Source: Paludibacteraceae bacterium
GTDB taxonomy: Bacteria; Bacteroidota; Bacteroidia; Bacteroidales; Paludibacteraceae
DNA length: 46,450 bases
Direction of reading: 5' to 3'
Assembly (NCBI GenBank): GCA_024399755.1
Contig: JAKSNN010000001.1
Location: forward strand, 1-46,450
In this document: positions 1-46,450 of the stretch, piece by piece
Position numbering within the stretch: the first letter of the stretch is position 1
Layout: each line of letters starts with the position of its first letter
The notes under the pieces: generated by a model
Seen by the model: the letters and a program-made list of their open reading frames with translations, nothing else
The model's database searches: none
What the model was told of the DNA's origin: nothing
Program-made: the position numbers and the translations under genes

Positions 1-102
1 CAAAAGCCGCAAGTAGAAAGTCAGAAGGTTATCCGTGACGGCATTCTCTACATCCTCCGTAACGGCAAGACCTATAACGCCCTTGGCGGAAGAGTGAAGT
101 AA
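1..102 (+). CDS. 3' end of an upstream CDS (partial, product unknown)
   Basis: Frame 1 is open from the window edge to TAA at 100-102 (...KVIRDGILYILRNGKTYNALGGRVK*) and is followed by a strong terminator. The tail is reminiscent of C-terminal sorting domains of secreted Bacteroidota proteins, but 33 aa is too little to call. Confidence 0.4.
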   Translation, partial: QKPQVESQKVIRDGILYILRNGKTYNALGGRVK

Positions 103-112
103 AAATCTTCGC

Positions 113-145
113 AACATGTGTATAACATGTGTATAACATGTGTAT
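113..145. repeat. 3 x 11-bp perfect tandem repeat AACATGTGTAT
   Basis: Read directly: units at 113-123, 124-134 and 135-145, between the stop at 102 and the terminator at 158-199. Confidence 0.9.
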
Positions 146-157
146 AGAGTTTGTAAA

Positions 158-199
158 CAAAAAAGGGGGTGTGCCACAGCGGCACACCCCCTTTTCTTT
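158..199. terminator. Bidirectional rho-independent terminator between convergent genes
   Basis: 11-bp GC-rich stem GGGGGTGTGCC (165-175) / GGCACACCCCC (181-191) with a 5-nt loop. An A-run upstream and a T-run downstream mean it serves the + CDS ending at 102 and pckA ending at 262. Confidence 0.85.
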
Positions 200-261
200 A
201 TTAAATCTTTGTGGATACCCCCAAAGTATAATGCTTAATCAGTTCCTAAAAAGCCTTACGC

Positions 262-1980
262 TTACTTAAAGAGATTCTTCAGCCAAGAGCAAATGCAGCA
301 AGTCTTTTTTGCCTCCTTTGCTGCAGGTTGCCCAGCAGGTTGCGCTGCGGGAGCAGCAGCCTCTTTCTTCTCCTCTGCAGGGAGTTGCGGACCGGCAGCA
401 ACAAGCGCCTTACCTGCATCGTTGGTGGTGTATTTGCCGAAGTTCTTGATGAAGCGACCTGCCAAATCAAGCGCTTTCTTCTCCCATTCGGCAGCATCTG
501 CGTATGTGTCGCGAGGGTCAAGAATCTTAGGATCAACGCCCGGCAGAGCCGTTGGTACTTCGAAGTTGAAGTAAGGAATGGTCTTGGTAGGAGCCGTCTT
601 GATGGAGCCGTCCAAGATAGCATCAATGATACCGCGCGTATCGCGAATCGAGATACGTTTGCCCGTGCCGTTCCAACCCGTATTAACGAGATAAGCCTTA
701 GCGCCACTCTTTTGCATTTTCTTAACCAGTTCCTCTGCGTATTTGGTTGGGTGCAACTCCAAGAAAGCCTGACCGAAGCAAGCGGAGAAGGTTGGAGTAG
801 GCTCGGTAATACCGCGCTCTGTACCTGCCAATTTAGCGGTAAAACCACTCAGGAAATAGTATTTGGTCTGCTCCGGAGTAAGGATACTTACAGGAGGCAG
901 TACGCCGAAGGCATCAGCACTCAGGAAGATAACGTTCTGTGCGTCAGGACCTGCACTAATCGGGCGAACAATCTTCTCAATATGGTTGATAGGATAACTT
1001 ACGCGGGTGTTCTCGGTAACGGATTTGTCGTTGAAGTCGATCTTGCCTTCAGCATCTACAGTCACGTTCTCCAAGAGCGCGTTGCGACGGATAGCGTTGT
1101 AGATATCAGGCTCGGACTCCTTGTCGAGTTTGATAACCTTTGCGTAGCAACCGCCTTCGAGGTTGAATACGCCTTGGTCGTCCCAACCGTGCTCATCATC
1201 ACCGATGAGCAAACGTTTCGGGTCGGTCGAGAGGGTAGTCTTACCCGTTCCGCTCAAGCCGAAGAAGATAGCGGTGTTCTTACCCTCCATATCCGTGTTA
1301 GCCGAGCAGTGCATCGAAGCGATACCTTGCAATGGCAGGTAGTAGTTCTGCATCGAGAACATACCTTTCTTCATCTCTCCACCATACCAAGTGTTGATGA
1401 TTACTTGCTCGCGGCTGGTGGTGTTGAAAGCCACGCAAGTGTCGGAGTTGAGCCCGAGTTCTTGATAGTTTTCTACTTTGGCTTTTGAAGCGTTGTAGAT
1501 AACGAAGTTCGGCTCGAAATTAGCAAGTTCCTCTTCGGTAGGTTGGATAAACATGTTCTTTACGAAGTGAGCCTGCCATGCTACTTCCACGATGAAACGA
1601 ACAGCCAAACGGGTCTCTTTGTTTGCACCGCAGAATGCGTCCATCACGTAGAGGTTCTTGTTGCTGAGTTCTTGTTGGGCGATAGCCTTTACTTTGCCCC
1701 AAACCTCTTCGGTCATAGGGTGGTTATCGTTCTTGTACGCTTCGGAAGTCCACCATACATTGTCATGACTTTGCGCATCATCTACGATGTATTTGTCTTT
1801 AGGTGAACGACCCGTAAAGATACCGGTCATTACGTTAACGGCACCGAGTTCGGTCAACTGACCTTTGTCGTAGCCGGTCAGACCTTCTTTAGTCTCTTCT
1901 TCGAATAAGAATTCGTAGGAAGGGTTGTGTGCAATTACGGTTGCTCCCGTAATTCCATACTTGGTTAAATCTAATTCCAT
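262..1980 (-). CDS. pckA: Phosphoenolpyruvate carboxykinase (ATP), with a 39-aa C-terminal extension
   Basis: 572-aa ORF with P-loop [15 protein letters not shown]. It is colinear with ATP-dependent PckA through ...ALVAAGPQL (E. coli PckA ends ...AAGPKL), then continues [39 protein letters not shown]. Confidence 0.95.
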
Positions 1981-2015
1981 AATGTATAATTGTTTTTGTA
2001 GTTGTTAATTCCAAA

Positions 2016-2057
2016 CTCTTAATTATTAACTCTTAACTCTTAATTATTAATTCTTAA
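2016..2057. repeat. 6 x 7-bp tandem repeat (CTCTTAA/TTATTAA) in the pckA 5' leader
   Basis: Units at 2016, 2023, 2030, 2037, 2044 and 2051, between the pckA promoter (2080-2111) and the ATG (1980). Confidence 0.85.
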
Positions 2058-2079
2058 ACGCCCCTTCTTTAGCACGTTA

Positions 2080-2111
2080 CAAAGGTACTGCTATTTTTTC
2101 AAATGCGCAAA
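2080..2111 (-). promoter_or_regulatory. Bacteroidota-type promoter (-33 TTTG / -7 TAccTTTG) for pckA
   Basis: Minus strand reads TTTGCGCATTTGAAAAAATAGCAGTACCTTTG with a 20-nt spacer between the TTG and TA boxes. Confidence 0.7.
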
Positions 2112-2169
2112 TTTTAGCGCTTTTTTCTGCGAAAAAGTGCCGATTGATAAGTGAAGTTAGCAAATATAC

Positions 2170-3081
2170 CTATTTTTTTCTGCGCGCACGCGGGTGTGCG
2201 GAGAGGTACGATTGCTTGATTTGCTCGAAAGTAGTGTGGGTATATACCTGCGTAGAGGCGAGGCTTGCGTGCCCAAGCAGGGTCTGAATCGTGCGAATAT
2301 CTGCGCCGTTATTGAGCATCGTTGTGGCAAAGGTATGACGCAGCACGTGTGGCGAATGTTTGTGGAGCGTACTTACCTCGCCCATCAAAGAGCGGACAAT
2401 CGTGTATAGTTGGTTGATAGTCAGTTTGTTCAGACGTTTTTGGGTCTGTCGCACCCAGAACGCATCTATGCTTTCGCCCCTTTCGGCGATTAACTGCCTG
2501 CGCAGGTCTTGATAGTGCTCAATCTGCTGAATAAGATGTTCGCCGATGGGTACGATACGCTCTTTGCTGCGCTTACCGAACACCCGAATCTGCCCTTCCC
2601 GTGTGTCAATATCCTTGTCTGTGAGGTTAATCAGTTCGGCGCGACGCATGCCCGTTTGGTAGAGCATCTGGATAATCAGGGCATTACGGACGCTATCGAA
2701 GTCGTCCTCGTCGGCATGGATTTGGGCTACCTGCTCCATTTCGCTTTCCTTGAAGAAGACAGGAAGCGGTTTGTCTGTTTTGGGCGAGATGATACGTTGG
2801 GTAATATCTTTCTTAATTTGCCCTGTCCGCAGCAGAAACTTATAGAAACTTTTTAGGCAGCATAGTTTGCGCTTGACGCTGCGGGGCGAGTTATGCTGCT
2901 GCTCCAGCAGGTCAATCATCCATAGTTTGATGTCGTTCTCGTCCAGTCGTTTAGGGTCAAACGCTTCTGTTTCCCAACCAAAGAACCGACAGAAATCGCG
3001 CAAGTCGTTGGTGTAGGCAAGGACGGTCTTGGGCGAATAGCGACGCTCAATAGCAATATAATCAAGAAAATGCTGAATCAA
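2170..3081 (-). CDS. Tyrosine recombinase, XerC/XerD family
   Basis: 303 aa with an N-terminal core-binding region (FLDYIAIERRYSPKTVLAYTNDL) and a C-terminal catalytic region HVLRHTFATTML...LLGHASLASTQVYTH. The start codon at 3079-3081 is TTG with no nearby in-frame ATG, so the start is uncertain. Confidence 0.85.
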   Translation of the reverse strand: MIQHFLDYIAIERRYSPKTVLAYTNDLRDFCRFFGWETEAFDPKRLDENDIKLWMIDLLEQQHNSPRSVKRKLCCLKSFYKFLLRTGQIKKDITQRIISPKTDKPLPVFFKESEMEQVAQIHADEDDFDSVRNALIIQMLYQTGMRRAELINLTDKDIDTREGQIRVFGKRSKERIVPIGEHLIQQIEHYQDLRRQLIAERGESIDAFWVRQTQKRLNKLTINQLYTIVRSLMGEVSTLHKHSPHVLRHTFATTMLNNGADIRTIQTLLGHASLASTQVYTHTTFEQIKQSYLSAHPRARRKK

Positions 3082-3108
3082 GGTGCAGCCTTACCGAAGT
3101 GGAGGTTA

Positions 3109-3759
3109 TCAATGTATTTCCTTCCCGGTATCTTCCGTCTTCTCAAACGGGAACAGACCAAACAGTTCGGCATCAATGCGGTCGGTGATGGAACGGAAGT
3201 CCTCGGGGTTTTGCGCAAACTTCACATGGTCGCCATCGACAATCAGGAGTTTACCTTTATAGTCGGCAATCCAGTTCTCGTATAGTTCGTTCAAACCTTG
3301 CAGGTAGTCAATACGCATGGAAGCCTCGTAGGAACGTCCGCGCTTCTGAATCTGTGCCACAAGGTTCGGAATGCTGGAGCGGATATAAATCATCAGGTCG
3401 GGCATCTTCACCAACGACATCATCAGGTTGAATAAGTCGCAATAAGTGTCGAAATCGCGGTCGGACATGAATCCCTGACGGTGCAGATTAGGCGCAAAGA
3501 TACGTGCGTCCTCGTAGATTGTGCGGTCTTGAATAATGAATTCATCGGTTTTCGATATATCCACTACGTCCTTAAAGCGCTTGTTGAGGAAGTATATCTG
3601 CAGATTGAACGACCAGCGCGACATGTCGTTATAAAAGTCTTCCAGATACGGATTGAAATCCACACTCTCGAAGCGTGGTGTCCAGCCATAGTGTTTGGCT
3701 AACATGTTGGTCAGTGTGGTCTTACCACAACCGATGTTTCCTGCGATTGCTATATGCAT
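3109..3759 (-). CDS. Deoxynucleoside kinase (dAK/dGK/dCK family), copy 1
   Basis: 216 aa with P-loop AGNIGCGKTT and dNK-family layout (FESVDFNPYLEDFY..., DRTIYED). Confidence 0.9.
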   Translation of the reverse strand: MHIAIAGNIGCGKTTLTNMLAKHYGWTPRFESVDFNPYLEDFYNDMSRWSFNLQIYFLNKRFKDVVDISKTDEFIIQDRTIYEDARIFAPNLHRQGFMSDRDFDTYCDLFNLMMSLVKMPDLMIYIRSSIPNLVAQIQKRGRSYEASMRIDYLQGLNELYENWIADYKGKLLIVDGDHVKFAQNPEDFRSITDRIDAELFGLFPFEKTEDTGKEIH

Positions 3760-3761
3760 AG

Positions 3762-4391
3762 TTATAAATTTTGTTCCGAGAACATACCGAATAGTTCCGC
3801 ATCAATCTTGTTGACGATGGCTCGGAAGTCCTCCATATTGTGTTCAAAGTCCATATTATCAGAGTTAATCGTGAGCACACGTCCCTCGTAGTGGTTATAG
3901 AGATAGTCCTCATAGATTTCGTTCAGCCCGGTGATATAGTCGAATTGTAAGGTCTGTTCGCACTCTCTGCCACGTTTCTGTATTTGGGCGATGAGAGTGG
4001 GAATGGATTTGCGGAGATAAATCATCAGGTCGGGCACTTTGATTCTCGGTTTCATGAGGGCAAAAAGTTCCATGTAGGTAGTATAGTCGCGCTCACTCAA
4101 GTCTCCTCGCAGGTAGTTGTTTTTCACGAAAACGTTAACACCCTCGAAGATGGTGCGGTCCTGTACGATTGTGTGTTCAATCCGTGCAATATCCAACACA
4201 TCGCGGAAACGTTCTTTGAGGAAATATGTCTCCAAATCAAATGACCAGCGTCTAATATCCTTGTAGTAATCTTCCAAGTAAGGATTAAAACTTACACTCT
4301 CGAAGCGAGGTTCCCAACCATAATACTTAGCCAGCATTTTGGTTAATGTTGTCTTACCCGCACCAATATTTCCTGCTACTGCGATGAACAT
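3762..4391 (-). CDS. Deoxynucleoside kinase, copy 2 (tandem paralogue)
   Basis: P-loop AGNIGAGKTT, colinear with copy 1. The ORF-track start at 4409 is TTG inside the -7 box; the ATG at 4389-4391 (MFIAVAGNIG...) is preferred. Confidence 0.9.
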   Translation of the reverse strand: MFIAVAGNIGAGKTTLTKMLAKYYGWEPRFESVSFNPYLEDYYKDIRRWSFDLETYFLKERFRDVLDIARIEHTIVQDRTIFEGVNVFVKNNYLRGDLSERDYTTYMELFALMKPRIKVPDLMIYLRKSIPTLIAQIQKRGRECEQTLQFDYITGLNEIYEDYLYNHYEGRVLTINSDNMDFEHNMEDFRAIVNKIDAELFGMFSEQNL

Positions 4392-4406
4392 TTTTCTAAC
4401 GTTGTG

Positions 4407-4437
4407 CAAAGGTACTGCTTTTTTTCAAGATGTGCAA
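4407..4437 (-). promoter_or_regulatory. Bacteroidota-type promoter for the dNK pair
   Basis: Minus strand reads TTGCACATCTTGAAAAAAAGCAGTACCTTTG with a 20-nt spacer. Confidence 0.65.
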
Positions 4438-4462
4438 GAGAAAACGAAATATACTTGTAATT

Positions 4463-5341
4463 TTACCACTCAAAAACAATGTCACTTATCAAAGGGAAAT
4501 GGTCGCTGAGGTTTGCGGCTTCCCATTCGAGGCGTTCTTTTTCATCGGTAGCAGCGTTAGGGTGAGTCGCACTATAGCCGTCAGGTGTGATTTGTTCCAC
4601 TTCGGTATTGAGAATCTTACCGCCTTTTACAAATATATTATCCAAATACGGCGTGCAAGAGGATACGTTATAGCATGTTAACAGGTTGCCGAAGTAGCCA
4701 CAGTTGGCAGCCTCAAAACCGCTATCCGTAAAGCGTTTTGTGGAAGCCACACGGTCTTTCTCACGGAAGTTGAAGTCGCCGGCTATCAGCACACGCTCCT
4801 CGTTCTTGTACCGATCCAAAAGGATAGTGATGGACGAGTCGTTCAGTTCAAACGACTGCCAAGGCAAGTGACATTCGCAGAGAATCACTTTCTTTCCGCC
4901 TAAATAGAACACCCCCTCATACGCCGTATAGCCACGCTTGAGTTCTACTTCGTGCATCTCGCTCAGCGGGAACACGCTGTGTAGCGCCACACCGATATAA
5001 TATCTTTCTTTTGGAGCGATGTAGTGGTGCGCATATTGTGGCAAAAGGGCATCTACGGCTTTTTCTTCGCCGTAGAAGATACTACTCCATTCGCAGATTC
5101 CTACTACATCGGCATGATATTTGGCGAAGATACGACGATATTCCGCCTTCTTGGCTTCGTAGTCGTCTGCGGTAATAGCCGATTTGTAGTCGTTTCCGTT
5201 GGCATAGTGCCCGATGTTCCAATGGAGATAACGCAGATGAAACGCTTGTGGAGTGTTGTTTTTCTTGTTGGCAGCCATGCTGTCACCCATACTAAGTAGC
5301 GAGATACTTAATAAGATAAGAAGGAGTCGTGTGTATTTCAT
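4463..5341 (-). CDS. Secreted endonuclease/exonuclease/phosphatase (EEP) family protein
   Basis: 292 aa with signal peptide MKYTRLLLILLSISLL... The EEP-type C-terminal motif LSDHFPLISD and IAGDFNF are present. Confidence 0.8.
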   Translation of the reverse strand: MKYTRLLLILLSISLLSMGDSMAANKKNNTPQAFHLRYLHWNIGHYANGNDYKSAITADDYEAKKAEYRRIFAKYHADVVGICEWSSIFYGEEKAVDALLPQYAHHYIAPKERYYIGVALHSVFPLSEMHEVELKRGYTAYEGVFYLGGKKVILCECHLPWQSFELNDSSITILLDRYKNEERVLIAGDFNFREKDRVASTKRFTDSGFEAANCGYFGNLLTCYNVSSCTPYLDNIFVKGGKILNTEVEQITPDGYSATHPNAATDEKERLEWEAANLSDHFPLISDIVFEW

Positions 5342-5347
5342 ATCGTG

Positions 5348-6487
5348 TTATTTTGTTTTCTTGATGATACGTTTTAGGTAAGGCAGTATGGCTTTTACGT
5401 AGTTGTTAAAGCCGGCATCTGTCAGGTGGGTATTATCTACGGTGCCTTCGCCGTCTTTGCCTGCGAAGTCGCATTCGTTCATGTAATAAAGGTTTTTATG
5501 TCCCTCTTTGCGCAGGCGCAGGTACGTTTGCTTCCAAATGGCGTTACGTTTCGGGTTATCTTCGCGTAGTCGTGTGTCAAACTCCTGATTAGGCTGTATC
5601 TCGCAGGGCACCATTAGTATAGGTTTGTCTGTGATGCTATCCGCCAGCATTTTCATAAACGTGTAGGCAAGGCTATCGGTCAAGGCTAACGGGTTATTCA
5701 TTAGCGGGTCAATCACATACATTGCTATATCCTCGTCCATCGATAAAATCGTGCGGACGTTTTCGGGATACAGTTTGGCGCTACCCGAGAAGCCCATATT
5801 CACACATTCGCGATTGAGAAGACGTTGCAGTTGATTGGTCTGTGTTACGCCTGTGCGGCTGGCGCACCCGCCTTGCATAATGCTTGTTCCGAAGAAAACT
5901 ATCTTGCCTCCGTGACGAGGGTTATCTACTTTGGGATATTCGATTATGGCTGCGGAATCTACGCCGATTTCGAATTTATCAACACCGTCGTACAAGGGCA
6001 AATAGATAAGGTACTCGTGCATTTCGCCGTCCATGCGTGAGGTATATTTACGTTGCTGCTGTTTACCCTGTTGCGGACGAATGGTAGCGATGTAGTGCCA
6101 TTGGTTATCCGCTTCGGTCAGCAGGTAGAGATCGGAGCCTTTGATTCCTGTGAAAGGCATGTGATTCATTACCTCATCTTCCTTTAGCAGGTAGCGTGCT
6201 GCAATCGTTTTTGAGTTGGTGCGAAAACGTATGCCGATACCTGCCGAACATTGTGCCAGTTCAAATATCTCGGGACGTGTTTGCCCTTTCAGCGCATCGG
6301 GAATGCGGGTCAGTGCAGGTTGTGTACTGCGGTAGCCCCGATTGATAACACGATAGTTGGTAGCATCGGTATAGATGAGATTATCTTGTGTGTTTTGCGC
6401 CAGAGAGGGTGATGCTAAGCAAAGGAAAATGCCAATCAAGGCATCGGACAGAAACGTTTTCATACGTTTAGATGATTTAGGGTGCAT
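5348..6487 (-). CDS. Secreted SGNH/GDSL-type esterase with a GxDLY-type N-terminal domain
   Basis: 379 aa with a signal peptide ending SLAQ. It shows GIKGSDLYLL (GxDLY), SGNH block I FFGTSIMQGG and block V DNTHLTDAG. An alternative ATG lies at 6463. Confidence 0.8.
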   Translation of the reverse strand: MHPKSSKRMKTFLSDALIGIFLCLASPSLAQNTQDNLIYTDATNYRVINRGYRSTQPALTRIPDALKGQTRPEIFELAQCSAGIGIRFRTNSKTIAARYLLKEDEVMNHMPFTGIKGSDLYLLTEADNQWHYIATIRPQQGKQQQRKYTSRMDGEMHEYLIYLPLYDGVDKFEIGVDSAAIIEYPKVDNPRHGGKIVFFGTSIMQGGCASRTGVTQTNQLQRLLNRECVNMGFSGSAKLYPENVRTILSMDEDIAMYVIDPLMNNPLALTDSLAYTFMKMLADSITDKPILMVPCEIQPNQEFDTRLREDNPKRNAIWKQTYLRLRKEGHKNLYYMNECDFAGKDGEGTVDNTHLTDAGFNNYVKAILPYLKRIIKKTK

Positions 6488-6507
6488 ATTTGTTCCGTTT
6501 TACGCTG

Positions 6508-6539
6508 CAAAGGTACTACAAATTTTCCGAATGTGCAAA
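6508..6539 (-). promoter_or_regulatory. Bacteroidota-type promoter for the SGNH esterase
   Basis: Minus strand reads TTGCACATTCGGAAAATTTGTAGTACCTTTG, identical over 31 nt to the sites at 24734-24764 and 25056-25086. Confidence 0.7.
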
Positions 6540-6663
6540 AAAAAGCGCACGGAAGCGCCTTTTTTGCCGGACGATGTACAATTGAAAATGTCAATTAGTC
6601 CGCTGGTGCTAATGTCAAAAGTATAATCGCACAATGTATAATGTACGATTTGTGATTTGTAAG

Positions 6664-6723
6664 GGTACGGTGAGGGTTCGGTCTGGGTTCGGTGCGGTAC
6701 GGTAGTGGTACGGGGAAGGGTTC
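6664..6723. repeat. 5-6 phased (10-11-bp) copies of GGT(A/T)CGG
   Basis: Motif starts at 6664, 6675, 6686, 6696 and 6707, with a partial copy at 6718. On the minus strand it reads CCG(T/A)ACC. Confidence 0.8.
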
Positions 6724-6725
6724 TA

Positions 6726-6758
6726 CAAAAAAAGGAGCGCGATTCACATCGCGCGTCC
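6726..6758 (-). terminator. Rho-independent terminator of the response-regulator gene
   Basis: Stem 6734-6743 / 6748-6758 (GGAGCGCGAT..ATCGCGCGTCC, one bulge) with loop TCAC. On the minus strand it is followed by TTTTTTT (6727-6733). Confidence 0.7.
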
Positions 6759-6819
6759 TTCCACATGAAAAACACTATTTATTAATAACACAAACTAACT
6801 GCATCACTGCAGTTATGGG

Positions 6820-7494
6820 TTAGCCCTCAACGAGCTTATATCCTTTGCCATGCAGCCCTAAAATCGTAACGGACGTGTCTTCTAAGATTTTCCGCAAGTG
6901 ATTTACATAGACCGACAATGAACGAGATGCAAAATATGTATTCTCTTGCCAAATCTGATTTAGAATGACATTACGTGCTACAACTTGGTTCTTGTTGCGA
7001 GCCAACAGGAGCAGCAATTCGTTCTCTTTGGCAGAGAGATGTTTGCCGTCAAATATCTGACGAACCGAGTCAAATTCTTTCCCGCTGAACGTAAAAACGG
7101 TTTCTCTATTTTCCTTTGACATCACACGACGCAAAATAGCATTGATGCGGCAAATGAGAATATCCATTGAGAAAGGCTTCGTCACGTAGTCGTCACAGCC
7201 TAATTCAAAACCGCGGATAATATCTTCGCGTGAAGAACGCTCCGTAAGGAAGATGACAGGAATATCTATGTCGCGACTGCGTAGTGTGGTTAGCACCTGA
7301 AAACCATTCATGTGAGGCATCGAGACATCCAAAATCAAGACATCAAAATGCTCATGCTGAAACTTTTCCAAGACGTCAGCACCAGAATGTACATTGTCAA
7401 CCAAAAAGCCTCTCGAACTCAAGTAATCAGCCAAAACGGTTGACAAATTGACATCATCGTCACATAAAATGATATGTTTCTCTTGTGTTTCCAT
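6820..7494 (-). CDS. OmpR/PhoB-family response regulator (receiver + winged helix)
   Basis: 224 aa with receiver motifs ILCDDD and DVLILDVSMP and a C-terminal wHTH ending GKGYKLV. No histidine kinase gene is adjacent. Confidence 0.9.
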   Translation of the reverse strand: METQEKHIILCDDDVNLSTVLADYLSSRGFLVDNVHSGADVLEKFQHEHFDVLILDVSMPHMNGFQVLTTLRSRDIDIPVIFLTERSSREDIIRGFELGCDDYVTKPFSMDILICRINAILRRVMSKENRETVFTFSGKEFDSVRQIFDGKHLSAKENELLLLLARNKNQVVARNVILNQIWQENTYFASRSLSVYVNHLRKILEDTSVTILGLHGKGYKLVEG

Positions 7495-7557
7495 AACTAT
7501 TTGTTATCTTACAATAACCGTGCCATACTAATAAAATGTCATAAAAAAATATGAAAA

Positions 7558-7589
7558 TTTGTAGTATTGAAAAAGTTTTCGTAACTTTG
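7558..7589 (+). promoter_or_regulatory. Bacteroidota-type promoter for ansA
   Basis: TTTG (7558-7561), 20 nt, TAACTTTG (7582-7589), about 30 nt upstream of the ATG. Confidence 0.6.
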
Positions 7590-7618
7590 TGCCGAATTAA
7601 GCGGAATGCTATACGATT

Positions 7619-8659
7619 ATGAATAAAGTATTACTTATTTTTACAGGCGGAACAATCTCTATGGTTCGTAGCAAGGAGACTGGCGGTTTGGCTCCTGCTG
7701 ATTTAGAGACGTTTAAGGCAAATGTGCCGGAACTCTTCTCCAGCGATATCGCTATTGAGATGCTACCGTTCAATCCGTTGATTGACTCATCTGATGTCAA
7801 TCCCGATAACTGGGCAAAGATGGCGCAAACGGTGTATGACCATTACAACGAGTTTGATGGCTTCGTTATTCTGCACGGTACTGACACGATGTCTTATTCT
7901 GCCAGCGCACTCAGTTTTATGTTGGATAATCTGAGCAAGCCAGTCATATTTACAGGTTCGCAATTGCCAATCGGTGTGTTGCGTTCCGATGCGAAAGAGA
8001 ATCTGCTAACTGCCATTGAGATAGCCGCGGCAAAGAAGGAGAACGGCGAAGCGATGGTGCCGGAAGTGGCGCTTTATTTTGGCGACCGTTTATTCCGCGG
8101 TAACAGAACCACCAAACGTAATGCGGAACATTTCTCTGCTTTCAACTCGTATAACTTCCCTGCTTTGGCGAAGGCGGGCGTACATATTACCTACGAACCT
8201 AATCTCATTCGTTATCCCAAGACTTCAGCACCCCTACGCTTGCGTGTCAATACCAATCGTAATGTAGCGGTACTCAAACTCTTCCCGGGCATTACGGAGG
8301 AGATAGTGCACAGCATTCTTTCTACTCCGAACCTGCGTGGCGTAGTGCTTGAAACCTATGGTGCGGGGAATGCGCCTTCGTATGACTGGCTCTATCGTCA
8401 ATTGCGTGATGCAGGCGAGAGAGGTATCGTGATTGTCAATAAGACGCAATGTAATACAGGTAGCGTAGAGATGGGGCGCTATGAGGTCTCTATGAACCTG
8501 CTGAAAGCGGGGGTGCTCTCCGGCTACGATATCACGACGGAGGCTTTGCTTACAAAGATGATGTATCTGCTTGGCGAGAATCCAACCGATGTGGAGGAAG
8601 TAAAACGCCAGTTGCAAATCTCGCTTTGTGGCGAAATGACCACCGAGCATACACGCTAA
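7619..8659 (+). CDS. ansA: L-asparaginase, type I
   Basis: 346 aa with the catalytic motifs FTGGTISM and ILHGTDTM. Confidence 0.9.
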   Translation: MNKVLLIFTGGTISMVRSKETGGLAPADLETFKANVPELFSSDIAIEMLPFNPLIDSSDVNPDNWAKMAQTVYDHYNEFDGFVILHGTDTMSYSASALSFMLDNLSKPVIFTGSQLPIGVLRSDAKENLLTAIEIAAAKKENGEAMVPEVALYFGDRLFRGNRTTKRNAEHFSAFNSYNFPALAKAGVHITYEPNLIRYPKTSAPLRLRVNTNRNVAVLKLFPGITEEIVHSILSTPNLRGVVLETYGAGNAPSYDWLYRQLRDAGERGIVIVNKTQCNTGSVEMGRYEVSMNLLKAGVLSGYDITTEALLTKMMYLLGENPTDVEEVKRQLQISLCGEMTTEHTR

Positions 8660-8690
8660 CACATAGTAAAATCACCAAAAAATCAATACA

Positions 8691-10136
8691 ATGAAAAACT
8701 TACAACCTCAAGGCGTATGGAATAATTTCTATAGCCTTACACAGATTCCCCGTCCATCGGGAAAGAAAGAAGAGATTAGCCAATTCTTGGCAAACTATGG
8801 TCGTAGCCTAGGCTTGGAGACTATTGTTGATAAAATGGGTAATGTGATTATCCGCAAACCTGCTTCTGCCGGTTACGAGAACCACCCCGGGGTGATTCTG
8901 CAAGGTCACATGGATATGGTACCACAGAAGAATGCCGATACTAAATTCGACTTCGAGAAAGGCGCTATTCGCGCGTACGTGGAAGAAAATAAGGAGTGGG
9001 TTACCGCTGACGGCACTACGTTAGGTGCTGATAATGGTATCGGCGTTGCTACGGCTATGGCTATCTTGGCAGATAAATCCGTTGTTCACCCGCCGTTAGA
9101 GGCTTTCTTTACCGTAGATGAGGAGACAGGCATGTATGGCGCTTTCGCTTTGGAAGGCGGTATGCTGCAAGGCAAAACGTTGCTTAATCTCGACTCTGAG
9201 CAAGAGGGCGAACTCTACGTAGGTTGCGCCGGTGGTGTAGACGGTACGGCTAAATTCGACTTCACACCTGTTGAGGTAGAAAAAGGAGACATCGCTCTCC
9301 GTATCAGCCTGAAGGGCTGCAAAGGTGGTCACTCCGGGTGTGATATTCACTTGCAACGCGCTAACGCAATCAAACTGTTGTTCCGTTTCCTGAAAGACGC
9401 TGTAGCCAATTGTGAGGCTCGCTTGGCAGATGTAGAGGGCGGTAGCCTGAGAAACGCTATTCCTCGTGAGGCTTTTGCTACCATCACGATTCCTGCTGAA
9501 GGGAAAGATGATATGATGGAGTTGGTCGCAGATTATGAGGATTTGTTCATTCGTGAATACGATGGTGTAGAAGACAATATATCTCTCACGGCAGAAGAAA
9601 TTGCTTGCCCTAAGACCGAACTGCCGGAAGATGTGCAAGACTTCCTCATTCACGCTATTACGGCTTGCCCTCACGGCGTATATCGTATGATTCCGGAGAT
9701 GCCTGACGTAGTAGAAACCAGTAACAACCTTGCCATGATTCGTATGGACGAGAAGGAGATTGTAGTTTGCTGCCTAACCCGTTCTTCAGTGGAATCGCGT
9801 AAGGAGGAACTGCAAGAGATTATCCAATCTGTATTCTCCATAGCAGGTGCAACTATCGAGTTTACCGGTAGTTATCCGGGTTGGAAACCTAACTTGAAGA
9901 GCCGTATCTTAGAGGTTATGCAGAAAGTCTATAAAGACGAATTTGGAGAGACCCCCCGTATCATTACGATTCACGCAGGCTTGGAGTGCGGTATCATCGG
10001 TAGAAACTACCCCGGTATGGAGATGATTTCCTTCGGTCCTACGATTGAGCACCCGCACTCACCCGATGAGCGCGTGAATATCGCTACGGTACAGAAATTC
10101 TACAAGTACGTTTTGGCAACTCTGAAAAGCCTCTAA
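8691..10136 (+). CDS. pepD: Aminoacyl-histidine (Xaa-His) dipeptidase, M20 family
   Basis: 481 aa with metal-ligand motifs LQGHMDMV and GADNGIGVA and PepD-like length and layout. Confidence 0.9.
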   Translation: MKNLQPQGVWNNFYSLTQIPRPSGKKEEISQFLANYGRSLGLETIVDKMGNVIIRKPASAGYENHPGVILQGHMDMVPQKNADTKFDFEKGAIRAYVEENKEWVTADGTTLGADNGIGVATAMAILADKSVVHPPLEAFFTVDEETGMYGAFALEGGMLQGKTLLNLDSEQEGELYVGCAGGVDGTAKFDFTPVEVEKGDIALRISLKGCKGGHSGCDIHLQRANAIKLLFRFLKDAVANCEARLADVEGGSLRNAIPREAFATITIPAEGKDDMMELVADYEDLFIREYDGVEDNISLTAEEIACPKTELPEDVQDFLIHAITACPHGVYRMIPEMPDVVETSNNLAMIRMDEKEIVVCCLTRSSVESRKEELQEIIQSVFSIAGATIEFTGSYPGWKPNLKSRILEVMQKVYKDEFGETPRIITIHAGLECGIIGRNYPGMEMISFGPTIEHPHSPDERVNIATVQKFYKYVLATLKSL

Positions 10137-10169
10137 CCGACAGCACCAATCTATCCGATTTGCAACGCA

Positions 10170-10814
10170 ATGAAGATTATTGCCCCCTCCATATTGTCGG
10201 CTGACTTTGGCAATCTGCGCGGAGCGGTTGAGATGATTAACCGTTCCGAGGCAGAGTGGCTGCACGTAGATGTGATGGACGGTGTGTTTGTACCGAATAT
10301 ATCATTCGGTTTTCCTGTAATGGAGCCCTTGAAACGATATAGCACCAAGCCGTTAGACGTGCATCTTATGATTACGCACCCAGAGAAATATGTGGAGCGT
10401 TTTTGCGATGCAGGAGCATGGAGCGTCGGTTTCCACTTAGAAGCCACAGACGACCCGATACCTGCATTGGAGATGATTCGCAAGAAAGGCGCAAGGACAT
10501 GCCTAACTATCAACCCCGATATTGATGTGCATCGTCTTGACCCGTATCTTGACAAGGTAGATATGGTATTGCTGATGTCGGTATTTGCCGGATTTGGCGG
10601 GCAGAAGTTTATTCCCGAAACGATGGATAAGATTCGGTACGTGCGGGCGCAAATCAAGCAACGCGGACTGGAAACTCTGCTTGAAGTAGATGGCGGGGTG
10701 AATACGGCGAATGCGGGCGAAATCTTTGCTGCCGGAGCAGATGCTTTGGTAGCGGGGAGTGCTGTCTTTAAGGCAGATGACCCGTTACAGGTAATTCGTA
10801 GTATGAAAGCATAA
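10170..10814 (+). CDS. rpe: Ribulose-phosphate 3-epimerase
   Basis: 214 aa, starting MKIIAPSILSADF and containing HVDVMDGVFVPNISFG. Confidence 0.95.
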   Translation: MKIIAPSILSADFGNLRGAVEMINRSEAEWLHVDVMDGVFVPNISFGFPVMEPLKRYSTKPLDVHLMITHPEKYVERFCDAGAWSVGFHLEATDDPIPALEMIRKKGARTCLTINPDIDVHRLDPYLDKVDMVLLMSVFAGFGGQKFIPETMDKIRYVRAQIKQRGLETLLEVDGGVNTANAGEIFAAGADALVAGSAVFKADDPLQVIRSMKA

Positions 10815-10820
10815 AAGGCT

Positions 10821-12260
10821 ATGAGACGATATCCGATGGCAGTCCTATTGCTGCCACTTATCGTGGGCATATTATGGTGCCACTTCGTCCATTCGCCAAT
10901 TGATTTGTTACAAAGCACGGAGGTCAAATACTTGGACTCCGTGCATATTTTTAAGGTGGCAGTACGCGACTTTCCTCGCGAGTGCAAGAAGACATGGCAA
11001 TACGAGGTAGATATTCTGCTGTTGCAAGACTCCGCTACGATAATCCGTACGCACGAGCGCGCGTACCTCTATATACATAAAGACAGCCTGCGGCAAATGC
11101 CAGAAATGGGCGATACGCTTTGGGTACAGACGGCTTTTCGACGTGGGCAGAAGATTGGAGATTTCGATTACGGACTCTATCTGCGTAGGCAGGGGCTTAT
11201 CGGAAGCGGGTATGTGCCGTCACATAGATGGACTATGGCTGCGCAAGGTAAGACCGATTACTATAACCCACGATATTGGCAATATCGCTTGAGAGAGCGC
11301 TATCGTGCTTTTGGTATCGAGGAAGACGAATTAGCCACTTTATCTGCTTTGACATTAGGTTATAAGGAAGATTTAGACACGTCCTTAAAACGGAGTTTTC
11401 AACGTGCAGGGGCAGCACATATATTGGCAGTCAGCGGACTGCATACGGGTATCATCTATTCCGTGATTCTGCTGTTGCTGAACGTCTTTGGCTTTTATCC
11501 TCCCTTGTATGAGGAAAAAGGAAGACGAATCGTAAATGGAGTGGTGTGTATCATACTTTTGTGGGGGTATGCTCTCCTGACGGGAATGACTCCTTCGGTA
11601 GTTCGAAGTGTAGTGATGTTCTCGTTGGTGGAGATTGCAAGAATGGCTTATCGGCAGCCTGTATCGCTCAATACCGTGATGGCGGCAGCGTTTCTGATAT
11701 TGGCGTTCCGTCCTAACGACTTGTTTTCGGTGAGTTTTCAACTGAGTTTTGCTGCTGTTGTAGCCATCGTGCTTGGATTAGAATGGTTGCCAAAGATACA
11801 TCTTTCGCAACGTATGAGAGCATCAAAATGGCATAAACCATTGATATATGTATGGGAGGTTGTGGTTGTCAGTCTATTAGCACAATTGGGGACTATGCCT
11901 CTATGCCTGTATTATTTTGGGCAGACAAGCAACTGGTTTTTGCTGACTAACCTTGTGGTGATACCTTTGGCATGGCTTATTGTGGTAGTAGCGGTAGTGC
12001 TACTGACTATCGGTTGGATACCGCAGGTCGGGATATTGATAGCGTATGTAGAGAGTTGGTTGGTGAAGGGACTGAACGGATATGTAACGTGGGTGGAACA
12101 ATTGCCGGGTGCTGTCACCGAAATCCGCACTTCGTGGCAAATGGCAGTATTGTTATACGTAGCCATAGCAACAGGTGTCTTGACCTTGAAGCATAGCCGT
12201 TGGTGGCTAATAGCAACAGGCATAACATTAGCAGATTTCTGCTATCTATATACTTTATAA
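10821..12260 (+). CDS. ComEC/Rec2-family membrane protein (no metallo-beta-lactamase domain)
   Basis: 479 aa and polytopic, with the competence-domain motif AGAAHILAVSGLHTG. It ends after the membrane domain. Confidence 0.85.
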   Translation: MRRYPMAVLLLPLIVGILWCHFVHSPIDLLQSTEVKYLDSVHIFKVAVRDFPRECKKTWQYEVDILLLQDSATIIRTHERAYLYIHKDSLRQMPEMGDTLWVQTAFRRGQKIGDFDYGLYLRRQGLIGSGYVPSHRWTMAAQGKTDYYNPRYWQYRLRERYRAFGIEEDELATLSALTLGYKEDLDTSLKRSFQRAGAAHILAVSGLHTGIIYSVILLLLNVFGFYPPLYEEKGRRIVNGVVCIILLWGYALLTGMTPSVVRSVVMFSLVEIARMAYRQPVSLNTVMAAAFLILAFRPNDLFSVSFQLSFAAVVAIVLGLEWLPKIHLSQRMRASKWHKPLIYVWEVVVVSLLAQLGTMPLCLYYFGQTSNWFLLTNLVVIPLAWLIVVVAVVLLTIGWIPQVGILIAYVESWLVKGLNGYVTWVEQLPGAVTEIRTSWQMAVLLYVAIATGVLTLKHSRWWLIATGITLADFCYLYTL

Positions 12261-12283
12261 AGAGAGAAAATAGTTATAAAAAT

Positions 12284-13369
12284 ATGAAATCGTATTTATT
12301 ATCAGAATTAAGTGCGCTAGTGGAAGCGACATTAACGGAGGCTTTGCCTGATACATATTGGGTGCAGGCAGAGGTGGCTTCGCTATCCGAGAAAAGCGGA
12401 CATGGGTATTTTGACCTTGTAGAAAAGGGAAAGAATGGTATGCTTGCTGCAAAAATGCGTGCGACGTGTTGGAGCAATATTTTCCCTATGTTGTCCACTT
12501 ATTTTACACAAGAAACGGGTTGCTCGTTGCAAGCAGGAATGCAGATATTGGTGGAAGTAGAGGTGCAATATCATAGTGTTTATGGATTGTCTCTCAATAT
12601 CGTGAATATTGATCCTCGTTTTACGATAGGCGATTTAGCGCGTCAGCGTCAGCAGACGATACAGCAACTCATTAGCGATGGCGTTATGGGCATGCAGAGC
12701 GAACTCCGTTTGCCTACGCTATGCCAACGCATAGCCGTTATTTCAGCAGAGACTGCGGCCGGATATGGCGATTTCTGCGACCAATTGGTCCATAGCGGAT
12801 ATAGGTTTATTCCTACGTTGTTCCCTGCTGTGATGCAAGGCGATAAAGCAGAGCAATCGATTTTGCAGGCACTCAACGCCATTGCAAAGCAAGACGATGC
12901 GTTTGATACCGTAGTAATTATTCGCGGTGGCGGTGCGACAACAGATTTAAGTTGTTTTGATAGTTATACCTTATGTGCTACTTGTGCGCAGTTCCCACTT
13001 CCTATTTTGACAGGCATCGGTCATACGCGCGATGTATCGGTATTGGATATGGTAGCGCATCAAGCTCTTAAAACACCGACAGCAGTAGCCGCTTTCTTGA
13101 TAGATAAGTCGGCTGCGGAGAGTGAGCGTGTGCAACTGCTACGCAATCGTTTGCGTCAAACTGCAGAAAGGCAGATACTTATTCGGCGGCATCGAATAGA
13201 GATGCTACAACAACGTATCGCCCTTTCGTCACCGGAAAGGATTTATAAAATGGGTTATTCGCTAACTACCCTCAACGGCAAAGTAGTGCGTTGCACTAAT
13301 GATATCGCACAGGGACAACTTCTTACCACGCATTTGATAGATGGTGAGGTTCAATCTATTGTACAATGA
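12284..13369 (+). CDS. xseA: Exodeoxyribonuclease VII large subunit
   Basis: N-terminal OB region (YWVQAEVASLSEKSGHGYFDLVEK) and IIRGGGATTDL. The ATG at 12284 is preferred over the ORF-track start at 12200, which overlaps ComEC. Confidence 0.9.
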   Translation: MKSYLLSELSALVEATLTEALPDTYWVQAEVASLSEKSGHGYFDLVEKGKNGMLAAKMRATCWSNIFPMLSTYFTQETGCSLQAGMQILVEVEVQYHSVYGLSLNIVNIDPRFTIGDLARQRQQTIQQLISDGVMGMQSELRLPTLCQRIAVISAETAAGYGDFCDQLVHSGYRFIPTLFPAVMQGDKAEQSILQALNAIAKQDDAFDTVVIIRGGGATTDLSCFDSYTLCATCAQFPLPILTGIGHTRDVSVLDMVAHQALKTPTAVAAFLIDKSAAESERVQLLRNRLRQTAERQILIRRHRIEMLQQRIALSSPERIYKMGYSLTTLNGKVVRCTNDIAQGQLLTTHLIDGEVQSIVQ

Positions 13370-14277
13370 AATTATCCGTTATCAGCAAATCACAATGGAT
13401 AGGTGCTGCTATCTTAGTCGGCATGGTGGTTGCCGTCATTGTGTTTGTGCATATCGTGCCACAACGAGAGGTTACTCCAGATTTATCATCGGTAGATAGT
13501 GTCCTGATTGACAGCGTTTCCAAGCGTAGAAAACCTTATTATCGGCACAAGAAATACAGTTATCCGCGTGATACTATAGCGCTTTGTTTGCAACCTTTTG
13601 ATCCCAATACGGCAGATAGCATGACATTGCTGCAGGTGGGTTTGCGTCCGTGGCAGATACGGAATATGCTCAAGTACAGAGCAAAAAATGGAAGGTGGCG
13701 CAAGAAGGAAGACTTAAAGCGACTATATGGTATGAATGATAGTCTGTATGCGATGTTAGAACCATATATTTGTATAGACACGGTGACTTTTTCCACCTGT
13801 GAAAGGGAGGTTGATACAGTAGCCACTACCAAACGTGATACTGTCATTGAACTCAATTCGGCTGATATAGCAACGCTGCAGCGGATTCGAGGTATAGGAA
13901 GAGGTGTGGCGCTACGTATCGTAAAATACCGCAATGATTTGGGCGGGTTTGTATCGCCAGAGCAGGTTCGAGAAATCGACAAATTGCAGCAGATGGATAG
14001 GGATAGTACAATTTATTTCTGGTTGGATTCGATCATTCCTTACCTCACTGCCGATAGTAATTCTATACGTAAGATTAAGGTGAATCAAACAAGTCTTGAC
14101 CGCTTAGTGCGCCACCCCTATCTTACGTATCCGCAAGCAGAGGTTATCTATAAACGAATGTTAAGCAGGAAGATACGGAGTATTGACGATTTGCGCGGAC
14201 TGCCCGAATTACCTGATTCGGTACTGACGAAGATTGCTCCTTATCTTGATTTCTCTCCAAGAAAACGAGATAGATAG
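13366..14277 (+). CDS. Membrane-anchored ComEA-like protein with three helix-hairpin-helix repeats
   Basis: 303 aa with an N-terminal TM segment. One clear HhH is LNSADIATLQRIRGIGRGVALRIVKYR, with two degenerate copies. The start overlaps the xseA stop (ATGA). Confidence 0.7.
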   Translation: MKLSVISKSQWIGAAILVGMVVAVIVFVHIVPQREVTPDLSSVDSVLIDSVSKRRKPYYRHKKYSYPRDTIALCLQPFDPNTADSMTLLQVGLRPWQIRNMLKYRAKNGRWRKKEDLKRLYGMNDSLYAMLEPYICIDTVTFSTCEREVDTVATTKRDTVIELNSADIATLQRIRGIGRGVALRIVKYRNDLGGFVSPEQVREIDKLQQMDRDSTIYFWLDSIIPYLTADSNSIRKIKVNQTSLDRLVRHPYLTYPQAEVIYKRMLSRKIRSIDDLRGLPELPDSVLTKIAPYLDFSPRKRDR

Positions 14278-15188
14278 ATTTGCTCAGGTTGACCGGGAGT
14301 GGGGTGCAGTTCTGCTTTATCTAATAGATGCAATGTGGCTAAATCCATAATAGTGGAATAGCCGCTGCGGGCGATAATCGTTTTTGCAGATTGTAGGTAC
14401 GCCACTAAGGTAAGATCGTCAATGTGAGAGGCGAGGGTAAGATTATCCAATTGGAGTTTTGTGTTCGGCTCGGCAACGAGTCCGCGAATAATCAAGACAC
14501 GCTCCTTTTGGTGCATAAAGCGTGTGATAAGTTCCTTTTCAAAGAGTGTGCGCTGCGGTTCTAATCCGGATAGAACGGCAACAATATCGTAGGTCTCGGT
14601 GGCGGAAGAGGCCGGTTGCTTCGTAGAAAAGCGTGATAGCAAACCGATATAACGGGCGTGGTGAGGTGTATGTTTCGGGTGACCGAGTATACCTGACAAT
14701 CCGTCTTGGGCAAGGTCGGGTACCCAAATCTCATCATAGCGATTGCTGATGGCGCGATGAACAGCGCTGCATAACGGCTCAAGCCAATGCCAGCCGTCGG
14801 GCAGGCAGATATGTAATTGGTGGGTGATATATACGCAACGTGTTAGGCGAGAGAAAAGCCCAAAGCGGTTGTCGGAAACAACCAAATCGAATGTTTCACG
14901 TTGGAGCAAGTCGTTAAGTATATGATGATCAATCCAAGCGAAGCGAAATAGTTGTGGAAGGGCTTTTAACATCGCAAGAACCTGACTTTGCGAAGCCGAA
15001 TAACGCAATTGCAAAGAGGCTAACCCGATAGTTCGTAGTTGCGGGAAGTGTTGCGCCAAAAGGGTCAGCGAGTTTCCATCACCTCCTAATACCACCTCAT
15101 CGCCTTTCGCAAGGTAATCGCGTATGAGCGGTATGCAGCGGGAAGCATGACCTAATCCCCAATTAAGTGGCGCAACGAGAATCTTCAT
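14241..15188 (-). CDS. MurG-like (GT28/GT1-type) glycosyltransferase, substrate unknown
   Basis: 315 aa with an N-terminus MKILVAPLNWGLGHASRC typical of this GT-B family. It makes a convergent 37-nt overlap with the previous CDS. Confidence 0.7.
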   Translation of the reverse strand: MKILVAPLNWGLGHASRCIPLIRDYLAKGDEVVLGGDGNSLTLLAQHFPQLRTIGLASLQLRYSASQSQVLAMLKALPQLFRFAWIDHHILNDLLQRETFDLVVSDNRFGLFSRLTRCVYITHQLHICLPDGWHWLEPLCSAVHRAISNRYDEIWVPDLAQDGLSGILGHPKHTPHHARYIGLLSRFSTKQPASSATETYDIVAVLSGLEPQRTLFEKELITRFMHQKERVLIIRGLVAEPNTKLQLDNLTLASHIDDLTLVAYLQSAKTIIARSGYSTIMDLATLHLLDKAELHPTPGQPEQIYLSRFLGEKSR

Positions 15189-15194
15189 AATAAG

Positions 15195-15983
15195 TCAGGC
15201 GCAAACAATCACTTTATAGCCTTTGTTGCGTAAGGGCGAGGCGATAGTTTCCATCTCCTCACGGGAAATCTTAGATAAGGTCTGTACGGGGGTAGCGCGA
15301 TCAATGACATAAATCATAATCTCTGCAGGGTGCAACTCGTCCACGGCTTGATACCAAGCAGCAAGTTCCGCAGGCGTGGTGTTGTCGATATGTACTTTAG
15401 GGGCTGCGGTATTAGAAGTAGGTGTACTATATGCAGGGACATCACCGCGAAGGAAACAAGTTTGTAAGATAAAGTCCCCGTCGAATTGGGCTATCCATTG
15501 CTTGATTGTAGCGACGGAGAGGTCATGGTTGACTGGGCGGTCAATCAGGCGCATCGTCTCGTCAATAGCAGAATCCAGTTTGAGGATACGGTTATCGCAC
15601 ATCTTGAGCGCACGAACAACATCAGGTCTGCCTAATTGTGTGGAATTGCTGAGTACACTCACTTTTGCCTCCGGGCAAAAGCGGTCGCGTAGCGCACATG
15701 TATCAGCAATAATTCCCTCAAACTCAGGATGTAGGGTGGGCTCTCCATTGCCAGAAAACGTGATAACATCTAAATGTTGATTTTGCAACTTCGCATCTAA
15801 GGCTTGGCTCACTTCGGCGCGAGAAGGTAAAGCGGGGTGAACAGCAGGCTGATTGAACCCGCATTCACAATAAACACAATCAAAGGTGCAACGTTTTTCC
15901 GTTGTGGGCATGAGATTCATTCCAAGCGAGATGCCTAAACGGCGAGAATGAATAGGTCCGTAAACAATTTCATCAAAAAGCAT
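15195..15983 (-). CDS. Radical SAM protein
   Basis: 262 aa with the CxxxCxxC cluster motif CTFDCVYCEC near the N-terminus. Confidence 0.8.
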   Translation of the reverse strand: MLFDEIVYGPIHSRRLGISLGMNLMPTTEKRCTFDCVYCECGFNQPAVHPALPSRAEVSQALDAKLQNQHLDVITFSGNGEPTLHPEFEGIIADTCALRDRFCPEAKVSVLSNSTQLGRPDVVRALKMCDNRILKLDSAIDETMRLIDRPVNHDLSVATIKQWIAQFDGDFILQTCFLRGDVPAYSTPTSNTAAPKVHIDNTTPAELAAWYQAVDELHPAEIMIYVIDRATPVQTLSKISREEMETIASPLRNKGYKVIVCA

Positions 15984-15999
15984 AAGAAAGTAAATTATT

Positions 16000-18012
16000 C
16001 TAAATGGTAATTACTCTGTCTCCAAGCAATTGACAGATTTGACTTTTATATGAGAATAGTCGGTTTTGCAGGTTGAGCAAATCAAATTGCGCTTCCACGG
16101 GTGCAGAAGAGAGTTGCTGTGTCACTTCATTGATGCGTAGATTGACAATAGACAACTTGAGTTCCAATAGCAATTGCGGGATAATTTCTTGCAAATGGGC
16201 TTCCTCTCCTACTTGCGCATTGTCAATTTGTACGTTCTCGGAAATAGACTGTTTAGCAAAGAGTTTGCTGAGTTGGTAGTTATCGGCAATCAACTCTACA
16301 GCAAATTGGCTAATGGCAATATCGGGATGGAACTTATAAAAACGTTCTGCTACAAAACCTTCTTCTTGAGAGTGCTGGCGATATTCGTCCAATATCTGTA
16401 CGAATAAGGTGTTTGTTGGAACAATTTGGTCGCCATCTAATTGCGAGACGATATATTCGCCCGTTGTGATGGTTTTGTCCTCTTGCACAAATAGCGGTTT
16501 GTCGCCATAGCGCACCAACATTCGAATAAGATTACGGAAGTTTTCTTCGAGTTTCTGCTCGTGACGATTGGTGTCGGGGTGTGAGATAGTCTTTTCGGGG
16601 GTTAGAGCCGTAGATTGTTGCTCCAAACGCTGCTTGAGGTCGGCTTGTTTGGCAGCATCTTCCCGTTTCTGTCTGCGTAAGCGTTCTACCTCACGAATCA
16701 ACAAATCTTCTCCGATATGAAGTCTGCGTGCCGTGTCTTGAATATATACTTGGCGTGTAATCGGGTCAACGATTTGAGCAATGGAACCAACGACATCATG
16801 AATGAGTTCGCTGCGTTTCTGCAAATCATTACCACTTTCTTTTCCCATCAGTTGCGTCTTGAAATGGATAAAGTCCGTCTGATGGGACTGGATATACTCG
16901 ATGAAATCGGAAGCATTATGATTTCGCGCGTAGGAGTCAGGGTCTTCGCCATCGGGCAAAAGGACCACTTTCACATTAAAGCCTTTCTCCAAGAACATAT
17001 CAATACCCCGAATGGCAGCATGAATGCCTGCCGCATCGCCATCGTACAGCACGGTGATGTTGGAGGTAAAGCGTTTTATCAACAAAATCTGCTTCTCGGT
17101 GAGGGCTGTTCCTCCACTACATACAACATTCTCAATACCTGCTTGATACATCGAAAGCACGTCCATCTGTCCTTCTACCAGATAGCAAAGGTCAGTCCTA
17201 CTGATAGCCTGCTTTGCGAAATACAGACCATATAGTTCGTTGGTCTTGGAATATACGATGGAATCGGGAGAATTAACATATTTGCCGACGGCTTTTTCGT
17301 TCCCATCTTTATCGTATTTCTTCTTCAAGATACGTCCCGCAAAAGCCACAGTCTTGCCACTGACGGTATGAATCGGGAAAATAACACGGTCGCGGAAGCG
17401 GTCGTATATCCTCCCATCATCAGATTTGCCACAGACTCCCGTACCGATTTTGGTATCTACATCGTTCAGGATATATTTGTCGATGAAGCCCTGTTGCTTC
17501 AGTTCCTTGGCTAATAGGTTGCCTTTATCGGGCGAGTAACCTAACTGGAATTTACGGATAGTGTCTTCGCGGAGACCTCGCTCACGGAAATAACTCATAG
17601 CCACGGCTTGCCCTATTTCGGTATCCCATAATTGGGATTGAAACCACTTATTAGCGGCCTCGTTCACAACGAACATAGATTCACGGTCGTCTTGGAGTTG
17701 CTGTTCTTCTTTCGTCAGTTCGCGTTCCTCTATCTCGATATGATACTTTTTTGCTACTTGACGGACCGCATCTGCAAAGCCGCATTGTTCAATCTCCATG
17801 ATGAAACCGATAGCATGCCCCGACTTACCACAGCCAAAGCACTTGTAGATTCCTTTTGAAGGAGAGACTGTGAACGACCCCGTCTTTTCGGTATGGAAGG
17901 GGCATAGACCAATCATATTTGCGCCGCGTTTGCGTAGCGTAACATAATCGCCAACCACTTCTTCTATCTTGGCAGCGGAAAATACTTTATCAACTGTTTC
18001 TCGCGGTATCAT
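16000..18012 (-). CDS. dnaG: DNA primase
   Basis: 670 aa with the zinc finger CPFHTEKTGSFTVSPSKGIYKCFGCG and TOPRIM motifs EGQMDVLS and LYDGDAAG. Confidence 0.95.
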   Translation of the reverse strand: MIPRETVDKVFSAAKIEEVVGDYVTLRKRGANMIGLCPFHTEKTGSFTVSPSKGIYKCFGCGKSGHAIGFIMEIEQCGFADAVRQVAKKYHIEIEERELTKEEQQLQDDRESMFVVNEAANKWFQSQLWDTEIGQAVAMSYFRERGLREDTIRKFQLGYSPDKGNLLAKELKQQGFIDKYILNDVDTKIGTGVCGKSDDGRIYDRFRDRVIFPIHTVSGKTVAFAGRILKKKYDKDGNEKAVGKYVNSPDSIVYSKTNELYGLYFAKQAISRTDLCYLVEGQMDVLSMYQAGIENVVCSGGTALTEKQILLIKRFTSNITVLYDGDAAGIHAAIRGIDMFLEKGFNVKVVLLPDGEDPDSYARNHNASDFIEYIQSHQTDFIHFKTQLMGKESGNDLQKRSELIHDVVGSIAQIVDPITRQVYIQDTARRLHIGEDLLIREVERLRRQKREDAAKQADLKQRLEQQSTALTPEKTISHPDTNRHEQKLEENFRNLIRMLVRYGDKPLFVQEDKTITTGEYIVSQLDGDQIVPTNTLFVQILDEYRQHSQEEGFVAERFYKFHPDIAISQFAVELIADNYQLSKLFAKQSISENVQIDNAQVGEEAHLQEIIPQLLLELKLSIVNLRINEVTQQLSSAPVEAQFDLLNLQNRLFSYKSQICQLLGDRVITI

Positions 18013-18018
18013 TGCTTA

Positions 18019-18747
18019 TTAGTTTTTCCAGAGGAATACACCGAATTTAACTTGCCACTGGTCTAAACGTCCACGTGTATTGCGGTCTTTCATACCAATT
18101 TTCTCGAAGTTATCAAAGTTGTAAGGGTTAATCAGACCGAAATCATATCCGCCACGAATGAAGTAGCGGTCGTATTGAAAACCGGCGCCAATGCCCCATG
18201 TGACATTAAGACGCTTATAGTCTTGTTGCAAATCAGCATCATCGTAATCAAAGCAAGAGATAGTCGTCTTGGTAGGGTCACCATTTTCGGAGTTCTTCTC
18301 AAAGACGGTACTGCTCATGGCTACGTTGCACTGGATAGTAGGTCCCGTATATAAAAGGATATACGTATCTTTGGCGATGCAGAACTTATATTGCCAATCT
18401 ACGAAAATCTCCAAGGCGTGCAATTGCGAGCGATTACGCGTTTTCGGCCAAATGGAGAGTTCGTTCTTTTGAGTCCAAGCCGTTGAACAACCTCCATAGG
18501 TGTAGTTCAGCCCTATCATAGAGCCAAATCCTTTTACGTAGGTGGCTTCGTAGAATAGACCTACTTTCAGTCCGTTAAAGGCAGTTCTACTCAGTTTGCT
18601 TTTGTCCTCAGCCTCTTCTGCCGGCGAATTGAGACGCAAGTTCGGTTGGGCAAAACCGATATGCAAACCGAACCCTTGTGTTCCCTCTTGGGCAAATGTC
18701 AGCGTAGCGCAGAGGCTTAGCAGTACAATAAATGTGTAACGTTTCAT
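18019..18747 (-). CDS. Outer-membrane beta-barrel (porin/PorT-like) protein
   Basis: 242 aa with signal peptide ...TFAQ and alternating aromatic/Gly beta-strand pattern throughout. Confidence 0.65.
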   Translation of the reverse strand: MKRYTFIVLLSLCATLTFAQEGTQGFGLHIGFAQPNLRLNSPAEEAEDKSKLSRTAFNGLKVGLFYEATYVKGFGSMIGLNYTYGGCSTAWTQKNELSIWPKTRNRSQLHALEIFVDWQYKFCIAKDTYILLYTGPTIQCNVAMSSTVFEKNSENGDPTKTTISCFDYDDADLQQDYKRLNVTWGIGAGFQYDRYFIRGGYDFGLINPYNFDNFEKIGMKDRNTRGRLDQWQVKFGVFLWKN

Positions 18748-18751
18748 AGTA

Positions 18752-20308
18752 TCAATTATTCTTTTGTTTACGTTGTGGTTTTAGGAAGACGTCGCCCGGA
18801 AGTTTAGGGCGTTCGTCATCTGCCCAAAAGAAGGCAGCAAGTCGGTCGGCTCCATTCGGTACTTGGTCTAAAGGATAAATAGTACCTTGTGGCTGGTTAA
18901 GGAAAAGAACACGCTCTATTGTGTTATCTTCTACAAAAATCGTTACAGAACTACTTTCGGAAGTATTCATTCCGATATATTCTCCTTTATCTGTAGGGTA
19001 ATAGATGGTTCGTGCATTACCATCTACTACTACATGTTCGAGTTCGCCATTACGCATATACGCCGTCATCTCTTTTCCGCTTAGTTGGTTGTAATAATCA
19101 TCGGTTTCCTGCTGAATAGCGAGAGCATTTGCCGTGCCGACAATATGGTCAATCGTACTATCTTTAAGGTAGATGTCAATTTGGTCGGCAGATATTTGCG
19201 AGTTCTCGTTCCAACAGACAGGCTCCGTGAATAGGCGAACAATAGAATCGTTATCGGTATAAGTCATCGAGTCGCATTTGGCTTGCAGGTCAATGCTGTA
19301 CATTCTCACACCATAGTGGGCACGTAGGAAATGATAGACGGTATCTGTGAGCGAGTCTTTTTGGTAAGGAATCTCACAGGTATAAATAGTATCAGCATGT
19401 ACATATACCCAATCGGAATCCGCCCAATCAACCCAGAGCGCACTATCGGTAACGAAGCCCCGACTATGCTGCTCATACATCTCACCATAATTGCCATATA
19501 GTGTAGCTTTTTGCACGGAATCGGTAAGGGCAATACGCTGGAGTGCTTGTCCGAAGCCCTGCTTCTTATCATAAAAGATCGTGTCTCCCGTCATCGTCTT
19601 GCCGTCATTATGAACAATAAGCGAGCGGTTGAGCAGCATAGAATGTTCGGTAGCCGTATTATACCAACCTTTAGAGGTATGAATCGTCGTTTCTTTTTCG
19701 TAGATGATTTCCGTTGGACTGACAATATCCGCAATATGCGTCTGCGTATTATAGTGCAAGGTGTTAGAGGTGAGAGTAAACCTGTCGTTCAAAAGACGGA
19801 CACTATCACGAAAGAAGGCTTTGTAAGTAGAAGTGGAGTATTGTCCCCAAATAGAAGTAAGAGTATTCAGGCTATCCCGAATAGTGCCTCCCGTAAAGTA
19901 GTAAGCGAGATTAGAAGTACGGTTGTAATTCAGGCTATCCGTAGTGAGAATCGTGGAGTTGTGTACAAGGCGTACATTTCGGCAGAGACGTGCCAAACGT
20001 GTGTTGCCGTTATAGAATAATTTATCGCCATAGCCGAATAAGGTGTCTCCTTGCTCAAAGCGAATATGCCCAAAGGCATCAATAGAATTGTCTTTCTCAT
20101 AGAAGTAGGCAGAGTCACAATACATCCATGCGCTATCGTGTCGGAAGACTACATCTCCTTTTAGGATTTGTGCATCAGGTAGGCGTTGCTCGTCAAAAGA
20201 AAGCGTATTGGAGTGCTCAAGATATACCATGGTCTGTGCTGAACACAATGTGCCCAGCATCAGTACAAACCATATATACGCGCATCGTCTCATTCTTTGT
20301 GTATCCAA
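18752..20308 (-). CDS. OstA/LptD-N-terminal-like domain protein
   Basis: 518 aa with a signal peptide ending CSAQ and a repetitive beta-rich sequence, in an envelope-biogenesis context next to SurA-like genes. The alternative start M6 at 20293 removes the overlap. Confidence 0.55.
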   Translation of the reverse strand: MDTQRMRRCAYIWFVLMLGTLCSAQTMVYLEHSNTLSFDEQRLPDAQILKGDVVFRHDSAWMYCDSAYFYEKDNSIDAFGHIRFEQGDTLFGYGDKLFYNGNTRLARLCRNVRLVHNSTILTTDSLNYNRTSNLAYYFTGGTIRDSLNTLTSIWGQYSTSTYKAFFRDSVRLLNDRFTLTSNTLHYNTQTHIADIVSPTEIIYEKETTIHTSKGWYNTATEHSMLLNRSLIVHNDGKTMTGDTIFYDKKQGFGQALQRIALTDSVQKATLYGNYGEMYEQHSRGFVTDSALWVDWADSDWVYVHADTIYTCEIPYQKDSLTDTVYHFLRAHYGVRMYSIDLQAKCDSMTYTDNDSIVRLFTEPVCWNENSQISADQIDIYLKDSTIDHIVGTANALAIQQETDDYYNQLSGKEMTAYMRNGELEHVVVDGNARTIYYPTDKGEYIGMNTSESSSVTIFVEDNTIERVLFLNQPQGTIYPLDQVPNGADRLAAFFWADDERPKLPGDVFLKPQRKQKNN

Positions 20309-21642
20309 TTGGGATATTCAAAATCGCAACCTGCCCATTCCGGGTCAATCTTAACGTAGGTAGATTGTTGCTTTTTGAGAATCCAGTCGTGGATATAATC
20401 TGCCGACATCTTTTGCACCAACAAATCTTTGATAGTCTGGAAGTCATCGGTCAGGTTGGCTCTATGTATATCCGTCTTCTTGCGAAGTTTAACGATGGCG
20501 CAAACCTCTTTGTTCTTGGCTTGGTCCATCATGACAAACGGCGCAGATATTTCGCCCTCCTGCATCGTATAGATCTGTTTGGCAATCTCGGGAGGAAGGT
20601 CTTGGAACTCGAATTTACCGGAACCCGTATTCGGATTCATCATAAGTCCTGCATTCATCGAGGTATTCTTGTCCTCGGAGAAATGTAAAACTGCCTGTTC
20701 AAACGTCACTTTATCGTTGCGGATATCGCTTGCAATGGAATCGAGGCGTGCCAATGCCTTCACTTTATCGTCGGCAGAAATGCGTGGGCGAAGCAGGATA
20801 TGGCGGCAATTGATACGTTCGCCTTTCTTCTCAATCAGTTGAATGATATGATAGCCGTATTCGGTTTGCACGATACGGGACACTTTCTTCGGATCGTTCA
20901 GGTTGAAGGCTACGTCTGCGAACTCCGTGACTAATTGTCCTCGCCCTACAAACCCTAACTCTCCGCCACGTTTGGCACTTTCAGTATCTTCGGAATAGAG
21001 GCGGGCTAACATGCCAAAGTCGGCACTTCCGGACGTGACCCGCTCGGTAAATTCGCGCAGGCGTGTCTTGATTCGCTCGGTTTCCTCTTGGGGTACAGCA
21101 GGTTCAAAGTTAAGAATCTGTACCTCCACTTGCGCAGGAACCATAGGAACAGAATCTTGCGGCAAGGAACTATAGAATCGGCGAATCTCTGCGGGAGTAG
21201 GCTTGATGTTTTCCGTCAGTTTTGACTGCATCTGCTGAATAATCAGTTGGTTACGCACCGTGACCATCATCTCTTCGCGAATCTCGCTGCTGGTTTTGCG
21301 AAAATACTCCTCCATCTTTTCTTTCGAGCCGATTTGCGAGATATAATAGTTGATTCGCATATCAACCTGATGGCTAACGGTAGATTCGTTGACCTCGATG
21401 GAGTCCAATTCGGCTTGGTGAAGGAAGAGTTTTTGTATAGCGATCTGCTCAGGAATGACGCAATAAGGATCGCCTGCAATCTGTTGCCCTTCGTATAAAG
21501 CGCGAAGTCGCTCTTCTTCTACTTCGCTGCGGAGAATAGCCTCATCTCCTACTACCCAAATTACTTCATCAATAATTCCGCTTTGCGCGTGCAAAAGGGT
21601 AGTACACAGAAAGAATGTCAGAAAGATACTAATCTTTTTCAT
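20290..21642 (-). CDS. SurA-like peptidyl-prolyl isomerase (parvulin domain)
   Basis: Signal peptide MKKISIFLTFFLCTTLLHAQ and parvulin core GGELGFVGRGQLVTEFADVAF...EYGYHIIQL. The ATG at 21642 is preferred over 21675. Confidence 0.85.
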   Translation of the reverse strand: MKKISIFLTFFLCTTLLHAQSGIIDEVIWVVGDEAILRSEVEEERLRALYEGQQIAGDPYCVIPEQIAIQKLFLHQAELDSIEVNESTVSHQVDMRINYYISQIGSKEKMEEYFRKTSSEIREEMMVTVRNQLIIQQMQSKLTENIKPTPAEIRRFYSSLPQDSVPMVPAQVEVQILNFEPAVPQEETERIKTRLREFTERVTSGSADFGMLARLYSEDTESAKRGGELGFVGRGQLVTEFADVAFNLNDPKKVSRIVQTEYGYHIIQLIEKKGERINCRHILLRPRISADDKVKALARLDSIASDIRNDKVTFEQAVLHFSEDKNTSMNAGLMMNPNTGSGKFEFQDLPPEIAKQIYTMQEGEISAPFVMMDQAKNKEVCAIVKLRKKTDIHRANLTDDFQTIKDLLVQKMSADYIHDWILKKQQSTYVKIDPEWAGCDFEYPNWIHKE

Positions 21643-22477
21643 ATAATTGGAGTTTCTTGAAGCGTAAGGCTTCATTATACAATTCGTGGTATTGCTGTTT
21701 CAAAAAATCGACTTGCCGTCTTGCCAAGATAATATCCTTGATTTGCGGTTTGGCATAGTCGAAAGGCATCTTCTCGTTGGCTTTGCGCAGGTCGGTAAGT
21801 TGTAGGATATACGTCGAAACCGAGTCGCTCAGTTCGATTTGACTATGCTGCCCAAGATGTTGAGTAAACTCGTTTCTCTCGTAGGGCATCCACATGAGGA
21901 GTTGATTTGCCGTAGTCCATGAGTCAAGAAAAAGTTCGTATCCCGAAGCATACTGATACGCATATTTCTCGATTTGCTCGATGTTCTTCTCGTTGGGAGT
22001 TGCCATCCATTTGCGCAGTTTATCCATTTTAGGTGCGCCATTAGGAACTACTACAAATATCCCTTTCAAGATGTGCTCATGTAGAATAAACTGGTCGGTA
22101 TGCTGCTCATAGAAGTCTTTAATCAGCGTATCCGCAACCTGTGTGCTCATCTTTTGGCGAATAAGGCGCTCGTTGTACTTATGGGTATAAAGAGAACGGC
22201 GGTAGGCCTCCACTTGGTTTTCCAAATCTTTGTCGCTATGACGTCGCGCCTTTTGATATGCGAGAATAGATGTAGCCCACTGATAGATGTACTGGTTGGC
22301 GATTTTTGCACTGTCTTCTCCTGTATGCCCAACGGTAACGGCGTCAAGGTCTTGCCGGAAAAGCACTTCCTCTCCAATCTCTGCCACAGCACCTTCTTTT
22401 TGTTGCTCCGTAAAGAGCCGGCAGCCCGATAATCCTACGATTAAAGGTATGAAAAGTATGTATCTATTGATGTTCAT
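21629..22477 (-). CDS. SurA-N-terminal-like chaperone lipoprotein
   Basis: Lipobox in MNINRYILFIPLIVGLSGC. It is helical and lacks a clear parvulin core. The ATG at 22477 is preferred over 22549, which lies upstream of the promoter. Confidence 0.55.
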   Translation of the reverse strand: MNINRYILFIPLIVGLSGCRLFTEQQKEGAVAEIGEEVLFRQDLDAVTVGHTGEDSAKIANQYIYQWATSILAYQKARRHSDKDLENQVEAYRRSLYTHKYNERLIRQKMSTQVADTLIKDFYEQHTDQFILHEHILKGIFVVVPNGAPKMDKLRKWMATPNEKNIEQIEKYAYQYASGYELFLDSWTTANQLLMWMPYERNEFTQHLGQHSQIELSDSVSTYILQLTDLRKANEKMPFDYAKPQIKDIILARRQVDFLKQQYHELYNEALRFKKLQLYEKD

Positions 22478-22504
22478 AATGGTGTATGATATACATTGCG
22501 CTTG

Positions 22505-22536
22505 CAAAGGTACAAAAAAAATGCCAATTAACCAAA
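22505..22536 (-). promoter_or_regulatory. Bacteroidota-type promoter for the SurA-like/OstA/dnaG block
   Basis: The plus strand has CAAAGGTA at 22505-22512 and CAAA at 22533-22536 with a 20-nt spacer. Confidence 0.6.
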
Positions 22537-22545
22537 AGTTAATTG
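22513..22545 (-). terminator. Possible weak terminator after ribD
   Basis: 8-bp AT-rich stem CAATTAAC (22525-22532) / GTTAATTG (22538-22545). On the minus strand it is followed by GCATTTTTTTT. Confidence 0.35.
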
Positions 22546-22589
22546 ACAAAAAGAATTATTTTTGGCTTATATGCCCGATTTTTAGTCCT

Positions 22590-23624
22590 TTACTGGACAA
22601 TTCGGTATAGGCGATTGCCCCGTATCGTCTCATACGAGGCACAGAGCGAAACTTGCGGAGCAGGGACGCCATCACCTATTGTTGCGGGCGAAACTTCTAC
22701 ATGAATCTCATCATACATGCCTGTTTGCAGGATATGGCAGAGCAAAGTTGTCCCTCCTTCTACCAAAATAGAATGGATATTGCGTTGTGCCAAATCGGCA
22801 AGAATGAATCGCCAATCCGTATTGTCGCGATAAACAACCGTTTCTGCATCAGGCGAAAAGATGCGTGCATCAGGCTGTACGCGACCATGCCGATCTAAGA
22901 GCACACGTATCGGATTTCTCCCATTCCATCGGGTTACTCGCAAAGAAGGGTTGTCCAAAAGTGCGGTCCGTGTACCTACCATAATTGCCATGTTCTCCGC
23001 CCTCATCTTGTGGACTATCTGCTTGGTAATAGGGTTGGATATGACGAGGGGCGGTTCGGAAGTACCGATGTCCCGTTTTTTGTCGATGAAACCGTCGGAA
23101 GTCTGTGCCCACTTCAGGATAACGTACGGGCGTTTTTTCTCGTGAAGGCACAGGAAACGGCGATTAAGCAAACGGCATTCCTGCTCTAATACTCCTACAA
23201 TAACTTCGATTCCTGCTTCGCGCAGCAAGCGGACTCCTCTACCTGCGACTTGCGGATTAGGGTCCAAGATACCGACTACCACGCGTTTGACGCCTTTCGA
23301 TATGATGAGGTTGGCACAAGGGGGCGTTTTGCCATAATGGCTGCAAGGCTCTAAACTAACGAAGAGCGTAGCGCGGGAAAAGTCGGTGAAACCGTGACTT
23401 TCTGCATCTCGGAAGCAATTTACTTCGGCATGAGGTCCTCCGAATTGGCGATGCCAACCCTCTCCCAAAATACGGCCGCTTGCGATACTGTTTTTCCCGA
23501 TGGAATCGGCAGTTTCTGACATTTCTATTAATACGGCACCTACCATCGGATTAGGGGCTACATAGTATTCTCCTAATCTTGCCAATTGTAGGCAACGGGA
23601 CATATACAACTCGTTAGTAGTCAT
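22590..23624 (-). CDS. ribD: Bifunctional riboflavin biosynthesis deaminase/reductase
   Basis: 344 aa with deaminase zinc motifs HAEVNCF and PCSHYGKTPPC and a C-terminal reductase domain. Confidence 0.95.
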   Translation of the reverse strand: MTTNELYMSRCLQLARLGEYYVAPNPMVGAVLIEMSETADSIGKNSIASGRILGEGWHRQFGGPHAEVNCFRDAESHGFTDFSRATLFVSLEPCSHYGKTPPCANLIISKGVKRVVVGILDPNPQVAGRGVRLLREAGIEVIVGVLEQECRLLNRRFLCLHEKKRPYVILKWAQTSDGFIDKKRDIGTSEPPLVISNPITKQIVHKMRAENMAIMVGTRTALLDNPSLRVTRWNGRNPIRVLLDRHGRVQPDARIFSPDAETVVYRDNTDWRFILADLAQRNIHSILVEGGTTLLCHILQTGMYDEIHVEVSPATIGDGVPAPQVSLCASYETIRGNRLYRIVQ

Positions 23625-23636
23625 ATACCGAAAGAA

Positions 23637-24680
23637 TCAGTAATAGAGATAGCCAGCAGCACGAAGTTCTTTGATATTACGAAACGGATGTGCAGGGTGC
23701 AGATAACGGGCGAGATACGTATATACCTCCAAACGCAGTTCTCCACTCTCGGGATTATCAATCAATTGGAACTGGTGTGACCCGGGCATCCATGGATAGA
23801 TGGTATATTCAAAATCTTTCTTCTCACGTTTAAGCGCTTCAATCATACGATTTACTTCCGTCCAACTCACGTCATTATCGTTGACACAGGTGGCGATTTT
23901 AAGCGGTTTGCGCAAGAGTTGTGCGTAATTGACGGGAGAACGGCGGGCATACTCTTCCGGGGCCTCGGCAGGAGTGGCTCCTACGTGGTACGACGGGGTA
24001 AAATTGTCGGCATAATCGGGAGTCAGGTAACTCAAACGATATGCGACATCACTAACGGGAACTCCCGCGAAAGCGCAAGCGTAACTATCCGGATAACGGA
24101 GGATATTCATCAGCGAAATCATACCTCCGTGACTCCAGCCGATGATACCTACACGAGCGGAATCCACGATGCTGTAATTATCGACCATGTAGTTACGAAC
24201 GGCAAGAACATCTTCGTTCTCGAGTCCTCCGTAGTCGATGGCTTCGTAATATCCTTGTCCGTAACCGATGGAACCGCGATATTCCGGCATTGTAACGATA
24301 TAGCCTTGCGCTACCAACTCGCGGATAAGGTGCATCCAATATGTGCAAACATTACCATGTACCCCGCCATGAGGCATTACGATAAGCGGATATTTCTTGT
24401 TTTGCTTGAGATTTTTAGGAAAATAGATGTACGAGCGCACCACAAAAGGAAGGTTGCGGAGCGTGTCAAGAAAGGCACAACCTACCTCCGGCGGCAAAAC
24501 ATGTAAAGGCTGACTGGTGATATTGACAATGTCAATGTCGGCATGTCTGCTCAGATAATCGAACATAAGGATTTCCTCATGTTGCCGGTTGAGAACCAAG
24601 TAGTCGTGTTGGTCGTTCTCCTGCGCCGAAAGCGTTAGGACGGAAGCCAATAATCCGATAAAAAATACAATCTTACGCAT
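23637..24680 (-). CDS. Secreted alpha/beta hydrolase, S9 (prolyl oligopeptidase/DLH-like) catalytic domain only
   Basis: 347 aa with signal peptide ...TLSAQ. Shows the nucleophile elbow GWSHGG, then a candidate Asp (VNDNDVS) and His (PGSHQF) in S9 order. No beta-propeller is present. Confidence 0.8.
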   Translation of the reverse strand: MRKIVFFIGLLASVLTLSAQENDQHDYLVLNRQHEEILMFDYLSRHADIDIVNITSQPLHVLPPEVGCAFLDTLRNLPFVVRSYIYFPKNLKQNKKYPLIVMPHGGVHGNVCTYWMHLIRELVAQGYIVTMPEYRGSIGYGQGYYEAIDYGGLENEDVLAVRNYMVDNYSIVDSARVGIIGWSHGGMISLMNILRYPDSYACAFAGVPVSDVAYRLSYLTPDYADNFTPSYHVGATPAEAPEEYARRSPVNYAQLLRKPLKIATCVNDNDVSWTEVNRMIEALKREKKDFEYTIYPWMPGSHQFQLIDNPESGELRLEVYTYLARYLHPAHPFRNIKELRAAGYLYY

Positions 24681-24713
24681 AATTAATTATGAATTATGAA
24701 TTTTGAATTCATG
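24681..24713. repeat. About 4 x 7-bp tandem repeat (AATTATG-like) in the S9 hydrolase 5' leader
   Basis: AATTATG at 24685 and 24692, AATTTTG at 24699 and AATTCATG at 24706, directly abutting the start codon at 24680. Confidence 0.8.
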
Positions 24714-24733
24714 AGTTGAAGCCAATTCGGGCA

Positions 24734-24764
24734 CAAAGGTACTACAAATTTTCCGAATGTGCAA
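24734..24764 (-). promoter_or_regulatory. Bacteroidota-type promoter for the S9 hydrolase
   Basis: Minus strand reads TTGCACATTCGGAAAATTTGTAGTACCTTTG (the 31-mer that is identical at three sites). Confidence 0.7.
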
Positions 24765-24806
24765 GATTTTTTCATTTTTCATAAAAATGATGCGCTGTAA
24801 GCGGCT

Positions 24807-24914
24807 AATGATGCAAAAAGACATATCGAAAAAGTATCGGCAAAGTATCGGTCAAGTATCGGAGTGCTCCGTTAGTGCTCCGTTAATGCTCCGTTAGTGC
24901 TCCGTTAGTTGGTT
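24807..24914 (-). promoter_or_regulatory. Upstream repeat module, copy A (4 x AACGGAGCAyT + 3 x CCGATACTTnn, read on the minus strand)
   Basis: 11-bp units at 24863-24906 (4 copies) and 24830-24862 (3 copies). The reverse complement matches 40203-40285 at 81/83 positions by hand alignment. The module end lies 65 nt upstream of the -7 box. Confidence 0.75.
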
Positions 24915-25055
24915 GCTGTTTTTATAGTTAAGAATGGCTGACGCCTTGCCAATTGCAAAGCGCTCATCGGCTTATGTGAACAAGTTCCCAACGCCAAGCG
25001 TTCCTTGCCATTGAGATGAAATCATCTATCTCGCCCACAAAAATTCCCTTTCCGC

Positions 25056-25086
25056 TTGCACATTCGGAAAATTTGTAGTACCTTTG
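25056..25086 (+). promoter_or_regulatory. Bacteroidota-type promoter for dxs
   Basis: TTGCACATTCGGAAAATTTGTAGTACCTTTG, about 100 nt upstream of the dxs ATG. Confidence 0.7.
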
Positions 25087-25186
25087 CAAAAGTTTTGATT
25101 AACTTATGTTAAACTGACCCGATTACAAAGGAAAGACTTCACAGAGGAAGGTATATGCTACCGGAAATAAAGAGAAAAAGGAAATA

Positions 25187-27094
25187 ATGGAATATCAATA
25201 TATAGAACATATCAATTCAACAGCCGATTTGAAGCAACTGCCCGTGGAGGCATTACCTCACGTATGTGCTGAATTGCGTGACTTTATCATACAAGAATTA
25301 AGCCACAATCCCGGTCACCTCGGTTCGTCGTTAGGGGCAATAGAAATAACCGTAGCCCTTCATTACGTCTTTGATACTCCTTACGACCAAATCGTTTGGG
25401 ACGTGGGACACCAAGCCTACGCCCATAAAATCCTTACAGGTAGGCGTGAGCAATTCCATACCAATAGACAATTCAAGGGATTGGCTCCGTTCCCGACACC
25501 CAAAGAGAGCGAATATGACGCTTTCATAGCAGGACATGCAAGTAATAGCCTTTCGGCAGCCTTGGGGCTGGAAGTGGCAGGAGAAAAATTGGCGGAGGAA
25601 AAGGAGAGTGAGGGGGAAAGAAGAAAAGTGCCGCAAGTGGTTGCCGTGATAGGCGATGGCGCTATGACAGGTGGGTTGGCTTTTGAGGGACTGAATAATA
25701 CCTCCATGGACAAGAACAACCTGCTTATCATTCTCAACGACAACAACATGGCAATCGACCCGATTCGTGGCGGTTTTACACAGTATTTGGTAGATCTGAC
25801 GACGAGCAGTTGCTATAACAAGTGGCGTTGGCGGATCTATCAGGCATGCGTGAAACTGCACTTGATAGACGAACGGAAAAAGGATAAAGTGCTGCGCTTC
25901 CACAATAACCTGAAGACGCTTCTTACTCATCAGAAACAAAATATCTTCCAAGGGCTGAACATTCGCTATTTCGGTCCTGCCGATGGGCATGATGTAGAAG
26001 ATCTGGTTCGGATTTTGCGGGAAATAAAGAACCATCGCGGTCCGAAGGTGCTCCATATCATCACGAAGAAAGGTAAAGGATATGAGCCTGCGGAGAATAA
26101 TCAGACGGTTTGGCATGCCCCGGGAGAGTTTAATCCCGTGAACGGCGAGCGCAAAAAGTCGGGCGCAAGTCTGACACCCCTTTGGCAAGAGGTGTTCGGC
26201 GAGACGTTGCTGGAAATGGCCCGCAAGAACAAGAAGATAGTAGGCATAACACCTGCTATGCCAAGCGGTTGCTCCATGAATATCATGCAGAAAGAGTTGC
26301 CCGACAGGGTGTTTGACGTCGGTATAGCGGAAGGACATGCCGTTACGTTCAGCGCAGGTCTGGCAAAGGGCGGTTTGCTGCCGTATTGCAATATCTATTC
26401 GAGCTTCATGCAACGCGCATACGACAATATCATTCATGATGTGGCTTTATTGGGATTGCATGTAGTATTTTGTATTGATAGAGCCGGTATCGTCGGGAAT
26501 GACGGCGCTACGCACCACGGTTTGCTGGATATGGCGTATCTGCGTCCTATCCCGAACATGACTATTGCGGCTCCGATGACGGCGGACGACCTGAAGGCTA
26601 TGATGCGTTTGGCAGAGACGATAGACGGTCCGATAGCCATTCGTTATCCGCGAGGGCGGACACCTCTCTACGAAGAAGAAACGAAACCTATGGAAATAGG
26701 TAAGGGCGTTTGCCTGAAAGACGACGGAGATGAGGTGGCAGTATTGTCGATAGGCGCAATAGGAATGGCGGCTAAAGGTGCGATTGAGCGTGTGCAGAAG
26801 GAAACCGGCAGGGCAATCGGACACTACGATATGCGCTGGCTGAAGCCGATAGATACGGCGCTAATAGATGAGGTGGCAGGTAAATACAAGACGATTGTAA
26901 CCATAGAAGATGGCGTGATAAGCGGCGGACTCGGTTCTGCCGTGCTGGAATATATGGCGGACAAGGGATATACCAATCGTGTCGTACGGTTAGGCATAAA
27001 AGATACCTTCGTAGAACATGGTTCTACCGCCGAACTCTACCACATGTTAGGTTTGGACGAAGAAGGGATATATCGAGTGATTTGTAATTTGTAA
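25187..27094 (+). CDS. dxs: 1-deoxy-D-xylulose-5-phosphate synthase
   Basis: 635 aa with [27 protein letters not shown] and the ThDP motif GDGAMTGG. Confidence 0.95.
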
Positions 27095-27127
27095 TTTGTG
27101 ATTTGTGATTTTTGATTTGTAATTGAT
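27079..27127. repeat. 7 x 7-bp tandem repeat (G/A)ATTTGT spanning the dxs stop to the trkA start
   Basis: Units start at 27079, 27086, 27093, 27100, 27107, 27114 and 27121. The last 5 dxs codons (VICNL*) are encoded by the repeat, and the repeat ends at the trkA ATG (27128). Confidence 0.9.
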
Positions 27128-28462
27128 ATGAGAATCATTATTGCCGGAGCAGGAGAAGTAGGGACGCACCTCGCGAAGTTATTGTCGCGGGAAGATATGG
27201 ATATTTGTCTGATGGACGAGCAGCAAGATAGTTTGGGCGACCTTGATGCCAACTACGATATGCTTACCAAAGTGGGCAATCCGACTTCTATCCGCGATTT
27301 GAAAGACATTGGCGTAAAAGATGTTGACCTCTTTATCGCCGTTATGCCCGAGGAAACGCAGAATATGACGGCTTGCCTGATTGCGAACCAGTTAGGGGCG
27401 AAGAAGACGCTTGCACGAATAGATAACTACGAGTATCTGTTACCGGAGAATCGACAGTTCTTCGAAACAATGGGACTTAACCACCTCATCTATCCGGAAG
27501 TGCTGGCAGCAAACGAGATTGCGGAATCGCTCAAGACCAACTGGTTGCGCTATCATATCCCGCTTTGCGAAAGGGCTTTGGAGTTGTGCGTTGTTAAGGT
27601 GCGTGAGCAAGCCGAAGTAGTGGGCAAACAGTTCGCTTCGGGATTCTATAACCATGGGCGCTATCGTATCGTCGCCATCAAACGCGGTACGCAGACGATT
27701 ATACCTCGCGGACAAGACGAGGTGGAAGCGGGGGATATGATTTATGCCGTTTGCACGAAAGAGAATATGGAATTCCTGCGCGAGCAGACCGGTAAGACGA
27801 CACGGGATATACATAATGTCATCTTCTTCGGAGGTAGCCGTATCGCCCAAAAAGCGGCACAATCGCTTCCCGATGACCTCAATATCAAGATTTTGGAGAC
27901 CAATCGGGAACTCTGTTACCACCTGAGCGAAAAGATTTCCAATGCGCTGATTATCAACGCTGACGGTAGCGATATGGAAGTGCTGAAAGAGGAGGGAATA
28001 CAAGATACAGACGCTTTTGTTGCCGTGACGGAAAGTAGCGAGGCGAATATCTTTGCATGCCTTGCGGCTAAACGTTTCGGCGTGAAAAAGACGATTGCCG
28101 AAGTGGAAAATATCGACTACATCAGTATGGCAGAGGGCTTGGACATCGGTACCGTACTCAACAAGAAGACGATTACAGCCAGTTACATCTACCAGATGCT
28201 GCTCAACGCGAGTGTGCTGAACGTGCGCAACCTGACTAATGCAGATGCCGAGATAGTAGAGTTTATGGCTACGGAAGGCAGTAGGATAACGCGGGGCAAG
28301 ATTCGCGACCTCAGTCTGCCAGATGAAGCCAATATCGGCGGTATTGTCCGTGCAGGAGAGGGAATCCTTGTAAACGGCGAAACGCAGGTCTTGCCGAATG
28401 ACAAGGTGGTTGTGTTCTGCAAGAGCCATATCATTCGTAAGTTGGAGAAGTTTTTCAAATAA
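27128..28462 (+). CDS. trkA: Trk potassium uptake system, NAD-binding subunit
   Basis: 444 aa with two RCK/Rossmann halves and N-terminal IIIAGAGEVGTHLA. Confidence 0.95.
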   Translation: MRIIIAGAGEVGTHLAKLLSREDMDICLMDEQQDSLGDLDANYDMLTKVGNPTSIRDLKDIGVKDVDLFIAVMPEETQNMTACLIANQLGAKKTLARIDNYEYLLPENRQFFETMGLNHLIYPEVLAANEIAESLKTNWLRYHIPLCERALELCVVKVREQAEVVGKQFASGFYNHGRYRIVAIKRGTQTIIPRGQDEVEAGDMIYAVCTKENMEFLREQTGKTTRDIHNVIFFGGSRIAQKAAQSLPDDLNIKILETNRELCYHLSEKISNALIINADGSDMEVLKEEGIQDTDAFVAVTESSEANIFACLAAKRFGVKKTIAEVENIDYISMAEGLDIGTVLNKKTITASYIYQMLLNASVLNVRNLTNADAEIVEFMATEGSRITRGKIRDLSLPDEANIGGIVRAGEGILVNGETQVLPNDKVVVFCKSHIIRKLEKFFK

Positions 28463-28466
28463 CGGT

Positions 28467-29966
28467 ATGACGCGCGTTTTCAATACAAGGATAGTCTTTC
28501 GCTCGCTGGGTGCTCTGCTACTCATCGAGGCGTTTTTTATGGGATTGACGACCTTGTTTGCTTGGTGGAAAAGTGATGCAGAAGATTGTGCGTTTTTGGT
28601 ATCTTCGTTATTAACTTTTTTGTGCGGTTTGGTGGGGCTGCTGGTAGGACGTAAGGCTTCTAACCATGTCGGCGAACGCGAAGGATACGTTATTGTGGCA
28701 TTAGTTTGGGTGGTGTTTTCCGCCTTCGGTATGTTGCCGTACTATTTGAGCGGCGCTATTCCGACCCTGACCGATGCGTGGTATGAAACGATGTCCGGCT
28801 TCACCACGACAGGCGCAACGATACTGAATAATGTGGAAGAATTGAGCCATAGTTTGCTATTGTGGCGCAGCCTGACACAATGGCTTGGCGGTCTGGGAAT
28901 CATCGTGCTTTGTATTGCTCTGCTGCCGATGTTCGGGTTAGGCGGTATGCAGCTATATGCGGCTGAGGTGACAGGTGTCAATTATGAGAAACTGTCGCCC
29001 CGTATCGCGGATACCGCCAAACGGTTGTGGCTGCTTTATATCTTCCTGACCATATCGGAGGCTGTGCTGTTGTGGGTTGCAGGAATGCAGCCTTTTGACT
29101 CGATTTGCCATGCGTTTACCACGGTGGCAACGGGCGGATTCTCAACGAAGAACCTGAGTATCATAGAATATGGACCTGCCATTCAGTATATCATTGCGGT
29201 GTATATGCTCTTGTCGGGAATCAACTTTGCGTTGCTCATCTATTGCATTATCGGCAAGCCGGAGCGACTGTATAACGATGAGGAAACACGTTGGTATGTG
29301 GGTGCCGTGGGTGTTTGTACCGTGTTGTTGGCCATCGGATTGTTTGTCCATTATGGTGTGATGGACGCCGATTGGAGTATGTATCATTGGAGTGACGGTT
29401 TGCGCAATGTGGAGCGTGCTTTCCGCAAGAGTTTCTTCATGGTGACGAGTGCTATGACTTCGACAGGTTTTGCGGCATCTGACTATATGGCTTGGCCTAA
29501 ACTGCTGTGGGTGGTGGTCTTCTTTATGATGTTTACGGGTGCCAGCAGCGGCAGTACGGCAGGAGGTATCAAGTGGGTGCGTTTGCTCATCTTTGCCAAA
29601 TCGGGCATAGCAGAGTTCAAACGCCGTATTCACCCGAATGCCGTCATTCCTATCAAACTCAATAACCGCGGTCTATCTCATGAGACAATCAGCAATATCA
29701 TGGCGTTTATGATGTGGTATATCCTCATTATCATGGTCACGGTACTGGTGTTCTGTGGCTGCGGTGTCAATTTTGATGAAGCCATCGGCGTTACTGTTTC
29801 TGCAATAGGCAACGTAGGAGTCAGCATCGGTCAGTATGGTCCGTTGGGTTCGTATGCGGAGTTCCCGATTGTGGCTAAATGGTGGATGACGTTTGTGATG
29901 TTGATTGGTCGTTTGGAGATATTTACGGTGCTGTTGCTCTTTACTCCGGCACTTTGGAAGAAATGA
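28467..29966 (+). CDS. trkH: Trk-type potassium transporter membrane subunit
   Basis: Polytopic, with MSGFTTTGAT and other selectivity-loop-like TGF/GG motifs. The ATG at 28467 is preferred over 28398, which overlaps trkA. Confidence 0.9.
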   Translation: MTRVFNTRIVFRSLGALLLIEAFFMGLTTLFAWWKSDAEDCAFLVSSLLTFLCGLVGLLVGRKASNHVGEREGYVIVALVWVVFSAFGMLPYYLSGAIPTLTDAWYETMSGFTTTGATILNNVEELSHSLLLWRSLTQWLGGLGIIVLCIALLPMFGLGGMQLYAAEVTGVNYEKLSPRIADTAKRLWLLYIFLTISEAVLLWVAGMQPFDSICHAFTTVATGGFSTKNLSIIEYGPAIQYIIAVYMLLSGINFALLIYCIIGKPERLYNDEETRWYVGAVGVCTVLLAIGLFVHYGVMDADWSMYHWSDGLRNVERAFRKSFFMVTSAMTSTGFAASDYMAWPKLLWVVVFFMMFTGASSGSTAGGIKWVRLLIFAKSGIAEFKRRIHPNAVIPIKLNNRGLSHETISNIMAFMMWYILIIMVTVLVFCGCGVNFDEAIGVTVSAIGNVGVSIGQYGPLGSYAEFPIVAKWWMTFVMLIGRLEIFTVLLLFTPALWKK

Positions 29967-31345
29967 GAATGACGCCGAAACATATCTTGCTTTTTCTTTG
30001 GTGTACGATAGCGGCTCTTGCGGGGTTGTGCTGTGTCTATCCTTCAAACGGAATTACCATCGGAGAGACAACGTTGCGTTGGACGACCTTGCGCAAAGTG
30101 CTTGAATTGCCTTCTCCCGATGATGTTGCCGATGCCGAAACTGCAATAGATTCCGTGGCGGAAGTGCCGTCACCGGCAACTGCTTTGCCGGATACGATTT
30201 CCCTTCCGGCAGAAGCCATTCCTGCGGATAAACCCTTATTACCTTTCTTTACGGCTTTGGAGCAGACATCTTCTGTTCCTGTGCGCGTGGTGCATTACGG
30301 CGATTCGCAGATTGAGGAGGACCGTATCTCAATGGTACTGCGTCAACATTTGCAGACGCTATATGGCGGAGGCGGAGTAGGTATAGTACCTGTACATCAG
30401 ACTATCCCTTCGCAGAATCTGCACCAGCAATTATACATAGACGGCAAGTTGCAGACCAATCAGCAGGGTCCGAAACGGCATTTGGTCTATGGATCGAAAT
30501 CATTCCGTTTGCATGAGAGTAATCTATATGGTCCGATGGGGCAGGTTGCGATTATGAATGATTCGTTAGTGAAGGGTAGTGAGCACTTGACGTTGCATCT
30601 TGAGGCAGAAGGAACGGCACAGCCTTGCCATACGTTCTCGTGTGTGCGTTTATGGGCTGACAGCACTATTTCGATGGCTAAAGACGGGGATAGCGTGCGT
30701 CATCAGAAGGTGTTACATTTCCCGGATTCTACTACTTCGTGTACTATCCAAATATCCGGCAGGGGCAACGTATATGGGCTTTCGCTCGAAACGCCTAAAG
30801 GTGTGATGGTGGATAATATCCCGATGCGTGGCTGTTTGGGTACGGTGTTTACCGAGATGAACGCTTCGCAGTTGACCTCTTATTTCCGAACCACGCATAC
30901 AGCCCTTATTATTATGCAGTTCGGCGGTAATGCTATACCGTTCAATACACAGGAATCTACGATTCGCGGCATCGTTTCGCTGCTGCGTAAGCAAGTGCAG
31001 TTTATGCGTTCCTGTGCTCCGGGAGTATCCATATTGTTTATTGGTCCTTCCGACATGCTGAAGAACGAAGACGGCGAACTCAAGACACATCCGCTTGTGC
31101 CTTATATGGACCGACTGTTGCAAAGAATGGCGGCAGACGAAGGTATCGCTTATTGGAGTCTGTATTCCGCAATGGGAGGTAATGGTTCGATGATTCGTTG
31201 GCAAGAGAAAGGTTTGGCGGGGCAGGACGGTGTTCACTTCACACGTCGCGGCGCAGAGAAAGCAGGTGAGATGTTGTGGCAATGGCTGATGCGGCAGAAA
31301 GATGAATATACGGCTGTGCCTGCGCCAAATGATAGTATCAATTGA
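29963..31345 (+). CDS. Membrane-anchored SGNH/GDSL hydrolase-type acyltransferase/esterase (PatB/AlgJ-like role suspected)
   Basis: N-terminal TM, an Ala/Pro-rich linker, then SGNH blocks VVHYGDSQIEED, MQFGGNAIPF and QDGVHFTRRG. The ATG overlaps the trkH stop (ATGA). Confidence 0.7.
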   Translation: MRMTPKHILLFLWCTIAALAGLCCVYPSNGITIGETTLRWTTLRKVLELPSPDDVADAETAIDSVAEVPSPATALPDTISLPAEAIPADKPLLPFFTALEQTSSVPVRVVHYGDSQIEEDRISMVLRQHLQTLYGGGGVGIVPVHQTIPSQNLHQQLYIDGKLQTNQQGPKRHLVYGSKSFRLHESNLYGPMGQVAIMNDSLVKGSEHLTLHLEAEGTAQPCHTFSCVRLWADSTISMAKDGDSVRHQKVLHFPDSTTSCTIQISGRGNVYGLSLETPKGVMVDNIPMRGCLGTVFTEMNASQLTSYFRTTHTALIIMQFGGNAIPFNTQESTIRGIVSLLRKQVQFMRSCAPGVSILFIGPSDMLKNEDGELKTHPLVPYMDRLLQRMAADEGIAYWSLYSAMGGNGSMIRWQEKGLAGQDGVHFTRRGAEKAGEMLWQWLMRQKDEYTAVPAPNDSIN

Positions 31346-31353
31346 TTGAGAGT

Positions 31354-33318
31354 ATGTCGTTTCTTCATCATATATTTGCCTTTGATAGTGCGAGCCCGCT
31401 TCTCTTTACGCAGTTCTATTTCTGGGCGTTCTTTGCTATCATATATGCTGTGTTTGCCCTGATATTGGAGGTAAATAACCGGCAAGGAGAGGCAGACGGG
31501 CGCAAACGCCTGCACTTACGCAACGTCTTTTTGATGTTTGTTAGTTGGTTCTTTTATTATAAAACCAGCGGCATATTTCTGCTTATTTTGGCGTTTGTAA
31601 CGTGTAGCGACTTCTTGATTGCCAAGCGAATAGCGCAACTGAAACAACCGAAAATCAATATCAAGAAACATCTGCGTCGGAATGTTACTTTGCCCACCGA
31701 TTATACAGCCTTGAAGCGTCGTCTATGGCTTGTGCTGAGTGTGGCGATTGATTTAGGTTTGTTAGCCTATTTTAAGTACGCTTATTTCTTCACGGATATG
31801 CTCAATGGCTTATTTGGAGCCGATTTCAGGGTATTTGATATCTTTGCGTATGTCGGCAACGGTTTTGCCGCTGACGGGCGATTTATGGTGGATACGATTG
31901 TGCTTCCCGTGGGTATATCGTTTTATATTTTCCAAGTCATTTCTTATACGGCAGATGTCTATCACGAGCGTATCCGGCCTGTTGATAATCTGTTAGATTT
32001 CGGCTTTTATGTATCTTTCTTCCCGCAGTTGGTAGCAGGACCTATCGTGCGGGCAAGTGAGTTCATTCCGCAACTTTATAAGCCTTTCCGTCTGACGAAA
32101 ATGCAGTTCGGCATTGCGCTATTTTGGATTCTCAACGGTTTGGCAAAGAAGATTATCTTGTCGGATTATCTGGCGGTTAATTTTATCGACCGTGTTTTCC
32201 AAAGTCCGATGCTTTTCTCCGGTTTTGAGAACCTATTTGCTCTGCTGACATATTCAATGCAGGTATATGCCGACTTTTCGGGTTATACGGATATCGCTAT
32301 CGGTGTGGCGCTATTGATGGGTTTTTATCTTCCGCAGAACTTCGATTCTCCGTATAAGTCGCAAAACCCGCAGGAGTTTTGGCGGCGTTGGCACATGTCG
32401 CTTTCGCGTTGGCTCAAAACGTACTTGTATATTCCTCTCGGTGGCAACCGGAACGCCACGTTTGGGACATATTTCTGGATAACTCTCATTGCTCTTGTGG
32501 CGCTTGTATTGACGGGAAGTTGGGTAGCGACAGCGGTTATTCTTATTGTGGCAGCGGTTGTGATTGTGGTTGCGTTGTTGCGCCCAAGTCATCGTCAGTT
32601 GCTCTATGCTAACCTTAACTCCTTCATCACGATGTTGTTAGGGGGCTTATGGCACGGAGCCAGTTGGAACTTTATGATTTGGGGCGGACTGAATGGTATC
32701 GGTATGATTCTCAATAAGTTCTGGCGAATTATGAATTGGCATGTGCGTTTTGCGATTATGACATTGTTGGCGCTTTCGTTTGCTATTGCGCATCATTTTG
32801 CACCTCTGCCGTTGATTAATCTTGCTTATGTGTGGTTTGCTATTTTGTGGGTAGGTACGGCGATTCGATACATTTGGAATCTATGTGTAGCCAACCGTTT
32901 TATCATACAAGTGCGAGTAGCAAAGGCGGTTAATGCGTTAGGTGTGGCATGGGCGGTGTTGCAGACGTTTGTATTTATTTCTTTCACGCGTTTATTCTTC
33001 CGTTCAGGTAGTAATCTCAACCCGGCAACGGCTAATCAAGAGGCTTGGCAAACCGCCAAACAGATGGTTGGACAGATTGGCGGTGCGTGGAATAGCAGTA
33101 TTATTCCGGATTTCTTGTGGGAATATCGTTCTGTCGTTGTGCTTTTCGTGGCGGGTATGATTATCCATTGGCTTCCTGCACGTTGGAAACGCTGGTATCG
33201 AATCAATTTTGCGATGCTTCCGCTATGGGTGATGTTGCTGATAGTAGTAGTGGCAGTTTTCGTCATTTATCAGTTTGTTACGGCTGATTTACAAGCCTTT
33301 ATCTATTTCCAATTCTGA
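31354..33318 (+). CDS. MBOAT-family membrane O-acyltransferase (AlgI/DltB/PatA-like)
   Basis: Polytopic, with the MBOAT signature FWRRWHMSLSRWLKTYLYIPLGGNR. A TTG at 31342 is an alternative start. It has about 150 extra C-terminal residues relative to typical AlgI. Confidence 0.85.
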   Translation: MSFLHHIFAFDSASPLLFTQFYFWAFFAIIYAVFALILEVNNRQGEADGRKRLHLRNVFLMFVSWFFYYKTSGIFLLILAFVTCSDFLIAKRIAQLKQPKINIKKHLRRNVTLPTDYTALKRRLWLVLSVAIDLGLLAYFKYAYFFTDMLNGLFGADFRVFDIFAYVGNGFAADGRFMVDTIVLPVGISFYIFQVISYTADVYHERIRPVDNLLDFGFYVSFFPQLVAGPIVRASEFIPQLYKPFRLTKMQFGIALFWILNGLAKKIILSDYLAVNFIDRVFQSPMLFSGFENLFALLTYSMQVYADFSGYTDIAIGVALLMGFYLPQNFDSPYKSQNPQEFWRRWHMSLSRWLKTYLYIPLGGNRNATFGTYFWITLIALVALVLTGSWVATAVILIVAAVVIVVALLRPSHRQLLYANLNSFITMLLGGLWHGASWNFMIWGGLNGIGMILNKFWRIMNWHVRFAIMTLLALSFAIAHHFAPLPLINLAYVWFAILWVGTAIRYIWNLCVANRFIIQVRVAKAVNALGVAWAVLQTFVFISFTRLFFRSGSNLNPATANQEAWQTAKQMVGQIGGAWNSSIIPDFLWEYRSVVVLFVAGMIIHWLPARWKRWYRINFAMLPLWVMLLIVVVAVFVIYQFVTADLQAFIYFQF

Positions 33319-33890
33319 TGAAGATTATAGGTATAACGGGAGGTATCGGTAGTGGCAAGTCGGTCATTTCTGCCGAATTGCGTAAGGCGGGTTATCCTGT
33401 CTATGATACGGATGCGGAGGCAAAACGTTTGATTGTATTTGCGCCTGAAGTCCGTGCTAAGGTAGAGCAGTTGTTAGGCAAAGACGTGTTTTCGGGTAAT
33501 ACGTATCTTACTGCACGTGTGGCGGAACGGGTGTTTGCCGATCGTGCTCTGCTGCATCAACTTAATGCGATTGTTCATCCTGCCGTCCGTTTGGATATTG
33601 AGCAGCAAGTCCAGCATGTTCAAAAGCCTTTTTTCTTTGTGGAGTCGGCTATTTTGTTTGAGAGCGGGTTTGATTCGTTGTGCGATTTCACAGTTTGTGT
33701 TACGGCGCCCGAAGAGGAGCGTATCCGCCGTGTCATAGCGCGTGACCACACCGATATAGATAGTGTGCGCGCACGCTTGCGTGCGCAAGCCGACCATGCC
33801 GACCAAGCCGACCTTGTCGTTTGTAACGATGGCAAAACGTCTCTTTCGGAGTTGGCAGGGCAAATAGTACGTACTTTTAATCACTCGTGA
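33318..33890 (+). CDS. coaE: Dephospho-CoA kinase
   Basis: 190 aa with P-loop GITGGIGSGKS. The start overlaps the MBOAT stop (TGATG). Confidence 0.9.
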   Translation: MKIIGITGGIGSGKSVISAELRKAGYPVYDTDAEAKRLIVFAPEVRAKVEQLLGKDVFSGNTYLTARVAERVFADRALLHQLNAIVHPAVRLDIEQQVQHVQKPFFFVESAILFESGFDSLCDFTVCVTAPEEERIRRVIARDHTDIDSVRARLRAQADHADQADLVVCNDGKTSLSELAGQIVRTFNHS

Positions 33891-34348
33891 TGATAAGGTT
33901 CGCCCCGTAGAATCGTCATGGCACGATAGATCTGTTCCACAAAGAGAAGTCGAATCATTTGGTGCGAGAAGGTCATTTGGCTAAGTGAAATCTTGCCATC
34001 GGCACGCTGATACACGCTTTCCGCAAAGCCGTATGGACCACCGATAACGAAAATTACGTCTCTGCCTGCGGTTTGGCGTTTCTGTAGCCAGTCGGCAAAT
34101 TCGATACTGCGCATTTCTTTGCCGTGTTCGTCCAGCAGGACGACATAGTTATTGCCTGCCTCATGCAGAATCAGTTCGCCTTCTGCCGTTTTTTGTTGGG
34201 CTTGACTAAGGTTTTTGGCGTTTTTCAGTTCAGGAATCACCTTCATTTCGAAGGGGATATAGTGCTTCAGCCTATCGCGATATTCGTCGATTAGGGCTTC
34301 CAAACGCTTGTCTGTGGTGCGACCTACTACTAATAATGTCAGTTTCAT
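33881..34348 (-). CDS. rlmH: 23S rRNA (pseudouridine1915-N3)-methyltransferase
   Basis: 155 aa SPOUT protein with RlmH-like length and ends (MKLTLLVVGRT...GEPYHHE). Confidence 0.9.
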   Translation of the reverse strand: MKLTLLVVGRTTDKRLEALIDEYRDRLKHYIPFEMKVIPELKNAKNLSQAQQKTAEGELILHEAGNNYVVLLDEHGKEMRSIEFADWLQKRQTAGRDVIFVIGGPYGFAESVYQRADGKISLSQMTFSHQMIRLLFVEQIYRAMTILRGEPYHHE

Positions 34349-34368
34349 GCTGCAAAATTACAAGAAAA

Positions 34369-34400
34369 TTTGCAAATTTGCAAATAAATGTGTACCTTTG
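34369..34400 (+). promoter_or_regulatory. Bacteroidota-type promoter for nadC
   Basis: TTTG (34369-34372), 20 nt, TACCTTTG (34393-34400). Confidence 0.6.
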
Positions 34401-34440
34401 TATCGTTTTTTGTGACATATTACATACCACTATATTCATT

Positions 34441-35316
34441 ATGGATTCAAAATCTTTGCAAAAACTGATTGCCGTTTGGTTTGACGAGGATATTCGTGAG
34501 GGTGATCATACTTCGTTGTGTTGTATTCCTGCTGATGCGATGGGTTGTCAGCAGTTGATTATCAAGGATACGGGTATCTTGGCTGGCGTAGAGGTGGCTA
34601 AGGAGATTATCCGCTATTTCGACCCTGAATGCCGGTTTGAGCAGTTGTTGGAGGACGGTGCTGCGGTCAAGCCGGGTGACATTGCTTTTCGCGTGTATGG
34701 TAAGCAACTCAGTTTGTTGCAGATTGAGCGCACGATGCTGAATATCATGCAGCGAATGTCGGGTGTGGCTACTACCGCCCACCGCTATCAAAGCCTGATT
34801 GCCGATACGGCTTGCCATGTGCTGGATACCCGTAAGACGACGCCCGGACTGCGTTATTTGGAGAAGGAAGCCGTCAAGATTGGCGGAGGAATGAACCACC
34901 GTATTGGGCTTTTCGATATGATTCTGCTGAAGGATAACCACGTGGACTTTGCAGGCGGTATAACGGCTGCGCTCACTCGTGCACGCGAGTATTGCAAGGC
35001 AAAGCAGAAAGACCTGCGCATTGAGATTGAGACGCGCAATGAGGACGAGATTCGCGAGGCGATAGCCACGGGCATTCCTAATCGTATCATGTTGGATAAT
35101 TTCACGCCGGAGCAGACCCGCCATGCAGTAGCGTTGATTCGTAGTCTTACTACTGCAAACCCTGCGGACGAACATTATATCGAGATTGAGTCGAGTGGAG
35201 GTATCACGAAGGACACGCTGCGCGACTATGCGTTGGCTGGTGTAGATTTTGTTTCCGTAGGGGCATTGACTCATTCCGTCAAGAGTCTGGATATGAGTTT
35301 CAAAGCCGTCAAATAG
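34441..35316 (+). CDS. nadC: Nicotinate-nucleotide pyrophosphorylase (carboxylating)
   Basis: Motifs EDIREGDHTS, LDTRKTTPGLR and DNHV. The ATG at 34441 is preferred because the ORF-track start at 34336 precedes the promoter. Confidence 0.9.
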   Translation: MDSKSLQKLIAVWFDEDIREGDHTSLCCIPADAMGCQQLIIKDTGILAGVEVAKEIIRYFDPECRFEQLLEDGAAVKPGDIAFRVYGKQLSLLQIERTMLNIMQRMSGVATTAHRYQSLIADTACHVLDTRKTTPGLRYLEKEAVKIGGGMNHRIGLFDMILLKDNHVDFAGGITAALTRAREYCKAKQKDLRIEIETRNEDEIREAIATGIPNRIMLDNFTPEQTRHAVALIRSLTTANPADEHYIEIESSGGITKDTLRDYALAGVDFVSVGALTHSVKSLDMSFKAVK

Positions 35317-35329
35317 CCTGCATACAATC

Positions 35330-36133
35330 ATGATGAAGCGTATTTTTCTATGGTTGTGTATTGCCGTCAGTCTTCCTGTAAGCGCTACGGACACGTTGCG
35401 CATATTGGCAATAGGTAATAGTTTTTCGCGTGACGCGATTGAGTATCATTTGTCGGATATTGCTAAGGCAGAGGGTGTGCATATCGTTTTAGGAAACTTG
35501 CACATTGGCGGCTGCACGTTGGAGCGCCATGCCCTGAATGCTCGTACCGACAGTGCGGCTTACGAGTATATCAAGATTGTGGACGGAGTGCTTACTAACA
35601 CGCCCAAGACGCGTATGAGTACGGCTTTGGCGGACGAGCCATGGGATTATGTTAGTTTCCAGCAAGCCAGCAATTTCAGCGGAATGTACGACACTTACGA
35701 GCCTTATTTCAAGGAACTGACAGGCATTGTTTTAGGTCGTCTTCCGAAAGCCAAACCGATGTGGCAAATGACGTGGGCGTATGCTCAAAATACCACGCAC
35801 GCCGCTTTCCCTTACTATGGCAGTAGCCAAGACAAGATGTATCAGGCGATATTGCGCACCTGCAAGACGCTGCATAAGCATTATCCGCGTTTCACGATTA
35901 TCCCGACGGGTATTGCCATACAGAATGCCCGCACTCGATTGGGTGATGTAATGAACCGCGACGGCTTTCATCTGAATTACGTATATGGCAGATATACAGC
36001 GGCTTGCACGTGGTGGCAGACCATTACGAAACGCGATATCCGTACCAACACGTATCGTCCAGATGGAATTACGGACGAGCAGTATGAGGCATGTCGTTGG
36101 GCGGCACGCCGGGCAGTCAAAAAGCAAAGATGA
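35330..36133 (+). CDS. Secreted SGNH-like protein (DUF4886-like)
   Basis: 267 aa with a signal peptide, an N-terminal block ILAIGNSFSRD and a late DGFHLN (D-x-x-H-like). Confidence 0.6.
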   Translation: MMKRIFLWLCIAVSLPVSATDTLRILAIGNSFSRDAIEYHLSDIAKAEGVHIVLGNLHIGGCTLERHALNARTDSAAYEYIKIVDGVLTNTPKTRMSTALADEPWDYVSFQQASNFSGMYDTYEPYFKELTGIVLGRLPKAKPMWQMTWAYAQNTTHAAFPYYGSSQDKMYQAILRTCKTLHKHYPRFTIIPTGIAIQNARTRLGDVMNRDGFHLNYVYGRYTAACTWWQTITKRDIRTNTYRPDGITDEQYEACRWAARRAVKKQR

Positions 36134-36864
36134 GTAATCCGATTATGAAGGCATTACCTACGATTGTCTGTTTGCTTCTGCTATTACCTTTGACGGCATG
36201 CCACAAGGGGGATAAATCGCAAGAGAACGGGGTCGAGAGTCATTCGACATTCGTTCGAGGGTCAAATGACTCTCATTCTGCCAAGAAAGAACCCCGTTTG
36301 GTATATTATCCGGGGCGAACCATCAGGTATTCCGATAAGTTCCGTGATAAGAACGACTTGCATCTCGCAGCAGCAGCCTCAATAGGGCTGAAGCATGGAC
36401 CCAAAGACCGTGCAGATGCCAAAAAGATGAAAAAAGACCTCCGCGAAATCAAGACGAATAAGAATTATGTGGTGGACGAACTGACGCATTCTGTGCCTTA
36501 TCTTGTGCCAAAGGCGGCTGCGGAATTAGATACGATTGGTGTGGGGTTCGCGGATATATTGAAGCGCAACGACTTGCCGCATTATCGTTTCCGTGTTACC
36601 AGTGTTTTGCGCACGCAGGACGATATCCGCCGTTTGCAGCGGAGTGGTAATGTCAATTCTGTCAGCAACTCTGCCCATTGTTATGGTACTACTTTCGACA
36701 TTGCCTACCTGCACTACGATAAGGTAACCGATACGTTAGATTCCGTGCCGGAAGACAATCTCAAACTCGTTTTGGGGCAGGTCTTGCTCAACGAGCAGCG
36801 CAAGGGGCGTATCTACGTGAAATACGAGTGGAAGCAATGCTGTTTCCACATCACGTGCCGCTAA
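36130..36864 (+). CDS. Lipoprotein with a LAS/M15 (VanY-like) metallopeptidase signature
   Basis: Lipobox LPLTAC. SAHCYGTTFDI fits SxHxxGxxxD of VanX/VanY-type enzymes, and there is a C-terminal EW....FH. The start overlaps the previous stop (ATGA). Confidence 0.5.
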   Translation: MSNPIMKALPTIVCLLLLLPLTACHKGDKSQENGVESHSTFVRGSNDSHSAKKEPRLVYYPGRTIRYSDKFRDKNDLHLAAAASIGLKHGPKDRADAKKMKKDLREIKTNKNYVVDELTHSVPYLVPKAAAELDTIGVGFADILKRNDLPHYRFRVTSVLRTQDDIRRLQRSGNVNSVSNSAHCYGTTFDIAYLHYDKVTDTLDSVPEDNLKLVLGQVLLNEQRKGRIYVKYEWKQCCFHITCR

Positions 36865-36897
36865 ATAGCGTCTAACGGGTAGTTAATAGAAGTCTCT

Positions 36898-39207
36898 TTA
36901 AATCTTCTCTAATTTGGCAAAGGTGAGCAGTAGTGTCTTATTGCCTACCTTGTCGAAACGAATCTCAATCTTGTCGTTGCCGTTGCTCTCGTCGTGCCAC
37001 ACGCGTAATATGGTTCCTTCGCCAAATACTTTATGCCTAACGCGCTCATTTGCTGCGAATTGCGAATCTGTAGGCATCTCTGTTGAAGCGTTTCTAACGG
37101 GATTGGCTTTGGCTTGTTCGGCTTGGATATGCGATTGTGTGAGGGTGTCGAGAGGTGTGAAACGGGGCATGCGGGGAGGCGCAGCAAAACCCCATTGTTG
37201 AGAGGGTGCGGAGCGGAAACTCGGCTGCGAAGAAGCCTCGTATTGCTTGATATATTGGCGGTCGAGGTCGTTCAGGAAACGCGACGGGGAGGAGAAATCC
37301 AAACTGCCGTTCTTGAATCTGGACTTCGCAAAACTGATGTAGCAACGTACCATGGCGCGTGTGATGGCGACATAGAGCAGACGTCGTTCTTCCTCAATCT
37401 CTGTGGGACGAACGCAATACTGCGAGGGAAACAGGTTCTCTTCCATGCCTGCGATGAAAACGCTCTCAAATTCCAGTCCTTTGGCTGCATGTACGGTCAT
37501 TAGTGTAACGCGCTCGGTATGGTCTTCCGTGTGCTCGTCTTGGTCGGTCAGCAGCGATACCTCGGATAGAAAATCCGTAATCGGCGTGAAACTGACGCCC
37601 TCTTGCATTCTGCCATCTACAAACTCGTGTATGGCGGATAACAGTTCGTCAAGGTTCTCTTTTCGGTCGATGCCTTCTTGCGATTGGTCAAGGAAGGCTG
37701 CGGTCATGATGCCGGATTCCCTCAGTACGCGTTCTGCAAATTCGTAGGCGTCGGTTGTGTCGATAGCCTCTTGGAAATGTTGTATGATAGTCGCAAAATT
37801 GCGCAGTTTGGTGAGGGTGGAAGCGTTTACGGTGAGGGCATTCTCATCAGGTTGGTTGATTACTTCCATCATGCTTATGCCGTGGGTGGTAGCGCATTCC
37901 GATACTTTCTTGAGTGTCGTGTCGCCGATGCCGCGTGCAGGGAAATTGATGACGCGCATCAGGGCTTCCGTATCTTTCGGGTTGGCTGCCAAGCGGAAAT
38001 ACGAGATAGCGTCTTTGATTTCTTTGCGTTGATAGAAACTGGTGCCGCCGTAGATGCGGTAGGGGATATTTCGGCTCCGCAGTTCGTTTTCCAATACGCG
38101 CGATTGGGCATTGGTGCGGTAGAGTACGGCAATCTCGTTGTAGCCGGTCTTGCGCAGGCGGTGTTCCTCGCTGATGAGTGAGGCTATGCCTTCTGCCTCG
38201 GCTCTGTCGGAGGCGTAGGCGCGAAGCGAAAGGGTATCGCCCACCTCTTTCTCGGAATATACGTCTTTGTGAATCTGGTTTTCGTTGTGGCGGATTAGCG
38301 AATTGGCTGCATTCACAATCGTTTGTGTTGAGCGGTAGTTGCGCTCCAGTTTGAATAGTCGGGCGTTGTGGTACTCGCGTTGGAAATGCAGGATATTGCG
38401 TATGTCTGCTCCGCGGAACGAATAGATAGATTGTGCATCGTCGCCCACTACGCAGATATGGTTTTGCGGCTCGGCAAGGCGTTTCACGAGACAATACTGC
38501 ACGTAGTTGGTGTCCTGGTACTCATCTACGAGTACGTATTGGAAGAGGTCTTGGTAGTAGGCAGCCGCTTCTGCGTTGTCTCTAAGTAGCCGGCAGGTAT
38601 TCAGTAGCAGGTCGTCAAAATCCATCGCATTGGCTGCCTGCAACCGTAGTTCGTAGCGTCGATATACTTCCGCCATGTCGTACATTCTGTCGAATCGGTC
38701 ACGTTTTTGCAGGTCGTTGTTGGCGGCGTAGTCGGAGGGTGACATAAAGGCGTTTTTGGCTGCGGAAATTTTTGAGAGCACGTTGCCGAGTTTGTATATC
38801 TTTTCGTCCAGTTGCATCTCTTTCAGTATCTGTTTGGCAGCGGCTTTCGAATCGGAAGTGTCGTAGATGGAGAAATCGCGTGTGAAGCCTAAATGTTCGG
38901 CTTCGTGGCGGAGGATACGGGCGCAGATGGAGTGAAAAGTGCCCATCCAGAGGTATCGGGCTGTTTCCTCACCGACGAGTTTGCCGATGCGTTCTTTCAT
39001 TTCGCGTGCGGCTTTGTTGGTAAAGGTGAGGGCGAGGATATGATTAGCGGGGATACCTTGTTGCAGAAGCCATGCAATCTTAAAGGTCAGTACGCGGGTT
39101 TTCCCCGAACCGGCACCGGCAATCACGAGTTGTGGACCGTCGTTGTAAGTGACGGCATCGCGTTGTGAGGGATTGAGAAGGTCTAATAAAGTAGGCATAG
39201 TCTGCAT
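36898..39207 (-). CDS. UvrD/PcrA-type ATP-dependent DNA helicase
   Basis: Walker A AGAGSGKTRVLT, motif II LVDEYQDTN and a C-terminal Tudor-like tail. The ORF-track start at 39222 is TTG inside the -7 box, so the ATG at 39207 (or 39198) is preferred. Confidence 0.9.
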   Translation of the reverse strand: MQTMPTLLDLLNPSQRDAVTYNDGPQLVIAGAGSGKTRVLTFKIAWLLQQGIPANHILALTFTNKAAREMKERIGKLVGEETARYLWMGTFHSICARILRHEAEHLGFTRDFSIYDTSDSKAAAKQILKEMQLDEKIYKLGNVLSKISAAKNAFMSPSDYAANNDLQKRDRFDRMYDMAEVYRRYELRLQAANAMDFDDLLLNTCRLLRDNAEAAAYYQDLFQYVLVDEYQDTNYVQYCLVKRLAEPQNHICVVGDDAQSIYSFRGADIRNILHFQREYHNARLFKLERNYRSTQTIVNAANSLIRHNENQIHKDVYSEKEVGDTLSLRAYASDRAEAEGIASLISEEHRLRKTGYNEIAVLYRTNAQSRVLENELRSRNIPYRIYGGTSFYQRKEIKDAISYFRLAANPKDTEALMRVINFPARGIGDTTLKKVSECATTHGISMMEVINQPDENALTVNASTLTKLRNFATIIQHFQEAIDTTDAYEFAERVLRESGIMTAAFLDQSQEGIDRKENLDELLSAIHEFVDGRMQEGVSFTPITDFLSEVSLLTDQDEHTEDHTERVTLMTVHAAKGLEFESVFIAGMEENLFPSQYCVRPTEIEEERRLLYVAITRAMVRCYISFAKSRFKNGSLDFSSPSRFLNDLDRQYIKQYEASSQPSFRSAPSQQWGFAAPPRMPRFTPLDTLTQSHIQAEQAKANPVRNASTEMPTDSQFAANERVRHKVFGEGTILRVWHDESNGNDKIEIRFDKVGNKTLLLTFAKLEKI

Positions 39208-39219
39208 AGATTCGGAGTG

Positions 39220-39251
39220 CAAAAGTACTGCTTTTTTCTCGAATATGCAAA
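39220..39251 (-). promoter_or_regulatory. Bacteroidota-type promoter for the helicase
   Basis: The plus strand has CAAAAGTA at 39220-39227 and CAAA at 39248-39251 with a 20-nt spacer. Confidence 0.65.
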
Positions 39252-39310
39252 TTACAACCCATAAATTACAAATTACAAATCACAAATTACAAATCAACAA
39301 CACAAATTAA
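39248..39310. repeat. About 9 x 7-bp tandem repeat CAAAT(T/C)A between divergent promoters
   Basis: Units begin at 39248 every 7 nt. It is the reverse-complement family of the 27079-27127 repeat. Confidence 0.85.
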
Positions 39311-39320
39311 ACATTTTCTC

Positions 39321-39351
39321 TTGTGCATTTGGAAAAATTGCTGTACCTTTG
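39321..39351 (+). promoter_or_regulatory. Bacteroidota-type promoter for the GT2 gene
   Basis: TTG (39321-39323), 20 nt, TACCTTTG (39344-39351). Confidence 0.65.
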
Positions 39352-39393
39352 TAGTCCAAATGGTGAGTGTCATTTCCAAAATATCAAACCAGC

Positions 39394-40212
39394 ATGCTTA
39401 ATGTCTCAATCGTCCTTTATCGTTCGGATATGGCGCAGGTGAATGCTCTGTGTCAGACGTTATTGCAGGCGGCTTCGGTGCGTTCTATTTACCTGATTGA
39501 CAATTCTCCGGTTGCGGCAACAGGCTTCCCTTCTGACTCGCGTGTGGTGTATCGTTGGAACGGGGGCAACAACCTCGGTTATGGCAGAGCCAATAATATC
39601 GCCATTCGTGAGAGTATCTACGATAAGGTGCCTTTTCATTTGGTTATCAATTCGGATATTGAGGTATCTGCGTCCGACTTGGATTATTTGCACGGATTTA
39701 TGCAGCATAACCCGAAGGTGGGCAGTTTGATGCCGCGGGTGGTAGGTGCGGATGGTCATTTGCAATATCTTTGCAAACTCTTGCCTACGCCGTGGGACGT
39801 GTTTGCCCGCCGTTTCTTGCCAAGAAGGTGGACGGAGCGTCGTAATGCGCATTATGAGTTACGGGCATCGGGGTATGATAAGATGATGAATGTGCCGTAT
39901 TTGAGCGGTTGTTTTATGTTGCTTCGTACGGAGGCTGTGTTGCAGGCGAGGTTGTTTGATGAGCGTTATTTCATGTATCCGGAGGATATTGACCTGACTC
40001 GCACGTTGCATCGTGACTGGTTGACGCTTTATGTGCCGGATGTGACGATAGTGCATCGTCATGCGCAAGCCTCGTATCATAGTTGTCGGATGCTTTGGGT
40101 ACATATAGTCAATATGTGCCGGTATTTCAATAAGTGGGGTTGGTTCTTTGATTCCGAGCGCACACTCATGAATCAACTCGCAAATTTACAGATAGAATAT
40201 CGAACCAACTAA
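39394..40212 (+). CDS. Family 2 glycosyltransferase (rhamnosyltransferase-like)
   Basis: MLNVSIVLYRSD..., IYLIDNSP and YPEDIDL. The ATG at 39394 is preferred over the GTG at 39367. The stop codon lies inside the first bases of repeat module B. Confidence 0.8.
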   Translation: MLNVSIVLYRSDMAQVNALCQTLLQAASVRSIYLIDNSPVAATGFPSDSRVVYRWNGGNNLGYGRANNIAIRESIYDKVPFHLVINSDIEVSASDLDYLHGFMQHNPKVGSLMPRVVGADGHLQYLCKLLPTPWDVFARRFLPRRWTERRNAHYELRASGYDKMMNVPYLSGCFMLLRTEAVLQARLFDERYFMYPEDIDLTRTLHRDWLTLYVPDVTIVHRHAQASYHSCRMLWVHIVNMCRYFNKWGWFFDSERTLMNQLANLQIEYRTN

Positions 40213-40329
40213 CGGAGCACTAACGGAGCACTAACGGAGCACCAACGGAGCACTCCGATACTTGACCGATACTTTGCCGATACTTGACTGACACTTTTTC
40301 GAAATGTTTTTTGCATCTTTTGCATCATT
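40203..40329 (+). promoter_or_regulatory. Upstream repeat module, copy B (4 x AACGGAGCAC(T/C) + 3 x CCGATACTTnn + TTGCATC motifs)
   Basis: 11-bp units at 40211-40254 and 40255-40287. It carries a 9-nt insertion (40286-40294) and a TTTTGCATC duplication relative to copy A. The module end lies 67 nt upstream of the -7 box. Confidence 0.75.
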
Positions 40330-40372
40330 TTGATTATATTTTTGCAAAAAAATGCTTAGAGTATCACAAATA

Positions 40373-40404
40373 TTTGCGTATATCAAATTTTTGTAGTACA
40401 TTTG
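40373..40404 (+). promoter_or_regulatory. Bacteroidota-type promoter for the lipoprotein cluster
   Basis: TTTG (40373-40376), 20 nt, TACATTTG (40397-40404). Confidence 0.6.
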
Positions 40405-40494
40405 CAGCGAAATTGGAGAATGTAGTGTTGTGGAAACCAAAAAATCCCCCCGGTTCTATAGTTCTCTGTTATTATAGATAATTTGTCAACGAAT

Positions 40495-40833
40495 AAAAAA
40501 CATTTATTTAATTATGAAAAAATTCTTTTTGGCACTGATGGCTGTAGCCGCCATCGCAATCGCAGGATGTAACAAGTCGATAAACGACCCGGAACCTCCA
40601 GAAAATAAGGAAGAAGTGCGAGGAATTTATCCCCCTTCTGAAGATTCTACGGTCGTTATAGTTAATGATGAAGTTCCTGATGACGGGAAGTAATCGTGCC
40701 CTTGTGGCTAAGAAATAACAAAGTTAAACAATAATCAAAAAAACATTTATTTAATTATGAAAAAATTCTTTTTGGCACTGATGGCTGTAGCCGCCATCGC
40801 AATCGCAGGATGTAACAAGTCGATAAACGACCC
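40495..40833 (+). repeat. Tandem duplication: identical 96-nt blocks at 40495-40590 and 40738-40833 (243-bp offset)
   Basis: Each block is 19 nt of leader plus 77 nt encoding MKKFFLALMAVAAIAIAGCNKSINDP. The sequences are unrelated after the block. Confidence 0.9.
40514..40693 (+). CDS. Small acidic Pro-rich lipoprotein (59 aa), copy 1
   Basis: Not in the ORF track (<60 aa). ATG 40514 to TAA 40691-40693: MKKFFLALMAVAAIAIAGCNKSINDPEPPENKEEVRGIYPPSEDSTVVIVNDEVPDDGK. Lipobox IAGC. Confidence 0.6.
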   Translation: MKKFFLALMAVAAIAIAGCNKSINDPEPPENKEEVRGIYPPSEDSTVVIVNDEVPDDGK

Positions 40834-40972
40834 TGTAGTAATTGACGACCTTGGAGCACCTGATAATATTATACCTCCTACGGATACCGATGGTGCAAAT
40901 CAGAATAGATGGGGTCTCGCTCCAGAGAGAATTCCTCTGCCAGTTACCTATACTGAAAACGACGAAGAATAA
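40757..40972 (+). CDS. Small acidic Pro-rich lipoprotein (71 aa), copy 2
   Basis: Same signal peptide and first 7 mature residues as copy 1, then the unrelated tail ...VVIDDLGAPDNIIPPTDTDGANQNRWGLAPERIPLPVTYTENDEE. Confidence 0.65.
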   Translation: MKKFFLALMAVAAIAIAGCNKSINDPVVIDDLGAPDNIIPPTDTDGANQNRWGLAPERIPLPVTYTENDEE

Positions 40973-40996
40973 TTTGCAAAAATTATGCGAAATAAC

Positions 40997-41022
40997 AAAA
41001 ATCGTCCTTCGGGGCGATTTTT
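40997..41022 (+). terminator. Rho-independent terminator/attenuator hairpin with a TTCG loop
   Basis: AAAAATCGTCC-TTCG-GGGCGATTTTT. The T-tract ends 11 nt before the next ATG (41034). Confidence 0.7.
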
Positions 41023-41033
41023 GTCTATTTGGT

Positions 41034-41981
41034 ATGAAGCGTGGGTGTTGGATATATCTGCTTTTCCTGTTCGTTGGAGTCAGTTGTGAGTCGCGAGTGA
41101 TTCCAATGCAACAAACTGCGACACGTCAGATTGTGATGTTTTCTGCCGTCAACGGACTGGGAGACCACGGCTATGTTGATTTGATTCTTTTTGGGGCGGA
41201 ACATGTCTATCTGAATTTGCCGAAGGATGTGCGTATGCTGTATTGCAACCCTACCACTTTTGAGGAAGCCGAACAGGCGGCGGATTACTATTCGCACGAA
41301 GGAGCAGCAGCATACGACAGCACGTTGATTGTTTTGGCAGGGTCGGATTATAAGCCCCTCGCAGAGAAATATATCCATGATTCCACGCTTAACCCAAATG
41401 TGGATATCCTTGTTTTTGAGGTGGACGAACTGCCGCAGGGCTATAACTCTGACCATGTAGCGGCGTTCTCCGTAGATATGTATTGGGGCAGTTACAATGC
41501 CGGTGTGAGTGTGGCTCAAATGGGTTTCCAAGCCCCGTTGATTTGGTTGGCTCGTGATGATGATTACATCTTGCAACTGGCTCGGGACGGCTTCTCTGAC
41601 GGCTATTATTCGATAACAAATGTGCACCCTGACACGGCGATGCTCAGTAACGACTGGCACGGCTACGGTATGCCCGACGTTACCTACCGGCAAATGGAGG
41701 AGAAAAGCAAGAAATATGATTTCATTTATCCCGTCATGGGCGGTTCTAATATGGGTATTTATCGCTATTTGCGTGAGCATTCGGATGGACCTAAAGTGGC
41801 AGGAATGGATGTGGATCAAAGCCAATATGCCTCTAATGTGATTGGCAGTTTGGTCAAACACATGGACCTGTTGGTAGAGAAGTATCTGAATAATTGGCTA
41901 AACCATATACCTTGGCAACGATATGAGAAAATCGAGGCGAATAGCGGTTATATTGAGTGGGTGCTTACTGGTGCTGAGTAG
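41034..41981 (+). CDS. BMP-family (PnrA/Med-like, type-1 binding fold) probable lipoprotein
   Basis: MKRGCWIYLLFLFVGVSC..., with the BMP-like motifs VNGLGDHGYVD and AGMDVDQSQ. The ATG at 41034 is preferred because the ORF-track N-terminus overlaps the small gene and the terminator. Confidence 0.6.
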   Translation: MKRGCWIYLLFLFVGVSCESRVIPMQQTATRQIVMFSAVNGLGDHGYVDLILFGAEHVYLNLPKDVRMLYCNPTTFEEAEQAADYYSHEGAAAYDSTLIVLAGSDYKPLAEKYIHDSTLNPNVDILVFEVDELPQGYNSDHVAAFSVDMYWGSYNAGVSVAQMGFQAPLIWLARDDDYILQLARDGFSDGYYSITNVHPDTAMLSNDWHGYGMPDVTYRQMEEKSKKYDFIYPVMGGSNMGIYRYLREHSDGPKVAGMDVDQSQYASNVIGSLVKHMDLLVEKYLNNWLNHIPWQRYEKIEANSGYIEWVLTGAE

Positions 41982-44046
41982 TTGGCTCCTGACATCATGC
42001 GAACGCGAGGAGCATTATTGTTCTGTTAGTGACCTCAGCGTGCGTAAGGTGGCTGTAGTCTTACCCTTTGAAAACGGTTTGCGTGAGCAATGGGAACAGT
42101 GCCTGAACCTCTGCAATGCCAATTTGCAGACGGCTTTTTGTTATGCCGGTATGGGGGTGAAATTGCAGTTTGAGTGGTATGACGAATCGACAGAGGACTT
42201 ATCTGCTTTAGGACAAAAACTCTTGGCGCGCAAGGATATAGTGGCTGTGATTGGAGGTCACCACTCGTCGTCAGCGATGCAGTTGGCATCGGTGTTGTGC
42301 AAAGGGGGAAAAAACCTTTTTACTTTGGGGACAGCCGGGCAATTGACGCGGGCATATTCGGCAACAGGCAATCTATGGGTAATGACCGAAACGGATGTTA
42401 CCGAGTGTGAGGTGCTGCTTAGTAAAGCCATACAATATGGAGCCAAATCAGTTGCATTGTTGGTCAACGGCGCAGATGTGTACGGTCAAACTTTCTTGGA
42501 CTGGTACGCGTTCCAAGCGACAGAGTTAGGACTGCAAAACAAGGGTACCTATTCCTATGACGGTAGTGAGGCACAGATTGCGCAGCAGACCAAAGCGGCT
42601 TTAGCGTCTGGCGCAGACTTTGTGTTGTGTGCTTCCAGTTCGGTGGAGGAACTGAAAACGGTGCTGAGTACGAAGCAATCCACACTGCATAACAACCGTA
42701 TGCTAATGGCAGAATCGGGGTTTGCGGGTAATGCTATCAGCGAGTTAGGTTCGTTGATGGAGGGTGTTGAGGGAGTGTGTTATGGTGCCGATCCTGAATC
42801 GGGATTTGATATAGCCTATCAGGCACGGTTCAATCGTTTGCCCTGCTTGGGCGAAGCGCAAGTATATGATGCAGCCATGCTGATTGCCTTTGCTTCGTAT
42901 GTGCAGATGCTCAATGAAGACCTCACATTCAAAAATGCCATGCGTCAATTGGTAGATGGTCGCGAACAGGGCAAGAGCAGTTGGCGGAGCGAAGACATGG
43001 TTTGGCTTGCGTCTATGCTGGCGAAAGGTGCGCATCCGGATATTAGTGGCGCTTCCGGTTCGTTGGACTTTGACGCAAGGGCTTATACCAACGTTCTGCA
43101 CTCGGTCTATTATAACTACTTGGTCTATCAACAAAAGTACATCTTTTTGGACTACAATACCACGGACGGCTCACGCCGAACCGACCCTACATTGGCATCA
43201 TGGAACTGGAAAAAGTCGCAAAAGCAGGATATCTCGTATGAGGGAGAGGAGCGTGTCTATCCTCCTTTGGATAAACGTTGGGCGTTGCTGGTAGCAGCCT
43301 CAAAGGGGTGGGAAAATTATCGCCATCAGGTAGATGTGCTTAATATCTACCAGATTCTCAAGAAACACGGTTATGACGATGACCATATCGTTGTTATCAT
43401 GGAGGATGACTTGGCGAAGAATGCGAATAATCCTGAACAGGGTGTTTTGTACTCGCGAATGGATGGCGTTAATGTCTATCAGAATGTGCAGGTGGATTAT
43501 CACCCCTCCCAATTGACCCCAAAAGATATTCCTGAGATTCTGTTAGGACATGCTTCGGAACGTTTACCGCATGTGTTGCGTTCGGATTCGGATGATAATG
43601 TATTCTTTTTCTGGTCGGGTCATGGTTCACCGGGTAAGATGTGCTGGCTCGATACATGGGAGGGAATTAAAAAAGACGATTTGGAAAAATGCCTCGCTAA
43701 ATTAGAGCAATCGGGGAATTACCGCAAACTGATTGGTTGCTTCGAGACATGCTATTCCGGCGGAGTAGCGGAAGCGGCAGATAACCATAATGGCATGCTG
43801 TTCTTCACGGCAGCCAATGCCAATGAGACATCTAAAGCGGACGAGTATAATTACAACTGGGATGTATGGATGAGTAATCGTTTTACCGCCACCTTGCAGG
43901 ACTGTATGATCAATTCCCCTACGCAGACGTTTGGCGAACTGTATAACCAATTATTTCTATCTACTGTTGCCTCGCACGTGTGTGTATTTGGTCATAAGGG
44001 GTTTGGCAGCCTGTACGAATCTAATCTGGGAGAAATTCTTAAATAG
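41923..44046 (+). CDS. Lipoprotein fusion: type-1 periplasmic binding domain + peptidase C13 (legumain-like)
   Basis: Signal/lipobox ...WLLTSC. The N-terminal half is LivK/ANF-receptor-like (VAVVLPFENG, IVAVIGGHHSSSAMQ). The C-terminal half has GWENYRHQ, a catalytic-type His in WSGHGSPG (43621-43623) and a Cys in FETCYSGG (43750-43752). Confidence 0.8.
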   Translation: MRKSRRIAVILSGCLLVLSSWLLTSCEREEHYCSVSDLSVRKVAVVLPFENGLREQWEQCLNLCNANLQTAFCYAGMGVKLQFEWYDESTEDLSALGQKLLARKDIVAVIGGHHSSSAMQLASVLCKGGKNLFTLGTAGQLTRAYSATGNLWVMTETDVTECEVLLSKAIQYGAKSVALLVNGADVYGQTFLDWYAFQATELGLQNKGTYSYDGSEAQIAQQTKAALASGADFVLCASSSVEELKTVLSTKQSTLHNNRMLMAESGFAGNAISELGSLMEGVEGVCYGADPESGFDIAYQARFNRLPCLGEAQVYDAAMLIAFASYVQMLNEDLTFKNAMRQLVDGREQGKSSWRSEDMVWLASMLAKGAHPDISGASGSLDFDARAYTNVLHSVYYNYLVYQQKYIFLDYNTTDGSRRTDPTLASWNWKKSQKQDISYEGEERVYPPLDKRWALLVAASKGWENYRHQVDVLNIYQILKKHGYDDDHIVVIMEDDLAKNANNPEQGVLYSRMDGVNVYQNVQVDYHPSQLTPKDIPEILLGHASERLPHVLRSDSDDNVFFFWSGHGSPGKMCWLDTWEGIKKDDLEKCLAKLEQSGNYRKLIGCFETCYSGGVAEAADNHNGMLFFTAANANETSKADEYNYNWDVWMSNRFTATLQDCMINSPTQTFGELYNQLFLSTVASHVCVFGHKGFGSLYESNLGEILK

Positions 44047-44090
44047 TTTCGATGCAAGTTCCATACACCATTAGAAAGGTGATATACAAG

Positions 44091-45107
44091 ATGACAAAGT
44101 TTCGATATATGTTTCTGTGCGCGATTCTTTTGCATGGATTCTTGTCCTGCGACCGGGACGACGATCCGACAAGACGTATTGCCGAAACCGGTGACGCTAC
44201 AGACATTACGGCATTTACCGCTAAAATTTCCGGTTATTGCAATCAAAAGAATGTTGCAGGACTATCTGTAACCTATGGAATAGAATATACCAATACAGAT
44301 CTTACAAGAAACGCTATCGTTCTGAATGCCTCTGAAATGGACGAGAAGGGTCGTTTTTCGGTTGATATTGAAAATCTGAATCCGGGAACAGAATATTTCT
44401 ACCGTACATTTGTCTTTTACAACAGGGCTTATTCATTCGGAAATGTGGAGAGTTTTACGACATTGGCGCATCCTGAGCCGGAAAAGGTGGACTTGGGTGT
44501 GGGCGTCAAGTGGGCTTCGTTCAACATAAGTGCACCTGCTCCTGCTGATTATGGGAAATATTACTCATGGGGAGAGATTAGAACCAAGTCCTTCTATGCA
44601 TGGGAGTCCTACCTGTGGAGTGCAGACGGAACGGAATCCAACATAACAAAATACAATTCTGCGGATAACAAAAACCGCCTTACCTCGGACGATGATGTTG
44701 CTACACACGAACTTGGCGGTTCATGGCGTATGCCTACCGCTAAAGAGTTTGATAAACTGGTTGCCGGTTGTTATTGGCAATGGTTTGAGAACTACAAAAA
44801 TTCAGGGATAAAAGGCTACGTGGTATTTAAGGCAAAAAATGATGGAGACCGGGGAAAAAGGAACTCTGAAACTATTTCTGCATCTTATTCGCCGGACAAG
44901 GATGTCCACATCTTCCTTCCGGCTGCCGGATATGCTTCAAAAGATGTATTTAGTGATATTGGAAGCAACGGCAATTATTGGACATCATCTCTTTCCCCTT
45001 CGACATCAAGCAGCGCTTATTACATCTATTTTGATTCCGAAAACATAGGGGTAGGTGAGTGCGAGAAACGCTATTATGGACAGTCCGTCCGTCCTGTCTC
45101 TGATTGA
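44091..45107 (+). CDS. Lipoprotein: Fn3-like domain + FISUMP/DUF1566-like domain, paralogue 1
   Basis: Lipobox HGFLSC followed by DRDDD. Fn3-like NLNPGTEYFYRTFV, then GVKWASFNI...YYSWGE...WRMPTAKEF...FLPAAGY...GQSVRPVSD. The ATG at 44091 is preferred. Confidence 0.7.
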   Translation: MTKFRYMFLCAILLHGFLSCDRDDDPTRRIAETGDATDITAFTAKISGYCNQKNVAGLSVTYGIEYTNTDLTRNAIVLNASEMDEKGRFSVDIENLNPGTEYFYRTFVFYNRAYSFGNVESFTTLAHPEPEKVDLGVGVKWASFNISAPAPADYGKYYSWGEIRTKSFYAWESYLWSADGTESNITKYNSADNKNRLTSDDDVATHELGGSWRMPTAKEFDKLVAGCYWQWFENYKNSGIKGYVVFKAKNDGDRGKRNSETISASYSPDKDVHIFLPAAGYASKDVFSDIGSNGNYWTSSLSPSTSSSAYYIYFDSENIGVGECEKRYYGQSVRPVSD

Positions 45108-45131
45108 CAAATCGAAAAACCATCAATCAAT

Positions 45132-46226
45132 ATGAAAAAAGTTATTTTATTAATGTGTCTTGTTGTCACGTTGGTTTCGTGTGAAAAATCCGATTTAGGA
45201 AACTCTGACATTGCCGAAACAGGTGTAGTCGTAGAGTTGGGCGCTTTTTCTGCCAAAATCCAAGGTGTTTGCCGACAAAAGCCGGAGAAGGCTTTGTCTG
45301 TCATCTATGGCATTGAATATTCTGAGAACGATCTCAACACCAATGCGACCGACGTTGAGGCAACACAAATAAGTGCTGATGGCAAATTTGACGTTTGCAT
45401 TGATGGACTGACGGCAAATACGTCATACTACTATCGTGCTTATGTGTTATTCAACAAAGTCTATTATTTCGGTGATATCAAGACTTTTGTCACGTCTTCA
45501 CACCCGCAGCCGGAAAAGGTGGATTTAGGTGTGGGCGTCAAATGGGCGTCATGCAACATAAGTGCCTCTTCACCGGAGGAAGTTGGAAAATATTATGCGT
45601 GGGGTGAGACTAAGCCCAAATCGTTTTATAGTTGGGGTACATACGTTTGGTGTAAAGATGGACAGGAACTGCAACTGACGAAATATGTTCCTGCTTCTGC
45701 TCCGGAATACTGGTTTGGCGATGGTCCCGTTGACAACAAACTCGTGCTTGATCCTGAAGATGATGTCGCCCGTAAGGAACTCGGCGATTCGTGGCGTATG
45801 CCTACTATTGAAGAATTTGGCGATTTGGTATCGGAATGTTTCTGGCAATGGTGTACCGACTACAAAGGTTCCGGCGTCCGTGGATATATTGTTTTCAAGG
45901 CAAAGACTCCTGAGGATAGGGGGAAGAGACAATCTCCGGAATATACGGAAGATATAGTGACGGGGGACTATTCCGTAGATAATGATGTCCACATCTTTCT
46001 TCCCGCTGCTGGGTTCCGTTGGGACGATGTTACGATGGGGGACAAAGGAGATGTGGTTTTGGGGTACTACAGATCGTCTTCTCTTCAGGCAGTAGGTATT
46101 CCCAATTATGCCAATGGTACTCCCAATTATGCAGTTGATATGTGTTTCAGTGTCTTCTATACAGATACTGCCGATTATTACGAGCGTTGTTTCGCAATGC
46201 CCATTCGGGCTGTAGCGGATTATTGA
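45132..46226 (+). CDS. Lipoprotein: Fn3-like domain + FISUMP/DUF1566-like domain, paralogue 2
   Basis: Lipobox TLVSC followed by EKSD. Same architecture as paralogue 1, with a divergent and longer C-terminal third. Confidence 0.7.
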   Translation: MKKVILLMCLVVTLVSCEKSDLGNSDIAETGVVVELGAFSAKIQGVCRQKPEKALSVIYGIEYSENDLNTNATDVEATQISADGKFDVCIDGLTANTSYYYRAYVLFNKVYYFGDIKTFVTSSHPQPEKVDLGVGVKWASCNISASSPEEVGKYYAWGETKPKSFYSWGTYVWCKDGQELQLTKYVPASAPEYWFGDGPVDNKLVLDPEDDVARKELGDSWRMPTIEEFGDLVSECFWQWCTDYKGSGVRGYIVFKAKTPEDRGKRQSPEYTEDIVTGDYSVDNDVHIFLPAAGFRWDDVTMGDKGDVVLGYYRSSSLQAVGIPNYANGTPNYAVDMCFSVFYTDTADYYERCFAMPIRAVADY

Positions 46227-46267
46227 TGTGTGCCACTTCGAACCCTCATAGTCCCCTCATAGATTTT

Positions 46268-46302
46268 AATCACCAATCACAAATAACAAATCACAAATCA
46301 AA
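46268..46302. repeat. 5 x 7-bp tandem repeat AATCACA-like
   Basis: Units at 46268, 46275, 46282, 46289 and 46296, the same family as 39248-39310. Confidence 0.85.
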
Positions 46303-46324
46303 AAAGCGCTTTCGGGCGCTTTTC
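46301..46324 (+). terminator. Rho-independent terminator closing the lipoprotein cluster
   Basis: AAAAAGCGCT-TTCG-GGCGCTTTT. Confidence 0.75.
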
Positions 46325-46325
46325 C

Positions 46326-46356
46326 TTGTATATATCCGAAATTTTTAGTACCTTTG
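46326..46356 (+). promoter_or_regulatory. Bacteroidota-type promoter for a gene beyond the window
   Basis: TTG (46326-46328), 20 nt, TACCTTTG (46349-46356). Confidence 0.55.
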
Positions 46357-46450
46357 CAGCCGGAAGTCGAAGTATCTTCGTGCAAGTCCGTTGTGACTTA
46401 ATTTCTGGCATATTTGTCAAAGGTGTTCCAAAGGTGAAGATAAGGTGATG

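Follow-up and report, generated by a model that had tools for sequence, protein, structure and literature searches.

Regulators of the OmpR/PhoB family typically bind direct repeats with a period of 10–11 bp. Pho boxes have a degenerate sequence, are placed over or next to the −35 region, and are conserved in front of orthologous genes. REP/REPIN, ERIC and Correia-type repeats, which are palindromic or bear terminal inverted repeats (TIRs), form hairpins; they are a possible source of stop codons or promoter elements and serve as recombination substrates. Surface variation in the Bacteroidales makes extensive use of DNA inversion, and the invertible promoters and shufflons of this order consist of inverted repeats (IRs) of ~20–30 bp around a promoter- or gene-sized segment with a recombinase nearby. 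In Porphyromonas gingivalis, the minisatellite-containing MITE BrickBuilt is made of 23-nt units with small TIRs, reaches at most 991 nt and has been documented in 19 copies (Klein et al. 2015, PMC4596501). Putative mobile promoters have been described as a form of promoter reuse in prokaryotes (Nijveen, Matus-Garcia and van Passel 2012, PMC3575422).

Here we analyse two copies of a non-coding, intergenic module of ~110–130 bp with back-to-back 11-bp tandem repeats in the genome of an uncultured Paludibacteraceae bacterium. Throughout, the window is the whole stretch of 46,450 nucleotides that was analysed. The module has in common with pho-box arrays the 11-bp direct repeats, a conserved core with a variable linker, 2–6 units and a position on one DNA face; in contrast to pho boxes, the repeats here are perfect copies lying far upstream, specific to the species and polymorphic in number, and they come without a linked regulator. 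Like REP/REPIN, ERIC and Correia-type repeats it is short, non-coding, dispersed and located at gene boundaries, but it is composed of direct repeats and its plus strand does not fold significantly (z = −0.5). Invertible promoters and shufflons share with it the inverted short-repeat copies and the surface or secreted protein genes, whereas the module copies are separated by 15.3 kb of housekeeping sequence and have no adjacent recombinase.

The likeness to BrickBuilt extends further, as both occur in Bacteroidales as intergenic non-coding elements with a leader, spacerless tandem direct repeats and a tail (PMC4596501). Both also vary in unit number among copies and strains, are often found beside genes for peptidases or secreted proteins and are associated with promoters. 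The module differs from BrickBuilt in its two or three abutting 11-nt arrays, its length of 108–127 nt, the absence of TIRs and target-site duplications (TSDs) and the three contexts seen, and there is no sequence similarity between the two. With mobile promoters the module shares the occurrence of similar upstream sequence before non-homologous genes of one genome and the lack of an obvious transposase (PMC3575422), but the segment shared here is located upstream of the promoter, whose −33/−7 core it does not include.

Architecture of the module and its gene context

Each copy is laid out as a leader AACCAACT, four units of AACGGAGCACY (array 1), three to four units of CCGATACTTNN (array 2) and a tail ending in TTTGCATCATT. 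Direct reading placed copy A (108 nt) on the minus strand at 24914–24807, with the leader AACCAACT at 24914–24907, four AACGGAGCAYT units at 24906–24863, three CCGATACTTnn units at 24862–24830 and the tail TCGATATGTCTTTTTGCATCATT at 24829–24807. Copy B (127 nt) lies on the plus strand at 40203–40329; its leader (40203–40210) and the four units of array 1 (40211–40254) are followed by an array 2 of three units plus a degenerate fourth, CTGACACTTTT (40255–40298), and by the tail TCGAAATGTTTTTTGCATCTTTTGCATCATT (40299–40329). TRF returned 11-bp arrays at 24863–24909, 24831–24862, 40208–40254 and 40255–40296, with a period of 11 and with 4.3 and 2.9–3.8 copies at both loci. Two-unit patterns matched six times per array, against 0.00 and 0.02 matches expected from shuffles.

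A repeat search of the window identified 24832–24914 and 40203–40285 as the arms of an 83-nt inverted repeat (98% complementary), and homology between the two copies covers ~127 nt, from AACCAACT to GCATCATT. The flanks of copies A and B are unrelated, also on the upstream side, which makes AACCAACT a sharp outer boundary. The first-pass annotation had described four tandem AACGGAGCAC(T/C) units, three CCGATACTTnn units, a second copy in reverse complement with an 83-nt core and a sharp boundary at AACCAACT, and all of this agrees with our analysis. It had also ascribed the distal difference between the copies to a 9-nt insertion and a 9-nt duplication. This has to be corrected to an 11-nt repeat unit and a 9-nt TTTGCATC(A/T) unit, since copy A of a second strain carries both extra units.

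All 11 array-1 units, drawn from three loci, have the same core, AACGGAGCA, and differ only at unit positions 10–11, an invariance that rests on few independent events. Array 2 likewise keeps its core CCGATACTT, and variation is confined to the 2-nt linker. Pho-box-like operators are expected to combine a conserved core with a more variable spacer in each unit, and OmpR/PhoB-type operators to have tandem direct repeats with a 10–11 bp period on one helical face; the module shows both. Isolated units outside the modules were found nowhere else in the 46-kb window.

The genes named by the first-pass annotation behind the two copies were confirmed. The S9 and legumain proteins are recorded in identical form in assembly GCA_024500545.1. 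Downstream of copy A lies the gene of a secreted S9-family alpha/beta hydrolase with a signal peptide (23637–24680, minus strand). Copy B is followed by a plus-strand gene cluster (40514–46226) with two small lipoprotein ORFs (40514–40693 and 40757–40972), a Bmp-like protein, a fusion of Peripla_BP_6 and Peptidase_C13 (legumain; 41923–44046) and two paralogous lipoproteins (44052–45107 and 45132–46226). Signal peptides are present on all products downstream of the module. A GT2-like glycosyltransferase is encoded at 39394–40212 on the plus strand; its stop codon TAA (40210–40212) falls within AACCAACTAA of the module, and the protein extends 4 aa further at the C-terminus than in the closest relatives.

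The module was compared with several classes of repeated element. Near-identical, short, non-coding intergenic copies with unrelated flanks, two in the window and one in the strain contig L232, are typical of MITEs. A classical MITE was nevertheless rejected, because no TIRs join the ends of either copy and no TSDs were found at copy A (..AACAGC / AGCCGC..) or copy B (..ATATCG / TTGATT..). A minisatellite of variable unit number between a leader and a tail, as in BrickBuilt, is present with a unit of 11 nt instead of 23. The highly similar region upstream of non-homologous genes corresponds to that of mobile promoters, with the −33/−7 core outside the shared segment. No transposase was found in the window, no Rfam family was detected in the window at gathering thresholds, and BLAST of the module against plasmid and phage collections gave no match. 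An RNA element was rejected as well: the plus strand is unstructured, and the z-score of −2.8 of the minus strand is due only to the junction palindrome CGGAGCACTCCG. Iterons of a replication origin do not fit the chromosomal housekeeping context, the absence of rep and par genes and the lack of a plasmid or phage match.

Strain comparisons and proposed exchange at the module

The modules at both loci were reproduced in independent assemblies of the species (L116 and L232; ENA contigs), which shows that they are not an artefact of one assembly; the independent contigs corroborate copy A and, for copy B, its left part. It is scarcely credible that the module represents an assembly artefact, or independent slippage in situ at each locus without a common origin. 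The window probably derives from a MAG, and a second assembly does not corroborate the right-hand junction of copy B. As to the existence of the module, however, an artefact is already refuted by the independent ENA contigs, and 98% identity over two arrays and the non-repeat leader and tail cannot arise by independent slippage.

The flanks of L116 are ~98% identical to the window. Its copy A is longer by 11 nt (a fourth array-2 unit) and by 9 nt (a second TTTGCATCA), and differs from copy A of the window by no substitution in the module, compared with nine in ~450 nt of flanks. L232 matches window positions 34651–40282 at 98.0%; the match is lost inside array 2 of copy B, so that synteny ends at 40282/40283. 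Its array 1 has three units, and beyond the break follow a third 11-bp array (GTGGTATATTA ×2.5), a different promoter and four secreted proteins without a match in the window (the 501-aa lipoprotein cluster). Whole units have been gained or lost between strains and copies, with three to four units per array. The module, 96–98% identical, stands before the S9 gene, the lipoprotein/legumain cluster and the 501-aa cluster, that is, before at least three unrelated promoters. Because homology between the strains ends inside shared arrays, the module copy appears to mark the junction of a rearrangement or replacement. The break could instead be an assembly chimera at the repeat; the third module/promoter context stands either way.

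Such a junction might point to site-specific recombination, with the arrays as arm-type or subterminal recombinase-binding repeats that delimit exchangeable or invertible surface-protein cassettes, as in a shufflon or an integrative element. The copies in the window are inverted and flank 15.3 kb, a different secreted-protein cassette lies beyond the break in array 2, and Bacteroidales vary their surface through DNA inversion. We nevertheless consider this explanation very unlikely. The genes between the copies are housekeeping genes (dxs, trkAH, coaE, rlmH, nadC and uvrD), for which reason a mobile island or invertible segment was rejected. The only recombinase in the window is XerC/D-like (2170–3081) and 22 kb away, no core-type inverted repeat was found, and the arrangement lacks the short IR-flanked segment with adjacent recombinase of an invertible promoter or shufflon. 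Moreover, each cassette has its own promoter, so exchange would not switch expression.

Near-identity of the copies extends to their non-repeat parts, which argues for copying rather than for maintenance of sites. The explanation we favour, with about even confidence, is a species-specific dispersed intergenic repeat in which a short leader precedes abutting 11-bp minisatellite arrays and a tail may follow them, and which is propagated by recombination and located upstream of promoters. Replication slippage would grow and shrink the arrays, while homologous recombination or gene conversion would spread and exchange the module; recombination is preferred to transposition because neither TIRs nor target duplications were found. 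The shared arrays, 60–130 bp long, may provide the substrate for rearrangements. If the module is a dispersed repeat only, it would be a useful marker of genome plasticity, would cause mis-assemblies in MAGs of Bacteroidales, and would add a composite 11-bp form without TIRs to the BrickBuilt-like minisatellite elements.

Relatives and similar arrays in other genomes

The module was absent at orthologous S9 loci (74–75% aa; L117 and L118) and at orthologous GT2 loci (74–75% aa; L233 and L234). At these two genes the sites are thus not conserved upstream of orthologues in related species, as pho-box-like sites would be. In two relatives of the 501-aa cluster (L236 and L237), no module was found in the ~100 nt upstream of the promoter, where the contigs end.

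Analogous elements with a leader, an 11-bp array and a tail form multi-copy families in a Paludibacteraceae MAG and also occur in over 40 contigs from a single metagenome. These analogous Bacteroidales elements are present in high copy number and in mixed orientation to genes, and an exact 11-nt difference separates two of them in another MAG. The pattern used on the genome collection, ACGGAGCANNAACGGAGCA, was too loose, with ~70 chance matches estimated (17 specified bases, ~596 Gb, both strands); the source species was not among the matches listed. The junction 20-mer AACGGAGCACTCCGATACTT had no match in the JGI metagenomes. Arrays of ACGGAGCA recur in 111 metagenome loci. This recurrence was rejected as a sign of a conserved binding protein, since on a rough estimate (22/4^8 per array × ~10^5–10^6 arrays) chance sampling of many random-sequence 11-bp arrays would suffice to explain it. 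A viral scan for CCGATACTTnnCCGATACTT returned the phage contigs L112 and L115, which carry CCGATAC clusters beside a small terminase gene; they were judged to be an unrelated protein-binding region that the search picked up because its pattern imposes an 11-bp array.

Promoters, helical phase and candidate regulators

A Bacteroidetes −7 box (TAnnTTTG) follows each module copy at a distance of 65–67 nt. The promoter of the S9 gene (24734–24773, minus strand) has its −7 box TACCTTTG at 24741–24734, and the promoter downstream of copy B, TTTGCG..N..TACATTTG (40374–40404, plus strand), has its −7 box at 40397–40404. With the boxes located, the distances from GCATCATT given by the first-pass annotation, 65 nt for copy A and 67 nt for copy B, proved correct. 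Its claim that the module points toward a nearby Bacteroidetes-type promoter holds for both window copies, and the third context (L232) has the same orientation.

The junction between arrays 1 and 2 lies 120, 140, 141 and 109 nt from the −7 box in four instances. At 10.5 bp per turn, these distances equal 11.43, 13.33, 13.43 and 10.38 turns, which places the junctions on one helical face; the coherence has a rough p of about 0.04–0.08 from two or three independent comparisons. No lag-11 autocorrelation was found in the spacers, which gives no support to decayed 11-bp arrays as a trivial explanation of the coherence. The proposed one-face geometry thus recurs in all four instances, but the accompanying link of the arrays to an OmpR/PhoB protein was not supported.

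Arrays 1 and 2 might be an operator array, that is, tandem sites on one face for one or two regulators that oligomerize head to tail and co-regulate secreted-protein promoters, with copying of the module recruiting further promoters. The 11-bp period with three to four units resembles tandem pho boxes, the orientation to the promoter is identical in three contexts, and the four junction distances are in one phase. The exact 11-nt difference between the two analogous elements in another MAG, the 9-bp core shared by 11 of 11 array-1 units at three loci and the signal peptides on all downstream products also agree with this reading, which we still regard as unlikely. Array 2 ends 77–109 nt and array 1 109–141 nt upstream of the −7 box, the arrays occupying 77–190 nt upstream of it, and they neither overlap or abut the −33 region nor fall within ~100 bp as pho-box-like sites would. 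The perfect repeats and near-identical leader and tail indicate recent copying, not maintained sites; no single or degenerate sites occur at other promoters in the 46 kb; and the phase statistic comes from two or three independent comparisons. The cis-regulatory co-regulation of the two loci proposed by the first-pass annotation is partly supported: the repeated element, its orientation, the shared helical face, the unvarying cores and the exported products are in line with it, while the lack of a regulator linked to the module, the relatives whose orthologues have no module, the variable unit number, the synteny break and the mixed orientation of analogous elements elsewhere are not.

A cis-regulatory role of the module is possible. 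Selected cis-regulation accounts for its constant orientation and phase, its unvarying 9-bp cores and the export of the downstream products no less well than a passive repeat does. If the dispersed repeat acts at all, it would probably be an upstream platform for a one-face DNA-binding protein that modulates the adjacent promoter, because every copy faces the −7 box in the same orientation and from the same side of the helix. If the constant phase is functional, it would suggest that secreted hydrolases and lipoproteins of Bacteroidales are under an unstudied control from upstream of their promoters, which promoters could gain through copying of the module.

A candidate binder had been suggested in the orphan regulator at 6820–7494 (minus strand). 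It is indeed an OmpR-family response regulator (RprY-like, with Response_reg and Trans_reg_C domains), and this family typically binds direct repeats with a 10–11 bp period. That it binds the arrays and co-regulates both loci is nevertheless most improbable. It lies 17 kb from the module and is not genetically linked to it, no tie between the two was detected, and it reaches neither the NCBIfam cut-off for RprY (226 vs 370 bits) nor that for Bacteroidetes PhoB (161 vs 270 bits). Two different arrays would, in addition, require two specificities, and the prior for any one regulator is presumably low because Bacteroidales encode many of them.

A broader and rather improbable interpretation is that helically phased, modular 11-bp arrays are a general, possibly undescribed promoter-upstream architecture of Paludibacteraceae or Bacteroidales. 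Interchangeable arrays of the AACGGAGCA, CCGATACTT and GTGGTATATTA types, and of many further types, would then serve as address labels for one-face binders and as portable homology for swapping cassettes of a promoter plus secreted-protein genes.

As a separate observation, the −7 box of the S9 promoter belongs to a 32–33-nt promoter sequence that is present at three sites in the window, with identical repeats at 25055–25088 and 6506–6538.

Structure and setting of the two copies

Direct reading of both loci showed that copy A (24914-24807, minus strand) and copy B (40203-40329, plus strand) are one module, inverted relative to each other. Copy A consists of the leader AACCAACT, four 11-nt units of array 1 (AACGGAGCACT, ..CATT, ..CACT and ..CACT), three units of array 2 (CCGATACTTGA, ..TTTG and ..TTTT) and the tail TCGATATGTCTTTTTGCATCATT. 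Copy B has the identical leader, AACCAACT, four array-1 units of which the third ends in CACC, three array-2 units with a degenerate fourth (CTGACACTTTT), and the tail TCGAAATGTTTTTTGCATCTTTTGCATCATT. The array-1 cores (AACGGAGCA) are unchanged in every unit, and the three variant units differ at positions 10-11 only. A repeat search of the window found the 83-nt module core to be 98% complementary between the copies, TRF called period-11 arrays at both sites, and two-unit patterns of either array gave six matches each, against 0.00 and 0.02 expected from shuffles. The repeated module proposed in the first-pass annotation is thus real and non-random. The flanks just outside the leader are unrelated between the copies; homology ends after GCATCATT and resumes only at a generic promoter.

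Copy A is flanked by two divergently transcribed genes, dxs (25187-27094, plus strand) and one for a signal-peptide-bearing S9-family hydrolase (23637-24680, minus strand). Copy B begins where a GT2-like gene ends, the stop codon TAA (40210-40212) falling inside AACCAACTAA. Homologues of this GT2-like gene are Paludibacteraceae by name, and the window is assigned to Bacteroidales by its promoter motifs and protein names. Downstream of copy B, two small lipoprotein ORFs with an identical opening 96 nt come first; a Bmp-like protein, a Peripla_BP_6 and Peptidase_C13 fusion and two paralogous lipoproteins are also encoded there.

The 96 nt form a perfect direct repeat (40495-40590 and 40738-40833) spanning ribosome-binding region, signal peptide and lipobox of the adjacent ORFs (59 and 71 aa), which are wholly divergent beyond it. 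The fusion is a 707-aa lipoprotein (41923-44046) in which a periplasmic-binding-protein domain is joined to a legumain-type peptidase; an NCBIfam search with it returned no match. Two tandem paralogue pairs were also seen in the window, one of Lcl_C-like lipoproteins (44052-45107 and 45132-46226) and one of deoxynucleoside kinases (3109-3759 and 3762-4409; 70% identical over 211 nt).

Variation within the species and absence from relatives

A second strain of the same species (~98% identity) was available as independent ENA contigs (sample ERZ1767555). Its locus A (L116) carries the module with array 2 longer by one unit (+11 nt) and with TTTGCATCA present twice (+9 nt); compared with window copy A there are no substitutions within the module and nine in the flanks. 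That the module is an artefact has little probability. Aligned with window copy B over ~127 nt, the L116 copy shows five mismatches and one indel. The distal difference between the window copies had been described as a 9-nt insertion plus a 9-nt duplication, but the extra 11-nt and 9-nt units of L116 identify it as two unit-sized indels.

Locus B of the second strain (L232) matches the window at 98.0% over 5.6 kb, ending at window position 40282 in array-2 unit 3. Its module starts with AACCAACT, three AACGGAGCAC(C/T) units and CCGATACTTGA CCGATACTTTA CCGATAT, past which GTTA GTGGTATATTA GTGGTATATTA GCGAG constitutes a third 11-bp array. Beyond it lie a different promoter and genes for four exported proteins (501, 310, 498 and 655 aa), for which no counterparts were found in the window. 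Two strains of 98% nucleotide identity carry wholly different exported-protein clusters after the same GT2 gene (L232 5633-12573 versus window 40283-46450), either as a strain-variable surface-protein locus or as an assembly chimera at the repeat. Whether rearrangement or chimeric join, L232 shows a third module, promoter and gene combination in the species, and it shows that the arrays are combined modularly.

In relatives, S9 orthologues of 74-75% identity (L117 and L118) lack the module and sit among different neighbours; behind the GT2 orthologues, likewise of 74-75% identity (L233 and L234), come a hairpin and a convergent rpsT. The GT2 C-terminus is variable, with four more residues in the window's species, which is compatible with replacement of the native gene end by the module. 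A module-specific junction 20-mer had no matches in JGI metagenomes, and the module had none in plasmid and phage collections. Absence from these relatives and collections indicates that the element is young and lineage-restricted.

Regulatory and dispersed-repeat readings

The first-pass annotation suggested that the module is a cis-regulatory element, possibly bound by an OmpR/PhoB-type protein, with the response regulator at 6820-7494 as candidate. This regulator belongs to the OmpR family (top match RprY, under the equivalog cut-off). The -7 boxes on the copy A side (24741-24734, minus strand; TACCTTTG) and the copy B side (40397-40404, plus strand; TACATTTG) are 65 and 67 nt from the module end, as had been stated. 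The junction of arrays 1 and 2 is 120 nt from the -7 box in window A, 140 nt in L116 A, 141 nt in window B and 109 nt in L232 B, or 11.43, 13.33, 13.43 and 10.38 turns at 10.5 bp per turn, which places the junctions on one face within ~1 bp. We estimate p at roughly 0.04-0.08 for this coherence, with two or three independent comparisons. Lag-11 autocorrelation is absent from the module-to-promoter spacers, so decayed arrays are no trivial cause of the constant phase. Together with the constant orientation, the conserved unit cores and the exported downstream products, this phase favours a regulatory role, and the first-pass interpretation has partial support. The specific OmpR/PhoB claim, however, found none, and two of its predictions fail: the arrays are not promoter-proximal and the module is missing at orthologues. 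Outside the modules the window contains no isolated AACGGAGCAC units (~2.8 expected), which disfavours a broad regulon within it. We consider it rather unlikely that the arrays function primarily as operators.

Neither TIR nor TSD was found at the module, no Rfam family matched it, and its plus strand has no significant fold; these results count against a transposon or RNA element. Our comparisons establish that the module arose by copying and not by independent evolution, that it varies by whole units and is restricted to the species, and that it precedes no fewer than three unrelated promoters and coincides with a synteny break. A dispersed minisatellite-bearing intergenic repeat behaves in this way, and to this explanation, with a possible secondary role as upstream element, we give about even chances. 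Since the module lacks the TIR and TSD of a MITE, recombination or gene conversion would be the more likely means of propagation. Site-specific recombination at the module has a low probability; the sole recombinase in the window is XerC/D-like (2170-3081), and the inverted copies enclose 15.3 kb of ordinary housekeeping DNA (dxs, trkA, trkH, coaE, rlmH, nadC, uvrD and others). The nearest described example of such a dispersed repeat is BrickBuilt of P. gingivalis, an intergenic element of leader, 23-nt repeats and tail with promoter activity (PMC4596501), and the behaviour of the module fits the concept of promoter reuse (PMC3575422).

Separately, three unrelated genes (GDSL esterase, dxs and S9) are preceded by a 100% identical Bacteroidetes promoter sequence of 32-33 nt, TTGCACATTCGGAAAATTTGTAGTACCTTTGCA (6506-6538, 25056-25088 and 24734-24765). 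Other sites listed with it are 4405-4446, 2078-2119 and 39218-39259, and diverged versions occur at other promoters. The recurrence resembles a separate case of promoter reuse, and the Logan contigs L001 and L109 are broken at this sequence.

Other 11-bp and heptad arrays

Among the matches listed, the Paludibacteraceae MAG JAZLHD01 has the identical unit AACGGAGCACT in three-unit arrays inside another dispersed element, whose leader is conserved and whose trailer is CATAGCCTA..GGGATTTACAAGGA.TTACCAAAAC. Of its four listed copies, three precede a gene in the same orientation and one is between convergent genes; in two of the four, a -7 box lies at 97 and 108 nt from the array. When metagenomes were searched for three ACGGAGCA units spaced at 11 bp, 111 loci came up. 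One metagenome (contigs Ga0209629_* and Ga0209628_*; L120-L229) accounts for more than 40 of these loci, which form high-copy families. One family there has the leader GAAAATAACAAAATGTCAAGCGG..GTACGGCGTATGT, three to seven ACGGAGCAAGT units and a conserved trailer of ~110 nt; in a second, two ATCGAACGAAG units abut the same ACGGAGCAAGT array. Both are nearly always intergenic, in mixed orientation to neighbouring ORFs. The human-gut contig L196 (6780-7300; same locus in L124, L200 and L224) has a ~450-nt imperfect palindrome in a divergent promoter region, built of two kinds of 11-bp array, outer CATATTGCCAA / TTGGCAATATG and inner nnATCTCCGT x7 / ACGGAGnnnnn x5. Such arrays are likely numerous in databases, so chance could account for finding the same 8-11-mer repeatedly, and we treat these elements as analogues that share an architecture, not homologues.

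With the searched motif excluded, 11 was the commonest tandem-repeat period in 769 kb of low-GC loci plus the window, a sample biased by selection for loci containing an 11-bp array (35 repeats, versus 12, 20 and 7 at periods 10, 12 and 13). Additional peaks were at 7, 14, 21 and 22 bp, with lows at 10 and 13; high-GC loci peaked at the coding periods 12, 15 and 18. Within this bias, the counts suggest a preferred 11-bp period in Bacteroidales intergenic DNA.

Two further arrays in the window show that intergenic 11-bp arrays are not unique to the module. One (6650-6715, minus strand; CCGTACCnnnn / CCGAACCnnnn x5, then CAAATCA heptads) sits between the response-regulator gene terminator and the GDSL esterase promoter; the other (113-146; AACATGTGTAT x3) is downstream of pckA. 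Heptad arrays (CAAATYA / TGATTTG, AATTATG and AACTCTT) occupy gene boundaries and the S9 5' leader (27080-27124, 39248-39309, 46268-46304, 24685-24714 and 2005-2057), and comparable 7-bp arrays recur at other Bacteroidales loci. On the IMG/VR phage contigs L115 (11260-11680) and L112 (~3000-3400), CCGATAC / GTATCGG sites in both orientations crowd an intergenic region that adjoins the small terminase gene and also holds a four-unit 11-bp array (TCCGATACTTC x2 and TCCGACACTTC x2); it may be a terminase or pac recognition region.

Follow-up and report, generated by a model that had tools for sequence, protein, structure and literature searches.

A conserved gene pair for a Bmp-fold lipoprotein and a legumain-like lipoprotein within a composite lipoprotein gene cluster of a Paludibacteraceae bacterium

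Six consecutive genes of a Paludibacteraceae bacterium, designated here G1 to G6 (Table 1), each encode a lipoprotein, and the question raised by this locus is whether they belong to one system or to several. They lie in a stretch of 46,450 nucleotides (the window) at the start of contig JAKSNN010000001.1. According to the original prediction, the six lipoproteins constitute a single surface sensing/processing unit. The synteny instead splits this set into G3-G4, with which the mini-lipoproteins G1 and G2 can be grouped, and G5-G6. The cluster is very probably a juxtaposition of two independently conserved units behind one recognisable promoter, with the G3-G4 pair as its invariant element.

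Layout of the cluster

The open reading frames agree with the arrangement first described, in which the six genes are spaced by 63, 61, -59, 44 and 24 nt on one strand, and a signal peptide with a lipobox cysteine is seen on every product. Acidic residues follow this cysteine in several of them, as had been claimed (CEREE in G4, CDRDDD in G5 and CEKSD in G6), and the signal is weak in G1 and G2 (CNKSIND) and in G3 (CESRV). Such an acidic run is what we take to be the surface-export consensus of the Bacteroidota, and the products are read here on that assumption. The announced combination of two type-1 ligand-binding folds with a clan-CD protease was recovered in G3 and G4. The cluster was also correctly described as devoid of SusC/SusD, ABC transporter and T9SS components, no such domain being found within or adjoining it. 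The search for SusC/SusD domains, made as a test for a PUL, was negative in the six genes and in the eight upstream genes, and ABC permease or ATPase genes are absent from the cluster and its flanks.

Table 1. Features of the lipoprotein gene cluster (positions in the window).
Feature	Position	Strand	Evidence	Description
Promoter candidate	40373-40404	+	pattern scan	Bacteroidetes-type, TTTG-N20-TAcaTTTG
Second promoter candidate	40310-40344	+	match in the same pattern scan	
Repeated 96-nt 5' module	40495-40590 and 40738-40833	+	repeat search, family D1	
G1	40514-40693	+	ORF	59-aa mini-lipoprotein, lipobox Cys19
G2	40757-40972	+	ORF	71-aa mini-lipoprotein, lipobox Cys19
Internal hairpin between G2 and G3	40995-41024	+	terminator scan and RNA fold	
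G3	41034-41981	+	ORF	315-aa lipoprotein, Cys18, Bmp/PnrA-type type-I binding-protein fold
G4	41923-44046	+	ORF	707-aa lipoprotein, Cys26, LivJ-like domain fused to legumain (C13) domain
G5	44091-45107	+	ORF	338-aa lipoprotein, Fn3-like N-terminal and DUF1566/Lcl_C/FISUMP-like C-terminal domain
G6	45132-46226	+	ORF	364-aa lipoprotein, G5 paralogue
Terminator-like hairpin 3' of G6	46302-46323	+	terminator scan and fold	9-bp stem

G3 and G4 form a conserved pair

Gene order was surveyed in 86 related loci (numbered L below). In 82 of them the C13 gene is preceded, on its own strand, by a G3-like ORF that ends no more than 400 nt before it; of the four exceptions, two are truncated at a contig end, which leaves 82 of 84 informative loci. 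The co-occurrence of the binder-protease fusion with a BMP-like gene, proposed as a check, is therefore borne out, with the latter directly upstream. The two genes overlap as a rule: the start of G4 overlaps the end of G3 by 59 nt, and overlaps of 14-59 nt are found in the gene calls of the window, L004, L006, L008, L091 and L092. The pairing spans the Paludibacteraceae, Bacteroidaceae, Tannerellaceae, Rikenellaceae, Muribaculaceae and Prevotellaceae, and at least 519 species-level genomes carry the pair, those of Phocaeicola vulgatus and Bacteroides cellulosilyticus among them. The literature yielded no functional study of the pair. G3-G4 is an uncharacterised gene pair kept together across gut Bacteroidales.

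The same check failed for the other members: the mini-lipoprotein genes are confined to close relatives of the window, and the FISUMP-like genes G5-G6 lie elsewhere in other genomes and are absent beside the nearest relatives of G4. Indeed, no G5- or G6-like gene follows G4 in L091 (91%), L092 (87%), L002 (82%) or L010 (75%), and the homology of the window to the G4-bearing loci ends at the G4 stop codon. Orthologues of G5-G6 occur at 83-87% nucleotide identity in the unrelated contexts of L087, L089 and L090, where the homology runs from 44088-44091, at the ATG of G5, to the stop codon of G6. G6 accompanies G5 in L087-L090, with no C13 gene adjacent, and in at least one genome G5-G6 has its own promoter-like motif upstream. 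In the genome MAG148, the G3 homologue is MJZ65_00195 and the G5-like gene MJZ65_04300. G5 and G6, described as a FISUMP/DUF1566-like pair, are paralogues (49% identity over 300 aa, E 1e-104), and G5 has at least 1835 relatives, many with PF07603. The direct scores of G5 are sub-threshold (29.8 bits against a cut-off of 34.9 for Lcl_C, 26.1 against 41.65 for TIGR02145), and G6 has no direct match to the DUF1566, Lcl_C or FISUMP models.

A strong hairpin divides the cluster

The upstream promoter that had been recognised fits the Bacteroidetes TTTG...TAnnTTTG pattern, which a scan detected 13 times in the window where 1.5 matches would be expected, and a similar promoter module is found in L001, L002, L003 and L092. 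The same scan gave no match to the bipartite pattern on the + strand between 40405 and 46300, where the only two lone TAnnTTTG motifs are both within coding sequence. The original prediction also let a single strong terminator close the six genes. This was not borne out, since the internal hairpin is far stronger than the one that follows G6 (-27.3 kcal/mol, z -7.0, against -10.9 kcal/mol, z -2.9). The internal hairpin occurs once in the window and ends 10 nt before the G3 ATG; it has a 13-bp stem, a UUCG loop, an A-tract on its 5' side and a T-run on its 3' side. None of 200 shuffled sequences folded as well, and the structure is kept in L002, L003, L091 and L092. It may act as an intrinsic terminator or attenuator that divides the minis from G3-G4. 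The picture of one operon is favoured by the lack of an internal promoter motif and opposed by this conserved hairpin; termination there may be complete, and G3-G6 would then require a promoter that escaped recognition.

G4, a legumain domain behind a binding-protein domain

G4 is made of a LivJ-like binding domain (residues ~36-415, modelled with confidence over 36-415), a conserved linker (419-450, with a low-confidence loop at 420-425) and a legumain catalytic domain (451-696). The N-terminal domain is assigned to the LivJ-like type-I binding proteins by Peripla_BP_6 (PF13458; 74.3 bits, cut-off 31.7), and its profile has 3td9 as best PDB match (E 5e-9). The second domain is assigned to family C13 by Peptidase_C13 (PF01650; 179.7 bits, cut-off 22.8, residues 452-694) and matches human legumain with an E of 5e-36. 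In the AF2 model of G4 (pLDDT 90.4, pTM 0.85), the C-terminal domain superimposes on legumain with a TM of 0.88-0.91 and an rmsd of 1.8-2.0 A. Asn465, His567 and Cys610 align to the catalytic Asn42, His148 and Cys189 of legumain, and the S1-pocket residues Arg467, His468, Ser637 and Glu608 are retained; the catalytic and the S1 residues are invariant in 46 homologues. In legumain, a zwitterionic S1 pocket (Arg44, His45, Ser216, Asp231) confers the preference for Asn. As judged from its sequence, the legumain domain is catalytically intact. The protonation of legumain Asp231 is needed for Asp at P1 (PMC4357240); the equivalent residue is Asn652 in G4, an invariant Asn. The C-terminal activation peptide/LSAM prodomain, which provides zymogen control, was sought in G4 and is absent: the protein stops 11 residues past the catalytic domain, and matches to prolegumain span the protease domain alone.

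G3, a partner of the Bmp/PnrA fold

The Pfam Bmp score of G3 (23.4 bits) is just under the cut-off of 24.1, and most of its homologues have a precomputed PF02608 match and are named BMP family. Its N-terminal G-x-G-D-x-G-Y-N bears a resemblance to the D-x-S-F-N ligand motif of the Bmp/PnrA family. The AF2 model (pLDDT 90.2), searched with Foldseek, places G3 among the PnrA-type folds, with PnrA, BmpD, Lbp, RfuA and Med as top PDB matches (TM 0.65-0.74, E down to 1.6e-13) and a TM of 0.70-0.74 on PnrA/BmpD.

The mini-lipoproteins of the clade

The upstream module shared by G1 and G2, already noted in the original prediction, is 100% identical between its two copies and consists of 17 nt of leader plus codons 1-26, so that the signal peptide and the start of the mature protein are the same in both minis. 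G1 carries a P-P-E-N motif at residues 28-31 (nt 40595-40606), and among 11 relatives its P29 and N31 alone are invariant outside the signal peptide. In G2, A-P-D-N occupies residues 34-37 (nt 40856-40867). G2 also has a conserved C-terminal peptide, TDTDGANQN(R/K)WGLAPERIPL. An orthologue of G1 is present in L091 (96% nucleotide identity) and orthologues of G2 in L002 (66% aa identity) and L092. A search of 1.84 billion representatives with G2 gave 4 matches at E<=0.001, from which it follows that the family is narrow; both minis were found solely in the window's own clade. The P-x-N of the minis is a candidate cleavage site. This motif is limited to one related family (the minis and cl41), and it could be a linker or an export feature instead.

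A proposed mechanism

The flanks of the pair vary from locus to locus but are rich in lipoprotein genes. By a crude lipobox caller, lipobox frequency in the flanking genes is about 0.6 at positions +-1 to 2 against about 0.3 farther out. The families that recur there include C11 clostripain, in 8 loci, and lipoproteins of the MACPF type, in 6. The neighbour sets are nevertheless heterogeneous and several pairs stand among housekeeping genes (L008, L012, L019), so that neighbours need not be substrates.

The locus very probably consists of a first unit, G1 and G2 followed by the hairpin and by the invariant core G3-G4, and of a second unit, the DUF1566/FISUMP-like lipoprotein pair G5-G6, which here has simply landed downstream of G4. 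In the mechanism proposed here, G3 and G4 would form a lipid-anchored complex, probably surface-exposed in most lineages, in which the legumain domain would cut after Asn, and probably after Asp too at neutral pH. This cleavage may mature or shed lipoproteins often encoded beside the pair, a role analogous to that of the lipidated C11 proteases fragipain and DpnB, which cut after Arg/Lys. The two binding-protein folds would stand in for the legumain prodomain, as regulatory or as substrate/ligand-recognition modules. The likeliest substrates in the window's clade would be the minis, with their conserved leader, invariant P-x-N site and variable tail; they would be transcribed before the hairpin, which would reduce the expression of G3-G4 and here also of G5-G6. 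The window copy could face the periplasm, as the surface-export signal is weak on G3 and the minis. Taken alone, this processing-protease mechanism is somewhat less likely than not, though likelier than the alternatives below; composite architecture and mechanism together are held with moderate confidence. A bolder version, in which G3-G4 would be an order-wide ligand-gated surface maturation protease/transpeptidase, each copy serving its own variable co-encoded lipoprotein cargo, and the minis would be cut at P-x-N to release small diffusible peptides, is speculative and rather unlikely. If true, cleavage of the minis would be a previously unrecognised way of producing secreted peptides, signals or factors of antagonism, parallel to the C11 fragipain/DpnB system.

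Alternative readings

A single operon that encodes one integrated surface sensing/processing unit of six lipoproteins is very improbable. The common strand, the short gaps, the absence of a promoter motif between G1 and G6 and the lipoprotein nature of all the products speak for it, as do the DUF1566-type lipoproteins that follow the pair in L085 and the related N-terminal domains in L082. However, G5-G6 are missing after G4 in all close relatives and lie elsewhere in four genomes, with sharp homology boundaries, and the strong conserved hairpin divides the cluster. Moreover, occasional adjacency of G4 to DUF1566 genes is expected because this family is very large. The reading as a single six-gene system was thus largely refuted by synteny, and the notion of an undescribed surface processing unit is defensible for the G3-G4 core, perhaps with the minis, and not for the six-gene set. 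Nutrient scavenging is also unlikely. The legumain would then digest host or dietary proteins and the binders would capture the amino acids, peptides or nucleosides set free and deliver them to a transporter whose genes lie elsewhere, consistent with the branched-chain amino-acid binder that best matches the LivJ-like domain of G4, with the nucleoside binders PnrA and BmpD as the nearest folds of G3, and with the database labels of both as ABC substrate-binding proteins. Across 87 loci, however, the pair has no linked ABC permease/ATPase or SusC/D; only two ABC ATPase-like genes were seen, neither adjoining it. A binder anchored in the outer leaflet is unable to engage a transporter of the inner membrane, and the fusion to a protease of narrow specificity and the tight coupling to a second binder suit a regulatory role better than wholesale digestion.

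A periplasm-facing housekeeping protease complex, devoted to envelope or lipoprotein quality control and unrelated to its neighbours, would explain the weak export signal of G3 in the window, the lack of such a signal in 18 of 63 C13 homologues (by the crude lipobox caller) and the housekeeping surroundings of several pairs. It is nonetheless improbable, since G3 and G4 homologues often have CSDD/CSSE-type export signals, many of them strong and of the CSDD/CNDD type, genes for lipoproteins, toxins and proteases are over-represented in the flanks, an RteABC module adjoins the pair in L004/L005, and some genomes (L012/L014 and L065/L070) have the pair twice, in differing surroundings. Still less probable is a transpeptidase or ligase activity comparable to that of GPI8 or of the plant peptide asparaginyl ligases, which would join a cleaved substrate, such as the C-terminal peptide of a mini, to a surface acceptor, or would cyclise it. 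Family C13 does include transamidases and ligases (80-116 bits against G4) and the minis look like leader-plus-core precursors placed before an attenuator, but the best matches and the fold of G4 are those of hydrolytic legumains, and the minis are restricted to one clade while the pair is order-wide.

Comparison with known systems

The preferred reading, a conserved G3-G4 pair acting as a processing protease, finds its closest functional parallel in the lipidated surface C11 proteases of Bacteroidales, which process secreted toxins as well as surface proteins and shape the secretome (bioRxiv 10.64898/2026.08.05.742979; PMC11169675). Like G4, fragipain (Fpn) and DpnA/DpnB belong to the clan CD cysteine proteases and are synthesised as lipoproteins by gut Bacteroidales, and it is C11 clostripain genes that adjoin the pair in eight loci. 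G4 differs in its family, C13, with an expected P1 of Asn/Asp versus Arg/Lys, in its fused binding domain and in its partner gene. It points to a second clan-CD lipoprotein of these bacteria besides C11, of unusual build, with a binding-protein domain in the place of the prodomain and a Bmp-fold partner gene. Should it prove to be a surface processing enzyme specific for Asn/Asp, surface proteolysis in gut Bacteroidales would gain a second cleavage specificity, and G4 would offer a handle on many lipoproteins of unknown function.

The arrangement recalls the lantibiotic operons of the nisA type, ordered as precursor, attenuator and enzyme: duplicated small genes that share their leader and differ in their tails come first, and a strong hairpin and a protease gene come after them. 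The minis are lipoproteins and not cytoplasmic leader peptides, and modification enzymes and exporter are absent, so this is an analogy only. With Treponema pallidum PnrA, Borrelia burgdorferi BmpD and Bacillus subtilis Med, G3 shares the fold and the lipid anchor, at an identity of only ~15% and with a score just below the Pfam cut-off; it differs in being coupled to a protease gene instead of an ABC transporter partner. Med illustrates that the Bmp/PnrA fold can serve signalling rather than transport. Caution is advisable before G3 and G4 are named "ABC transporter substrate-binding proteins".

Eukaryotic legumain (MEROPS C13; human, PDB 4aw9 and 5lua) has the same fold as the catalytic domain of G4 (TM ~0.9, rmsd ~1.9 A, ~30% identity), and its catalytic Asn42/His148/Cys189 and S1 residues Arg44, His45, Glu and Ser216 are conserved there, whereas its S1 Asp231 is an invariant Asn in the G4 family. 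The activation peptide/LSAM is replaced in G4 by an N-terminal lipobox and a LivJ-like domain of ~380 aa. G4 differs further in its bacterial host, in its extracytoplasmic setting at neutral pH and in the paired gene for a Bmp-fold lipoprotein, found in 82 of the 84 informative loci.

A composite locus with a conserved two-gene module

The six lipoprotein genes (G1-G6) had been read in the original prediction as a single surface system. Nucleotide comparison resolves them instead into two blocks, and the locus is very probably a composite whose conserved element is a two-gene module, consisting of a Bmp-fold partner (G3) and a fusion of a binding domain with a legumain (G4). The first block is collinear with six related loci and ends at the G4 stop codon, while the second, collinear with three other loci, runs exactly from the G5 ATG to the G6 stop (Table). 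The closest relatives of G4 are followed by convergent, unrelated genes, and the neighbours of G5-G6 in L087, L089 and L090 are likewise unrelated. A further genome, MAG148, has its G3 homologue as MJZ65_00195 and a G5-like gene as MJZ65_04300. Because the block boundaries and the contexts found elsewhere differ from those of G4, G5-G6 is regarded on sequence grounds as a separate two-gene unit, located here downstream of G4 without a promoter motif of its own, and not as part of a conserved system with G3-G4. In the genome of the window it is probably co-transcribed with the upstream genes. In L087/L088, G5-G6 is preceded by a TACCTTTG motif that, judged by eye, is likely to be a separate promoter for this unit. 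In L087 the genes that come after the unit encode a 952-aa Inhibitor_I69/Peptidase_C10 protein and an Ig-like repeat protein of giant size (>2100 aa).

The G3-G4 pair extends across the order. Full-length G4 homologues (~700 aa) number in the hundreds in Bacteroidales, under database names such as "ABC transporter substrate-binding protein", "C13 family peptidase" or "legumain". Synteny was sampled with one genome per species, giving at least 519 loci, of which 80 were kept. These belong to the Paludibacteraceae, Bacteroidaceae, Tannerellaceae, Rikenellaceae, Muribaculaceae and Prevotellaceae. Named species of the Bacteroidaceae among them are Phocaeicola vulgatus, with strain ATCC 8482 as locus L047, P. 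sartorii, Bacteroides cellulosilyticus, with strain DSM 14838 as locus L045, and B. xylanisolvens. The proposed association of a BMP-like gene with the binder::C13 fusion was upheld: in 82 of 86 loci, the C13 gene has a G3-like ORF on the same strand whose end lies at most 400 nt upstream of it. Two of the four exceptions are truncated by contig ends, and only L059 and L069 are truly devoid of a G3-like ORF. Wherever source gene calls exist, the two genes overlap by 14-59 nt. The same check did not retain the mini-lipoproteins (G1 and G2, hereafter the minis) or G5/G6 as conserved companions; G5/G6-like genes lie downstream of the pair only in L085, and L082 is tied to the DUF1566-type family only indirectly.

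Gene content and transcription signals

The starts, stops and gaps of the six ORFs (63, 61, -59, 44 and 24 nt) agree exactly with those first described, all six products start with a signal peptide that ends in a lipobox Cys, and SusC/D, ABC-transporter and T9SS domains are indeed absent from the cluster and from the eight genes upstream of it (MBOAT, CoaE, RlmH-like, NadC, DUF4886, DUF5715, UvrD and GT2). Neither an Rfam nor a tRNA scan gave a match in the window. The start of G5 was kept at 44091 because its orthologues are 338 aa long and nucleotide homology begins at 44088-44091; a public collection calls a 332-aa product from Met7. G1 and G2 share a 5' module of 96 nt, 100% identical, made of 17 nt of leader and codons 1-26.

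Features of the window and of the related loci (L handles) compared with it
Feature	Sequence	Position	Strand	Description
Tandem-repeat arrays	window	40208-40298		two adjoining 11-nt arrays, ACTAACGGAGC x4.3 and CCGATACTTGA x3.8, between glycosyltransferase stop and promoter candidates
Bipartite promoter match	window	40310-40344
Bipartite promoter match	window	40373-40404
Promoter segment	window	40368-40415		recurs at several unrelated sites in relatives, with 84-89% identity
Six-gene cluster	window	40514-46226	+	G1-G6
G1	window		+	59 aa, mini-lipoprotein
G2	window		+	71 aa, mini-lipoprotein
G3	window		+	315 aa; Pfam Bmp 23.4 bits, just below the cut-off of 24.1
G4	window		+	707 aa; Peripla_BP_6 74 bits, Peptidase_C13 180 bits
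G5	window		+	338 aa; Lcl_C and FISUMP matches, both sub-threshold
G6	window		+	364 aa; 49% identity to G5
First block	window	40991-44046		collinear with L001, L002, L003, L010, L091, L092; 75-89% nt identity
Second block	window	44091-46226		collinear with L087, L089, L090; 83-87% nt identity
Internal hairpin	window	40995-41024		13-bp stem and T-run; -27.3 kcal/mol, z -7.0
3' hairpin	window	46302-46323		-10.9 kcal/mol, z -2.9
-7-type motif region	window	46326-46356		TACCTTTG at 46349-46356
G5-G6 and following genes	L087	2706-9137
540-aa lipoprotein	L011	3-1625	-	adjoins the pair
Lipoprotein island and module	L004/L005	11816-16293		Parabacteroides
MACPF lipoproteins	L036	5664-7895		~750 aa; MACPF 56 bits
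AraC-type HTH/TPR protein	L047	12620-14299	-	~560 aa

The bipartite Bacteroidetes promoter pattern TTTG-N15-23-TAnnTTTG was observed 13 times in the window for 1.5 expected. The cluster was said to have one recognisable promoter, and this stands because the forward strand between 40405 and 46300 is free of bipartite matches in the pattern scan, its only two lone TAnnTTTG motifs lying within coding sequence. The promoter segment itself is a generic module of the lineage, not specific to this cluster; its copies number three in L002 and are also found in L001, L003 and L092. The ACTAACGGAGC array has no exact match among the related loci compared.

The single strong terminator described at the 3' end was not borne out, as an internal hairpin revealed by the terminator scan 10 nt 5' of the G3 ATG is far stronger, none of 200 shuffles folding as well. 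This hairpin occurs once in the window and is kept in L002, L003, L091 (a loop variant with the stem retained) and L092; in each of them it separates the last mini gene from G3. Since no promoter motif follows downstream, it is a candidate partial terminator or attenuator, and attenuation at this point would leave the minis highly expressed and G3-G6 less so. In a fold predicted for the window sequence alone, the start codon of G3 is base-paired at the foot of this hairpin, and no role is assigned to that pairing. Just 3' of the terminal hairpin, the further -7-type motif TACCTTTG is probably the start signal of another transcription unit that would extend beyond the window end.

Predicted structures of G3 and G4

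The C-terminal domain of G4 matches human legumain with an E value of 5e-36, and its Asn465, His567 and Cys610 align to Asn42, His148 and Cys189 of legumain. These catalytic residues and those of the S1 pocket (Arg467, His468, Glu608 and Ser637) are invariant in 46 homologues. The AF2 model of G4 (pLDDT 90.4, pTM 0.85) superposes on legumain with a TM score of 0.88-0.91 and an rmsd of 1.8-2.0 A. Unlike legumain, G4 has neither an activation peptide nor an LSAM prodomain, and Asp231 of legumain is replaced by the invariant Asn652. Since protonation of Asp231 is needed for legumain to accept Asp at P1 (clan CD review, PMC4357240), this replacement suggests that G4 may accept Asp besides Asn at neutral pH.

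The N-terminal domain of G4 is LivJ-like (best PDB match 3td9, E 5e-9) and is followed by a conserved linker (residues 419-450) in which model confidence is low at residues 420-425. Conserved positions in the first part of the linker, 419-436, include Asp421, Asn428 and Asp436. The nearest structural matches of the G3 model, which has a pLDDT of 90.2, are PnrA, BmpD, Lbp, RfuA and Med (TM 0.65-0.74). The possibility that G3 and the G4 N-domain are recent paralogues was rejected, because profile-profile comparison relates the two only over the signal peptide.

The mini-lipoproteins

The minis are limited to close relatives of the window (L001-L003, L091 and L092), and a related family, cl41, is present in L011 and L013. 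L091 has the G1 type only and L092 the G2 type only, while the window has both with their common leader. Searched against 1.84 billion representatives, the mature G2 peptide gave only four hits, two of them within long repetitive proteins. Outside the signal peptide and lipobox, the only invariant residues across 11 related sequences are the Pro and Asn of a P-[EDV]-N motif (PPEN in G1, APDN in G2), located 12-18 residues past the lipidated Cys. This Asn could hypothetically be a cleavage site of the neighbouring, predicted Asn-specific protease, a proposal held at that level because the motif is confined to the mini/cl41 family. Indeed, [PA]P[EDV]N was rejected as a general motif of lipoproteins near the pair, all 11 hits belonging to the mini and cl41 families and none being found in 116 distant lipoproteins. 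The 540-aa lipoprotein adjoining the pair in L011 begins with C-TKTEADPEAPEN, the linker motif of the minis and cl41 proteins, which suggests an N-terminal module shared or shuffled between them.

Surroundings of the pair in other genomes

With a crude caller, lipobox frequency is ~0.6 at one to two positions from the pair versus ~0.3 at four or more. Neighbour families were counted over 87 loci, five of them duplicates. A ~190-aa lipoprotein, Cys-rich at the C-terminus of its representative, is found in 28 loci, a three-gene lipoprotein cassette (~181, ~733 and ~306 aa) in ~14, and Peptidase_C11 in 8. MACPF lipoproteins with a weakly FISUMP-like C-terminus directly adjoin the pair in six (L036, L025, L044, L050, L061 and L065), in some as three tandem copies. 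An AraC-type HTH protein with TPR repeats lies a few genes from the pair in 12 loci (L047 and 11 others) and is a candidate local regulator. Pfam and NCBIfam gave only signal-peptide-level or sub-threshold matches for neighbour families a195, b306, c181, d733, e243, f295, x12 and cl41. Two genomes carry two pairs with differing flanks (L012/L014 and L065/L070), and in other loci the pair is surrounded by housekeeping genes.

In the Parabacteroides loci L004/L005, the island holding the pair also contains a C11 protease, two ~190-aa lipoproteins and an M15 peptidase. It is followed by an RteA/RteB/RteC-type module with a gene for a hybrid histidine kinase, one for a sigma-54 activator and one of the RteC family, beyond which lie DUF6047 genes. 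The island may be mobile cargo, since this layout resembles the module that regulates a CTnDOT-type conjugative element.

Possible function and relation to known systems

Bacteroidales have lipidated proteases of family C11 that are anchored at the surface, where they process toxins as well as the secretome (bioRxiv 10.64898/2026.08.05.742979; PMC11169675). By likeness to them, G3-G4 is tentatively proposed to be an Asn/Asp-specific processing or shedding protease, a reading given somewhat less than an even chance. Both binding folds, G3 and the G4 N-domain, would supply regulation or recognition, standing in for the absent prodomain. Less probably, the pair could serve nutrient capture, against which stands that ABC transporter genes were not linked to it in 87 loci; equally improbable roles are those of a transpeptidase or in periplasmic housekeeping. 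The remaining alternative, a function of the six genes as one unit, is the reading that the two-block structure dissolves.

The protein families of G3 and G4 are already annotated in databases. A functional study of the Bacteroidales C13/legumain fusion or of its Bmp partner was not found in the full-text literature, whose incomplete coverage makes this absence of evidence only; the "C13" of the BSAP-1 preprint denotes symmetry and not the peptidase family. Although the six-gene system dissolves, the order-wide G3-G4 pair is a good target for experiments, and the known kinds nearest to it are the lipidated clan-CD surface proteases and the legumains.

Follow-up and report, generated by a model that had tools for sequence, protein, structure and literature searches.

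The window analysed here, a stretch of 46,450 nucleotides from a Paludibacteraceae bacterium, carries a conserved cassette of two overlapping lipoprotein genes on the forward strand. The downstream gene (41923..44046, +), which the initial annotation had placed at exactly these coordinates, encodes a product of 707 aa that we characterized by ORF reading, Pfam, PDB search and AlphaFold2 (full-length model: pLDDT 90.9, pTM 0.85). It was confirmed as a lipoprotein in which a LivK-type periplasmic-binding (PBP) domain is joined to a C13 legumain domain. The upstream gene, an ORF with its ATG at 41034 (41034..41981, +), encodes a 315-aa lipoprotein of the Bmp/PnrA family (lipobox V-S-C18) and shares its last 59 nt with the fusion gene. 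An inverted repeat predicted to form a hairpin with a 13-nt stem and a 4-nt loop (40995..41024, +) lies between the second of two small-lipoprotein genes and the start of the Bmp gene, and marks the 5' edge of the cassette. In the closest relatives, homologous DNA extends from ~40991 to ~44050 and therefore covers the two-gene cassette only. The two neighbouring small lipoproteins, which had been put forward as substrates of the protease, were present only in the closest relatives and are thus not conserved.

In 78 of the 83 loci compared, the Bmp gene directly precedes the fusion gene in the same orientation, and an overlap of the ORFs was seen in 63 out of 67. Three loci with enough upstream DNA (L060, L070 and L074) contained no detectable Bmp gene, indicating that the fusion does not strictly depend on the partner; beside the pair, the loci compared showed no conserved third gene. 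This overlapping Bmp/PnrA-like lipoprotein gene is the conserved partner that the initial annotation had missed. The copy in the window scored just below the Pfam PF02608 cutoff (23.4 bits against 24.1), and PF02608 was matched by 42/42 Bmp orthologues (best E 9e-28). A profile of these orthologues retrieved Lbp (7x0r, 4e-15), TmpC/PnrA (2fqw, 5e-10) and BmpD (6shu) from the PDB. Judged by these matches, the partner protein is a member of the Bmp/PnrA family. Its ligand is probably ribose-containing.

The flytrap-C13 fusion was found at 579 loci in reference genomes, representing at least 123 clusters at 50% identity, and also in Phocaeicola vulgatus ATCC 8482 and further cultured gut species; the family is common among gut Bacteroidales. 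Its members are named 'Legumain', 'C13 family peptidase' or 'GPI8/ABC-type branched-chain amino acid transport' in the databases and, misleadingly, "ABC transporter substrate-binding protein". The architecture is thus already catalogued, in a large and named family, though it is unstudied. The novelty first claimed for the fusion would have fallen with a published characterisation of the flytrap-C13 family, and we found none in the literature. The protein is no oddity of this genome. Additionally, we found no structure of a bacterial C13 enzyme and no characterised precedent for a flytrap fused to a protease effector. What is new here is the conserved overlapping Bmp partner, the missing prodomain, the replacement of legumain residues Glu190 and Asp147, and a conserved binding pocket with no ABC permease nearby.

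Direct reading of the fusion sequence revealed a signal peptide (MRKSRR, then a hydrophobic core) ending in the lipobox L-T-S-C26 (41923..42000, +), whose Cys26 is invariant in 102 homologues. The lipid-attachment Cys is followed by the acidic stretch E-R-E-E-H (42001..42015, +), which is LES-like and non-canonical in the window copy. The Bacteroides LES has been defined experimentally as S(D/E)3 or CS(D/E)2 (PMC6222051); the consensus of the 102 homologues, C-S-D-(D/E)-(D/E), matches this canonical form, and 73 of them carry at least two acidic residues at +2 to +6 against a D+E baseline of 13%. The window copy reads C-E-R-E-E, acidic, with no Ser and with Arg at +3. The lipobox of the initial annotation therefore held, as did the acidic character of EREE, which is not the canonical S(D/E)3 signal. 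The Bmp partner, with C-E-S-R-V after its lipobox Cys, likewise has a weak export signal. Since both signals are weak, surface exposure in the source organism is uncertain, and the pair may there face the periplasm.

The C13 domain and its active site

The C-terminal half of the fusion (residues 451-696; 43273..44010, +) belongs to clan CD, family C13, as established by Pfam, PDB search and Foldseek. Peptidase_C13 (PF01650) matched residues 452-694 over profile positions 1-247 of 258 (E 1e-52, 179.7 bits against a cutoff of 22.8). In a phmmer search of the PDB the best match was human legumain (E 5.5e-36, 127 bits, residues 451-696), next to which came the plant AEP/PAL enzymes and GPI8 (E 1e-22 to 1e-33). 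The C13 half has the caspase-like alpha/beta fold of legumain: Foldseek superposed it on the human enzyme with target-normalised TM values of 0.89-0.92 and an rmsd of 1.7-2.0 Å, and on the legumain entries 7fqj, 5lua and 4aw9 with TM 0.88-0.92 and an rmsd of 1.7-2.1 Å over about 265 columns. The legumain-type peptidase proposed from the letters was borne out by these searches, and the three motifs quoted for it were all there and mapped as claimed, to N465/R467/H468, H567 and C610. Matches to prolegumain were limited to the catalytic domain, and the chain ends 11 residues past the C13 domain, leaving no C-terminal LSAM prodomain.

By alignment to 5lua, N465-Y-R467-H468 (43315..43326, +) corresponds to human legumain Asn42, the S1-pocket Arg44 and His45; in legumain, Asn42 orients the catalytic His. 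All three residues are invariant in the 102 homologues and are kept in 122 (N), 144 (R) and 129 (H) of 146 divergent representatives, which share 33-49% identity with the query. Alignment and conservation further identified the catalytic His567 (43621..43623, +; human His148) and, within E608-T-C610-Y611 (43744..43755, +), the equivalents of the S1 residue Glu187 and of the catalytic Cys189, followed by the Glu190 position. The initial annotation had set conservation of the His/Cys dyad in orthologues beforehand as the test of its assignment: both residues are invariant in the 102 homologues and kept in 143/146 divergent representatives each, and Glu608 is invariant in the former and kept in 138/146 of the latter. 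Conservation of the dyad together with the Asn42, Arg44, His45 and Glu187 equivalents (122-144 of 146) argues against a pseudo-enzyme. We consider it most improbable that the C13 half is inactive, a pseudo-protease serving for binding only. Nothing specific speaks for this, His and Cys being lost in three of the 146 each (P0223 has a His-to-Tyr change). Against it, the 102 homologues show no variation in the dyad or its supporting residues, ~98% of the divergent representatives keep them, and conservation within the protein is highest in the C13 half (mean top-residue frequency 0.51, against 0.40 for the PBP half).

The S1 pocket of legumain is zwitterionic and comprises Arg44, His45, Glu187 and Asp231. 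The phmmer alignment (chain index 206) places Asn652 (43876..43878, +) at the Asp231 position; it is invariant in the 102 close homologues, and the 146 divergent representatives have Asn in 87 cases and Asp in 58. Given this Asn in the clade of the window, P1 specificity may differ from that of classical legumain. Other differences lie among the regulatory 'dyad +' residues of legumain, namely Asn42, Glu190, Ser215 and Asp147 (PMC9604545). Glu190, an 'activity brake' that damps activity (PMC9604545), occurs in none of the 146 at position 611, which is occupied by Tyr (94), His (24) or Phe (23). Asp147, the succinimide-forming residue of the human enzyme, implicated in ligation (PMC8491156), is replaced by Gly566, which directly precedes His567 and is Gly in 140/146, and the Ser215 position holds Thr, Ser or Asn in the family. 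The alignments suggest that the core of the legumain regulatory set has been kept and that its tuning residues differ.

The flytrap domain and the interdomain linker

The type-I periplasmic-binding (LivK-like, Venus-flytrap) domain occupies residues ~38-415 (42034..43167, +) and was recognised by Pfam, PDB profile and Foldseek. Peripla_BP_6 matched residues 77-322 (E 1.9e-20, 74.3 bits against a cutoff of 31.7), with ANF_receptor scoring sub-threshold on the fusion protein; a profile of the domain found the LivK/LivJ-type leucine-binding protein 3td9 in the PDB at E 3e-11, and a model of the PBP half alone matched the same structure by Foldseek (E 8e-18, TM 0.79), along with Leu-bound SBPs and the flytrap domains of mGluR and GABA-B receptors. 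The type-1 binding fold first read from the sequence was in this way corroborated. LivJ contacts its ligand through Ser79, Thr102 and Tyr150 (PMC6983066), with which hhalign aligned S115, T137 and Y187 at matching spacing; the overall probability of this alignment was 11%, so that the mapping of the pocket rests on the local motif alignment and the spacing. Among 124 divergent members, S115 is kept in 65%, T/S137 in 92% and Y187 in 83%, and other pocket residues are kept as well (R143 97%, D158 94%, D264 78%, D316 99%), position 264 being Glu in the window copy. On this alignment the binding pocket is conserved, which leaves the ligand gating suggested in the initial annotation plausible. The ligand would probably be a carboxylate such as an amino acid.

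The NCBI and IMG names of homologues, the LivK-like fold and the conserved pocket would all suit a protein that binds substrate for a branched-chain amino-acid ABC importer and has acquired an extra domain. We consider this highly improbable. No LivH/LivM-type permease genes were present in the 46-kb window or in the 83 loci, and ABC ATPase homologues occurred in only 2 of the 83, several kb away from the module. Furthermore, the surface-export signal of the family would place such a lipoprotein on the outer face of the outer membrane, where it could not serve an importer of the inner membrane, and the part of the protein that is largest and best conserved is a protease whose catalytic residues are intact.

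The two domains are joined by a linker (residues 416-450; 43168..43272, +) that combines low model confidence with a near-invariant sequence. Its near-invariant positions are R419, T423-L-A425, W427-N428-W429-K430, Q435 and Y446-P447, with T423 and W427 each found in 102/102 homologues and N428 in 100/102; Asp421, within the least ordered part, is variable in the same set. The pLDDT of the linker was 54-84 in the full-length model and 34-43 in the model of the PBP half alone, so that confidence in it rises only in the presence of the C13 domain.

These features bear on the possibility that the flytrap is a substitute legumain prodomain, acting as a chaperone, stabiliser or inhibitory cap with no ligand gating, and that the enzyme is activated by self-cleavage in the linker, e.g. 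after Asn428, with Bmp as a structural partner or substrate. The absence of the LSAM prodomain is in line with such a role, as is the need of the isolated human AEP domain for LSAM in order to be stable at neutral pH (PMC8491156). The pTM of the full-length model would imply a fixed packing of the domains, and Asn428 lies in a flexible, near-invariant linker of an enzyme presumed to be Asn-specific. A pure scaffold, however, would have no need of near-invariant polar residues at the canonical ligand positions in members whose C13 domains share 33-49% identity with that of the query, and Asp421, in the most disordered part of the linker, has not been conserved. We regard a pure prodomain substitute as unlikely, though it deserves serious weight.

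Proposed function of the cassette

The reading that we favour, with a confidence somewhat better than even, is that of a lipid-anchored, Asn/Asp-specific C13 protease that is regulated or targeted by its flytrap domain and its Bmp partner. The fusion would be a catalytically competent, lipid-anchored cysteine endopeptidase, an activity that we infer from the retained active site, and its P1 specificity would most likely be for Asn and/or Asp. The N-terminal LivK-like flytrap would take the place of the LSAM domain that caps and stabilises eukaryotic legumains. Co-translated with the Bmp/PnrA-family ligand-binding lipoprotein, the fusion would form with it a single extracytoplasmic unit on the outer membrane, which most members of the family would display at the cell surface or package into outer-membrane vesicles. 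Within it, the flytrap domain and the Bmp partner would stabilise, position or regulate the protease. Complex formation, ligand control and a surface location in the source organism are likewise what we infer for the pair.

In a bolder version, which we hold to be quite unlikely, Bmp and the flytrap-legumain fusion would make up a two-sensor surface machine switched by its ligands, or else a transamidase using a bound ligand as its amine acceptor. An amino-acid-like and a nucleoside- or sugar-like ligand would then turn a prodomain-less legumain on or off. If the transamidase variant were true, the cassette would covalently remodel surface proteins, and bacteria would have in it a C13-based analogue of GPI transamidase or sortase.

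Comparison with known systems

Mammalian legumain (MEROPS C13; 5lua, 7fqj, 4fgu) has the same catalytic domain as the fusion (~29-30% identity, TM 0.92, rmsd 1.7 Å), and both share the His-Gly ... Glu-x-Cys dyad, the Asn42 equivalent and the S1 residues Arg44, His45 and Glu187. Legumain carries a C-terminal LSAM (death-domain-like) prodomain and an activation peptide, whereas the fusion has neither and instead bears an N-terminal lipid anchor and a flytrap domain. In place of legumain Glu190, Asp147 and Asp231 the fusion family shows Tyr/Phe/His, Gly and, in the clade of the window, Asn. Legumain is lysosomal, and the fusion is a predicted bacterial outer-membrane lipoprotein.

GPI8/PIGK (7w72_K, 7wld_K) resembles the fusion in its C13 fold, its membrane tether, its partner subunits and the lack of a legumain-type prodomain, and some homologues of the fusion are annotated 'GPI8' in IMG. 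GPI8 is nevertheless anchored by a C-terminal helix and works with PIG-T and GPAA1, whereas the fusion has an N-terminal lipid, no C-terminal extension and a Bmp-family binding protein as its partner; with its lower score in addition (89 bits against 127 for legumain), we rejected membership of the fusion in GPI8/PIGK. The plant AEPs and ligases (butelase-1 6dhi, OaAEP1 5h0i, VyPAL2 6idv) have the same C13 core (E 1e-29 to 1e-33), and the asparaginyl ligases among them demonstrate that a C13 scaffold is able to favour ligation. They are vacuolar and keep a C-terminal cap domain that the fusion does not have, and at ~27% identity they are too distant for ligase-determinant positions to be mapped reliably.

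The fusion might, on these precedents, be mainly a transpeptidase, a GPI8-like or, as the initial annotation suggested, sortase-like transamidase that would link proteins cut after Asn/Asp to an amine acceptor presented by the flytrap or Bmp. C13 includes both GPI8 and the plant peptide ligases matched in our search, ligation of the legumain type is favoured near neutral pH and in pH-stable scaffolds (PMC8491156), and a membrane anchor with an obligatory-looking, predicted small-molecule-binding partner would fit such a role. The greater similarity to legumain than to GPI8 and the Gly at the position of the succinimide-forming Asp147 speak against it, and the loci compared revealed no acceptor, substrate family or conserved third gene, which makes a predominant transpeptidase very unlikely in our view.

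The lipid-anchored protease that we favour can also be set beside the C11 peptidases PmC11 and fragipain, which like the fusion are clan CD lipoprotein cysteine peptidases of gut Bacteroidales (PMC4850288). These have Arg/Lys specificity and no fused binding domain, in contrast to a C13 enzyme with predicted Asn/Asp specificity. The gene cluster that holds the fusion gene in Parabacteroides loci also contains a C11 gene, located ~1.6 kb upstream.

The Bmp partner keeps the ribose-side AGG..G and G-x-D-x-DQ motifs and the 'KhiD' Lys of Bmp/PnrA proteins such as TmpC/PnrA (2fqw) and BmpD (6shu), and the stacking aromatic residue is also conserved in the partner family (PMC7093131). In the alignment, the base-contacting Asp27-Ser28 of PnrA is replaced by Ser-Pro. 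Unlike PnrA, the fusion-linked Bmp protein has no ABC transporter genes nearby and is paired with a protease.

Finally, LivJ/LivK and the flytraps of class-C GPCRs and ANF receptors share the two-lobed type-I fold of the fusion (3td9, TM 0.79), in which the lobe-1 Ser/Thr/Tyr ligand contacts of LivJ appear conserved with matched spacing. LivJ and LivK serve ABC importers, whereas the fusion is without importer partner genes. In mGluR and the natriuretic-peptide receptors, as in the fusion, the flytrap is covalently joined to an effector, which in the fusion is a protease.

Domain architecture and catalytic residues of the fusion protein

The gene at 41923..44046 on the forward strand encodes a protein of 707 residues that the initial annotation had read as a lipoprotein fusing a flytrap binding domain to a C13 legumain-type peptidase, a reading borne out by its Pfam domains, its PDB match, fold superposition and its lipobox. 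Pfam assigns residues 77-322 to Peripla_BP_6 (E 1.9e-20, 74.3 bits, cutoff 31.7) and residues 452-694 to Peptidase_C13 (E 1e-52, 179.7 bits, cutoff 22.8); the Pfam ANF_receptor and caspase models scored below threshold and a search of NCBIfam returned no model covering the fusion. By PDB sequence search, residues 451-696 matched human legumain (E 5.5e-36), followed by hamster and mouse legumains, plant asparaginyl endopeptidases and ligases and GPI8, every C13 chain returned being of eukaryotic origin. An AlphaFold2 model of the fusion built with 102 homologues (mean pLDDT 90.9, pTM 0.85) was uncertain only at residues 420-445, and its C13 half superposed on mature human legumain with a target-normalised TM of 0.89-0.92 and an rmsd of 1.7-2.0 A.

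Residues were mapped onto human legumain by sequence alignment to 5lua. The catalytic H567 and C610 (human H148 and C189), N465, which orients the catalytic His (N42), and the S1 pocket residues R467, H468, E608 and N652 (R44, H45, E187 and D231) are all invariant among the 102 full-length homologues, which share 46-91% identity. In a divergent set of 146 representatives at 33-49% identity, Cys610 and His567 are each kept in 143 and Arg467 in 144, while position 608 is Glu in 138 and Asp in 8 and position 465 is Asn in 122 and Asp in 13. The legumain-type His/Cys dyad recognized from the sequence was thus confirmed, and profile, fold and dyad all place the C-terminal half in family C13; it is not GPI8. 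These alignments indicate that its catalytic machinery is complete and maintained by selection. Invariance in the closer set and retention of the dyad in the divergent one both contradict the idea that the C13 half is a pseudo-enzyme, which we regard as the least probable of the readings considered.

Positions that tune legumain activity are altered. Glu190 of human legumain, a highly conserved brake on Cys189 (PMC9604545), is replaced by Tyr, His or Phe and never retained as Glu in the 146 representatives; the Asp231 position in the S1 pocket is Asn in the fusion and in 87 of them, and Asp in 58; and Asp147, whose conversion to a succinimide is tied to ligase activity (PMC8491156), corresponds to Gly in 140. 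That the fusion acts chiefly as a transpeptidase appears improbable to us. Because the chain stops 11 residues past the catalytic domain, the C-terminal LSAM prodomain, which covers the active site of prolegumain and stabilizes the enzyme at neutral pH (PMC8491156), is absent. Net charge and pI were compared to see whether the acidic "electrostatic stability switch" has been lost; the C13 domain has a pI of 5.2 versus 5.7 for human AEP (family median 4.9), and since both are acidic the values say nothing on the switch either way.

The linker between the two halves (residues 416-450) combines low model confidence with a nearly invariant sequence: T423, W427 and Y446 are present in all 102 homologues, R419 and Q435 in 101 and N428 in 100. 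Asp421, in its most disordered stretch, is not conserved and was rejected as an obligatory autocleavage site. Linker pLDDT rises from 34-43 with the flytrap half alone to 54-84 in the full-length model, which suggests packing of the linker against the C13 domain. The conserved N428, an Asn located within a flexible segment of a presumed Asn-directed protease, is a candidate self-cleavage or active-site-docking element. An alternative account, in which the flytrap merely substitutes for the prodomain and activation proceeds by cleavage of the linker, deserves consideration but seems rather unlikely.

The N-terminus carries a lipoprotein signal (MRKSRR, a hydrophobic core, then L-T-S-C26) whose Cys26 is invariant among the 102 homologues. 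The family consensus after this Cys is S-D-(D/E)-(D/E), and two or more acidic residues occur at positions +2 to +6 in 73 of the 102 sequences, against a D+E background of 13%. This consensus fits the experimentally defined Bacteroides export signal, S(D/E)3 or CS(D/E)2, which directs lipoproteins to the cell surface and into outer-membrane vesicles (PMC6222051), and many Bmp partners, the lipoproteins encoded next to the fusion, carry the same signal. Members of the family are therefore predicted to be surface-exposed, as is likely from the motif. The export signal proposed in the initial annotation holds for this consensus, but the signals are weaker in the window (C-E-R-E-E in the fusion, C-E-S-R-V in its Bmp partner) and surface exposure in this organism is uncertain.

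The binding pocket and the Bmp partner

The type-I binding domain that makes up the N-terminal half is LivK-like. When modelled alone (pLDDT 84.7), it was nearest in structure to LivK/LivJ-type leucine-binding proteins (3td9, E 8e-18, TM 0.79; leucine complexes 4q6b and 4n0q), Rhodopseudomonas aromatic-acid-binding proteins and the Venus-flytrap domains of mGluR and GABA-B receptors. Upon alignment of the family to E. coli LivJ, S115, T137 and Y187 fall opposite Ser79, Thr102 and Tyr150, which are named ligand contacts (PMC6983066). Pocket conservation, counted over 124 divergent members, was 94% for G111, 65% for S115, 92% for T/S137, 97% for R143, 94% for D158, 83% for Y187, 78% for D264, 98% for F295, 90% for Y315 and 99% for D316. 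The spacing of S115-T137-Y187-D264 (22, 50, 77) resembles that of Ser79-Thr102-Tyr150-Glu226 in LivJ (23, 48, 76), Glu226 being presumably a ligand-site residue that we match with D264 by spacing. Decay would have led to the loss of such residues, and their retention argues that the flytrap is not a decayed scaffold; the pocket looks functional. Amino acids and other small carboxylates, as bound by the closest structures, would be the likeliest class of ligand.

Most members of the family are named "ABC transporter substrate-binding protein" by NCBI and IMG (for example the database homologues P0004, P0008, P0014, P0045, P0058 and P0286), and the gut version of the fusion also bears the names "Legumain" and "GPI8/ABC-type branched-chain amino acid transport". 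The transporter name conceals the protease domain and is unsupported, since a LivH/LivM-type permease is encoded neither within the 46-kb window nor in any of 83 loci from relatives' genomes, and no more than two of these loci contain ABC ATPase genes, several kb away from the module formed by the fusion and its partner. Functionally, the N-terminal half does not qualify as part of an ABC transporter. That the fusion might be a genuine transport binding protein is contradicted both by this absence of permeases and by the family's surface-export signal, and we hold it to be highly improbable.

The Bmp partner, a lipoprotein of 315 aa (lipobox V-S-C18, ATG confirmed), is encoded at 41034..41981 on the forward strand, its gene overlapping that of the fusion by 59 nt. 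A Bmp homologue lies just upstream of the fusion on the same strand in 78 of the 83 loci, and two of the other five have too little upstream DNA to judge. In 63 of 67 loci the fusion ORF begins 4-77 nt before the Bmp ORF ends, as is usual for co-translated partners. Homology of the window DNA to its closest relatives runs from ~40991 to ~44050 and ends there, covering the two genes alone. The window copy scores slightly below the Pfam Bmp threshold (23.4 versus 24.1 bits); PF02608 was matched by 42 of 42 orthologues tested (best E 9e-28), and the orthologue profile led in the PDB to Lbp (7x0r), TmpC/PnrA (2fqw) and BmpD/BmpA. Like PnrA and BmpD, the partner retains the ribose-side motifs and the stacking aromatic residue, but the base-contacting Asp27-Ser28 of PnrA lies opposite Ser-Pro (PMC7093131), which makes a related but different ligand likely. 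A metagenomic representative of 424 aa, P0223, joins a Bmp-like N-terminus to fusion residues ~347-636; considered as a Rosetta-stone Bmp-C13 fusion, it was rejected as a decayed chimera in which the catalytic His is changed to Tyr, and probably arose as a pseudogene by deletion or through misassembly.

Genomic surroundings and distribution

Two small lipoproteins encoded upstream (40514-40693, 59 aa; 40757-40972, 71 aa) had been proposed as substrates, a suggestion that did not hold, as they are absent beyond the closest relatives. Two tandem paralogous lipoproteins located downstream at 44052-46226 (44052-45107, 351 aa; 45132-46226, 364 aa), with sub-threshold similarity to FISUMP (TIGR02145), Lcl_C and the fibronectin-like Pur_ac_phosph_N, were rejected as conserved partners or substrates since they are missing outside the nearest relatives. 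Elsewhere the cassette is found amid variable lipoprotein genes (a ~180-aa type in 30 loci, as well as ~314-aa and ~750-aa types), MACPF proteins and TPR-AraC regulators. MACPF-domain lipoproteins of ~760 aa (cluster c12) stand directly upstream of the Bmp-fusion pair in six Muribaculaceae/Bacteroides loci (L025, L045, L066 and others). In Parabacteroides loci L002 and L003, the gene cluster of the fusion also contains, ~1.6 kb upstream of it, a gene for a C11 (clostripain-like) cysteine peptidase (5043-6353); C11 genes accompany the fusion in only 5 of the 83 loci, where two clan CD peptidases are encoded together.

The small lipoprotein genes share a perfect 96-nt direct repeat (40495-40590 and 40738-40833) spanning their upstream region and signal-peptide coding part, while their mature parts are dissimilar. 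Two to three copies of this signal-peptide cassette, 50-60 nt long, surround the module in close relatives (L005 and L006), including downstream of the fusion, and the small lipoproteins look like a variable family with one common 5' cassette. Between them and the gene of a family-2 glycosyltransferase (39367-40212, forward strand, Pfam Glyco_tranf_2_3) lie two adjoining intergenic arrays of 11-nt tandem repeats, ACTAACGGAGC in four copies (40208-40251) and CCGATACTTGA in three to four (40255-40298), with a period close to one helical turn. The A/T-rich repeat AATTACAAATYACA, with a start-to-start spacing of 14 nt, forms arrays at 39250-39307 and 46261-46304, ~7 kb apart, which flank the block of glycosyltransferase, small lipoproteins, Bmp partner, fusion and FISUMP-like lipoproteins and may either delimit an island or be regulatory elements or terminators that occur repeatedly. 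Neither the glycosyltransferase nor a putative UvrD/PcrA-like helicase, recognized by reading the translation of an ORF at 36898-39222 on the reverse strand, is syntenic in L005, the closest relative with a long contig, and the cassette therefore resides in a different chromosomal context there despite 82% protein identity.

A word-indexed search yielded 416 relatives, of which the best 120 are nearly all ~700 aa long with both Pfam domains, and an exhaustive search with the C13 half yielded 2535, 238 of them at E <= 1e-30. Taking a C13 start after residue 380 as criterion, the fusion architecture is present in 123 of the best 150 cluster representatives (50% identity); shorter C13 relatives are mostly fragments, with a few standalone lipoprotein C13 enzymes. 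A scan of one genome per species returned 579 loci, the best 80 of which are all from Bacteroidales: Paludibacteraceae (75-87% identity), Bacteroidaceae, Muribaculaceae, Prevotellaceae, Rikenellaceae, Tannerella and Porphyromonadaceae. Cultured carriers include Phocaeicola vulgatus ATCC 8482, Bacteroides cellulosilyticus DSM 14838 and Phocaeicola sartorii DSM 21941, and assemblies labelled Bacteroides xylanisolvens and Alistipes ihumii are also among the loci. The gut version of the fusion is identical in at least 12 taxa and more than 1000 contigs, its 90% cluster counting 2313 members.

The gut versions of both proteins (P0286 and P0271; loci L046, L048 and L049) are labelled "MULTISPECIES" and are identical across Odoribacter, Phocaeicola, Bacteroides and other genera. 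Bordering the P. vulgatus operon are a divergent tyrosine recombinase, a DDE transposase, TIR/SLOG/Thoeris-like genes and restriction-modification genes, and RteC and DUF6047 occur near the module in Parabacteroides loci. Such features suggest recent horizontal spread of the module on an integrative element; plasmid and phage databases contained no matching copies. A phase-variable (invertible) promoter, sought by the P. vulgatus recombinase and in the window, was rejected, the inverted repeats being short and at chance level.

Proposed function and relation to known legumains

In the account that we find best supported and fairly probable as a whole, the fusion would be an active legumain-type endopeptidase devoid of prodomain and lipid-anchored on the outer membrane, which the fused flytrap and the co-translated Bmp partner would stabilize, position or regulate. 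To our knowledge, legumain research has been almost wholly eukaryotic, dealing with antigen processing, cancer and plant peptide ligases for biotechnology. Here a very common legumain is carried by gut Bacteroidales and the prodomain and stability problem appears to be met otherwise than in eukaryotic legumains, through fusion to a ligand-binding domain and co-translation with the Bmp protein. Provided that it works at neutral pH, the fusion would account for hitherto unrecognized cleavage after Asn/Asp where host and microbes meet. It would also be a natural example of a protease coupled to sensors of small molecules, and a candidate scaffold for engineering legumains that function at neutral pH. 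The family also exposes a systematic annotation error, a protease labelled as a transporter component. A full-text literature search, including accession numbers, found no study of the fusion family; the novelty claimed in the initial annotation stands to that extent, but the architecture of this large family is already visible in public annotation and its bare observation is therefore not new. What merits further work is the accompanying Bmp gene, the absence of both prodomain and brake, the conserved pocket of an orphan binding domain and how widespread the family is. Since the LSAM prodomain is missing and the tuning residues are changed, the fusion does not count as a legumain strictly speaking; as a Bacteroidales lipoprotein that joins a flytrap to a C13 domain and is accompanied by a Bmp partner, it is an uncharacterized variant within a known enzyme family.
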